A stretch of DNA of 55,582 nt from Prorocentrum cordatum. Its lineage: Eukaryota. Within the stretch, counting starts at the first letter, position 1. Each line of letters opens with the position of its first letter. Positions 1 to 55,582 of this stretch are shown one piece after another. A program made the translations under genes and the position numbers. The stretch spans positions 62,001 through 117,582 of the forward strand of contig CAUYUJ010000151.1 of assembly GCA_963575745.1 (NCBI GenBank), in the 5' to 3' direction. The notes under the pieces are model-generated. The model ran no database searches and had not been told where the DNA came from. It was given only the letters and a program-made list of their open reading frames with translations.

Positions 1-57
1 CCGCAGCCGCCGCCGCCGCTGCCGTCGTCGTCATCGTCGTCGTCGTCGTCGACGACA

Positions 58-103
<46 letters not shown>

Positions 104-236
104 GGTCGCGGCGGTGGTCGTGATCGTAGTCGTCGTGGTCGTCATGGTCGTTGTCGTCGTGGTCGTCATGGTCATGATCGTGGTCGTGGTCGCTGTCGCC
201 GTCGTCGTCGTCGTCGTCGTCGTCGTCCTCGTCGTT

Positions 237-296
<60 letters not shown>

Positions 297-1333
297 GTCG
301 TCACCGCCACCGCCGCCGTCGCCGAAACCAGGCGACAACGCGCGGGGTGGAAAGACTGCAGCGCCCGGATCACGGTGACCTCAGGGTCGAGACTCGGGGA
401 TCCTCCTCGCTCCTCCCAGGGGGAATAGCGAAGGGGAGGGGCAAAGCGAAGGCGAGGGGGAGGACGACGGCGAGGTGTGGAGGAGGAGGAGGAGGAGGAG
501 GAGGAGGAGGAGGAGGAGGAGGAGGGCGAGGCTTTGGAAGGGGGACCTGCCAGGATCCAGCCCCAGTAATCGCTGGAGGTGGAGCACCCTGCCCCCCCCC
601 TCCTCCCCCGCTCCTCCGCCCCCAGCCGCCCCGACCCCGCCCTACTCCCCCGGACCTCGCCCTGGATGCGTTCTGGCCAGAATCTCGAGGCGGATCCAGC
701 GGTGGCCACGAGGGCCTCCACAGAGGCCCACGGAAGCGAGCGCGAGGCCAGGCCAGCGGCATCGGCATGCCTTTCCCTTCCCCCTCCTCCCCGCTCCTCC
801 CCGAGGCACCCCCCGCCGCCCCGCCCTCCCCGATGCTTCTCGGGCCTCTCTCCCGCTCCTCCCCCGCTCCTTCCCCCCACCCGAGGTGCCTCCCCCCCCG
901 CGCCTCGCGCCGCGGCGGCGGCAGGGCGGCGCGGGCCGCGCGGTCGCCAGCGGGCTCCTGCCTGTAGAGCACGCCAGTCGCCTCCTGAAGGTCGTCGTCG
1001 TCGTCGCCGTCCTCGTCGCCGTCCTCGTCGTCGTCGTAGTGGTCGCCGTCGTAGTGGTCGTCGTCGTCGTCGTCGTCGTCATCGTCGTCGTCGTCGTCGT
1101 CGCCGTCGTCCTGCTCCTCGTGCTCCTGCTCCTTCTCGTCCTCCTCCTCCTCCGCCTCTTCCTCCTGCTCTCTTTCCTTCTTACCCCTCCTCCTCCGCCT
1201 CCGCCTCCTCCTCCTCCTCCTCCTCCTCCTCCTCCTCCTCCTCCTACTCCTCTTCCTCATCCTCCTGCCAATCCTCCGTTCTCCTCCCCGTCCTCCTCGT
1301 CGCCACCCTCCCCGTCCTGCCAGGCAACGAGAA

Positions 1334-1419
<86 letters not shown>

Positions 1420-1937
1420 TCCTGTCCCTCCCTTATGCTGCTGCTCCTGCTCCTCCTCCCTTTTCCTCCACCACCTCCTCCTCCTCAGATTCGTGCTCCT
1501 CTTCCGCATTCTGCCCCTCGCCCTCCTCCTCCGCACCTCCTCCTCCTCATGCTCCTTTCTCCCCCTTGTCCATGTCGTCTTCGTCGTTCTACTCCTCGTC
1601 CAGGTCGTCATCCTCCCCCTCCACCTCCGCAATGGTCAAGATTCAGGGTGGTGCCACCGAGCCTGTGGCGCAGGCCTCTTTTCCTCCTTGTCCAGGTCGG
1701 CGTCGTCGTCGTCGTCGACGTTCTCCGCCTCCTCCTGCTGCTCCTCCTGCTCCTCGTGCTCATGTTCCTCCTCCCTCCTCCTCCTCCTCCTCCTTCTCCT
1801 CCTCCTCCTCCTCCTCCTCATCCTCCTCCTTCGACGACGACTCCTGCGCCTCATGCTCTCTCCTGCTCCTCCGTCCTCCTCACCGTCCTGCCCGGCTCCA
1901 GAGTTCCAGACAACGACTACGACGATGACGATGACGA

Positions 1938-1977
<40 letters not shown>

Positions 1978-2104
1978 TTGTCGTTGTCTTCCTCGTCGTC
2001 CTCCTCCTCGGAAGCCTCTGGGAACTTCAGGAATTCCTGGAGATAGCCATCGTCCTCTTTGCCCTCGTCCTCGTCCTCGTCCTCCTCCGCCTTCAACCCT
2101 CCTT

Positions 2105-2680
2105 TCCCTTATGACTAACTCCTGTCTGTCGCACCCCGAGGCCAGTCGAAAGGGCGGGCTGGGCGTTTCGCTTGAGAATTCCTCACGGTCTATGATCCTG
2201 AAACTTAGAATTTGCAAGAGCTTCACGGATGGAGGATGGCCCGTTTTCAAAATGTGGCTCTCGCCTTAGCGCCGCGCGCACTCGTCTCAAAACTTTGAAG
2301 AGGTTCCGCAAATGGAGGGCGGCCCGGTTGCAAGATATGGCTCTCGCCTTGGCGCCGCGCATTTTCGTTTTAAACGTTGGCACGAGTTTCACGGGTGGCG
2401 GGCTGCTCCTGTTCAAAATGTGGCTATCGCCTTAGCGCCGGGCGCATTCGTCTTAAGAGTCTGCAGCGGTTTCAGAGACTCTCGTGGTCAACGTGCCGGA
2501 CATGGTGTTGCGGCGCTGATGTCCCAAGAACGGTGTTCTGGCACACGTCCGGATGTTCAAACGGTTGTCTTCCAACAGGACAACTCCCTCAAGGAAAAAT
2601 AATCCGTGTATGGGACATATGAAGAAGAACAACGGAGGGAGGGTTTCTTGCAATATCACAGATGGGTATTGAGTGTACAC
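2105..2680 (+). repeat. Dispersed element with an internal ~82-bp tandem array (about 3 units)
   Basis: Unit TTCACGGATTGAGGGCGG...TTTCAAAATGTGGCTCTCGCCTTAGCGCCGCGCAC...; unique flanks are shared with the three copies below. Confidence 0.75.
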
Positions 2681-4143
2681 CTCCTCCTCCTCCTCCTTCT
2701 TCTCCTCCTCCACCTCCTCCTCCTCTTCCTCCTCCTTCCTCCTCCTCCTCCTCCTCCTCCACATCCTCCTCCTTCGTCCTCATCCTCCTCTTATTGATCC
2801 TCCTCATTCCGCCTTCGTGGCCCCTCCTCCTCCTCCTCCTGCTCCTTGTCCCCCCCTTCCCCTCTCTGCCTCCCTGCTCCCTCCCTGCCCCACACTGCCC
2901 CTCCTCTCCCTCATCCCTATCACTCCTCCTTCCTCCTCCTCCTCCTCCTCCTCCTCCTCCTCCCGCCTCCTCCTCCTTCAAACCTCCACCGCCTCCTCCG
3001 ACTTCCTCCTCCTCCTCTTTTCCTCCTCCCCTCCTCCTCCTCCTCCTCCTCCCCTGCTACTACCATTTCCTCATCCCCCCCACTCCACCACCACCACTGC
3101 CACACCACCCCATCACCGCCTCCTCCACCACCACCAACCACCCCGCCGCCACACCACATCACCTCCTCCTCCTCCTCCTCCTCCTCCTCCTCTTTCCTAC
3201 TACTTTCTCCACCTCCCCTCCTCCTCCTCCTTCTCCTCCACCCCTCCTCCTCTCCTCCTCCTCTCCTCCTCCTCCTCCTCCTCCCCGTGTTTTTCCCCAT
3301 TCGTGGCCCCTCCTCCTCCTCCTCCTCCTCCTCCTCCTCCTCCTCCTTCTCCTCCTCCTCCTCCCACTCCTCCTCTTCCTCCTCCTGGTCCCCTCCTTCT
3401 CTTCCTCCTCCTTGCCCCCCCCTTCCCATCCCTCGCTCCCTGCCCCCCTCTGCCCCTCTGCGCCTCCCCCGAGGCACGGGCACCTCCCCCCAGGGGGGCC
3501 CACCGCCGCGGGGCGCATGCGGCGCGAGGTTCGCTGCGGGACCCTCCCCCCCCGCGGGTGGCCAGTGGGCGGTGCTCCGACCTCCCTCCCTCCCTCCTCC
3601 TTCCTCCCTGCTCCCCCCTCCCTCCCTCTCTCCCTCTGCCCTTTGCCCCCCCTCCTCCTTCTCCTTCTCCTTCTCCTTCTCCGCCTCCTCCCCCCTCCTC
3701 CGCCTCCTAGTCGCCCTCATCCTCCTCCTCATTCCTCCTACCATCCTCCTCCTCCTCCTCCTCCTCCTCCTCCTCCTCCTCCCATCCCCCCCTCTGCTCT
3801 CTCCATCTCCTCCATCTCCTCCCTCCCCTGCGTGGAGCGCGAGGCAGCATCCACCCGCCGGGCTCTCGTGCGGCTCTCCACGGGCACAGTGGCGGCCCCT
3901 CCCCCCCCCCTGGGCCTGCCGCCGCGGGGCGCGAGAGGCGCGCGAGGCGCGCGCCAGGCGCTCAGACCTCCAGCGCGCCCACGAGCAGCGGCGCTCTCTC
4001 CTCCGCCGTTGGCCTCCGCATGGGGGCCCGCTGTCGGCGCCCCCCCCCCCGGGGCTCCGCCGGCGAAGGGCTCTGGGTGGGGAGCTGCTGGCCCTGGGGA
4101 GAGCGCTGGGACCTCCGGGGGAGGGGGGGGCGTAGTGTAGACT

Positions 4144-4325
4144 CTTTTTTTCTGGCAAGGCGACAGAGATGCACCACTGGAATTCCTAAAACACTTCGGT
4201 CAGGAATCCAACTCCTATCGAGCGCAACCCTGAGCTGCCGGATGTTATATATCTGACTCTGAGCACCGTGCACTAACACGAAAACTTAAAGTCCGACATT
4301 CTGCTGGGGCGGGCCGCAAGCCACA
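4144..4325 (-). other. 182-bp segment between 18-bp direct repeats with an A8 tail on the minus strand; possible short retroposed fragment
   Basis: GGGGGCGTAGTGTAGACT at 4126-4143 and 4326-4343; T8 at 4145-4152. Confidence 0.5.
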
Positions 4326-4597
4326 GGGGGCGTAGTGTAGACTGGTGGCCGCGCGCCTGTGCACTGAGGTGTCTGGGCCCCGTTCCATGGGGCTTCGCAG
4401 GAGCGCCACAGGGCAACGTGTCGTGTACATTGGTTCGGCCAGTTCTCTGGGCCTCCAGGTGGCAGGTGTTGAGCACACTACGTCTACATATACACATGTG
4501 TCTATTAACATGGACATGTATACATACACACTGTGCTTGGGCCACCATATGTCACTAAGTGGTAGGCCTAGGTAATGGGCATGTTCAAAGCCCCAGA

Positions 4598-5740
4598 ACA
4601 AAACAACTATCCCGGCAAAGCAACCTAACAGCGATGTGTATAAGCATATCTGGAAGCACTCCCCTTAAGATTCAGGTGAGAATCCAGTTGTAGAATTATG
4701 CTGTTCTCGCAGTCGAAGTCGCATTCGCAATGACAGTCGCAGTGGCAACGGCCTTAGGATCCAATGTAATCCTAAGGATTTCTAGGGATTCCTAAGGCAT
4801 CCTGAGGCATTCTTAGGAATCCAATGGAATCCTTAGGAAACTGTTGGGAATCCTTGGGAATCCTGATCCCTAGGGATTCCTAGGGATTCCTAAGGATTCC
4901 TAAGGAATCCTAAGGATTCCGAAGGATTCGCCTGCCTCGGCCTCAGCCTCAGCCTGCCTCAGCCTCAGCCTGCCTCGGCCTCAGCCTGCCTCGGCCTCAG
5001 CCTCAGCCTGTCTCAGCCTCAGCCTGCCTCAGCATCAGCCTCAGCCTCAGCCTCAGCCTGCCTCGGCGTGCCTCGGCCTCAGCCTCATGCCTCGGCCTCA
5101 GCCTCAGCCTCAGCCTGCCTCAGCCTCAGTCTCAGCCTGCCTCAGCCTCAGCCTGCATCAGCCTCAGCCTCAGCCTGCGGCAGCCGCAGCTTGCCTCAGC
5201 CTAAGCCACAGCCTCAGCCTCAGCCTGCTTCAGCTTCAGCCTCAGCCTCAGCCTGCCTCGGCTTGCCTAAGCCTCAGCCTCAGCCTGCCTCAGCCTCAGC
5301 CTTAGCCTCAGCCTGCCTCAGCCTCAGCGTCAGCCTCTCAGCGTCAGCCTGCATCAGCCTCAGCCTCAGCCTCAGCCTCAGCCTCAGCCTGCCTCAGCCT
5401 CAGTCTCAGCCTGCTTCAGCCTCAGCCTGCCTCAGCCTCAGCCTCAGCCTGCCTCACCTCAGCTGGACTGCTCAGCCTCAAGCCTCAGCCGCCTCACTGC
5501 AGCCTCAGCCTGCCTCGGCGTGCTCAGCCTCAGGCCCAGCCTACCTCGGCTCAGCTGCCTCGACCTTCAGCCTGGCCACAGCTCGGCAGTCAAAATATGG
5601 CACAGGACTGGTGTTCTGGGAACACGAAGAACACGAAATGGCCTACAGTTGGCTCCGGGCATTTTTTTCAAAAGATGGCACATGACCTTGACCCAGAGAT
5701 CACGAAGAAAACACGAAGTGGCCTAAAAAAAACAAGAAAG

Positions 5741-5772
<32 letters not shown>

Positions 5773-6217
5773 AAAATACACACCAAAAAAAGAAAAAAAA
5801 AAAACAAAAAAAAAAAAAGAAGTTTGGGCTCCGGGCATTCAAAATGTGGCCTGGGAATGGTGTTCTGGGAAGACGAAGAACACGAAATGGCCTACAGTTG
5901 GCTCCGGGCATTCAAAATGTGGCCTGGGAATGGTGTTCTGGGAAGACAAAGAACACGAAGTGGCCTACAGTTGGCTCCTGGCATTCAAAATGTGGCCTGC
6001 GAAGAACACGAAGTGGCCTACAGTTGGCTCCGGGCATTCAAAATGTGGCCTGGGAATGGTGTGATGGGAATGGATTCCTAAGGATTCCTAAGAATTCCAA
6101 AAGATTCCTAAGGATTCCTGGGGCTGCCGGTTTTGTCCGGTTCCCGCTTCCGGTTCCCGCCCAGACCCCCCTTGTGCGTCAAGATGCTCTCTTTTGAGCC
6201 CACTAGAAACCTATCAG
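4598..6217 (+). repeat. Composite repeat: unique head - (GCCTCA)n - 73-bp array - unique tail
   Basis: The head at 4600-4752 matches the reverse complement of about 54105-54265. The tail CTCTTTTGA..CCACTAGAAACCTATCAG matches the reverse complements at about 52284-52312 and 54633-54662. Confidence 0.8.
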
Positions 6218-9070
6218 TCTTCGCTGTTAGGTAACAAATGACCACCCTGCTACGGAAGACCTTCAACGGCCCTACACAGCAACGACAAGCCACCGACCTC
6301 GAGGGCTCGGGCCCCTTCGCCAGGCGTAAGAAGAAATATGGGACGCCATATGTAGAACCCTTACAGGCAAGCTATTTACGGAAACATCGGATCTCTGATT
6401 TCCTGCCGCCACGGCGGCGTCGACTCTTGCTTCCGACGCCACGCGAGGCGCTCGGCCTTGGACAGCATCCGCTCTCGACGGTCAGGGACGTCCGCCCCAT
6501 CTTCCGCATGGTTCTCGCGGCGTGGGCCGCTTCCCTGTGAGGACACCAGGCGACCACAACCACAGCGAGGACGCAACCTTTGGGATGTCTTGCGCATGCT
6601 ATCTGTCGCCAGAGCACCGCAGCCAGCTCAGTACTGGCACTGGTTGCAGTCGATGTGAGCGCCTCAGACGGCAAACTCGACCACAGCCACAACACAGTTG
6701 CCCACGTCGAGGTCGGGGAGTTCTCCCCAGGGGGGGGCCTTCCACAAAAAATCCGCTTGGTTGTGGCAGTGGCCTGGATCCCCCTGAGCCCCAGTGCCCG
6801 AAGCGAACCCAGACAGCCTCCGATACTTGTTTAATCCGCGTCCCGGGAGGTCCCCGCATTTTGCGCCCCGGATGAATCCCACCAGCCCTCTGGGCGTAGG
6901 TGGTCTAGAACAGATCCTCTTCCACCCCTCCCTCTTCCCCCTTGGGGAGGGGTTTACCCCTCCCCCTAACCCCCCTCCCCTGGACTGGGACGGGGGGGCC
7001 CGCGGGTAGTTAGAGGTCCAAGAGGCCCAAGACGGCTCCAAGACGCCTCAGAGAACCCCCTGGAGCTCCACGAAGGCTCAAGATAGCGCAAGAATCGCTT
7101 CACGATGTGGCTCCTAAGTGGTTCCCAAGAAGCCCAAAGAAACGGCCCCAAGATAACTCCAAGTGGGCACAACTCCAAGTGGCCAAACAGCTCCCCAAGG
7201 AGGCCCCGAAGAGGCCAAAATCGTCCCAAAACCTAAGGAAAAATCAATGATTTTTGCTTTCTCGCCTTTTCGCTTCCGATGGCCATCCGAGGCCTGGAGA
7301 TGGCTCCAAGATGGCCCAAGAGGGCCCCAAGAGAGCCCCAAAAGAGCCCCAAGACGGCCCAAGAGCGCCCAAGAGCACTCCAAGAGCGTTCCAAGAGGGG
7401 TCCAAGAGGCGATTTTAGGGGCTTCCGAGGGGGGGCGCTAATTAAACCCCCCCTCTTGTTTGATCGACTCCCTCCAAGATGGCCCCAAAAGCGCCCCGCA
7501 GGCTCCCCAGAGCGCCTCAAGAGGGTCCCAAGAGGCGCCCAAGATGCCCCAAGGCGCCCAAAAAGCCCTCCAAGAGGCCCTCAAAAGACCCCCAAGAAAA
7601 AAAGAAAAAGAAAAAAAATAAAAAAAAAAAAAACTCCTTCCCCCTCCTACTTCTCCTCCTCGCGTCTTCCTACTTCTCCGCCCTTCCTCCCGCCTCCTCC
7701 TCCTCCGTGCCTCTTCCCCCCTCCTCCTCCTCCTCCCTCCACGACACGACGACACGACGACGACTCCCGCTTCATCCTCACCCCTCCTCGGGGTCAGTGA
7801 CCAGCGTTACTCCCCCCTAGTTATGCTGCATGCTCCCCGACGTTCCCTGATCACCTCAACTCCCCTGAGCATCGTTTCTGGATGGGGCGGTGGGGATACG
7901 CGAAGCGTCAACCATGTCTGTCCTGATGCTTCTGATGGTCCCAGAGCACGAGAACGGACCCCGGAGCCCGGAAAGAAAAGAAAAAAAAAACAAAAAAACA
8001 AAAAAAAAACAAGAATGAAATAAGAAGAAAAATAAAAAAAACGAGCCGAAGTCAAGGAAAAAACGCCCAGACTGAAAACACATATATCCTCTGGGATCTC
8101 TGGGTCTCTGGGTGCCTGGGATCTGTGGATCTCTGGGAGCTCTGGATCCCAGCATCGAAAAAAGCACCTCGGATCTCCTGGTGCCCGAAACGCGCCCCCC
8201 GAACGCGCTCAGCATCGAACGCTTCCGCCGCCGCCGCCACGCACCGGGCAGGCCCGAGCTGGATCGAATCGCGAGACCCAGTGGAATCGGAAACGCATGG
8301 GACCGCCAGCCAATCGTTCGGAACCGAATCGACACCGGATAGCCGCGCTCGGCTCCGGCTGGCCCTGGCCGAGGCCAAAAAATGGGGCCGAATCGAATCG
8401 AATCGGAGTGGCTGCCTCAGCCGGCCAGTCGAATCGCATCGAATCGAATCGCAGGCGGCCCTGCCACTGCGTGCGCCCACCTGGCGGGCTCCAGCACGCC
8501 GTCTCCGGAGCCCTCCAGCACGCCCTCTCCCGGCCAGTGCCACCGCGCCCTGGCAGCGCGAACCCGCCAGGGAGCAGCTCCCCGGTTGGGTGAGCACTAG
8601 AGGGAGAGAAGGCAGGAGGAAAGGGAGGAGGAGGGGAAGTATAAGGAGTAGTAAGATCAGGAGCAGGAGGAGGAGGAGGCAGAAGAAGAAGAAGAGTAGG
8701 AGGAGCAGGAGTAGGAGGGGCGAGAGGAACAGAAGGAGGAGAAGGAGGAGGGGAGGAGGAGGAGGAGGAAGATGAGAGGGAGGCAGGGAGGGAAAGAGGG
8801 ACGATTTGTAGACGTTCTGCTACGAACGACGTGCAGGAGAGGGGGCAGGGGAGGGAGGAACGGTGGGAGGAGGGACGAGGAGGAGGAGGAGGAGAAGGAG
8901 GAGGAGGAAGAGGATGAGGATGAGGATGATGATGCTGCTGATGATGATGGTGATGATGGTGGTCATGCTGCAGATGATGCTGCTGCTGATGACGACGACG
9001 ACGAGGATGTTGATGATGCTGCTGATGATGACGAATATGATGAAGCTGATGCTGCTGTTGATGATGATGA

Positions 9071-9112
<42 letters not shown>

Positions 9113-9248
9113 CTGATGCTGACGATGCTGCTGTTGATGATGGCGATGATGATGCTGCTGATGATGATGATGATGATGATGATGGTGATGAGAAGGAGGA
9201 TTACCAAGATTACCGCCTTGACAAATGTCAATACCAACTCCGCTCCCC

Positions 9249-12200
9249 TTAAATCTTGGGGAAAAGATCGCGTGATATTCGGTCAAGATACTCTCGACGA
9301 CTCTTGGTGATGAGGGCTGGCCTACATGGCACACCCAACCCTCTCAGTTGGGATTGGCCGAAGTAGCCACACACAGCACAATACCAAATGCCGGGAGACA
9401 CGTGATAATACAATACAGAGAATGCGAGGGGTGAGCCCAACCACCAGCGATATGTACCAATCGTCCTCGGGGGAGCCTCAAAATCGTACCGTTCACATTT
9501 TCCAAGGACACGCATATACTCTCAAGCCAGGCCTTCACACTTGCATTCGACGCACTGCCCCTGCACACCGTGCAGGACTTCCCGTCTTCCCCTAAGCTAT
9601 GTGCAGTCGCGAAGCGTGCAACAGTATTAGGAGCGGGAGGAGGCGGAGGGGGAGGAGGCGGGGGAGGAACACCAGAGGGCAAACCCTCAGCGATTCTCAC
9701 TCTCCGCGCCTCCTGCTTCTGCTGTGTCTCGAACTTGAGGACCAGCAGGGCGGCCCGCAGCAGCCGTCGTCTAACGTGTGCTGCATCGCGTTCCACTGCC
9801 AGTACTCGACCTCGATGCTGCTCTGGAATGCGACACTTCCCAGCCGCAGCTTCTGCCACTTTATCCGCAACTTCATTGCCCTGCACCAGCCAGCTCGCAA
9901 TACCTCGCCCGAGGTACTCCGTCGGTGAAAGATGCGAGGACTCCTGCAACACCACCACGTCCGCCTTGGATCGGCCTTGGCTCTGGAGGAGGTCATGGAT
10001 GATCCTCCAGACGTCAGCATTCTGGCCCGCAGGTCGTGAATACTTCGCTTGCCACCAGCCGCGGCAGACTTCGTCGTTGTCAGTCACGTAGAACAACATT
10101 CCCGTTGAATATTCGATGGCCGTAGCCAAACATACGAGCTCACCCCTCGGCACCGTCTGCTTGGACTGCGATCCCCACAGGGGTCCCAACATGTACGGTC
10201 CCAAGGATACAGGTGAAAACGAATCAATGACAGCCAACCCCAGTCCAACTCGTCGTAGACGGCCATCTCGTGACTCGGCACCTCCTGAGGCGTCTCCGAA
10301 CACCAGCAGCGGTGCCGACCTTGTCCCTGGACCCAGACAACCGCTATGGAGTTGACTCATGTTGCCTACCTCCCACTGCGGTGCCTGTGCGGGCTATGGC
10401 ACCCACGTCCATGCGGACGGGATGGGGCCCCTGGTCCAGAAACAAGTCGCACTCTCACGCTCCGCACCTGCTCTCGCAACTAGATAATCAGAATCTGAAA
10501 ATGCACGGCCTCCGTAATTAGCTGGGCACTCCCACGTACGATGGAAAGCCGCTTCCACATATTCTTTGCAACGATCGCACACGCTGGATACACATCCCTT
10601 AACTTTGGCTGCAAACTTCCGCTCATTGGGCAAAGATCCACCCACCGCTGTGGAAATCATGAGTTCAACCAGCTGCCTCCCTTTGTATGCCTGGCCAAGA
10701 CACGATAGAAACTGCCGGTAACTAACAAAATCCACACCACCAGCCATGCCTTCACCACAATACAACTTCGCTGCTTCTCGCCATTGTTTTGCCGCGATCG
10801 ACTCCACGAACTCATCCAAGAGAGGTGCCACTTGATCGTGACCAACAATCTCAGCAGACGAGGAATTCCCAGCATGCCGATCTTGTGCACAACCGTTCGT
10901 GGTGCCCCACTCGTATGCCGAGGATGGTAACCAACCCGCCTGCAACAAATAAGAAATCGTCGCCGAAAAAGGACCTCTGATATGCCGTGATCTCTGTGCC
11001 TCTGACATCTCCAACAAAAACTGCACTGTATCATTCCATACACGCTGGATGCCATGATGCAGACGAGGCTCCGACCTCCATACTTGTAACCATTGAGCAA
11101 TACACTGCCGCGGTAGTACCAGGCCTGGATCCAATCCAGGCAATCGCAGTTCCAGGAGAGTCGTAGTGCACCGACCTCTCCTCGCCGAACTCGCAGCAGC
11201 TGCAAGTCTGCGCCGTTGCACCACCATGGACTCCCCAAAACAACCGTACACCTGGTGACCGTATACCGCTGCGGCCTGAGGTCCAGCTCGCTGCAACTTC
11301 GCTGTCGTCGCACACCGACAAGCCGCCCGTGCAAACCGTCGAAGCTTCGCATGCTGAGGTTTCGACTTGGCGACTCTCTTCCTTGCCGTGTCCCGAGCAT
11401 GCCTACGACCTCCTCCGAGATCGACGCCCAGGTAGGCCGCCTGCGAAGCCCCCTGCACCACAATACCTTTGCGCCTCAGCTGCTGGATCACAGCCTTCGT
11501 ATCAGCATTGCGTTAGCGCGTGACCGTCGACTTTGGAGAAATCGCCAAGCCTTGACTTCTCATATACTTCGCTGCGCTACAAATACCTTTGACCAACATG
11601 ATACGCACCTGTCGTCGCGAGCCCACAATACGCATGGAGAAGTCGTCAATCCACAAGCGCTCGGAGAACAACGGATGAACTGTGCACAAACGATGAAGAA
11701 CCCAGTAATTCATGCAGCGAGCAAATCTGGTTCCACTCCTCAAACCCTGCACTAACGAACGAGTCGGCTGGAATGGGAGAGAATGCGCTGAAACCTGAGC
11801 CACCATTCTCAAACTCATACAGATCCTCAATTCCAAGAATAATATTGTCGGAGGAAATCGCAGTCGAAGAGCCCCACGCGCAAGATGTGGCCGCTCTATG
11901 CTGTCATAGAAAGCGTGAACATCCACGAGCGCATGCCCGTGCGGCACCCTCAGACGAACATGCACTTCCTCTTCGAGCGCCCGAACACACGCTTCCCGAA
12001 GCGCACTGTTGTTGGCCACAGCCGCATCCCACACAGGCTCATCGTCCAGAGCCCATTGACGCACTTGACCTTCACTCGCCATACCCCACAGACGACAAAA
12101 CATGGCAATCCAACCGATGACTCGGTCGCCTCCTCATATCTTGCCCAAGAGGCGACCGATAACAGTGAGCACCTGCCACGGCCATGACAATCCTTCTTCC

Positions 12201-14642
12201 GCCAAACGGTAGACCTCACACAACTCGACCAATGCACAGTCTGGGAGCCTCTCGAAGTCTAGCGGCGACATCTGATCTATGCCGAGCCCCGCTCTGGGCT
12301 TCATAGCAGATGCTGCCCGTCGCAGATCCTCCACCGTAAGTGGCTCTAACTGCTCCACACGTGCACGCTCCCGAATCATATCACAAACTTCCATGATCTC
12401 TTTGATCAGACAGCGACTCAGACCTCCAGAGGTCCCGAAACTTGGCCACCTTGTGGTCCACGATATCCACAGGTGAACTAAAACTTCCGCTTCCCCTTCC
12501 TTCTGAATATGCAAATCATCAACCTGGGGTGGTGGATCTTTGATGCTACGATGCACGGCCCCGATGGAGCCCACCGGCGCAATCCACTCCTGAAAATGTA
12601 TGAGTGAGCTGGCGGCAGCTCGCGCATGCGCCCGCTTGGCCCCGCGCAAGGCCCACGCCTCCAGCTGCTGGAGACGCTCGAGTGCTGCATCTCGTAGCCC
12701 ACGAAGCTCAGGAGCAATCGACGCCCACGACCCTGCGCATGAAGACGCGACAGTAGAACACGAAATAGACTCTGGCGCTGTATCCAACAACCTGTCCAAT
12801 GCTGAACATAGATGATCCACCTGCGCAGCTCCATTCTGGCGCGTCCTGTGTCGCAGTACCTTCTGCACCATAGTGCGCAGGCTACTCCACCACGACGCCG
12901 TCGAATCGGCCACGGGCTGCATGCGAACATGAGCTGCTTGCTTCGCTGGCGCCACATGGAGATCGAAGCCTCTCGCCCTAGAAATGTCCGAAGCCTCCTG
13001 ACCGTGATGCGCTGCAATGGCATGCTCCACTGTACTCGCCCACGTGGCATACCTACTGCTGGCATGTAATATGAATTGCCGTCCAGCCGCGAACGCAAGG
13101 GATTCCCGAATCGCTGGCCAGACCTGCTGAAGAGAGCGTGGTTCCCAAGAAGCTTGAGCCAAAGCGGCGGGCCACGTGGCAGAAGGAATGGGGTAAGACG
13201 GATCAGCAGCGGCACCAGCAGCGGAGCTCGGAAGGCTCGCGCCAGCTCCACTGACATCAGACCCCCGAGGACGATTGCTGGTTAGGGCTCCACTCTCCCC
13301 CGAAGATTCAGACACAGAGTTATGCACCGCGGATCCTGACACTCTGGCTTCAGTGCACTCCTGCGCCGGGCCCTGTCCAGGCCTCTGAACCGACTGCAAA
13401 GACGATTCCAAAACCTGGGCGCTGTTTGAAGCGGGCCCCGCGGGAACAAAAGGAAGACTCGTCGGCCCAAGGATCCTCTTCCTCCTCGGGCTCAAAACTA
13501 AAATGAAAATCAAAATCCTCGACCTCCTCTCCCACCGCCTGCTGCGGTTCAACCTCGAGAGCTTCCCCAGAGGCCACGAACGAAACTTCGTCGTCCCCGC
13601 TGGCAGCTCGGGCGGGCTCAGGTTGGAGAAGGTCAGAAAGCAGTTCGCCACGCGCAGCCCTATTTTTCTCACGAGCCATCTCGCGACGAGAAACCAACTC
13701 CTGCTTGGCTCGATGCGACTTCGAAGCCACAGCGGGCTGCAGCGTCGGCCTGCTCGCTTGGGGCATACGCGGGGCAACACGCAAGGAACGAGTCATTAAT
13801 TGCAAACCAGACTGCCTAAAATATATGGCTAGCCCACAATGGGGCTTCCATGGGACGGCTTCCACCGCCTCGACTGATTTGATATATGGCAGACAGGGCG
13901 AACTAGCTACAAGATAATCGCTGTGCGACTGACCCTTACTGCTGACACATGTCTGCTGCACAGGCGCTCTCAATGCATGCCCTCCCAGCCTCTGGAGATA
14001 TCTCGACTCTAATATTTGACTGACATCAATGTTCCAGTCACCCACGATAACCCATGGCAGTTGCAGGCATTGCACAAAAGCGCCCAGGCGCGACATGCGC
14101 CCCACGTTGTCGCCGCCGAAGCCGGCTGAGCAGTAGCCGTAGTACACTATGACCACGAACGAGTACCCCTGCTGGTGCACCGTGACGGCCATGAAACCAT
14201 CGTAGTCCACTCCACCAGGGACACAAACACCAGGTCGATCACGAGGTTTGTCCACAAACCTATGCACATGTCGATAATTGCGTGCAAGAAACAGCTCACC
14301 TCCTTCACATGCGCGGGCTTGACCAGATGCTGAACTGCCATTGCCCGTTGGACGTGCCCCATTGTCCATGAAGCGCCAGTGAAGACTCTGAGCTTTCTTG
14401 GCCCACTCGTCGCGAGCGGCTCCTTTCCCCACGAGATGTGTCTCAACTAACCCCATAAATTGATACTGGTCCAACTGCGACTTGCTGGAGAGGAACTTCC
14501 AACCCTGCCGCCCAAGCAAAGTGAAGCTCGCGAAAAACATTCTGCATTCATCATCTCCACCATGACTGTCGACTGACTCCTCTGCCGACTTGCCTGCTCC
14601 TGAAGCCGAAGGCGTCGACCCTCCCACGGCAGAGCTGGACCG
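9249..14642 (-). pseudogene. LINE ORF2: APE endonuclease - RT - CCHC - RNase H - C-terminal Cys/His motifs, disrupted
   Basis: APE: LVETH, GDWN, SDY, PH (about 14540-13820). RT: AGLGID, GGDRVI, DVHAFYDSI, LVQG, WIDD, YLG (about 12350-11420). CCHC: CDRC-x8-H-x4-C at 10579-10526. RNase H: GDASGG, GEL, TDN, GNEVAD (about 10310-9845). In-frame stops at 12134, 11513 and 10394; frameshifts near 13450, 12480 and 9410. Confidence 0.9.
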
Positions 14643-15660
14643 TCAAGCCGAACCACTGGCACCCGCGCCGCTGGCCGCCTGCGCTGCACGCGCTGCGGCC
14701 TCGGCTGCCTGCTGTGCCTGCTTGATGCGCTCCATCTCCTGCTTCACCTCGTCGGTGGAAGGCTTCGCGTCCGCTGGCGTAGCAGGCTGCCCAGGCGCCG
14801 CGGCTGCTGCCGAAGGCGCTCCTGGCACGCCGCCCACGCCTGCGTCCTCGCCCTTCTCCGCCTCCATCTTCCTCTTCTTGACCGCGCGCTCCTCGATGGC
14901 ACGCTTGAGCTCCTGGATCTTGGCATTCCACTTCGCGATGTCCGCTGACTTGCTGGCCAACGTGACACGTGTCGCCCTCAGATCCTTCTCGAATTGCTTC
15001 AATGCATTCCGTTCGCTCTCCTCGCACTCGATCTCGTCGAGAGACGCGAAAAAAAGACTCGTCCCACGTGAAACCGATGTTGGCGGGAGAGTCCTGCATG
15101 TGCTGCTGCTGCTGCTCCTGCGTCTCGGCGTCGGCCTGAGTGGATAGGCCGACCTCCTGCGCAAGAGCCGCTGCTGCTGACCTTTCGCTTATCTCGGCCA
15201 AGGCCAAGTTCCTCAGAGCTTCTGCCTCCTTAGCCTCGGCCCTCACCAGGTTGTCCCTGCATCGACTAGTCTGGGCTGTGGCCTGGTCGAACTTCAACTT
15301 CGCATCCTTCCACGCACCCTCGGCGCGCCTCGCCGCCTCAGCCGGCGCTGGCGCCGCCATTGCCGCTGGCGCCTGGGCCCTGGCCCTGCTCGCCGCCTCC
15401 TGCGCCTGCAGCTCCAGCAACTTCTGCTGCGCAGGGTCCGTGGCGAGCTGGGTGGCCTGGCGCAGCAGCATCTCCACGGACGGCGATTCCGACAAGTCGC
15501 CCATGAGCGCCGCCGCTGCGTTCTTGCCGTCGGACTTGCTCTTGTGGAGCTTCACCTTCGACGAGCATTTCCTGCATTTGCAGTCCGCCTTGAGCAGTGT
15601 ATCGTTCCCCTCGTATGTCCCACACTTTTTGCACGTGCTCCATGAACGAACTGCCGACAT
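14643..15660 (-). pseudogene. LINE ORF1: N-terminal CxxC...CxxC zinc ribbon and coiled coil, one frameshift
   Basis: WSTCKKC...CRKC followed by Ala/Glu/Gln/Lys-rich helices. ORF 14551..15717 switches to ORF 14643..15164 at the A7 run 15049-15055; removing one base gives WDESFFASLDEIE. Confidence 0.75.
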
Positions 15661-15759
15661 GATGCTGGCCTCTCTTGGCCAGCGGGACAGCCTGCCTGGC
15701 GATGGCAGGGAGCCCATTGCTCCTCAAGCACTGCGGGAAAGTGAGAGGCCGAGACCGCT

Positions 15760-15794
15760 GCCAAAATGACGCGCTCGACCCAATATTGCTTGAG
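15760..15794 (-). other. Tandem spliced-leader relics at the LINE 5' end
   Basis: The minus strand reads CTCAAG (SL 3' end), CAATATTGGGTCGAG (11/15 to CCATTTTGGCTCAAG) and GTCATTTTGGC (10/11 to GCCATTTTGGC), starting 1 nt inside the TSD boundary. Confidence 0.65.
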
Positions 15795-15795
15795 A

Positions 15796-18163
15796 TGATG
15801 AGAAGGAGGAGGAGGAGGAGGAGGAGGAGGAGGAGGAGGAGGAGGAGGAGGAGAATGAGAGGAGGAGAGGAGGAGGTAGAAGGAGGAGGAGAGGAGGAGG
15901 GAGGAGGAGGAGGAGGGAACGAGGATGAGGAGGAGGAAAAGGAGGAGTAAGGAGGGGAGAAGAAGTATGATGATAAGAAGTGAAGCGGAAACAGGAGGAA
16001 GAAGAATAAGGAAGCATGAGGAGCAGGAGTAGGAGGAGGAGGAAGCAAGCGGGAGGAGGAGAGAAGGAGGGGAGAAGGAGGAGGACGAGGAGGAGAGGGA
16101 TGTAAGAGGAGGATGAGGAGAGGAGGAGAAGGAGGAGGAATAATGGAGGAAGAAGGAGGAAGATGAGGAGGGGGAGGAGGAGGAGGATGATAAGAGGAGG
16201 AGGAGGAGGGATAGAGAGAGAGAGAGGCAGGGGGGGGGGGCAGAGGGACGAGTTGTGGACGTTCTGCTACGAACGACATGCAGGAACGGGGGCAGGGGAG
16301 AGAGAAGAATGATGAGGCGGGACAAGGGGGAGGAGGAGGAGGAGGAGGAGGAGGAAGAAGAAGAGGAGGAGGAGGAAGAGGAGGAGGAGGAGGAGGGGGC
16401 GGAGGAGAATGAGGAAGATGGCGAAGGCGAGGGGAGGAGGAGGAGGAGGAGGAGGAGGAGGGGAGGAGTAGAAGGAGTAGGAGGAGGAAGGATGAGGCGG
16501 AGGCGGCGGAGGAGGGGAACGATGATGATGATGAGGAGGAGGGAGGAGGAGGAGAGCAGGAGGAGGCGGGACAAGAGAGGAGGAGGAGAAGGGAGAGGAG
16601 GAGAGGAGGATGATCGATGATGATGAGGAGGAGGAGAGAAGAGGACGGAGGAGGAGGGGGATGATGAGGAGGCGGAGGGGGAAGGAGGAGAGGGGAGGAA
16701 GAGATGAGGAAGAGGAGGAGGAAGATCAGAAGGATGTAGATGAGGAGGGGGAGGAGGACGAGGAGGAGGATGAGGGGGCGGAGGAGGAGGAGGAGGAGGA
16801 GCGAAGGAGGAGGAGGGAGGAGGAGGAGGACGAGGAGGAGGAGAGGAGGAGGGGCAGAGGAGGAGGAGGAGGCGGAAGTACGAGGAAGAGGAGGAGGAGA
16901 TGGAGGGGGGGGAGGAGGGGAGGAGGAAGCGAGGAGGAGGAGGAGGAGAGGAGGAGGAGGAGGAGGAGGAGGACGAGGAAGAGCGAGGAGGAGGGGGGAA
17001 GGATTTTCTTTTTTCGAGCTAGGAGGGAGGGAGGAACGGAAATGAGGGGAGAGGATCAGGAGGATGGGGAGGATGAGGAGTAGTAGGAGGGGGAGGAGGA
17101 GGAGAAGGAGGAGGAGGAGGAGGAGAAGGAGGAGGAGGAGGAGGAGGAGGAAGAGGAGCCGGAGGAGGAGGACGGGGATGATGGTGGGAAGGAGGGAGGG
17201 AGGGGGTGAGGGAGGGAGGGAGGAGGGGAGAGAGGGAGGGAGGGAGGAGGATGAGGAGAAGGAGGTGAAGTACGCGGAGTAGGAAGAGCAGGCGCAGGAG
17301 GGGAAGAAGAAGCGGAGCAGGAGGAGTAGGAGGAGCAAGAGTAGGTGGAGAGGGAGGCACGGGAGGAGAAGGAGGAGGAGACGAATGTGGAGGATTAGGA
17401 GGAAGAGGAGGAGGACTAGGAGTAGGAGGAGGTTGAGAAGGAAGATGAGGAGGAGGATCATGTGGAGGAGGAGGAGGAGGACAAAGGGACGATGCGTAGA
17501 CGTTCTGCTACGAATGACGTGCGGGATATGGGGACAGGAGAGAGGGGGGGGAAACAGAGGAATTTGGGAGGAGGAGGAGGAGGAGGCGGAGGAGAAGGAG
17601 GATGAGGAAGGGGGAGGAGGAGGAAGAGGAGGAGAAGGAGGAGGAGGAGGAGGAGAAGGAGGAGGAGGAGGAGAAGGAAGAGGAGGAGGAGGGGGATGAG
17701 GAGGAGGAACAGGAAGAGGAGGAGGAGGAGGAGACGGAGGAGGGGAAGTAGGCGGAGGAGTAGGAGGAGCAGGGGCAGGGGGAGAAACAACAAGAGGATC
17801 ATGAGACGTAGGCAGGGCAATAATAGGCGGAGCGGACGGAAACCGAGGAGGATGATGCGACGGATGAGGGTGATCCTGATGTTGTTCATGATGATGATGC
17901 TGATGCTGATGATGTTGATGATGCTGATCATGTTGATCATGATGATGATCATGATGACAATCGCGGTGATGATGCTGCTGCTGGTGATGATAATGCTGAC
18001 GATGATGATACTGATAATGCTGCTGATGATGAAAACGATGACGCTGATGATACTGATGCGTATGATGATGCTGCTGATGATGCAGATGATGATTATGATG
18101 ATGATGCTGATGATGTTGATGTTGATGATGCTGATGCTGATGCTGCTGCTGATGATGATGATC

Positions 18164-18223
<60 letters not shown>

Positions 18224-18547
18224 CTGATGATGATGATGATGATGGTGAGGATGAGGAGGGGATGATGATGAGGAGGGGCGAAGGAGGATAAATAATGAGG
18301 GGAACGATGAGGAGGAGGAGGACGAGGAGGCGGAGGTAGAAAAGAGGAGGATGGGGAGGAAGATGATCAGGAGGAGGAGGAGATGCAGGCAGGGCGGGGA
18401 AGACGGACGATGTGCGGACATTCTGCTACGAACGACGCGCAGGAGAGAAGACAGGGGAGAGAGGAACGGAGGGGGGAGGGACGAGGAGGAGGAGGAGGAA
18501 CGGACGAGGAAGAAGAAGAGGAAGAGGAAGAGGATGATGATGATGAT

Positions 18548-18609
<62 letters not shown>

Positions 18610-18645
18610 CGATGATACTGATGCCGATGCTGATGATGATGAGGA

Positions 18646-18676
<31 letters not shown>

Positions 18677-19046
18677 CAGGCGGGGGGGGGAGGAGAAGGA
18701 GGAGGAGGAGGAGGAGGAGGAGGAGGAGGAGGAGGAGGAGAACAGGCAGGGGGGAAGAGAACTAGGGACGGTTTGTGGACGTTCTGCTACGAACGACGTG
18801 CAGGAGACGGGGACAGAGGAGCAAGGAACGGAGGGAGGAGGAACAAGGAGGATGATGATGATGAGGAGGAGGAGAAGGATGAGAACGAGGAGGAGGAGGA
18901 GGAGAAGGAGGAAGAGGAGGAGAGGAGGAGGAGGAGGAGCAGGAGGAGGAAGAGGAGGAAGAAAAAGAAGAAGAGGAGGAAGATGATGAGGATGAGGATG
19001 AGGATGAGGATGAGGATGAGGATGAGGATGAGGATGAGGATGATGC

Positions 19047-19102
<56 letters not shown>

Positions 19103-19103
19103 C

Positions 19104-19142
<39 letters not shown>

Positions 19143-19490
19143 GGAGGAAGAGGAAGAGGAGGAGGAGGGCCGAGGAGGAAGAGGGACGAGGAGGAGGAGG
19201 AGAAGGAGGAGGAAGAGGGGGAGGAGGAGGACGAGGAGGAGGAGGAGGAGGAGCAGGAGGAGGAGGAGGAGGAGGAGGACGAGGAGGAGGAGCAGGAGGC
19301 GAAGGATGATGAGCGGAAGGAGGAGGAGGAGGAGGATGAGGAGGAGGGGGGAGGAGGAGAAGGAGGAGGAGGAAGAGGGGGAGGAAGAGGAGGAGGAGGA
19401 CGAGGAAGAGGAGGAGAAGGAGGGAGGGAGGAAGAGATGGGAGGGAGTAAGGTGAATATTGGACGGAGGAGGAAGCGGCGAAGGAGGAGG
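15796..19490. repeat. Compound (GAG)n/(GAT)n microsatellite field with embedded conserved ~45-bp motifs
   Basis: Direct inspection; it continues the field at 8600-9200 on the other side of the LINE. Confidence 0.9.
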
Positions 19491-20505
19491 ACTAGTGTCA
19501 ACCCAAGAGCCACCAACGATGATGGAGTACACCCTCCGTTCAAGCTCCCTTTTTCATAAACCCCTACAGCGGCTCATTTTTATTGAAGCATCTGCCTCGT
19601 TGGAAGACAACCGTTTGAAGACCCAGAAGCATGCCAAAACATTGTTTTCGGGATTTCCACGCCCCGGATCAACCTGACTGTTGCGTGATGACGATCCTGG
19701 ACCGCACCAGAACGCCATTCTTGGGATTCCAACACCGCGAATCAACGCAACCGTTGCGCCGGCAAACTCTGGAATCGAAACGCCATTCCTGGTACGTTCA
19801 TCGTGGGAATCCGTGGAATTCTGGCACATTTTATGACCGAATGCGCGTGGCGCTAAGGCGACAGCCACATTTTGAAAAGAAACCGCCCTAAACCCGTGAA
19901 GTTCTGGCAATTTGTAAAACGAATTTGTGCGGCGCTACCACGAGAACCACATTGCGAAAACGGATTGTCCTCAATCCGTGAAGCTCTTGCAAATCATTAA
20001 AGCGACTGTGCGCGGCGCTAAGGCGAGCGCCACATTTTGAAAACGGGTGATCCTCAATCCGTGAACTTCGTGCAACAATTTGAAACAAATGTGCGCGGCG
20101 CCCACACGAGAGACACATTTAAACAAAAATACGCCCGCCCTCAGTCCGTGAAACTCTTGCAAATTGTTGAAAAAAGTTTGCGCGGCACCAAAGCGAAAAC
20201 CACATTTTGAAACCTCCCGCCTGCAATCCGTGAAGTTTTTGCACATGTTTAAACCGAACTTCGCGGAACTAGGGCGAGAACAACACCCGCCCTCAATCCG
20301 TGAAACATTTCCAAATATTCAAACACATGCGCGCGGCGCTAGGGCGAGAGCCACATTGTGAAAACCACCCGCCCTCAATCTGTGAAGCAGTTGCCATTTG
20401 CTAAGCTTCAGAATCATAAACGGTGAGGAGGTGTCAGGCGAAACGCCCCGCCCGCCCTACAAACTTGCCTCGGGCTGCGACAGGGATAAATTGCGCTTAA
20501 GGAAA
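19491..20505 (-). repeat. Dispersed ~82-bp-array element (about 7 units)
   Basis: Same unit and flanks, reverse-complemented; 3' end GACACTAG|T. Confidence 0.8.
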
Positions 20506-20631
20506 AATCGAAGAGGAGGAGGAGAAGGAGGAGGAGAAGGAAGAGAAGAGGGGAGGGATACTGATATAGGACAAAAGGATGATAATATAGGAGGGAGGAG
20601 GAGGAGGCACAGGAGGAGGAGGAAGAGGATA

Positions 20632-21311
20632 ACCAGTGTAAACGCAAGAGCTATCAACAATGTTGGAATACACCTTCCTTCCAAACTCCCTCTTCAGAAG
20701 CCCCTACATTGAAGCATTTGCCTCGTTGGAAGGCAACCGTTTGAAGACTCGGGAGCATGCCAAAACATTGTTCTCGGGATTCCAACGTCGTCACACATCT
20801 ACTTGACTGTTGCGTCTTGACGATCCTGGATCGTGCTAGAACGCCGCTCTTGGGATTTCAACGCTGCGAATCAACCAAACCGTTGTGCCCGCAATATGCG
20901 GAATCCGTCCAAAGCACCATTTCTGGTACGTTGATCCTGGGAATCCGTCAAGCTCGCGCAACATGTATGAACGAATGTCCGCGGCGCTACGGCGAAAGCC
21001 ACATTTAGAAAAGGAGCCGCCTTCAATCCGCGAAGCTCCTGCACATGTTTAGAACGAACGTGCGCGGCGAGAAGGCAATAACCACCTTTTGAAAACGGGT
21101 GATCCTCAATCCGTGAAGCACTTGCAAACTTTTACAACGAATGTGCGCGGCGCTGAAGCGAGAGCCACAGTTTGAAAACGGGTGATTCTCAATCCGTGAA
21201 GCTCTCGCACATTTTCAGAAGGAATGTGCACGGCGCTAAAGCGAGAGCCACATTCTGAAAACGGCCCGCCCTCCATCCGCGACACCGCTGTCAACGTTGG
21301 AGCTTCAGAAT
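20632..21311 (-). repeat. Dispersed ~82-bp-array element (about 4 units), interrupted; remainder at about 23520-23625
   Basis: Same unit and flanks. The missing 5' flank (...CTCAGGCGAAACGC...CCCGCCCTA...CGACAGGGA) reappears after the 2.2-kb insert. Confidence 0.75.
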
Positions 21312-22407
21312 CCGCCGACCCCTTGGGGTTCACCGGCGCGCGAGATGCCCCTCCCTCCCCAAACCCCTCCCCCGGGAGCCCGGCCCGGTCGATTTGGAAG
21401 GGGGGGGGGTCCGGCCGGATCCGCCGGGGGGGTCATCCGCTCCGAGAAATCCTGCAAGGACTCCTCCGTGGCCTCGAAATGGTCCCAGGACGCCACTCGA
21501 CGGCCCAAAATGACCTCCACGGGGAGTTTGGCGCCCCTAAGATGCCCCAAGATGGGCTCAAGACAGCCCACCATGCCTCCGAGATGCTCCAAGAGGCCTC
21601 GAAGAGGCACCCCAACAAGGCCTTGAGGAAGCCAAAATCATCAGTTTCCATTGGGAAAACGTGCATTTTTAGCACGCGCGACGTTTCGGCCTCCACAGCG
21701 GTGAAGCCAGTCCAAGAGGCTCCCAAAACCACCCCAAGACGTCCTCCCAAGAAGCGCCCAAGACGGCCCAAGCGGGCGCCGAGACAGCCCAAGGGGCTCC
21801 CAAAACGGCCGGAAAGGGCCCCAAGACGGTACCCAGAGAGGCCCAAGCGGGGTAGCCCGCACCGAAAATCCGAGCCTTCCGCTCCCAGACGGCTCCAAGA
21901 CACCCCCAGAGGCGCCCGAAAGGGCCCCAGAGGCTCCCAATGCGCCCCCCGAAAAAACCCCAAGAGGCCCACAAGAGGCCCCAGGAGTCCCCAAAACGGC
22001 CCTCAGGAGGCTTCGAGACTACCGTCAAGAGGCCTGCGAGAAGTTTCCCCAAGGCGATCCAAGCGAACGCCGCACAAGCCTCATACCCACAACCTGGGCC
22101 CAGCGGTCAGACTCCTCGCAACTTCCGTTCCTTGCCGCCGTGCTCGTCGCTTGTCTCCGCAGGGCGTTTCGGCGGTTCTCTCCGCAGCGCCCGTCCCGCC
22201 TTACAGCACTTCGCGCAAACCACCGTATTGCCCCGCTTGAAAAAATTCTAACGGAGTTCCCCACATAAAAACATTAACGGTCTCTTGGGACCCATGGGGT
22301 ACGACAACATCAACACGAAGGAGAAGCTCATCGAACGAGTAAGTACGCACGAAAGGGCAGACGAAAGAAAGGAAAAGGGAGGACAGGTGCTCGGGAAACG
22401 AAGCCTT

Positions 22408-22840
22408 GTAAATAGTATGGGTTTCCGATACCCTCCTCGCTCAGGCGGGGCCTCCCTGGAAAGGTGGGAAGGGCATGAAACCATGTACATAATATGGGTT
22501 TCCGAAACCCCCCTCGCTCAGCGGGGCCTCCCTGGAGAGGTGGGAAGGGAACGAAACCATGTGCATAGTATGGGTTTCCGATACCCTCCTCGCTCAGGCG
22601 GGGCCTCCCTGGAGAGGTGGGAAGGGCATGAAACCATGTAAATAATATAGTTTTCCGAGACCCTCCTTGCTCAGACGGGGCCTCCCTGGAGGGGTGGGAA
22701 GGGCACGAAACCATGTAAATAGTATGGGTTTCCGATACCCTCCTCGCTCAGACGGGGCCTCCCTGGAGGGGTGGGAGGGGCACGAAACCATGTAAATAGT
22801 ATGGGTTTCCGATACCTTCCGTCTGGGCCTCCCTGGAGGC
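22408..22840. repeat. 77-bp minisatellite, about 5.5 units
   Basis: Unit starts at 22408, 22485, 22561, 22638, 22715 and 22792. Confidence 0.9.
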
Positions 22841-23124
22841 GTGGGAGGCGGGGGGCGGGAGGGAGAAGGAGAGGATGTTCTGGGAAAGCAACCCCACTCA
22901 GGATGCGGGGAAATATTCTTCTGGTCCTTCGACAGATGGCCCCCGTCTGTGAACGCGGGCTTCGACCCGTCCTTTTTCGGGGGACACGCAGAGCATTCAA
23001 ACTTATTCGCCACCCTGCGCGCATCGTGGCACGCCCGGCACGCTACTGGCCTATGGTGGATGCCCGTCTGGTGGTACTTCTTGATCTGGTCTGACGTCAG
23101 ATGCCCCGCGTCCTCGAACTCTGG

Positions 23125-23297
23125 GCTACCCCCGTCCGCTCACGGGCGTTGGGAACCCACGTGTTTTCACGGCTGTCCCGCGCTGGGGCGTTAGGAACCC
23201 ACGCGTTTCCAAACATGTCCCGCTTTTGGACGTTAGGAACCATGTGTTTTCACGCCTTTCCCGCTCTGGGGCGTTGGGAACCCACGTGTTTTCGGGA
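23125..23297. repeat. About 41-bp minisatellite, about 4 units
   Basis: GCGTTRGGAACCCACGTGTTTTC repeated. Confidence 0.75.
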
Positions 23298-25033
23298 CAA
23301 CCCACAATGCCTCCCAGACGCCCCCCCGAGCCCCAAGATTTCCCCCAAGAACCCAACGAAGCAAACATGTCAGAATCTCTTTTGGGCCGACGTGGAGGCC
23401 CCAAGAAGGCCTCCAGAAAACACCAAGGGCCAACCAAAAGGACCCGAAAAGGCGCCCTGGGAGGCCTCAAAAGCAAAACGCGGCAACCGCGAGTTCCCCA
23501 AGGGGTCGGCGGTGTGGCGTAAGCCTGAGACTCATAATTTGTAAGGAAGTCTCAGGCGAAACGCTCGGCCCGCCCTAACAACTGGCTCCGGGGTCCGACA
23601 GGGAGAAATTATTTACAAGTAAAAGGAGAGAAGGAGGGAGGGACGGAGGGAGGGAGGGAGGGAGGGAGGAGGCGGAGGAGGAGGAGGAACAGGATGAAGA
23701 AGAGGAGGCCGTGGAGCGTTGGAGGTAATGCTGCCTCTGCGGCGACTGTTGCACAGGGGGGTCGCCCTTTGGTGGGCGGGCTGGGCACGGGGGTGGGCTC
23801 GGTACAGCCAGTCCGCCCTGACCTTCGCCCCGTGCCCCCCCCTCCTCCCAACAGCGGCCTCTGTTTTGCATAGCCGACAGTGGTCGTTGCTTGTCTCTCC
23901 CTTTGTTTTCGCCTCGGGTCTTGCCCTGCGGGATCCGTGTTGCTGGTCAAACTGGTCATCAAGCTGGTCAAACAACATGAGGAAGCCTCTTCAGGCCCTC
24001 TTGGGGCCTCAAGAGGCCTCAAGAGGGGAAGAAGAGGGCCCAAGAGGCCTCTTGAGGCCTCAAGAGGCCTCAAGAGGAGGAAGAGTGCCTCAAGAGGCCT
24101 CAAGAGGCCTCTTGGGGCCATCGAGGAAGAAGAGGAGGCCTCTCGAGGCCCTCCTGGGGCCTCCGCAGAACCCGTCTCCGGAGCCTTCCGGCACGCCATG
24201 CTGGCCACCTCCTCGAGCCACGCCTGGCCCGCGGGCACGGGGCGCCCCTCCGAGGCCCACAAGAGGCCGTCTTCGTCTTCGTCGTCGTCGTCGTGCTGTC
24301 GTCGTCGTGCTGTCGCTGTCGTCGTCGTAATGTCGTCGTCGTGCTGTCGTCGTCGTCGTCGTCGTCCTCGAGGGGCGAACTTGCAGCCTCGAGTTTCGAG
24401 ACGGCGCGGGCCTCCCGCGAGCGACGGCAGCAAGGGGTCCTGCCAGAGGAACAAGCGCCTGGACTCCGCGCACCAGTGGGTCAAGTTCCCCGCGCCGTCT
24501 GGAGTCCACAGCGGCTCCTCGAGGCGTGGGTCCAAGAATGGAGATGGAGGCGCTGACTGAGTGATCGATGCACCCGTAGCCCAGCGGGCCCCTCGGACTG
24601 GAGGAGCGTCATATCATATCCAACCGTGAACGCTTCTCGCACACGTGCTCTTTTTGAGGGGAAGGTGCTCCTCCTCCTCCTCCTCCTTCTCCTCCTCCTC
24701 CTCCTCCTCCTCCTCCTTGGTCCTTCTCTTCGCTCCTCCTCCTCCTCCTCCTCTTCCTCCTCCTCCTCCTTCTCCTCAAACTCCTCCTCCTCCTCCTGCT
24801 CCTCCTCCTCCGACTCTTCTCTTCTCTTCTCTTCTCTTCTCTTCTCTTCTCTTCTCTTCTCCTCCTCCTCCTCCTGCTCCTGCTCCTCCTCCTCCTCCCT
24901 CCTCTCCTCCCTCCCTATCCCTCCCTCCCTCCACCCTCTCCTCTGCTCATCCCCCCTCCCTCCCTACCTCCCTCCCTCCCTCCCTTTTCCTCCTTCTCCT
25001 CCTCCTCCTTCCTCCTCCTCATCATCATCCTCC

Positions 25034-25073
<40 letters not shown>

Positions 25074-25353
25074 TCATCATCATTACCATCATGAGAATCA
25101 CCATCATCATCATCATCACCATCATCATCAGCAGCAGCATCATCATCAGCATCGTCATCATCATCAGCAGCATCATCATCAAAATCAGTATCAGCAGCAT
25201 CAGCATCATCACCATCGTCATCATCAGCTGCAGCATCATCATACTCATCATCATCAGCATCATCAGCATCCTCCTCCCCCACCTCCTCCTCCTCCTCCTC
25301 CTCATCATCATCATCAACATCTTCGTAATCATCATCATCATCATCATCAGCAT

Positions 25354-25384
<31 letters not shown>

Positions 25385-25489
25385 AGCAGCATCATCCTCG
25401 TCATCAACAACAGCACCAGCATCACAATCAGAAGCATCGGCATCAGCATCATCAGCATCATCGTCATCACCATCAGCAGCAATATGAGC

Positions 25490-25619
25490 ATCCCCACCCG
25501 ATCTTCTTGTCAGGCCAGCCTCTCGACGTTGTCTGTTCGCAGATCACTCTCCAGCCAAGACGCAGCTGCTCGGCGCGTCCGAAAGGGACGCCACGCCAGA
25601 GAGAAAATCCAGCGACCTC
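25490..25619 (-). repeat. Split direct repeat B2 (130 bp, 3' terminus of the DIRS element)
   Basis: Identical to 25756-25885; abuts the host (CAT)n tract. Confidence 0.95.
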
Positions 25620-25673
25620 TCCAGCGACTAACAGGAAGCATCTATACACAGGCTCAAGGGTGGGCGGGCTTGG

Positions 25674-25757
25674 TTGAGCCCAAAAACCCACGGAAGCGAT
25701 TAGCATCGACGGCCTGACCTCTAGACCGATGGGGAAAGACATGCACGCAAAGGATAT
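25674..25757 (-). repeat. Split direct repeat A2 (84 bp)
   Basis: Identical to 32092-32175; overlaps B1 by the AT dinucleotide. Confidence 0.95.
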
Positions 25758-25885
25758 CCCCACCCGATCTTCTTGTCAGGCCAGCCTCTCGACGTTGTCT
25801 GTTCGCAGATCACTCTCCAGCCAAGACGCAGCTGCTCGGCGCGTCCGAAAGGGACGCCACGCCAGAGAGAAAATCCAGCGACCTC
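25756..25885 (-). repeat. Split direct repeat B1 (130 bp)
   Basis: Identical to 25490-25619. Confidence 0.95.
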
Positions 25886-25918
25886 AAAGCATCTAACTCC
25901 AAAAGATTCTCCTGGCCG

Positions 25919-26716
25919 TCAGGCCGTCATTCGCATCAAGGCACGGTGCACTGAACAGAGCCTAGACTCACGGTACGCCTTCGCGAGCAAACTGGACAAT
26001 TTGGGCGGGTATGGTTCAGCGATCTTTGTCCAGAAGGCGCCAGACGGCGCCTTGCCCTCGAGGGCTTTGTGCGGCGCCAGCGAAAAAGAGCAACAGCCAC
26101 GGCCACTGCACTTACAGCTACACAGGGCGTCTAGGTTCACGTGCACATACATGACTCTGGTACGTTTTCTCCATTGCGTGCCAAAAGCACAGAAGTCAAA
26201 GTCGATCACCTTCACGTTGGTCTGCTTGGCGGCATGTACCGCCCACTTGGTCTGCCACACCCACGAGGTGGCTGGGTTCTCGATTGCCGCTGGGACTCCA
26301 CGCAGGGCGCACTCCAGAAAGAAGCTGAAGGAGAAGCACGCGAGCCTGTTCCCTAGCATCACTTTGAGCGAGTCGCCTGACGAGAGGCCAGGGAGTCCCA
26401 GCAAGTGTTGTCCATCACGCAAGGCCGGGGGCCCGTTGGGCCTATTCCGAGCCATGGACCAGGAACTGCAGGGCATACCCAGCCAGACACCCTGAAGCAG
26501 CTGCCCTCGAAGCCAGCCTCGAACGACACGTTGCACGCCTCGCCTGGAGAGGTCGGCCAGGCCGGGCTCGTGCTCCATGTCCAGCTCGAAAACACGTGGG
26601 GCCAGCCGAGAGGCCTGGCCTTGTCGCATGGCACGCGACCAGCTCCCAGAGCCACTGAAGATCTCCAGGTACACCTTCGACTTGGCGGTGTGGGCCCACG
26701 AGCTCAGATTCTGCAT
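25919..26716 (-). CDS. C5-cytosine DNA methyltransferase domain (265 aa if started at Met 26716; otherwise the C-terminus of pol)
   Basis: Ordered C5-MTase motifs: I LEIFSGSG, II ELD, IV GMPCSSWS (catalytic PC), VI IENP, VIII CAFG..WRKRT and X-like YPPKL. Confidence 0.88.
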   Translation of the reverse strand: MQNLSSWAHTAKSKVYLEIFSGSGSWSRAMRQGQASRLAPRVFELDMEHEPGLADLSRRGVQRVVRGWLRGQLLQGVWLGMPCSSWSMARNRPNGPPALRDGQHLLGLPGLSSGDSLKVMLGNRLACFSFSFFLECALRGVPAAIENPATSWVWQTKWAVHAAKQTNVKVIDFDFCAFGTQWRKRTRVMYVHVNLDALCSCKCSGRGCCSFSLAPHKALEGKAPSGAFWTKIAEPYPPKLSSLLAKAYRESRLCSVHRALMRMTA

Positions 26717-29700
26717 AGGGTGCTGCCAATAGTCACGGCGCAGCCGAGGGCCTGAGCTTGCTGCACTGGTCGTAGACGCTGGAGCTGCTCTTAGACACGG
26801 CCTCCCTTTGCATAGCGCTTGAGACTCCGATCGGACTCCCACCGTCCCCTTTTCTTGATGTCCCCGAACTCCCGAGCGCTGGTTAGCATCTCGTGGCTGG
26901 CACCGCCATGGCGCAGCTGGTACAGCACCGGGGGGCCCAGGGTCTCCAGGTCCAGGGCGGCGGACGCGAGGCTGAACGCCCGGGTCCATGACTTCATGCT
27001 CAACGCGAACAGCGGCTGCTCTGGGTGTCGGCCCAGCACCAGTCGGTCCAGCACCTGCTCCATCCAGCCGAACTCGGGGTTGTCCAGCAGCAGGCTGATG
27101 TCGTAATCCTTTGTCTTCGACCTCGCCTCGAGCTCGGCCGGGAACAGGAGGATGGAGTACTTGCTCAGGTGCCGGGGCCCGCACTTCACCGGCCGCACGA
27201 CCGAGACCACGCGCAGGGACAGCAGCTCGGATGGGCGCAGGTAGAGGATGAAGGCCAGCACAGACGCCGTCGCCGCCGCCTCGCACCCGTTCGTCGCCAT
27301 CCAGTCCGCCATCCACGCCACCACCGGCCAAGGCAAGGGCAGGCGAGCCCGGGGGGGCGCCATGGACTTCCAACCCTTCAGTGCCCGCTGCACGCGCGGC
27401 ATGTTGATCAACTTGGGCAGCAGGTCCAACCGGAAGTGGGTCACGGCAGCCGCCAGCTTCGACCCGTCCGGCGAGTCGTGGCCCTCGAAGTACAACTCGT
27501 TGAAGTACTCCAGGAGCGTCTCCTCCAGCTCTGGGATGGTGGACACTGGAAGCCTCGCAGCAGCGGCCCAGGTCAGGAAACGGTGGTATCGGGCCTGGTA
27601 GTCCAGCGTCGTCCTGTTGCCCACCGCCTTCTGCTCCAGGAACGACCGCTGTCCGGGCCCCCGCCAGTGGGCGCCCTCTGGATGCCTGGCCCGCCGCCGC
27701 TTCGCCCGGGCGGTCCGCTCCAGTGGCTCCGCTGCCAGGTCCAGCCCCAGTGTCGAAGCCGCCGCCGAGGAAGAGGTCCGCCCCGTCGGGGTCCCAGCTC
27801 GCCTCTTGCTCGAGGCCAGGCGGGGGCCCGAAGGTAGGCTGCCTCGCGCCAGGAGGCCGCCTGACGTCGGAGTCGGCGCCGTGGCTACCACCAACGGTGC
27901 TGGGGCAGCAGGTAGCTGCTGCCGACGAAGCATAGCCCACGCCTGGCAGGTTCCTGGAGGCGCGGTCCGCGGAGTTCCGCTCGGAAGGTACCCAGCGCCA
28001 AAAGAAGGCAGTGCCGCTAGCCAGCGAAAGAGCCGCCAGCTGCCGGCAGATGCGCCCCATCTCTGGGCGCGAGGACCGCCCCTTGGTGGCAGCCAGGATC
28101 GTTCCCAGACAATCGCCCAAGCACAGATGGCACCGGTTGAAGGATGAGAGACGCCGAAGGATATGCCGAACAGCCACCACCATCCCGCGACCTTCCAGAA
28201 CGACTTGAGGTTCCGAACGACACCATCTGTGCGACACGACCGGGTACCACCCCTCCGCCCAGACGCCCTCAGGGATCTCCGGGAACTCCTCATTCTCCAC
28301 CTGGGTCACCTCCTCCACCTCGAACGCGGAGCCTGACACAACGAACTCCTCATCCTCCTCCAAGTCCGTGATCACCTCCTGGAAGCCCCCGGGGTCCTCG
28401 AAGGTTGCGATCGACTCGGGCACGAAGGGGTCTCCAGAGCTCTGAGCCTTCAGGGCGAGGGACCGATGTGAGACGCCACCCTCCTGAGTCTTGCTGAATC
28501 TCCACCTCTCGTTGTACCGTGATAACTCCAGCGCAACAGCTGATGACGATGTTTTCTGAGTGACCCCCACGCCCCACCACGATGCGTCGACCATCGTGAG
28601 CCTGCTGTCAAACGCGGCTCCCGCGTCTCGGAAGCAGAACACGACAAGACTGGCGCACCAGCGGAGCTCGCGCAGGCAAGAGGGCCACAGCCGAGCAGTT
28701 CGCCCACCATACTGGGCAGAAAAAGCGTACAGCGAGTTGAGACAGGACAGAAGCTCGCGCCGAATCAGCGCCCTCGATGTAAAGTGTGAGACCACACGTG
28801 AGACCGTCTTGCCCGAAGCGAAGCCCTTCCGGCACAGCTCCAGGCAGGCCAGCCGTAGCTTCCACCGCAGCGCCGGGTTCAGCCCGATGATCGGGAACTT
28901 CTCGTCGAACTGCCAGCCCAGCGCGGCCGCGCCGAAACTGCACTCGACCCCGTGGGTGGGTAGGCCAGCCGCTCGGAGCTCAGAGTCGACCGCAGCGGCA
29001 GCCGCAGACGCCACCGACGGGTCGGTCGAGAGGCTCAGCGCGTTGTCCACGTACTCGGTGTGAATCACGTCGCTGGTCACGCCCGGCACAGGCCGCCTGT
29101 CTACGAAGCGGTTGGCCACGGTCAGCTGGGGCACCTGCAGCGCGGTCGCCTCCAACATCGTCTGGCAGATCCAGAGGCTGAAGGAGCAACCCATCGGCGG
29201 GCAACGGAAGCAGGGATAGACCACGTCCGTCCCGCTGAGAGGGCGCCCGTCCGAGGTGCGGTCAAGCCCCAGCAGGCCCGCGCGGCAGCTCGGCAGCGCA
29301 AAGTACCGTCGGAACTCCGGCGGCAGCAGCATCGTGTAGAAGGCGTCGGCCAGGTCCACCTCGGCCACGGCGATGGGCTTCCCGCTGTCCACGTGAAGGC
29401 CAGCGAAGCTCGCGCCAGACGCGAGGGCCACCTTGTCCGGGGCCCGGAAGTGCAGGGACGCATGTCTGCCGTCCAGGATGAGCCGCAGCTTCCCCGACTT
29501 CTTGTATACGAAGAACACACCCACACTGCACGCCTTGTCACTGTAGTAGTCGATGAGGTTCCGGCGCTCCAGGATCCGCAGCAGCTGGATGTACAGCTTG
29601 GGGTTCCTGAGCGCCGGGTCGATGTAGAGCTTCCGAGGACCGTCGGACTCGATCCGAGCCCGACCCTCGGACTGGGACAGCATCATATCATGAAGCCGTT

Positions 29701-30277
29701 CAACTATCTTGCGGCCAGCTCCTCCTCCCAGCGTGTCCAGCGCCACCGGCGTGAAACCCTCATCTGGGAGCGAGAGGCTGTTGATGTTATCAAAGCTGAA
29801 CGGAGCGACCGTGGCACTCTCGCCGGCGTAGTCGCTGAGAACTCGAAGCTCCTCAAGGGCTCCTGAGCCAGTCAATCCCTCCGGGGGCTTACCGAACCGT
29901 CGGACAGCGTCTCGAACGTTGTCCAAGGCCCGCTGCTGACCCGCAGAGACAGGCTGCGAGTGGTCGCCGTGGCTACAGGGCTGGCCGACGTACAGCTCGT
30001 TGAGGGCATTCACCACCTCACTCACCATGGCATCGGCATGACCCCGACGAAGACCACGACGGGCCACAGAACGTGTGCAAGCGAAGCTGTTCGCCTCTGA
30101 ACGGACCTGACGCTGTTGATCAGGACGTGGCAGTGGAAATAGATCACGTTGGCGCCCACAAGGCATGCCCTTGAAGTGCTCATCACCAGCGAGTGGCGGG
30201 CCACCACCGCTGGGCCCCCCTCCAGAAACGCGCGGACCGCCGGGGGGAAGCGGCCCGCGTGGTAGTACGCCCGTCAT
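25919..30277 (-). CDS. DIRS pol: reverse transcriptase + RNase H, open in frame to a C-terminal C5-MTase (1452 aa from ATG 30277)
   Basis: RT motifs VFFVYKKSGKLRLILDGR, VDLADAFY, PPMGCSFS and YVDN. RNase H motifs VDASWWG, LEGR, LGDC and WVPSERNSADRASR. Confidence 0.92.
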   Translation of the reverse strand: MTGVLPRGPLPPGGPRVSGGGPSGGGPPLAGDEHFKGMPCGRQRDLFPLPRPDQQRQVRSEANSFACTRSVARRGLRRGHADAMVSEVVNALNELYVGQPCSHGDHSQPVSAGQQRALDNVRDAVRRFGKPPEGLTGSGALEELRVLSDYAGESATVAPFSFDNINSLSLPDEGFTPVALDTLGGGAGRKIVERLHDMMLSQSEGRARIESDGPRKLYIDPALRNPKLYIQLLRILERRNLIDYYSDKACSVGVFFVYKKSGKLRLILDGRHASLHFRAPDKVALASGASFAGLHVDSGKPIAVAEVDLADAFYTMLLPPEFRRYFALPSCRAGLLGLDRTSDGRPLSGTDVVYPCFRCPPMGCSFSLWICQTMLEATALQVPQLTVANRFVDRRPVPGVTSDVIHTEYVDNALSLSTDPSVASAAAAAVDSELRAAGLPTHGVECSFGAAALGWQFDEKFPIIGLNPALRWKLRLACLELCRKGFASGKTVSRVVSHFTSRALIRRELLSCLNSLYAFSAQYGGRTARLWPSCLRELRWCASLVVFCFRDAGAAFDSRLTMVDASWWGVGVTQKTSSSAVALELSRYNERWRFSKTQEGGVSHRSLALKAQSSGDPFVPESIATFEDPGGFQEVITDLEEDEEFVVSGSAFEVEEVTQVENEEFPEIPEGVWAEGWYPVVSHRWCRSEPQVVLEGRGMVVAVRHILRRLSSFNRCHLCLGDCLGTILAATKGRSSRPEMGRICRQLAALSLASGTAFFWRWVPSERNSADRASRNLPGVGYASSAAATCCPSTVGGSHGADSDVRRPPGARQPTFGPPPGLEQEASWDPDGADLFLGGGFDTGAGPGSGATGADRPGEAAAGQASRGRPLAGARTAVVPGAEGGGQQDDAGLPGPIPPFPDLGRCCEASSVHHPRAGGDAPGVLQRVVLRGPRLAGRVEAGGCRDPLPVGPAAQVDQHAARAAGTEGLEVHGAPPGSPALALAGGGVDGGLDGDERVRGGGDGVCAGLHPLPAPIRAAVPARGLGRAAGEVRAPAPEQVLHPPVPGRARGEVEDKGLRHQPAAGQPRVRLDGAGAGPTGAGPTPRAAAVRVEHEVMDPGVQPRVRRPGPGDPGPPGAVPAAPWRCQPRDANQRSGVRGHQEKGTVGVRSESQALCKGRPCLRAAPASTTSAASSGPRLRRDYWQHPMQNLSSWAHTAKSKVYLEIFSGSGSWSRAMRQGQASRLAPRVFELDMEHEPGLADLSRRGVQRVVRGWLRGQLLQGVWLGMPCSSWSMARNRPNGPPALRDGQHLLGLPGLSSGDSLKVMLGNRLACFSFSFFLECALRGVPAAIENPATSWVWQTKWAVHAAKQTNVKVIDFDFCAFGTQWRKRTRVMYVHVNLDALCSCKCSGRGCCSFSLAPHKALEGKAPSGAFWTKIAEPYPPKLSSLLAKAYRESRLCSVHRALMRMTA
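26791..27933 (-). CDS. Tyrosine recombinase nested within pol in another frame (380 aa from ATG 27933)
   Basis: Catalytic set LYLRPSEL (R), SKT (K), YQLRHGGAS (H/Y-x-x-R), GRW and KRY (Y nucleophile). Preceded by a core-binding-like region (TTLDYQARYHRFLTW...). The start codon is uncertain. Confidence 0.92.
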   Translation of the reverse strand: MLRRQQLPAAPAPLVVATAPTPTSGGLLARGSLPSGPRLASSKRRAGTPTGRTSSSAAASTLGLDLAAEPLERTARAKRRRARHPEGAHWRGPGQRSFLEQKAVGNRTTLDYQARYHRFLTWAAAARLPVSTIPELEETLLEYFNELYFEGHDSPDGSKLAAAVTHFRLDLLPKLINMPRVQRALKGWKSMAPPRARLPLPWPVVAWMADWMATNGCEAAATASVLAFILYLRPSELLSLRVVSVVRPVKCGPRHLSKYSILLFPAELEARSKTKDYDISLLLDNPEFGWMEQVLDRLVLGRHPEQPLFALSMKSWTRAFSLASAALDLETLGPPVLYQLRHGGASHEMLTSAREFGDIKKRGRWESDRSLKRYAKGGRV

Positions 30278-31728
30278 TTTCGCAAGGCCCGCTGCTCCTC
30301 GCGGGCCTTGCGTACTTGCTTCAACACCGAAGCGTCCCTCTCCACCTCCTTCGCCACGTGCTCCAAGAGCAAGGGACAGATCATGCTCTCCCCGTGGTCT
30401 CGGCTGAGACCGGTGAAGACAGCGCTCTCGTCGATGAAACCGAAACTCAGCAAGCTGTGACTGCCGCTCCCCCGACCACGACCCTTCTTGCCAGTCTTCT
30501 TGTTCTCGTTGGCCTCGCCGCCGTCCCCGACGCCATGGCCACCGTGGTGCGGGTCCCGGTCCATCACGTAGACGTACTCGTACATCTGACACTTCCGAAG
30601 GATCTGCTCGGCGCCCGCGATGTTCGGCAGGTCGAGGCCGTCCCAGCACGCCATCGTGTAGATCGCGCGCATCCCGGCCTCGTAGTCATTCACGCCGTAG
30701 TCGTCGGCCGCCAGCCCGAGGGTCGCCTTCCAGAACCTGAAATGGTCCAGCGGCCCTCCCTGCCGACGGTCGATGAACTTGCAGCACCACAAGCAGGTCC
30801 GCGGACCGGGGATGTGCCAGTCCACGAAGGCCTCCTCGGTGAAGCTGGCGACGGCGTCGCGCCACTGCCGCAGCAGCCTCCCGCCTGGGACCGCAGGGTT
30901 CGGCAGGATCCCCATCAGACGGGCGTCCGACGCGGCCTCTCGCCCAGCGTACTCCTGGGCCGATCCTGAGATCGAGCGGATCGTCACCCAGGAGCCGTCG
31001 GCCAGCGGCATGAGCCCGACGGACCCTCGCAGCACCGAGCCAGCGGGCGGGGCCACGGCAGTCCCGCGCGCGCCAGCCGTCGTCGACTCGACCAGCACCC
31101 ACATGGCGGCGGCGGCCATGCCTGCCCCCGCAGGAGCGGCAGCTCCGCCAGCAGCACCTGCGCCAGCTCCACCCGCTCCTCCGACGGCAGCACCAGGTAC
31201 CCCTCCAGCGGCGACCAGAGCAGCAGCCTGCGCCCCTGGGGCCACCACCGCCGCCACATCACCTGCCTCCGCCAGGGCGGCAGGGCCGCCCTGACCGAAG
31301 GTCAGTGGGATGAGGAAAGGCCCCGCCGGCGCTCCCAGCCCAAGACGATGGTGGTCGGCCGCCAGCGCCGCCCTGCAGTAGTCCACGGCCGCCTGGTCGA
31401 TCTGCTGCTGCTCTTGCTGCGTCAAGTCCCGCCTGAAGCGGTGTGAGTTCGCACCTCGAATCCCTGGCGGGAAGGACGCCCGCGTGCTGGCGTAGCGCAC
31501 GGCAATGATGTCGCTGCCGTCGCACGCGTAGTCCTCCTCGTAGATGTCGGTGTCCACGGTGCAGATCAGCACAACGTGCGGTGACCCGACCTCAGCTGGA
31601 ACTCTCGCCCGACGCCCCAAGATCAGCCGCTGGTGCCACAATGGCTCGCCGTCGTAGCGAACCCAAGCCCATTGCTGCATCTCCGGCGCTGCCGCCACTG
31701 CTGGGGCCACGATCGCCGCCGCCATCAT
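30274..31728 (-). CDS. DIRS ORF1, Gag-like protein (484 aa)
   Basis: Long non-repetitive ORF with two globular-looking regions joined by an Ala/Gly linker, in the gag position. Its TGA overlaps the pol ATG (ATGA at 30277-30274). Confidence 0.8.
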   Translation of the reverse strand: MMAAAIVAPAVAAAPEMQQWAWVRYDGEPLWHQRLILGRRARVPAEVGSPHVVLICTVDTDIYEEDYACDGSDIIAVRYASTRASFPPGIRGANSHRFRRDLTQQEQQQIDQAAVDYCRAALAADHHRLGLGAPAGPFLIPLTFGQGGPAALAEAGDVAAVVAPGAQAAALVAAGGVPGAAVGGAGGAGAGAAGGAAAPAGAGMAAAAMWVLVESTTAGARGTAVAPPAGSVLRGSVGLMPLADGSWVTIRSISGSAQEYAGREAASDARLMGILPNPAVPGGRLLRQWRDAVASFTEEAFVDWHIPGPRTCLWCCKFIDRRQGGPLDHFRFWKATLGLAADDYGVNDYEAGMRAIYTMACWDGLDLPNIAGAEQILRKCQMYEYVYVMDRDPHHGGHGVGDGGEANENKKTGKKGRGRGSGSHSLLSFGFIDESAVFTGLSRDHGESMICPLLLEHVAKEVERDASVLKQVRKAREEQRALRK

Positions 31729-32068
31729 GACGACGCTTGCAGGTCAGCCACGCGCCGCCCCACCAGACGTACACGTACCAGCCAATGAGGCCCAGGAACA
31801 GCAGCTCGTTCACCAGCACGACCAGCCAGAAGGAGGACGCCGCGATGTCGGCCCCGGCCTCCTGCTCTGCCGGCGGCGCCGGGTTGGCAGGCGCCGGCCG
31901 TCCTCCCGGGCACGCCGGGCAGCCTGGGCACGGCGGGCAGGCCGCACACCCAGGGAACCCCGGACACGCCGGGATCGTGATCGAAGGGCAGCGCTGCAAA
32001 TTGCCGCCCCAGAGATATGCAAGAGCCCCCTGCCACGCGTATTGGGCTGCGGGCCAGAGGAAATCCAT
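31592..32068 (-). CDS. DIRS ORF0: 158-aa Cys/Pro-rich protein with a predicted transmembrane segment
   Basis: First ATG after repeat A1 (MDFLWP...). Contains CPSITIPACPGFPGCAACPPCPGCPACP, then the hydrophobic FWLVVLVNELLFLGLIGWYVYVWW followed by basic KRR. Overlaps the gag start in another frame. Confidence 0.6.
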   Translation of the reverse strand: MDFLWPAAQYAWQGALAYLWGGNLQRCPSITIPACPGFPGCAACPPCPGCPACPGGRPAPANPAPPAEQEAGADIAASSFWLVVLVNELLFLGLIGWYVYVWWGGAWLTCKRRHDGGGDRGPSSGGSAGDAAMGLGSLRRRAIVAPAADLGASGESSS

Positions 32069-32090
32069 TCGCACTGCCTGGATGCGAATT

Positions 32091-32112
32091 CTTGAGCCCA
32101 AAAACCCACGGA
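32091..32112 (-). promoter_or_regulatory. Spliced-leader-like 22-mer / candidate trans-splice acceptor at the 3' end of repeat A1
   Basis: The minus strand reads TCCGTGGGTTTTTGGGCTCAAG versus DinoSL DCCGTAGCCATTTTGGCTCAAG (17/22, ungapped). It ends in AG, 22 nt upstream of the first ATG (32068). Confidence 0.65.
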
Positions 32113-32175
32113 AGCGATTAGCATCGACGGCCTGACCTCTAGACCGATGGGGAAAGACATGCACGCAAAGGATAT
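32092..32175 (-). repeat. Split direct repeat A1 (84 bp, 5' terminus of the DIRS element)
   Basis: Identical to 25674-25757 by base-by-base comparison. Confidence 0.95.
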
Positions 32176-33204
32176 ACTCATTATCAGCATCATCAGCAGC
32201 ATCACCGTCATCACCATAAGCAGCATCCTCATCGACATCACAACACCATCATCATCAGCATGATCATCAGCATCAGCATCATCAACATCATCATCAGCAG
32301 AAGTATCAGCACGAGTATCGCCATCATCATCAACAACATCATCATCACTCTGATCAGCCTCATCACCATCATCGTCAGCATCATCAACATCATCATCATC
32401 AGCATCATCAAAATCATCCCCATCCTCCTTCTCCTCCTCCTCCTCCCCCCTCCTCCTCCTCCTTATCCCCCTCCTCCTCCTCCTCCTCCTCCTCCTCCTC
32501 CTTCTCCTCCTCCTCCTCCTCCTCCTCCTCCCCGTTCCTCCGTCTCCTCCTACTCCTTTTCCTCCTTCTGTTCTTCCTCCTCCGCCTCCTCCTCCTGCTC
32601 CTCCTCCTCCTCCCACCTCCTCCCTCCACCTCCTCCTACCCTCCTCTCCTCCTCCTCCTCCTCCTTCCCCCCTCCTCCTCCTTCTCTTCCTCCTCCTCCT
32701 CCTCCTCCTCTTCATCCTGCTCCTGCATCATGCCTCCTTCAACCCTCCCTCATCCCTCCCTCATCCCTCCATTCCTCCTCCCTCCTACCTCCCGCCTCCT
32801 GCCTCCCGCTTCCTGCCTCCCTCGCTCCTCTTTCCGCCCTGTCTCCCTCCCTTCCTCCCTCCCTCCCTCCCTCCCCCTCCTCGCCTCCTCCTCCTCCTCC
32901 TCCTCCTCCTCCTCCTTCCCATCTTCCTCCTCCGCCACCTCCTCCTCCCCCCTCCTCCTCCTCCTCCTCTTCCGCCTCCTTCTCCTCCTCCGCCTCTTCC
33001 CTCTCTCATCCCTGTCGCACTGGTTGGTAAGCTCACACGCGGAGTGCACACGCGACTGGGTGTTTCGGCGGTCCGAGGACCAACCCCGCTATCACAACCT
33101 GGGGGGAAACACAGCCTCCTTCCTCCCTCCCTCCAGCCATCCCTTCCTCCAGCCCTCCTGCTGCTTCTCAGCCTCCTCCTCCTTCTCCACCTCCTCCATT
33201 CCTT

Positions 33205-34318
33205 CTCCTTATAGATAACTCCCCCCCTTTCGCACCCAAAGGCCAGTTGGTAGGGCGGGCTGGGCGTGTTGCTTGAGACTTCCTCACCGTTTATGGCACT
33301 AAAGGTTAAACGTGACAACCGTTTCACAGATGGAGGGCGGGTCGTTTTCAGAATGTGGCTCTCGTCTTCGCGCCGCCGCGCACACTCGTCTGAAACATTT
33401 GCAAAAGCTTCACGAATTGAGAGCGGGTCGTTTTCAAAAGGTTGATCTCGCTTTGGCGCCGCGCACATTCGTCTCAAACACTTGCAGAAGTTTCACGGAT
33501 TGAGGGCGTGTCGTTTTCAAATGTGGCTCTCGCCTTAGAGCCGTGCACACTCTCTTTAAACATTGCAACAGCTTCACGAATTGAGGGCAGTTCCTTTTCA
33601 ATATGTGGATATCGCCTTAGCGCCGCGCAAATTCTTGTGAAACGTTGCAAGTGCTTCACATATTGAGGGCGGTTCCTTTTCAAAATGTAGCTCCCGCCCT
33701 AGCGCCGCGCACATTCGTTTTTAATATAAAAACGCAGGAGCTTCACGGATTGAGGGCGCTTCCGTTTGAAGATGTGGTTGTCGCCTTGGCGACGCGCACA
33801 TTCGCTGAAACAAATGCACGAACTTCACGGATTGATGGCGTTTCCTTTTGAAGATGTGGCTCTCGCGTTAGCGACGCGCACGTTCGTTGAAACAAATGCA
33901 AGAGCTTCACGGATTGAGGGCGTTTCCTTTTGAAATTGTGGCGATCGCCGTAGCGCCACGCACATTCGCTTCAAACATTTGCAGCAGGTTCAAGGATTCC
34001 CATGGTTAACGCACCAGAAGTGGTGTGTTGGAAGGATTCAGGATTACGCGGGCGCAACATTTATGTTGATTCGCTGTGTTGAAATCCCCAACATGCCGTT
34101 CTAGCACGATTCTGGATCGTCAAGGCGTAGCAGTAAGGTTGGTATGTGGCGATGAAATCCCGAGAACCATGTTTTGGCACGCTTCAGGATATTCAAGCTG
34201 TTGTCTTCCAGCGAGGCAGTTCCCTCAATGGACATGAACCGTTATAGGGGCCCATGAAGAGGGAGCTTGGAGGGAGGGTTAATTCCAACTTCGTTGATGA
34301 CTCTTGGGTTTCCACTGG
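33205..34318 (+). repeat. Dispersed ~82-bp-array element (about 8 units)
   Basis: TTCAC starts at 33323, 33409, 33492, 33573, 33655, 33742, 33824 and 33906; 3' end TCCACTGG|T. Confidence 0.8.
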
Positions 34319-34919
34319 TCCTCTTCCTCCTCCTCCTCCTCCTCCTCCTCGTCCTCGTCCTCCTCCTCCTCCTCCTCCTCCTCCTCCTCCTCCTCCTCCT
34401 CCTCCCCCTATTCCAATGACGCACCGACTCCTCCGTGAGTCGGAGACTGGGAGTTCAGCCCCATGGCCCGCCTGGGCGGACAAATAATGCCCCTGAGGCA
34501 AAACGAATCCCTGCCCCCCCCTCTGGCCTGCTTAGGCGGCCCCTAGTCGGTCACGCAGCCGTTGCAGGCGCGTCGCTCCATTGGCTTGCTCAGGTGGCCC
34601 AGGAGGGGGACACGTCGGCCACAGCCGTTCCAGGCGCGGCAACACGGGCCACCGTGCCCTACGTAGCTGGGCCCACAAACTGGGTTAAGGCGCACCAAAG
34701 CCATCTCACTTCAAGTCCTTACGTATCTTCGTCCCCCCCAAAGAGATCTCACTTCAAATCCTTATCCTCCTCCTCCTCCTCCTCCTCCTCCTCGCCTTGG
34801 GGCTTCCTGCCCGTCGTCCCCCCCCGGGCCCTCCTCCGGCTCAGGGGACGCTCGCTCCGCCGCCGCCGCCGCGGCAGCCGCGCGCTGCCAGCCTGTGGCG
34901 CGCCCGAGGGGGGGGGGGG

Positions 34920-36410
<1,491 letters not shown>

Positions 36411-36752
36411 CCTGTGAACGGAATCCCGACGGCAAAGTGTTTGCCGCTTTCGTAACTGACGAAGCCAGGACGAAGACAAACTCGGCTGAAGATAAACCGA
36501 GAATCTCTGAGATCCGGAGTTGCTGGAGGATGCCTCGGGCGCAGCGGCCTTCTCAGAGCGCTCTGGAACGCTCTGAGAGCGTTCCGGAACGCTCTGAGAG
36601 CCCGGCAAGGGGAGCTCCTCTCCAGCCCTCCTCGCGGCGTGCACGAAAGCACGACGGCAAGCTGTCTGGCCGTCTTTTCGGCCTCTGGGGTCCTCGCTGG
36701 GCCCCAGGACCGTCCACAAAAAACGGCCCACCCAGACATTCTCCGAGATGAT

Positions 36753-36917
36753 CTAGGTCGGGCATGTCCCCCTGCAGGCGCACTTTGAGCGAAAACTTAA
36801 CATATACTTGAAGAGAAAAACCGAATCGTCCACCACGCTATCAAAAAACCGTCCCCCAGACGACCTGTTCTACTGTTTGGGAAGGCTCCCCCTGGGAGAG
36901 GGACAGGCCCGACTTAG
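36753..36917. mobile_element. MITE family 1 copy
   Basis: Same TIRs; flanks GAGATGAT / GATGTGAT (6/8). Confidence 0.7.
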
Positions 36918-38315
36918 GATGTGATGTGCTCAACCCGCGGCCCTTACTGTTTTGGAAGGTTCCCCCTGGAGAGAGGAGGAGGAGGAGGAGGAGGAGGAGG
37001 AGGAGGAGGAGGAGGAGGAGGAGGAGGAGGAGGAGGAGGAGCAGGAGGAGCGAGGAGCGAGGAGCGAGGAGCGAGGAGCGAGGAACAGGCCGGACTTAGG
37101 ATGTGCTGTGCTCAACCCGCGGCCCCAGAGCTCCCGACCCCCTCAGCTGCGGGGAAACGCGTGCGCCCCTCGCTCCGCCTCGGCGGGCCCCGCGGGGCCC
37201 CACGCGGCGGGGCCCTCGGCGGCCGCAGCTGCCGAGGCACCGCCCGCTGGGATGGGAAGGAGCAGGTCGTCGGAGCTCTGGGCACGATGCCGCTCGGGAG
37301 CTAAAACGACGCGAAGATCGGGACAACATCGGATCGGGATAACTCGAAATCTCTGAGAATCTGCGGGTTTGGAGGATGTATTGGGCGCCGCGGCCGCTCC
37401 AGAGCGTTCCGGAACGCTCTGAGAGCGCTCCGGAACGCTCTGGAGCGATTTATCCCGATCCTAGTCCTGTTTTAGGAGCGGCCAAGAGGGGGGTGCCCAA
37501 GAGGGGGGGGGTGCAAATCGTGACCGGCGGCACGTGCGCGGCCCAGCGGGGGGGGGGGCTGGGGACGCAAGGAAAAATAAGAAGAGGCGCCATGAGATCT
37601 GAGGAAATCGCATGGCCCCCCGCCCCCCCCCCCTCCTCCTCCTCCTCCTCCTCCTCCTCCTCCTCCTCCTCCTCCTCCTCCTCCTCCTCCTCCTCCTCCT
37701 CCTCCTCCTAGTCATCACCCCCCTCTTTTCCGCCCCCGAGCAGCGCAGGTCCCGGGGCAGAGGCCCCCAAGATGGGGTCCGATGGGGGTGGGGTCGGAGG
37801 ATGCCGCCGCACCGCCGAGGCGTCGCCGAGGCGTCGGCGAGGCGTCGGCGAGGCGTCGGCGATGCACTGGCGATGCACTGGCGATGCTCGTGCATGCTTC
37901 CTCGTTTGTCCATTCACCGCAGCCGTTGGCACGAAAGCGGTATCTTCTGAACGAGTGCCCGTGCGCTGATAAAGCAACGAGTGCGCAGACTCCTGCTGCG
38001 TTGCCTTGAGATTGTCTATTCATCTTGCATCGGCGGTGCGTCGGCGATGCACTGGCGATGCACTGGCGATGCATGGGCGACGGCGGCGCGGAGAAACCTG
38101 GGCCTCCGCATCGAGCCGTGTCGCCGATGCGTCGCCGATGCGTCGGCGATGCGCCACACGCCTCCGATCCCACCTATGGCCATCGCTCGGACGTCCATTC
38201 CCTGTGCTTGCTTCGGTTTCGTGCATGTTTTTTTTTTTTTCGCGGGATGATCCAGGATGCTCCTTTAATAATCCCCGCCGAGAAAAAAAGCACACGACCG
38301 AGCGATACCAAGATC

Positions 38316-38500
38316 CCCAGACCCCCGACGTAATGATTTTTTCATTACGTCGACTCCAGAGTTCTCGACCCCTTCCCCAGGACCGGTTTGTCGTCCTGAG
38401 TCGTTTTTTGACGCTCCCGAAGCCCGGCGAGGGCCCCCAGAGGCCGAAAATGGCGAAAAACCTCCCGTCATGATTTTTTCATTACTCGAGGGGGTCTGGG
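38316..38500 (+). mobile_element. MITE family 2 (185 bp, CCCAGA...TCTGGG termini, 2-bp TSD)
   Basis: TIR CCCAGACCCCC; flanked by TC/TC. A degenerate inverted copy lies at about 38715-38905, with partial copies at about 43690-43785 and 45295-45445. Confidence 0.8.
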
Positions 38501-39728
38501 TCTACCCCGACCCCATCTGGAGGCCTAGATGGGGAGAAGAGGTCAAGACCTCTGCGCGTCGACGCCGCGGCAGAAGCCATGGCGGCGGAGGCCTTGGCCC
38601 TTTGGGCCCCCCGAGGGCCTCTCCCGAAGCACCCGCTCCCCGAGAAGCGCAGCAAGACAGCGCCATGACCTGTCGGAGAGGGCCGCGCGGATTCCTTGGC
38701 GCGGCGCTGGGCCCCCATCCCCCCAGACCTCCTCGCGCTGCGACAAAATCATGACGGGAGGTCTTTCGCCATCTTTGGCCTCCGGGGTCCCTCAACCGGG
38801 CCTCAGGACCGTCAACAAAACGACTCCGGACGAAAAAAACGTCCCGGGGAAGGGGTCCAGACCTCTGGGGGTCGATGTTGCAAGAAGATCACGGCGTCGG
38901 AAGTCAGGGCCCCCGTCCTGGCGCGCGGAGAGCGCCAGGGGCGGCGACGGAGGCGCGGCCAGGGAAGGCCCAGCGCCGATCCAGGAACTCCGCGCGGGCC
39001 TCCGGGCGCTGCTCCTCCTCAGCCACCGTGCCGCTGGGGCCGGAGAGCACCGCATCGGATCGAGACTTCGGAGCGGCGATCGGGACCTACGTCGGCTCCG
39101 CGGAGATCGGCAGCCAGGCCGGGAGGAGTCGAACCGGCGGGCATGGGCAGGCCCGGGATGCCTCCCTCGGGAGGCCGAGCCCCACGTCGCACTCCGAGGG
39201 TCGAGTCGGCTCGGCGTCCGAGGCCGTCGGCATCGAAGCACATCGAGCCGGAGGGATCGACAGGAGCCCCGCTAAGGGGGGGCCTCCTGGGGCCTCTCCC
39301 TGGGGCCTCGGCTGCTGGGGTGCTGCTCCTCCACGGCCCGCTTCGCGTGCCGGCGGCGGGGGGGGGGGGCCTCTCCTGGGGCCTCTCCTCTGGGCCCTCT
39401 CCTCCTGGGGCCTCCATTACTAAAGTGCCGCTGCTCCACCTCGGGCGGCGCCCCCCCCCCCCCCTGCACGAGCAGCGGGGAGGCGCCGCCCCGCGAGGGG
39501 CCGCCGCGCGGCGAGGCCCCCCCCCCCCCCAAGGTCGCACGCCCTGCCCCGCGAGGCGCGGCGCCCGGCGAAAGCCAGGCCGCCGCCGGAGCCGCCGCGG
39601 CTGCCGCCCCGCGCCTGCGCCCCCCCCGCGAGGCGCGGCAGACACACGCAGAGGGGAGGCCCTGCCGCAGGAGATCCGCCGGCCCCTCGGCGTGCGAGAG
39701 ACACTGTCGTCGCCGTCGACGTCGTCGT

Positions 39729-39784
<56 letters not shown>

Positions 39785-39830
39785 TGCCGTCGCCGTCGCC
39801 GTTGCCGTCGCCGTCGCCGTTGCCGTCGCA

Positions 39831-39887
<57 letters not shown>

Positions 39888-39891
39888 ATCG

Positions 39892-39969
<78 letters not shown>

Positions 39970-40689
39970 TGCGTCCCAAAGAACTGGAACAAGGAAAAGG
40001 AATGCCGCAGTTGAGCCGGAGGGGAGCTCCTTCCCTTCATCCCTTCCCTGCCCCGGGGGGGGGGGCACGGATCGGGGGGGGGGGTCGGGGGGGGGCACGG
40101 GGAGGTGTAGTCCCAGGTCTGAATGCCGTTCCCTGGGGTCCAGGAGGAAGTCGCCAGAGGGGGTCTCGGGGGAGGTCCCGCCTTCAGGGTCGGCGGCACT
40201 GGCCGTGAGGCCTTCGCGATACTGAGGCACAGCCTTCGTTGGTCGTTGAGGCTCCCATGGTGCCTCAGGGCTTCTGTGGGTGCCCGGGGCCATCGGGGGA
40301 TCGGATGCGAGAAATGCTTGTGGGGCGTCTGCTCGCAGGCCGATGTCTGATGTCGTGCGCCCGCTCTACCCTGACCCGGACCTCCTCTCATGGTGACAAC
40401 ACAAAGCACGGCGGGAAACTCTTGGCCAGTCTCGGCCTCCTTGCGCCCTCGCTGGGCCCCAGCCAAGGACGTGAAAAGAACAGCATTGAACACCAGTCCC
40501 GTGGAAAAGGTCTGGACCTCTGGGGAACCACGATGCGAGGAAAAAACACAGGTCTTGGGAGATCCTGGCTTCGCCTCTTTGTCTCACGCTGGGCACTTTC
40601 GCCCAGTTTCGTGCCCCGGGGCCCTCACGCATCGACGGAGCTCTCATCCACATCCCCTCCTCCCCCCCCCCCTCACTCTACCCATTCGG

Positions 40690-40841
40690 CTCCTGCTGCT
40701 GCTGCTGCTGCTCCTCCTACATCCTGCTCCTCCTGCGTCTGCTCCCTCCTCCTGCTGATGCCTCCTCCTCCTCCTCCTCCTCCTCCTCATCATCATCATC
40801 ATCACCATCACCATCACCATCACCATCACCATCACCATCAC

Positions 40842-40882
<41 letters not shown>

Positions 40883-40959
40883 GCAGCATCAGCATCAGCA
40901 TCAGCATCATCATCACCATCGTCATCATTATCATCATCATCATCAGCAGCAGCATCACG

Positions 40960-40993
<34 letters not shown>

Positions 40994-41001
40994 CCATCAC
41001 C

Positions 41002-41060
<59 letters not shown>

Positions 41061-41530
41061 AATCAGCAATCATCATCATCATCATCATCGTCGTCATCAG
41101 CATCATCATTATTATCAGCAGCATCATCATGGTCGTCGTCAGCATCAGGATCATTACCATCACCATCACCATCACATCATCATCATCATCATAATCGTCG
41201 TCATCATCATCATCATCCTCATCATCAGCAACATTAGCATCATCAGCATCAGCATCACCGTCGTCATCAACATCAGCATCAGCATCAGCATCAGCATCAT
41301 CAGCATCATAATCATCACACGCACAAGCATAAACAGAAGCATCAGCATCAGCAGCACCACAACCATCATCATCATCATCAGCAGCATCAGCATCATCACT
41401 TGCACCATCATAATCGGCATCGTCATCATCATTATCAGCATCACCATCATCATCACCATCACGATCACCATCATCAGCATCATCATGCTCATCGTCACCA
41501 TCACCCTAAGCATCACCAGCATCGTCATCG

Positions 41531-41565
<35 letters not shown>

Positions 41566-42840
41566 GTCACCCTCATCATCATAATGATAATCATCAGCAT
41601 CAGCATCAGCATCAGCATCAGCATCAGCATCAACATGAGCATCAGCATCAGCATCAGCATCAGCATCATCATCGTTATCGTCATAGTCATCATCATCATC
41701 ATCAGCATCATCATCATCATCAGCATCATCATCATCATCATCACCTTCATCAGCATCACCTTCATCATCATCATCAGCATCCCCCTCCTCCACCCTCTTC
41801 CACTCCTGCATCTTCTTTTCTTCTTCTTCACCCTCTCCTCCCCCCTCTCTCCCCCTCCTCCACCCCCCCCTCCTCCTCCTGCTCCTCCTGCTCCTGCTCC
41901 TTCTGCTCCCGCTCCTGCTCCTCCTGCTGCTGCTCGCCCGAGCAGCGGGCCGCGCACTTCAACACGGAGGCAAATAAGCTATACTGCTGCCGCCCGTGCG
42001 CTGCTGCTGCTCCTCCTCCTCCTCCTCCTCCTCCTCCTGCTCCTCCAGCTCCTCCTCCTCCTCCTCCTCCTCCTCCTCCTCCTCCTCCTCCTCCTCCTCC
42101 TCCTCCAGCTCCAGCTCCAGCTCCTCCTCCTCCTCCTCCTCCTCCTCCTCCTTCTCCTCCCGATCGCCGCTCGGCTGCAGCCTCCGTCGGCGTCTCTGCC
42201 GCCCGCCGCGACCACTCCAGGGCCTTCCGAGACGCAGATGATCTCGAGCTCGGAGTCGTCGTCTGCAGGAGGAGGAGGAGGAGCGGGAGGGAGGGGAAGG
42301 ACAGGGAGGGAGGGAGGGAGGCGGACAGGGAGGAAGGGAGGGGAGGGAGGGAGGGAGGGAGGGAGGGAGGGAGGGACAGGACAGGGAGGGAGGGAGGGGA
42401 AGGACAGGCAGGGAGGGAGGGAGGGAGGGGAAGGACAAGGAGGGAGGGAGGGGAAGGACAGGGAGGGAAGGAACGGAGGGAAGGGAGGATGGCGGAGGAG
42501 GGGAAGGATCAGGGCCAGAGTAAGCCTGGGAGGAAAGGGACGGGGGGGGGACAGGGAGGAAGGCGGTGGAGGGGGGGAGGCAGGGAAGGGCCGAAGGCGG
42601 CGGAGGGCGGGGAGGGTGAGGACCAGAGCAAGCCCAGGATGCATCGACGATGCTGCAACGCCCCTCCGGCCCCAGGTCCTCCTCTTTCTCTTCTTCCTCC
42701 TCCTCCTCCTCCTCCTCCTCCTCCTCCTCCTCCTCCTGCTCCTCTCCTTCTTCCTCCTGCTCCTCTTCTTCTTCCTCCTCCTGCTCCTGCTCCTCCTACT
42801 CCTCCTCCTCCTCCTCCTCCTCCTCCTCCTCCTTCTCATG
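40690..42840. repeat. Compound microsatellite field (CAT, CCT, GGGA)
   Basis: Direct inspection. Confidence 0.9.
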
Positions 42841-42989
42841 AGTCCCGGCTGGCACGCATTTGTTCCTCGCTCGCCGCCGGGGGGAAGCGCCCCGCCTCCG
42901 GAGAGAGGCGGGCGCCACGCGCGCCTCCCCCCCCCTCGTCTCGGAGAGGAGCTCTGCCCGACGGGAGAGAGCGAGCCAGGTCAACGGGG

Positions 42990-43331
42990 TTATGTCGGGC
43001 GTGTCCCCCTACAGCCAGGGGGACGTAAGACCTGGGTACAGGGGACTCGGAAATCCCCGACGAGATCGTCAAGAAAATGACGAGGCCGAGCCTGCATTTT
43101 GACGAGGCCTCCCGCTGCAGACATCCCACGAAACTCCTCCTCGTCAAAATCCGAGGCGCGGTCGTCAAAAAACGATGGCGAACCCGAGTCCTGGCAAACC
43201 CGGGTCTTACGCTCCCCCGATACAAGGGGATTTTCGACGAGACAAATCAAAAAAATACCCCAAAAATGCCCCAAGAAGGTCAAACAAATACTAAAAAAGA
43301 TAGCCCCCAGACTATTATTGGATTATGTTTT

Positions 43332-43383
<52 letters not shown>

Positions 43384-43445
43384 CATTTTTGGTATTTGTT
43401 ATATTTCGCCGAAAATCCCCCTGTAGGGGGACAGGCCCGACTTAA
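42990..43445. mobile_element. MITE family 1 copy
   Basis: TIRs 23/25 identical (42990-43014 and 43421-43445); no TSD visible; contains (TTG)n. Confidence 0.7.
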
Positions 43446-45672
43446 AGCCACCGAAGGAGCTGTCCGGCGGAGGCTGTCCGGCCAGAAGGTCCGCTCTGAA
43501 AAGGGGGAGCGCCCCTCCAGACCCCCTTGCGTCGTGAAAATCGCGAGGCATCTTTCTCGCAGTGTTCGGCCTCTGTGGGCCCCCACCAGGAGCCAGGCCA
43601 CCGAAGGAGCTGTCCGGCAGAAGGTCCGCTCTGAAAGAGGGGGGCGCCCCCCCAGGCCCCCTCGCGTCGTGAACCCACCGCGGCGGGAATGTGTTTTTCC
43701 AAATTTCGGCCTCTGGGGGCCCCTGCCAGGCCTCGGCTCGGGACCGTCAAACAACGACTCCAGACGAAAAACCGGTATCGGGCGCGTGGTCAAAGCGGGG
43801 CTCCGCGGTGCCAATTGTTGTTGCGTTGTTATTGCGTTCATGCGTTTCTGTTGCCGTCGTCCTCGCCCGCGACCCGCCCGCGACCCACCCCGCGACCCAC
43901 CCCGCAACCCCGCCCGCGACCCACCCCGCGACCCACCCACGACGCACCAGCGACCCACCCACATTGCTTTGACGAAATAATCGGCGCCTGCGGCGGGTTC
44001 GTTGTAGAATCGGCGCCTGCAAAAATCGACGACTGCGGTGGGCTTCCTCAATGCCTCGCGGACTGCAGACGACCCGGCCCCCCACTTACTCATATCCGTA
44101 CGTGCGGGGTGGTACGTAATTTTTCTGAGCTCATTTAAAACGAATGTGCGCGACGCTGGGACGACTGCCGCATTTTGAAAGCGACCCGCCCTGCATCTGT
44201 GTCTTCGGCGGGGAGTGTCACTTTCCTTGCTCTTGAATTGCGAGGGTGCCTCAGGCCGAGCGCCGGCGTCGCCCCACCGACGCCTCTGGTGGTCAGGGGG
44301 GCACCTGTCGGGCGCTGCAGCTTTCCGATTCCCGCAGCCCGGAAAGAAAGCCTCCAGCGAACCGAAACGCCCCCACGGCTAGACCCTCGATCCCCCCCAA
44401 AAAAACCTTCGTTTTTTTTGGTTTTGTTTGCACAATTGTTTTTTTTTTTTTGCAAAACCCCGAGGTGCCTTTCTTGCCGCCAGCCCCCCGACCTGCACCT
44501 TCCGCACCTTCTGCGCGGCAGGTGCCGCGCTGCCGCCGTCGCGGCGGCCGCAGCGGCGGCCAGTGCCGAGGCCGCAGCGGCGGCAGCCTCCGCGCGGAAG
44601 GTGCCGAAGCTGCTGGTCGGGGGAACCATCGCTCCGCATCGCGCGGCCCCGACAGCTGCCCAGGCGCGAACCGCGCAATTTCAGAACATGCCCCGAAGCC
44701 CTTGGAACGCGAGGATCCTAGCACAACAATCGCAACCCCTCGGGGCCCACGGGTCTTCCGCTGCAGCCAAGGAGGAGGGAGGCCGATGACGAAGACGAGG
44801 ACAACGTGGGGGAGGAGGAGGAGGGAAGGGAGCAGAGCAGAGCAGAGCAGATCCTCGTGGAGTCCCTGTCAAGCTACCGACCGCGAAGCTCGAAAAACTT
44901 ACCTGAACTCTGCGAGGGTTCCTTCGAAACCAAACGTCTCGCGCTGCGAGCCCCTCTAAGGCTCACAGCAAACGCTGCACTGGCCGACAGGCACACAACC
45001 TTCAGCGGGGGCCCCTACGTCAGGTGCGACGACCACTTCCCTTCCCCGGCCCACCAGAGCCCACTCCACGCCTCCCCCTCCCAGGGTGTCGGTCGCTTCT
45101 GCCACGATTCGAAGGCAAGTGAATCACAGGGATCTCAGGAGCGCTGACAGCAGTGAACCCGTCTGGCAAACTTGCTGGGAGCCTGCTAGCTGCCCGAGGC
45201 ATCTGTTCATGAGGTATGCTTCCTGCTGCTACTAGTGGCGCTAAACGAGCGCTACTTGCCATCATGGGGAACCACGTCCTGGCTATACGGGGACCCTCGA
45301 AATTTCGACCCTTTCCCAGGGACCGGTTTTCCATGCCGAGTCGTTTTTGGACGGTCCCGAGGCCCGGCGAGGGCTCCCGGGAGCCGAAAACAGCCGAAAG
45401 GCCTCCCGCCCTGATTTGTTTTTCACGACGCGGTTATGTCTGGGTGCTCCTCCCTCGTGCCCCAACTGTTGGCGGCGCGCACACCGGGATAGGGGGGAAG
45501 GGGCAGGCCTCTTAGAAGGAGGCTGCTTCTCAGAAGGCGCCGGCCTTACATCTGCAGATACGCAAATCCCGCGCCTTCTCCGAAACAGGGGTGCTTCTGA
45601 GCAGCCCTCCGCCCTCCTCCGACCCCCCTCTGCGCGTGCCCCAGCCGATCCGCCTGCTCTTCTGGGCTGGGC

Positions 45673-46148
45673 TTAGGTCGGGCATGTCTTCCTACAGGCG
45701 GGTTTTGGCTGACAGAAATTATACAACGTATTCAAAGCAGAGCAACAAAGCAAACAACACTTTAATAACTAATTGAATAAGTATTTTACGAACCGTTGAC
45801 GACGATTTCATTACTCTCAAGAACATGATCGAATCACTGTCTTCATAGCTATCTATGGCGAAAAATCGTCGTCGGACTTTTTTCAATGCCTCGTTTTGAA
45901 TATGCCTCCTGTGGAAGCACGTGGCTGATATAGTAAAATATGAAAACATGAAAAAAACAGCAACACAACTATTTAATAACTATTCTAGACACTACTTCAC
46001 GAACCGATGATGAGTATTTCAGGACTTTCAATTACTATGTGTAACAACTATTTGTACACCTATCGATGGTGAAACATCGTCCACGGACATTGTTTTTCAA
46101 ATGACTCGTTCTGAATCTGCCTCCTGTGGAAGCACATGCCCGACTGAA
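45673..46148. mobile_element. MITE family 1 (about 25-bp TIR NNNNGTCGGGC.TGTC..., 8-bp TSD)
   Basis: TIRs TTAGGTCGGGCATGTCTTCCTACAGG / CCTGTGGAAGCACATGCCCGACTGAA. Perfect TSD GGCTGGGC at 45665-45672 and 46149-46156. AT-rich interior with a diverged internal duplication. Confidence 0.85.
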
Positions 46149-46495
46149 GGCTGGGCCCGACGCCGCCACCCCCCGACGACGACGCCGACGACGGCGACGA
46201 CGACGACGGCGACGACGACGACGGCGACGACGACGGCGACGACGGCGACGGCGACGGCGACGACGACGCCGCCGACGACGACGCCGCCGCTCCCCGACCG
46301 CGCGGCCGAGGCCTCCCGCCCCGGCCCCGCCGCCGGGCTCCCGGCCCGGGGGCTCCCCGCCGCCGCCGGGGGCGCCCGCCGGGGGGCCCTCGGCGCCTCC
46401 TGGCGACGGCGGCGACGGCGACGACGGCGACGACGACGCCGACGACGACGACGCCGACGACGGCGACGATGGCGACGACGACGGCGGCGGAGACG

Positions 46496-46537
<42 letters not shown>

Positions 46538-47034
46538 GCGGCGACGATCACGGCGATCACGACGACCGCCACCGCCGTTTCTGGGGCACGGACATCCGGC
46601 ACCGAATCGGAAGCTCGGATCGAGCCGCAAGGAGAATCGGATCGGGCCGCAGCGGCGCGGGGCCGGGATCGGGCCGGAGCGGCCGCGCCGGGATGCACAA
46701 CAGCGCCGTGCCAACGTCGGGTCGCATCGGGTCGACGGAACATGGAATATCGACATCGATATCGACTGATCATCGAATCGACTCGATTCAGATATCGATT
46801 TCGGATCGATATCGAATATCACGATAGCGATATCGATTCGAATACCGAATTTCGGAACGTGGGATATCGTTATCGACATCGAACATCGATTTCGGATCGA
46901 TCGAATCGCAACGGACCCTGCGGGGTCCGAGGTGGGACCGCTTGTCTTGGGCTATGGGGGCGGTCCGAGCAGCTCGCCGCCTGCCCTGTGGAGCCCACTT
47001 GTGGACCCAGATGTCCGACGACAACGACGACAAC

Positions 47035-47066
<32 letters not shown>

Positions 47067-47077
47067 TAACGACGATA

Positions 47078-47135
<58 letters not shown>

Positions 47136-47204
47136 TAACGACGACAACGACGACAACGACGACGATAACGACGAGAACGACGACGACGACGATAACGACG
47201 ACGA

Positions 47205-47240
<36 letters not shown>

Positions 47241-47710
47241 TAACGACGATAACGACGACGACGACGAGGACGGCGAGGACGGCGAGGTCGACCGGCCGAC
47301 GACCGACGACCGGCGGCGCCGCCGCCGCGGCGGCGCCCAGCGGCGGGACGTCATCGTCGCCCAGGGGCTCTTGCCGGCCGGCGATCGTTCCTCGATTTCG
47401 ACCCTTGGGGGTGGGCCGTTTTCGGGCCCTATAGGGCCATCGCTACAGACAGGCAAATCGGTACGACTTGAAAATTCGGCCCGAAGGCTCGAATCGCACG
47501 AAGGTGCCAGACTGTTGGTCCAGCCAGGCCAGGGGCCGTCGGCGCAGCCAGTCTGGGGAAAAGGGTGTGTCAGCAGGTCGCATCCGAGTGGCGGGAGAAT
47601 CCTTCGTCTCGCACGGATCCAGTCTGACCATTGTACCCATACAAAATATCAACTGAGGACGGCTCTGGAATCCGAGGGCGACTTACACAGGGCAGGGGGC
47701 TAGGTGCCTT

Positions 47711-47970
47711 CTAGAATTTGACTGAGGCTCTCCTGCTAGAACTTCCCTCAGGTAGCTCCTTCTGGAATTTTACTGAGCTGCACCTCTGGGTTCCGACGTT
47801 TGGACCGTCGCGCGTTCTGGTCACTGCACCTCGCCGTCGCCGGCGTCGTCGTCGCCGCCGCAACCGCCGTCGCCGTCGCCGCCTGGAGGTTCAGTCATGC
47901 GTCCAGTCCGGGCACATCGCACCACCTTTGCCTGATGGTCTGCAGCGGCTCCTGGGCGAAGAGCTGCCTC
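47711..47970 (-). CDS. Candidate last two exons of an unidentified host gene (47970-47883 and 47829-47711)
   Basis: AG|G acceptors, an AG|GC donor and a 53-nt (GAC/GGC)n intron. The phases join into one frame, EAALRPG...TEPP-G-AVTRTRD...RRASVKF*, followed by unique UTR-like sequence. No homology recognised. Confidence 0.3.
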
Positions 47971-48029
47971 CTGGGGAAGCGGACCTCAGACCCCAGCGTC
48001 ATGCTTTTTCTCGTGACGTCGACCCCAGA

Positions 48030-49666
48030 CCCAGACCCCCGACGTCATGATTTTTTCATGACGCGACCCCCAGAGGTCCCGACCCCTTCCCTGGGACCGG
48101 TTTTTCGTCCTGAGTCGTTTTTTGACGGTCCCGAGGCCCGGTGAGGGCCCCCAGAGGCCGAAAATGGCGAAAAACCTCCCGTCGTGATTTTTTCATGACT
48201 CGAGGGGGTCTGGGACCCCAGCGCCATGCTTTTTCTCGTGACGTCGGCCCCAGAGGTTTCGACCCATTCCCTTGATCGGTTTCCCACCCTGCAGAAATTT
48301 CTGACGGTCCCGGAGCCCCGCGAGGGCCTCCAGAGGCCGAAGACGTGAAGCAGCCTCCCGCCGCAATTCTTTTCACGACGCGGAGGGGGTCTGGGCTCTG
48401 ACTGTGTCGGAAGCATGCCTCCCCCCCCCCCCCGAGCCTCGACCCCCCCCTGCCTTCCAGGGGGCACTCCCTCGTCCCGGATCCGCTTCCGAGGGCCACC
48501 GAGCCCCGAAAGCGGCCCGCGCGCGCCGAGGAAAGACCGCTGGCTGAACAAACACACATCTGAAGGGGCCCCAGGACACACAAACAAGTACACACACAAA
48601 TCAGAGACTTCCCCATATTCTCTAAAAAAGATCTTCTGGGTGTTTGTCTCTCCCCCCCCCACTTCCCATACTTCCCCACCTTTTCTGGGGCATCGAAGAT
48701 TCATGGTGTCTGTGTGCCTCTTTCCCAGACCCCCGACGTCATGATTTTTTCATGACGCGACCCCCAGAGGTCCCGACCCATTCCCCGGGACCGGTTTTTC
48801 GTCCTGAGTCGTTTTTTGACGGTCCCGAGGCCCGGCGAGGGCCCCCGGAGGCTGAAAATAGCGAAAAACCTCCCGTCGTGATTTTTTCACGACGCGAGGA
48901 GGTCTGGGTTCCCTCCTGAAGATCGCCGGCTCGTCGGAGGCCTGGGCGCCCAGGCCACCCCTCAAGCCTCCGACGGCCGTGCCCGGGACGGCCTCGGCAC
49001 CCCCGGGGACCGCCCCCGACGAGGCGCCAGCAGCCGAGAGGCACCCCGAGGCGGGCACACACTCCCGGGACGAGCGACACCGCCAGACCCCCTCGCGTGG
49101 CGAAAAAATCACGACGGGAGGTTTTTCACTATTTTCGGCCTCCGGGGGCCCTCGCCGGGCCTCGGGACAAGCAAAAAACGACTCAGGACGAAGAACCGGT
49201 CCCGGGGAAAGGGTCCAGACCTCTGGGGGTCGACGTCGTGAAAAAATCACGACGTCGGGGGTCTGGGGACCCCCGACGTAATGATTTTTTCATCACGTCG
49301 ACTCCAGAGTTCTCGACCCCTTCCCCAGGACCGGCTTGTCATCCCGAGTCGTTTTTTGACGCTCCCGAAGCCCGGTGAGGGCCCCCAGAGGCCGAAAATG
49401 GCGAAAAAACTCCCGTCACGATTTTTTCATTACTCGAGGGGGTCTGGGGAGGACCTCGAGCCCCGCACCTCGAGAAGCTCCCCCGTGGTCAGCCACCTCC
49501 CTCGCGGCTCCTCTCGAGGCCCTCGAGGCCCCAAAGATCCGATGTCGTGATTCTTTCAATGCGCGGTCCCCGGAAGCCTCGACCCATTCCCGAGGACCGG
49601 TTTTTCGTCCTGAGTCGTTTTTTGACGGGCCCGAGGCCCGGCGAGGGCCCCTGGGGGCCGAAAATT

Positions 49667-49703
<37 letters not shown>

Positions 49704-49737
49704 CGTCGTGATTTTTCCAAGACGTTGGATCTCTGGG
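48030..49737. mobile_element. Cluster of MITE family 2 copies
   Basis: Copies at 48030-48214(+), about 48217-48394(+), 48724-48908(+, TT/TT flanks), 49082-49267(-), 49268-49448(+) and about 49530-49737(+). Confidence 0.8.
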
Positions 49738-50508
49738 GAAGAAGAAGCTTCTCAGCAGTCGTGAGGGCTATTCCGAGGAGTCCCGCCGCCTTCTGAGGAG
49801 GCCTTCTCCTTCTCACTTCCCCCCCTCCTCCGCCTTCTCCTTCTCACTTCTCCTTCTCGCCTTCGCCTTCTCCTTCTGAGGAGGCCTCCTCCTCCTCCTC
49901 CTCCTCCTCCTCCTCCTGCTCCTCCCCCTCCTCCCCCTCCTCGTCCTCCTCCTCCTCCTCCTCCTCCTCCTCCTCCTCCTCGTCCTCCCCCTCCTCCTCC
50001 TCCTCCTCCTCCTCCTCCTCCTCCTCCCTCCTCCTCCTCCTCCCTCCTCCTCCTCCTCCCCCTCCTCCTCCTCCTCCTCCTCCTCCTCCTCTCTCCTCCT
50101 CCTCCTCCTCCTCCTCCTCCTCCTCCTCCTCCCTCCTCCTCCTCCTCCTCTCCTCCTCTCCTCCTCCTCCTCCTCCTCCTCCTCCTCCTCCTCCCCCTCC
50201 TCCTCCTCCTCCCTCCTCCTCCTCCTCCTCCTCCTCCTCCTCCTCCTCCTCCTCCTTCCGAGGAGGCCCCTCGAGGCTGGAAAACCTCCCGGGGGGCCGA
50301 CGAGGGCGTCCGCGAGCTGCCTCCAGGGGGGCGGGAGCCGCGGCGGGCCGCTCGTGCGGCCGCGGGCCACCGACTTGCGCGGGCGACCTCTTGCGCGCGC
50401 GGCCGCTCACCGAGCGCTCTGGGCGTGGCGGGCCACCGCTCGGGCGTCCACTGCCTGTGCTGTGTTTGTCGGTTTCGTGCGCGGCGTTTCCGCAAGGATG
50501 GTCCAGGG

Positions 50509-50691
50509 CCCAGAGATCCAACGTCTTGAAGAAATCAAGACGGAGGTGTTTCGCAAATTTCGGCCCCCAGGGGCCCTCGCCGGGCCTCGGGCCCGTCGAA
50601 AAACGACTCAGGATGAGAAACCGGTCCTGGGGAATGGGTCGAGACCTCCCGGGACCGCGCATTGAAAAAATCACGACGTCGGATCTCTGGG
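50509..50691 (-). mobile_element. MITE family 2 copy inserted in another repeat
   Basis: TIR CCCAGAGATCCAACGTC matches the other end 16/17. It interrupts a sequence found uninterrupted at about 38200-38312. Confidence 0.8.
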
Positions 50692-51420
50692 GATGCTCCT
50701 TCAGAATCCCCGCCAAAGTGCACACGTCCGAGCGATACCAAGGTGACGTCCTGGGGACTCGTCCTGGACCCCTGGCTTCGGTGGCGCCGATGTGCTCCCC
50801 ACAATTACATCCAGCGAGTTGCTGACGCTCTCGGGCGCCTTCGCTGATGGGCCTGTTTACCACCACCACCACCACGAGTTGGAGGAATGTGGTGGAGGAG
50901 GAGGAGGAGGAGGAGGAGGAGGAGGAGGAGGCGGAGGAGGAGGAGGAGCCCTCGTGGAGAGGAGGAGGAGGAGGAGGAGGAGGAGGAGGAGGAGGTGGAG
51001 GACAAGAAGGAGGAGGGGAGGAGGAGGAGGAGGAGGGGAGGAGGAGGAGGAGGAGGGGAGGAGGAGGAGGAGGAGGAGGAGGAGGAGGTGGTGGTGGTGG
51101 AGAACAGGCCATCCTTCGTGGGCCCTCGGGCGCGAGGGACGCCTCTCGGCGGCCGCGCCCCCGTCGAGGGCGCCCCGCGGGGCTGCCCGAGGTCGCCGCC
51201 CCGCGGCCGGCGGAGGCCCCAGCCGACGGAGCCGAAGGCCACCGGGCCCCCGGAAGTCTTCGGGGGCCCCCAGGGGGCCCCAAGGACCTGGTGACGTTTG
51301 ATGGTCGTCCTGATTCTGGCACGGCGCGAGGCTCGCGCCGTGAAGCGGGCGAGACGGCAAGGGGTCTTCTGGGGGGCCCCCAGGGGGGCCCCCCGGGGGG
51401 GGCCCCAAAGACTTCCGGGA

Positions 51421-51586
51421 CCAAGTCGGGCCTGTCCCTCTGCAGGGGGGGATCTATATTCAAGAATAGTCCAAAAACAGTCTGGGGACTATTTTGGAAT
51501 GATTTCTGTGACCATCTGGGAGTCTTTGCTGCGTCTTTCTTACTTTTCGTGGGAAGTCCCCCTGTAGGGGGACAGGCCCGACCTAA
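51421..51586. mobile_element. MITE family 1 copy
   Basis: Same TIRs; flanks TTCCGGGA / TTCCAGGA (7/8). Confidence 0.8.
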
Positions 51587-51773
51587 TTCCAGGAGCTAGT
51601 GGTTTTTGGCTGTCGTCTTGGCTGTTTCACGGCGCGAGGCTCGCGTCGTGCAGCAGGCGAGACGGCAGGAGGTCTGCGGCGCTCAGCCTCTGGGGGCCCT
51701 CGCCGAAGATCCCGGACTCGGGATCCGCCATCGTTTGCCTGGTTCTCCGACCTGCAAGAGGTGCCAGCCCCCG

Positions 51774-51935
51774 CCCTCCACCTTCCGCACCTTCCGCGCG
51801 GCAGGTGCCGCGCCGCGGCGGACGCCGCCGCCGCCGAAACCTCTGCTGCGGCCTCGGTGGAAGCCCCAATGGCGGCCGCAGCGGCGGCCGCCGCGGCGTG
51901 GAACCTGCCGCGCGGAAGGTGCGGAAGGTGGAGGG
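51774..51935. repeat. Fold-back element with 48-bp arms
   Basis: Arms 46/48 complementary; a related, more degenerate copy lies at about 44490-44610. Confidence 0.8.
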
Positions 51936-52283
51936 TGAGGGAGAATGGCACCCCAAACGATGCGGACAAAAACAACCAGAACTGCCGCCTCGGCAGAAAC
52001 ATAGGGCGCACATGGTCGCAAATCTGTGGTGGAACCAGCGGTGGCCACGTGCGGCGGAAGCCTACATCAAAAGAGCTTGGGAAGTGGGCGGGGAGTGTTT
52101 TTTTTTTGTGTGTGTGTGTGTGTGGTTGTGATTGTGTGTGTGTTGTTTTCCCACAGTGTGTGTGTTTTTTTTTTTTGTCTGTGTTTGGTTGTGTGTTTTT
52201 CCCCCACGTGTGTGTTTTTGTTTGTGTGTTTGTGTTGTGGGTTTGTTTGTTTGTTTGTTTGTGTTTTTACCTAACAGCTCTTG

Positions 52284-54265
52284 CTGATAGGTTTCTAGTG
52301 GGGTCAAAAGAGAGCAGCAGATGACTCCACAGGGGGGTCGGGGCGGCATCCAGGGAGCTGTGTCCGAACTCGTGTTCGAATGCGCTTTTCGCAAACAGTC
52401 ACACACTTCGTGCTCTTCGACCTCCCAGAACTCCATTCCCGGGCCACATTCTGAATGCCCGGAGCCAACTGTAGGCCACTTCGTGCTCGTCGACTTCCCA
52501 GAACTCCATTCCCGGGCCACATTTTGGATGCCCGGAGCCAACTGTAGGCCACTTCGTGCTCTTCGAGTTCCCAGAACTCCATTCCCGGGCCACATTTTGA
52601 ATGCCCGGATGCCCGGAGCCAACTGTAGGCCACTTCGTGCTCTTCGAGTTCCCAGAACTCCATTCCCGGGCCATTTTGAATGCCCGGACCCAACTGAGGC
52701 CACTTCGTTCTTCGAATGCACGGAGCCAACGTAGGCCACTTCGTGTTCTTCGATCGGTCCGAACTCCATTCGGGCCTCATTTTGAATGCTGAGGCAGTGA
52801 TGCCTGAGGCTGAGGCAGGCTGAGGCGAGGCAGCCTGAGGCTGTGGCCGAGGGGCTGAAGGCTGGAAGATCAGACTGAGGCTGAGGGCTGAGGCAGGCTA
52901 AGGCTGAGGCTGAGGCAGGCTGAGGTGAGGCAGGCTGAGGCTGAGGCTGAGGCTGATGCAGGCTGAGGCTGAGGCAGGCTGAGGCTGAGGCCGAGGCTGA
53001 AGGCAGACTGAGGCTGAGGCTGAAGCAGGCTGAGGCTGAGGCTGAGCCAGGCTGAGGCTGAGGCTGAGGCAGGCTGATGCTGAGGCAGGCTGAGGCTGAG
53101 GCTGAGGCTGATGCAGGCTGAGGCTGAGGCAGGCTGAGGCTGAGGCCGAGGCTGAAGGCAGACTGATGCTGAGGCTGAAGCAGGCTGAGGCTGAGGCTGA
53201 GGAAGGCTGAGGCTGAGGCTGAGGCAGGCTGAGGCTGAGGCTGAGGCTGAGGCTGAGGCAGGCTGATGCTGAGGCAGGCTGAGGCTGAGGCTGAGGCTGA
53301 TGCAGGCTGAGGCTGAGGCAGGCTGAGGCTGAGGCCGAGGCTGAAGGCAGAATTGAGGCTGAGGCTGAAGCAGGCTGAGGCTGAGGCTGAGGCAGGCTGA
53401 GGCTGAGGCAGGCTGAGGCTGAGGCTGAGGCTGACTGAGGCTGAGGCTGAGGCAGGGGAGGCTGAGGCCGAGGCTGAAGGCAGAACTGTTGCCGAGGCTG
53501 CTGAATCAGATTGAGGTGTGGTGAGGCAGGCTGAGGTGAGGCTGAGGCTGACTGATGCAGGCTGAGGCATGCGGCAGGCTGAGGATGAGTGAGGTGGGGC
53601 CTGAGGCTGACGGCTGAGGCAGGGCGGAAGACTGAGGCAAGGCTGAGGCAGGCTGAGGCTGAGGGCAGGATTGTGGCTGTGGCCGAGGCTGCAGGCAGAC
53701 TGAGGCTGAGCTTGAAGCAGGCTATGGCTGAGGCTGAGGCGGCTGAGGCTGAGGCTGGAGCTGAGGCAGGCTGAGGCTGAGGCTGAGGCTGAGGCTGACT
53801 GATTGCTGAGGCAGGGATGAGGCTGAGGCCGAGGCCGACGGTAGACTGAGGCTGAGGCTGAAGCAGGCTGAGGCTCAGGCAGAGGCAGGCTGAGGCTGAG
53901 GCTGAGGCAGGCTGATGCTGAGGCAAGCTGAGGCTGAGGCTGAGGCTGAAGCCGAGGCCGACGGCAGACTGAAGCTGAGGCCGAGGCTGAAGGCAGACTG
54001 ATGCTGAGGCTGAAGCAGGCTGAGGCTGAGGCTGAGGCAGGCTGAGGCTGAGGCAGGCTGAGGCTGAGGCGGAGGCAGGCTGAGGCTGAGGCTGTGACTG
54101 CGACTGCCGTTGCCACTGCGACTGTCATCGCGAATGCGACTACGACTGCGAGAACAGCAGAATTCTACAACTGGATTCTCATCTGAATCTTAAGGGGAAT
54201 GCTTCCAGATATGCTCCTACACATCGCTGTTAGGTTGCTTTGCCAGGATAGTTTGTGTTTTGTTT
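52284..54265 (-). repeat. Composite (GCCTCA)n / 73-bp-array repeat, second copy
   Basis: Same modules in reverse orientation. Confidence 0.8.
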
Positions 54266-54632
54266 TCGCCCTATTTGTGAAATCGCTGCAAGCACGGCGG
54301 ATCCGAGGTCAAAATAATCGGCTTTCGGTCCGGGGGGCCAGCGAAGGCCGACAAAAATCGAGCACCTCCCGTCGTGAGTATTGTCGGTACGCTGGGGGCT
54401 CATAGGCAGGAGGAGCGATCCCCAAACGGCCCCCCTCTGACTCGAAGAATAAAGAAGAGCAAACGTACGCTCATATCTATGCATTTTTTCTTCTGTAACT
54501 CACTGCACTGGATGCATCCCTGACTTCGGATCCTCAGTACTTTGGCTGATTTTCCCACTCGCAGAAGATTTCGAAGATGCATCCCAAACGATGCGGAACA
54601 ACCTGCGGAAAATTTTTACCTGACAGCGAAGA

Positions 54633-55582
54633 CTGATAGGTTTCTAGTGGTGTCAAAAGAGAGCAGCAAATGACTCCACAGGGGGGTCTGGGCGGCATCC
54701 GGGGAGCTGTGTCCGAACTCGTGTCCGAACTCGTTGTTCGCAAACAGTCACACACTTCGTGCTCTTCGACCTCCCAGAACTCCATTCCCGGGCCACATTC
54801 TGAATGCCCGGAGCCAACTGTAGGCCACTTCGCGTTCTTCGAGTTCCCAGAACTCCATTCCTGGGCATGATTTTGAATGCCTGGAGCCAACTGTAGGCCA
54901 CTTCGTGTTCTTCGACCTCCCAGAACTCCATTCCCGTACCACATTCTGAATGCCCGGACCCAACTGTAGGCCACTTCGTGGTCTTCAAGTTCCCAGAACT
55001 CCATTCCTGGGCATGATTTTGAATGCCCGGAGCCAACTGTAGGCCACTTCGTGTTCTTCGAGTTCCCAGAACTCCATTCCTGGGTATGAGTTTGAATGCA
55101 CGGAGCCAACTGTAGGCCACTGCAGGCTGATGCTGAGGCTGAGGCAGGCTGAGGCTGAGGCAGCCTGAGGCTGAGGCCGAGGCTGAAGGCAGACTGAGGC
55201 TGAGGCTGAAGCAGGCTGAGGCTGAGGCTGAGGCAGGCTGAGGCTGAGGCTGAGGCAGGCTGATGCTGAGGCAGGCTGAGGCTGAGGCTGAGGCTGAGGC
55301 AGGCTAATGCTGAGGCAGGCTGAGGCTGAGGCCGAGGCTGAAGGCAGACTGAGGCTGAGGCTGAAGCAGGCTGAGGCTGTGGCAGAGGCAGGCTGAGGCT
55401 GAGGCAGGCTGATGCTGAGGCAGGCTGAGGCTGAGGCTGAGGCTGATGCAGGATGAGGCTGAGGCAGCCTGAGGCTGAGGCCGAGGCTGAAGGCAGACTG
55501 AGGCTGAGGCTGAAGCAGGCTGAGGCTGAGGCTGAGGCAGGCTGAGGCTGAGGCAGGCTGAGGCTGAGGCTGAGGCAGGCTG
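54633..55582 (-). repeat. Composite (GCCTCA)n / 73-bp-array repeat, third copy (runs off the window)
   Basis: 73-bp periodicity (TAGGCCAC at 54821, 54894, 54967, 55040, 55113), then (GAGGCT)n. Confidence 0.8.

What the first reader, a model, noticed from the sequence alone, without database searches (positions are those of the whole stretch)
25651..32112. The DIRS terminal repeat A ends in a spliced-leader mimic, with an anti-SL octamer after the 3' copy: a retrotransposon possibly built around host trans-splicing
Seen: on the element strand A1 ends TCCGTGGGTTTTTGGGCTCAAG (32112-32091), a 17/22 ungapped match to the 22-nt dinoflagellate SL DCCGTAGCCATTTTGGCTCAAG, with the first 5 and last 8 bases exact. 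A1/A2 identity stops exactly there. A1 ends ...CTCAAG (an AG acceptor, 22 nt before the first ATG), whereas A2 ends ...CTCAAC (no AG). Fifteen nt past A2 lies CTTGAGCC (25658-25651), which is complementary to the SL 3' end and can also hairpin with the end of A2. Known: dinoflagellate mRNAs lose their 5' outron to SL trans-splicing, and split-repeat YR elements regenerate their ends by strand transfer between A and B copies. Inference: the element RNA is trans-spliced at the A1 AG, and the SL-like end of A2 lets cDNA copied from the real SL jump to A2 and rebuild the lost 5' end. I know of no description of this mechanism. A simpler alternative is that A contains an old SL relic with no function.
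Basis: partly seen in the sequence, partly recalled or inferred. Interest (0 to 1): 0.9.

Follow-up and report, generated by a model that had tools for sequence, protein, structure and literature searches.

The report
Spliced-leader-like end of a dinoflagellate retrotransposon repeat
A young tyrosine-recombinase retrotransposon in a Prorocentrum-like dinoflagellate genome has a terminal repeat that ends in a degraded copy of the host's spliced leader, which looks like inherited element sequence and not something rebuilt from the host leader at each round of copying.

Summary
On the minus strand, repeat A1 (32175-32092) plus G32091 ends in a 22-mer that matches DinoSL at 17/22. The A2 copy matches at 16/22. 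A1/A2 identity stops at CTCAA. The first ATG lies 22 nt downstream, and CTTGAGCC lies 15 nt past A2.

The element is a 6.69-kb split-direct-repeat (A-coding-B-A-B) tyrosine-recombinase retrotransposon. It is closest to the published SymbioDIRS-Dnmt3, but its proteins are 91-96% identical to Prorocentrum cordatum proteins.

A match of 17/22 or better is expected 0.097 times per window by chance, so it is the placement of the match that carries the weight.

New evidence comes from a diverged second copy, seen through database protein P0227. It keeps the same non-SL letters and the AG. A metagenome contig does the same. So 3 of 3 A copies that adjoin the internal region carry mimic letters, not true SL letters. 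A version in which the template switch happens within the shared last 8 nt survives.

No RNA data, whole genome or DNA of related families could be reached, so trans-splicing at 32091 remains untested.

Best reading: the segment is SL-derived and is now inherited as part of repeat A (confidence 0.5). Interest is moderate.

The parts
32092..32175 (-). Repeat A1 (84 nt), 5' terminal repeat of the element
   Evidence: 100% identical to 25674-25757
32091..32112 (-). SL-like 22-mer at the A1/internal boundary (17/22 to DinoSL); ends in AG
   Evidence: the only match of 17/22 or better in the window
32067..32089 (-). Inverted repeat ATTCGCA-N9-TGCGAAT directly after A1, overlapping the ORF0 start codon
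   Evidence: Read; part of the MFE fold (the fold as a whole is not better than shuffles). In P0227 the residues over the stems are kept and the two changed residues fall in the loop.
31592..32068 (-). ORF0, 158 aa, Cys/Pro-rich with a hydrophobic segment; begins 22 nt after the SL-like end
   Evidence: GC3 of 0.83, like the other ORFs; homologues P0227 (E 8e-31) and P0228 (E 4.5e-4)
30274..31728 (-). ORF1, 484 aa, no family hit (gag position)
25919..30028 (-). Pol frame: RT at the N-terminus, DNMT-like domain at the C-terminus, open throughout
   Evidence: no stop from 30685 to 25919; RVT_1 E 4.1e-5, 23.8 bits, below the 29.6-bit cut-off; 15 P. cordatum relatives
26791..28305 (-). Tyrosine recombinase ORF in another frame, embedded in the Pol frame
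   Evidence: 61 relatives, some named integrase, one with PF00589; invariant R257, K297, H366, Y398 in 37 sequences
25919..26716 (-). C5-cytosine-methyltransferase-like domain (265 aa)
   Evidence: 4261 relatives, many of them C-terminal in proteins of about 1400 aa; family profile hits DNMT2 4h0n at E 7.8e-4 over motifs I-IV; no Pfam hit
25756..25885 (-). Repeat B1 (130 nt), overlapping A2 by AT inside GGATATCC
25674..25757 (-). Repeat A2
25673..25694 (-). SL-like 22-mer of A2 (16/22), ending AC
25620..25673 (-). Spacer between A2 and B2 (54 nt). Only about the first 29 nt are unique. The rest is TAGATGCTT (shared with the sequence before B1) plus a 16-nt insertion.
25651..25658 (-). CTTGAGCC, complementary to the last 8 nt of DinoSL and of A1+G
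   Evidence: GGCTCAAG or its complement occurs 5 times in the window
25490..25619 (-). Repeat B2, 3' terminal repeat

Best explanation
The stretch 32175-25490 (minus strand) is one young copy of a tyrosine-recombinase retrotransposon with split direct repeats. Its order is A1 - ORF0 - ORF1 - Pol (RT ... DNMT-like), with an embedded YR ORF - B1A2 - spacer - B2. It sits in a Prorocentrum cordatum-like genome.

The last 21 nt of repeat A are a degraded copy of the dinoflagellate spliced leader. It was most likely captured once, when a trans-spliced element RNA was reverse transcribed. Since then it has been inherited as ordinary element sequence and has not been re-copied from the host leader in each cycle.

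It forms the edge of A next to the internal region. As in the accepted logic for split-repeat and DIRS elements, I infer that it belongs to the overlap through which the 3' end of the minus-strand cDNA pairs with A2. The cDNA is then extended over the rest of A2 and B1, which regenerates a full A1 and the B|A junction. The recombinase then uses that junction at GGAT|ATCC.

- **Shown:** the anatomy, the repeat identities, the SL resemblance and its placement, and the retention of the mimic letters in other copies.
- **Inferred:** the capture origin, the position of the RNA 5' end, and the strand-transfer role.
For: - **Anatomy.** The layout is A-coding-B-A-B. The repeats are 84/84 and 130/130 identical. 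There is a 2-nt AT overlap at B|A and no target-site duplication. This matches the SymbioDIRS-Dnmt3 layout quoted in passages of PMC5890265.
- **Host.** All 15 RT relatives are P. cordatum proteins, the best at 91-96% identity. That species uses dinoSL (PMC10666404 passages).
- **SL resemblance.** It is 17/22, ends exactly at the A boundary, and lies in sense orientation 22 nt before an ORF with coding-like GC3 and homologues. The expected rate of such a match is 0.097 per 111 kb of both strands.
- **Inherited, not re-copied.** A1 equals A2 at all five non-SL positions.
- **P0227.** Its residues 19-33 equal the translation of window 32117-32066 with one T fewer in the T-run, at 13 of 15 residues. 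P-W-V fixes the non-SL letters G6, G8 and T9. Meanwhile the middle of A differs by several frame changes.
- **Metagenome contig.** X2 record 7 joins A to the internal region. It differs from the window at 2 bases over 197 nt, and one of those lies in B.
- **Precedent.** Genomic DinoSL relicts in front of retro-copied ORFs are well documented (passages of PMC6050394, PMC7245778 and PMC12014239).
Against: - **A2 unexplained.** A single capture at the 5' end explains an SL copy next to the internal region. It does not by itself explain why A2 carries the same copy. A second rare event must be assumed.
They are: the SL resemblance ends within 1 nt of the A boundary; the next base is G only in A1; and the spacer holds the 8-mer complement, including the C that pairs with that G.
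- **Weak by published criteria.** The longest exact word shared with DinoSL is 8 nt. A published screen used BLASTN word size 9 (10.1101/783902, Methods passage), and another allowed at most 1 mismatch (PMC7245778, Methods passage).
- **Missing data.** There is no RNA evidence on where the transcript starts. Only two other copies were seen, and both only indirectly.
Confidence: 0.5

Rival explanations
1. The element RNA is SL trans-spliced at the AG of A1, so A1 is lost from the RNA. The minus-strand cDNA copies only the 3' part of the real SL (GGCTCAAG). It then switches, through the 7-8 nt shared with the end of A2, onto A2 and copies A2 and B1. In effect the host SL serves as a very short R region. 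CTTGAGCC in the spacer may pair with the SL to bring the RNA 5' end next to A2.
For: - The SL resemblance ends at the A boundary, and the last 8 nt are exact in A1+G.
- The G (A1) versus C (A2) difference is as expected if that G comes from the SL or from the retained acceptor.
- The 8-mer complement lies 15 nt past A2.
- The AG is kept in 3 of 3 A1-type copies: the window, X2 record 7 and P0227.
- ORF0 starts 22 nt after the AG.
- The mimic is kept in a copy whose A repeat is otherwise rearranged.
- Position 6 is G, so the internal AG that published relicts use as acceptor is absent (DinoRL definition, PMC12014239 passage). This leaves only the terminal AG.
Against: - It requires that the switch always happens before the mismatch at position 14. 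All 3 of 3 A1-type copies have mimic letters, not SL letters.
- Pairing with A2 is only 7 nt plus scattered matches.
- The proposed hairpin is not the favoured fold, and the fold of that region is not better than shuffles (z = -1.6).
- Given the end of A, the octamer's complementarity to the SL is not independent evidence.
- No RNA evidence exists.
Confidence: 0.2
2. Leader mimicry without trans-splicing. Transcription starts at or near T32112, so the element RNA begins with an SL-like leader of its own. The T-run acts as a TTTT-type core promoter or leader element, and the 21 nt act as the R-like overlap with A2.
For: - Passages of PMC6050394 propose that retroposed DinoSL relicts act as promoters through a conserved TTT(G) motif.
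- The T-run and its flanks are kept in P0227's copy, though with T4 instead of T5.
- It explains the A1 = A2 identity directly.
Against: - No transcript start data exist.
- It makes the start of the SL-like 22-mer the meaningful boundary, whereas it is the end that coincides with the repeat boundary.
- The T-run length varies between copies.
Confidence: 0.1
3. Chance resemblance. The end of A is conserved for reasons of its own and merely looks like the SL.
For: - A match of 17/22 or better is expected 0.097 times per window, and 16/22 or better 0.80 times.
- The match fails published relict criteria.
- GGCTCAAG or its complement occurs 5 times in the window.
- In the more distant ORF0 relative P0228, the 18 codons before the aligned start cannot encode GGCTCAAG in any frame. 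This is my own reading.
Against: - The per-position rate is about 9e-7 (derived). The match ends exactly at a repeat boundary, in sense orientation, in front of the first ORF of a retroelement whose RNA would normally receive this very leader.
- The mismatches cluster centrally, with both ends exact.
Confidence: 0.08

Closest known systems
SymbioDIRS-Dnmt3 retrotransposons of Symbiodinium (de Mendoza et al. 2018, PMC5890265; passages read)
   Same: A-coding-B-A-B repeats. A DNMT-like domain in the same frame as the RT. A separate tyrosine-recombinase ORF. An RT too divergent for Pfam. A dinoflagellate host.
   Different: The host is Prorocentrum-like, not Symbiodiniaceae. The DNMT assignment here rests on a weak profile hit. 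An extra ORF0 is present. In that paper's main text the word 'spliced' occurs 0 times and 'trans-splic' once, in a general remark. The three supplements I could read hold no element sequences, and one supplement was too large to read.
Relict DinoSL (DinoRL) in front of dinoflagellate retrogenes (passages of PMC6050394, PMC7245778 and PMC12014239)
   Same: An SL-derived sequence in genomic DNA just upstream of an ORF that was copied through RNA.
   Different: Here it lies inside a terminal repeat of a retrotransposon and is present twice. It is much more degraded (17/22, longest exact word 8 nt). It lacks the internal AG at positions 6-7 that relicts normally use as acceptor.
DIRS-1 internal complementary region and end regeneration (Cappello model; tested in PMC7192593, passages read)
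   Same: A sub-genomic transcript whose missing ends are rebuilt from internal copies. A possible role for small hairpins.
   Different: DIRS-1 has inverted repeats and a complementary ICR. This element has direct split repeats, where the internal B1A2 is identical to the circle junction, not complementary to it.
Retroviral/LTR R-region minus-strand transfer (established knowledge, recalled)
   Same: A short terminal homology lets the cDNA 3' end move to a second copy and restore untranscribed repeat sequence.
   Different: In the rival model the 5' homology would be supplied by a host trans-spliced leader. I found this in none of my searches.
Trypanosomatid L1Tc/ingi Pr77 promoter-ribozyme (PMC1874656 and PMC3383444; search listing and abstracts only)
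   Same: A retrotransposon in an SL trans-splicing host with a dedicated 5' end solution.
   Different: Pr77 produces unspliced transcripts from an internal promoter. It shows no SL mimicry, and the element is non-LTR.

Membership tests
DIRS-order tyrosine-recombinase retrotransposon with split direct repeats (PAT/Ngaro-type architecture) | Split direct repeats A1 ... B1 A2 B2 | tested here: met
   A 84/84 and B 130/130 identical, in the order A1-internal-B1A2-spacer-B2. Definition taken from PMC4157794 passages.
DIRS-order tyrosine-recombinase retrotransposon with split direct repeats (PAT/Ngaro-type architecture) | Reverse transcriptase | tested here: inconclusive
   RVT_1 at E 4.1e-5 and 23.8 bits, below the 29.6-bit gathering score. 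PMC5890265 states that dinoflagellate DIRS RTs align poorly with Pfam.
DIRS-order tyrosine-recombinase retrotransposon with split direct repeats (PAT/Ngaro-type architecture) | Tyrosine recombinase instead of a DDE integrase | tested here: met
   61 relatives, some named integrase, one carrying PF00589. Invariant R, K, H and Y, and a nearly invariant RHGGAS...RGRW...Y pattern, in 37 sequences. The profile-versus-PDB search gave only a weak XerD hit, E 0.14. No direct Pfam or PDB hit.
DIRS-order tyrosine-recombinase retrotransposon with split direct repeats (PAT/Ngaro-type architecture) | No target-site duplication; insertion through the B|A circle junction | tested here: met
   The flanks read ...AATGAGT / AT / GCTCATATT, with a 2-nt AT shared by the B end and the A start. 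One insertion only.
DIRS-order tyrosine-recombinase retrotransposon with split direct repeats (PAT/Ngaro-type architecture) | RNase H domain | tested here: inconclusive
   No family hit for residues downstream of the RT at E up to 5. No structure was predicted.
SymbioDIRS-Dnmt3 | C5-DNMT domain within the Pol reading frame | tested here: inconclusive
   The frame is open from the RT to the C-terminal domain. The family profile hits DNMT2 4h0n at E 7.8e-4 over motifs I-IV. 0 of 41 family members hit any Pfam model. Whether it belongs to the Dnmt3 clade was not tested.
SymbioDIRS-Dnmt3 | Host in Symbiodiniaceae | tested here: not met
   All 15 RT relatives are Prorocentrum cordatum proteins.
Relict DinoSL | Sequence match to DinoSL by published criteria | tested here: not met
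   17/22, longest exact word 8 nt. A search allowing up to 3 mismatches found 0 matches. Published screens used word size 9 or at most 1 mismatch.
Relict DinoSL | Lies just upstream of an ORF copied through RNA, in an SL-using host | tested here: met
   22 nt before ORF0 of a retroelement. Host use of dinoSL from PMC10666404 passages.
SL RNA gene | SL exon followed by a GT donor | tested here: not met
   A1 is followed by AATT and A2 by CCAA. No Rfam match inside the element at E up to 1.
SL trans-spliced mRNA 5' end at 32090 | True DinoSL joined to 32090 in RNA | not testable with these tools
   No RNA holder was listed. No genome is held.

The most novel reading that the evidence does not exclude
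The element has handed the definition of its RNA 5' end to the host. It is transcribed within host transcription units and cut out by SL trans-splicing at the AG that ends A1. It then uses the last 8 nt or so of the host leader as a minimal R region to jump onto the SL-like end of A2, helped by the anti-SL octamer. It would then be a retrotransposon whose replication depends on spliced-leader trans-splicing.
Probability: 0.18. Interest if true: 0.85.

Novelty: new variant of a known kind. Interest (0 to 1): 0.45.

Why it matters
Nearly all dinoflagellate mRNAs lose their original 5' end to the spliced leader. A retrotransposon that must copy its own RNA has to cope with that loss, and I found no account of how these elements do so.

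This element places an SL-like sequence exactly where its 5' repeat meets the internal region, and again at the internal repeat copy. A diverged relative keeps it. If the sequence takes part in strand transfer, it would be the first case of a retroelement that uses a host trans-spliced leader as part of its replication signals. If it is only an inherited relict, it still shows that SL capture happens in retrotransposons as well as in retrogenes, and it extends DNMT-carrying DIRS-like elements from Symbiodiniaceae to Prorocentrum.

The question can be tested directly with existing kinds of data: SL-primed or long-read RNA, and an alignment of all genomic copies.

Tried and rejected
- **Whole genome.** None is held for this window.
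- **RNA evidence.** The look-up of sequencing runs listed no RNA holder. It listed 5 DNA holders from 4 studies, the best holding 0.44 of the words. Read laying on 4 DNA runs gave contigs only. 803 of the 'other letter' rows were not shown, so the letters of most copies over the SL-like 22-mer could not be read.
- **DNA of relatives.**
  - Viral contigs with the RT protein, the RT alignment and the YR alignment: no relative.
  - Genome contigs with the RT alignment and with the 21-nt mimic: nothing.
  - Viral contigs with the mimic: nothing.
  - Metagenome contigs gave two short contigs. L001 is 96% identical in the RT but starts 1416 nt upstream of it, which is about 730 nt short of A1. L002 is also too short.
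- **Other copies in the window.** None by blastn or tblastn.
- **Earlier scan notes.** Nothing by place, sequence or words.
- **de Mendoza 2018 supplements.** The three readable files hold no element sequences, and one file was too large to read.
It is not the predicted fold, and the folds of both A ends are not better than shuffles.
- **Rfam.** The only matches are C/D-box-like hits in the flanking (GAT)n repeats, all below the gathering score.
- **Neighbouring gene orientation**, as a test of read-through transcription. 26 long ORFs gave no credible Pfam hit, and the 1411-codon frame at 15341-19573 is a translated microsatellite. Nothing can be said.
- **P0228** (a distant ORF0 relative). 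Its upstream residues are too ambiguous at third positions to say whether an SL-like sequence is present. I rejected it as evidence either way, except that GGCTCAAG cannot be encoded in its last 18 upstream codons.
- **Cap-derived extra G** at the A1/internal boundary (X2 contig has one more G). I considered it but could not distinguish it from a simple inherited indel.


Full report
**1. What is in the sequence**

Read on the minus strand, the element runs from 32175 to 25490, 6.69 kb.

- Repeat A1 (32175-32092) is 84/84 identical to A2 (25757-25674).
- Repeat B1 (25885-25756) is 130/130 identical to B2 (25619-25490).
- B1 and A2 overlap by the dinucleotide AT, in the middle of the palindrome GGATATCC.
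- The same AT is shared by the end of B2 and the start of A1. The genomic flanks read ...AATGAGT[AT]GCTCATATT..., and there is no target-site duplication.
- The insertion lies in a long (GAT)n/(GGA)n microsatellite tract.
- The order is A1 - internal - B1A2 - 54-nt spacer - B2. This is the split-direct-repeat layout of PAT/Ngaro-type elements (definition in passages of PMC4157794).
- The window holds no other copy, by blastn or tblastn.

**2. Coding content**

- **ORF0** (32068-31592, 158 aa) is Cys/Pro-rich with a hydrophobic segment. It has no family hit. Its GC3 is 0.83, like the other ORFs at 0.73-0.84. It has two database relatives, P0227 and P0228.
- **ORF1** (31728-30274, 484 aa) has no hit.
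- **Pol frame.** A frame with no stop runs from 30685 to 25919.
  - Its N-terminal part gives a weak RVT_1 hit (E 4.1e-5, 23.8 bits against a cut-off of 29.6).
  - It has 15 relatives, all Prorocentrum cordatum proteins, the best at 91-96% identity.
  - Its C-terminal 265 aa belong to a large family: 4261 representatives at E up to 1e-3, many at the C-terminus of proteins of about 1400 aa.
  - The profile of that family hits DNMT2 (4h0n) at E 7.8e-4 over motifs I-IV. Neither the protein nor any of 41 family members hits Pfam.
- **Tyrosine recombinase.** A second ORF in another frame (28305-26791) lies inside the Pol frame.
  - It has 61 relatives, some named integrase, one carrying PF00589.
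  - R257, K297, H366 and Y398 are invariant in 37 aligned sequences.
  - The profile search against PDB gave only a weak XerD hit (E 0.14).

This architecture matches the SymbioDIRS-Dnmt3 elements described for Symbiodinium: 'A-coding region-B-A-B', a DNMT in the Pol ORF and a separate tyrosine recombinase ORF (passages of PMC5890265). The host here is Prorocentrum-like.

**3. The observation**

- The 22-mer at 32112-32091 matches DinoSL at 17/22, and the A2 copy at 16/22. The consensus is as printed in PMC6050394, PMC7245778 and PMC12014239.
- These are the only matches of 16/22 or better in the window.
- The mismatches are at positions 6, 8, 9, 10 and 14. The first five and last eight bases are exact.
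- A1/A2 identity ends at CTCAA. The next base is G in A1, which completes CTCAAG, and C in A2.
- The first ATG, the start of ORF0, is 22 nt further on.
- CTTGAGCC lies 15 nt after A2.

**4. Is it more than chance?**

- In 300 first-order Markov simulations, a match of 17/22 or better occurred 0.097 times per window (both strands). A match of 16/22 or better occurred 0.80 times. The match as such is not remarkable.
- A search with up to 3 mismatches finds nothing.
- By the criteria used in published relict screens (word size 9, or at most one mismatch) it would not be called a relict.
- What is improbable is the placement. The per-position rate is about 9e-7, and the match ends exactly at a repeat boundary. 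It is in sense orientation, directly before the first ORF of a retroelement, in an organism that uses this leader (passages of PMC10666404: dinoSL on 4.95% of assembled transcripts).
- All five mismatches fall in the central nine positions. The odds are 126 of 26334 placements by my own calculation, and the pattern was noticed after the fact.
- An 11-mer, TTTGGCTCAAG, at 13163-13153 looks like an unrelated relict.

I put pure chance at under 10%.

**5. New evidence from other copies**

DNA of relatives could not be fetched (see Tried and rejected). Two indirect views were obtained.

- **P0227.** This is a 124-aa protein called on a 2273-nt ENA contig, found with ORF0 (E 8e-31). It reads from inside repeat A, through the SL-like segment and the following inverted repeat, into ORF0 of a diverged copy.
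  - Its residues 19-33, SLPWVLGSRIRNKAV, equal the translation of window 32117-32066 with one T fewer in the T-run, at 13 of 15 residues.
  - The two differing residues fall in the loop of the inverted repeat.
  - W (TGG) and V (GTN) fix three of the five non-SL letters: G6, G8 and T9.
  - S-R is consistent with ...TCAAGA, so the AG appears to be kept.
  - Upstream, the same protein switches between two reading frames of the window's A repeat and has extra residues. So the middle of A has several indels while its SL-like end is kept.
- **X2 record 7.** In run X2, a marine metagenome, one 305-nt contig joins 31985-32091 to 25674-25870 with one extra base at the join.
  - This means B, then A, then the internal region.
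  - It differs from the window at 2 bases over the 197 nt of A+B, and one of those lies in B (25839).
  - Its SL-like segment is therefore the mimic too.

**6.

- The model says the RNA is trans-spliced at the AG of A1, the cDNA copies the real SL, and this cDNA end pairs with the SL-like end of A2.
- In any such scheme the cDNA copy of the real SL stays in the product. The new A1 should then end in true SL letters, while A2 keeps the mimic.
- Instead, 3 of 3 A copies that adjoin the internal region (the window, X2 record 7, P0227) carry mimic letters. In the window, A1 and A2 are identical at all five non-SL positions.
- The letters of A1 were therefore templated by an A copy, not by the host leader. 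This contradicts the model as written.
- It does not exclude a version in which reverse transcriptase switches to A2 while still inside the last eight nucleotides, which the SL, A1 and (for 7 of 8) A2 share. That version would also explain why G follows A1 but not A2.
- I could not test trans-splicing itself. No RNA run was listed.

**7. Best explanation and its weaknesses**

- I read the 21 nt as SL-derived sequence that entered the element once, through reverse transcription of a trans-spliced RNA. It is now inherited as the internal-proximal edge of repeat A.
- By analogy with the Cappello model and its test in DIRS-1 (passages of PMC7192593) and with retroviral R regions (recalled), this edge is the natural place for the overlap that lets the cDNA 3' end pair with A2 and restore the untranscribed part of A1.
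- **Weaknesses.**
  - One capture does not explain the copy in A2.
  - The coincidence of the SL end with the repeat boundary, the G/C asymmetry and the anti-SL octamer all fit the rival better.
- The octamer is not independent evidence. Given the end of A, any inverted repeat of that end is automatically 'anti-SL'.
- The predicted fold of the region prefers other pairings between the spacer and the mimic (GUGGG/CCCAC, GGGCU/AGCCC) and is not better than shuffles.
- A further possibility is that the T-run and its flanks serve as a promoter or leader element, as proposed for relicts in PMC6050394.

**8. Novelty**

- DNMT-carrying DIRS-like elements and relict DinoSLs are each known.
- Three full-text searches turned up no description of an SL-like sequence in a dinoflagellate retrotransposon repeat, or of a leader used for strand transfer:
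  - dinoflagellate / spliced leader / retrotransposon / DIRS;
  - spliced leader / retrotransposon / trans-spliced / strand transfer / terminal repeat;
  - DinoSL / retrotransposon / relic / transposable element / LTR.
- The main text of PMC5890265 does not contain the word 'spliced'.
- A Symbiodinium preprint states that functions of genes with DinoSL relicts and of RT-genes do not overlap (10.1101/783902 passage).
- One supplement of PMC5890265 was too large to read and might hold element sequences.

**9. Verdict**

- The proposed mechanism fails its simplest prediction. A narrower form survives and can be tested directly.
- The element itself is a new member of a known kind in a new host genus.
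- Interest is moderate (0.45). It would be high if SL-joined template RNAs or SL-chimeric A1 ends were found.

Noticed in passing
window 25750-25762, 25485-25495 and 32170-32185: The B|A junction is the palindrome GGATATCC, and the crossover dinucleotide AT is shared by the B end and the A start. The target reads AATGAGT[AT]GCTCATATT, itself nearly palindromic (ATGAG..CTCAT), inside a (GAT)n tract. There is no target-site duplication. This looks like a tyrosine-recombinase core site.
   Followed up: partly
window 31985-32091 joined to 25674-25870 (run X2, record 7): A 305-nt metagenome contig reads B, A, then the internal region, with one extra G at the A/internal boundary. It could be a circle junction, a tandem or nested insertion at the B|A site, or an assembly path through the 84-nt repeat.
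   Followed up: no
window 31592-32068 (-): ORF0 encodes a 158-aa Cys/Pro-rich protein (CPxCPGCPACPGG) with a hydrophobic segment. It has coding-like GC3 and two database relatives that share both features. It is not mentioned in the passages of the SymbioDIRS description that I read.
   Followed up: partly
window 26717-27901 (-): The Pol frame stays open for about 395 codons while the YR ORF is read in another frame. Base composition there follows the YR frame (Pol-frame GC1/2/3 of 0.85/0.66/0.53). The linker between RT and the DNMT-like domain may therefore be overprinted or kept open only for read-through.
   Followed up: partly
window 32067-32089 (-): A perfect 7-bp inverted repeat, ATTCGCA-N9-TGCGAAT, lies directly after A1 and covers the first two bases of the ORF0 ATG. 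In P0227's copy the residues over both stems are unchanged, and the two changed residues lie in the loop.
   Followed up: partly
window 25620-25644 and 25886-25895 (-): Repeat B really extends 9 nt further upstream (TAGATGCTT). The B2 copy then has a 16-nt insertion that duplicates TCGCTGGA from the start of B. This leaves only about 29 nt of truly unique spacer after A2.
   Followed up: no
window 25645-25700 (-): Besides CTTGAGCC, the spacer holds AGCCC and GCCCAC, which pair with GGGCU and GUGGG of the SL-like segment. This is the predicted minimum-energy fold (-20.2 kcal/mol, z = -1.6).
   Followed up: partly
window 13153-13174 (-): TTTGGCTCAAG, an exact 11-mer of the 3' end of DinoSL (15/22 overall). 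It may be an ordinary relict leader, and it lies in a long open frame with no family hit.
   Followed up: no
window 15341-19573, 24600-25490, 32180-33000 and 33323-33998: There are very long trinucleotide microsatellites (TCC, ATC, GAG). They create stop-free frames of up to 1411 codons that are not genes. There is also an 82-nt tandem repeat of about 8 copies.
   Followed up: partly
L001 (metagenome contig, 2944 nt): A JGI metagenome contig encodes the first 509 RT residues at 96% identity, so near-identical copies of this family occur in environmental DNA.
   Followed up: no
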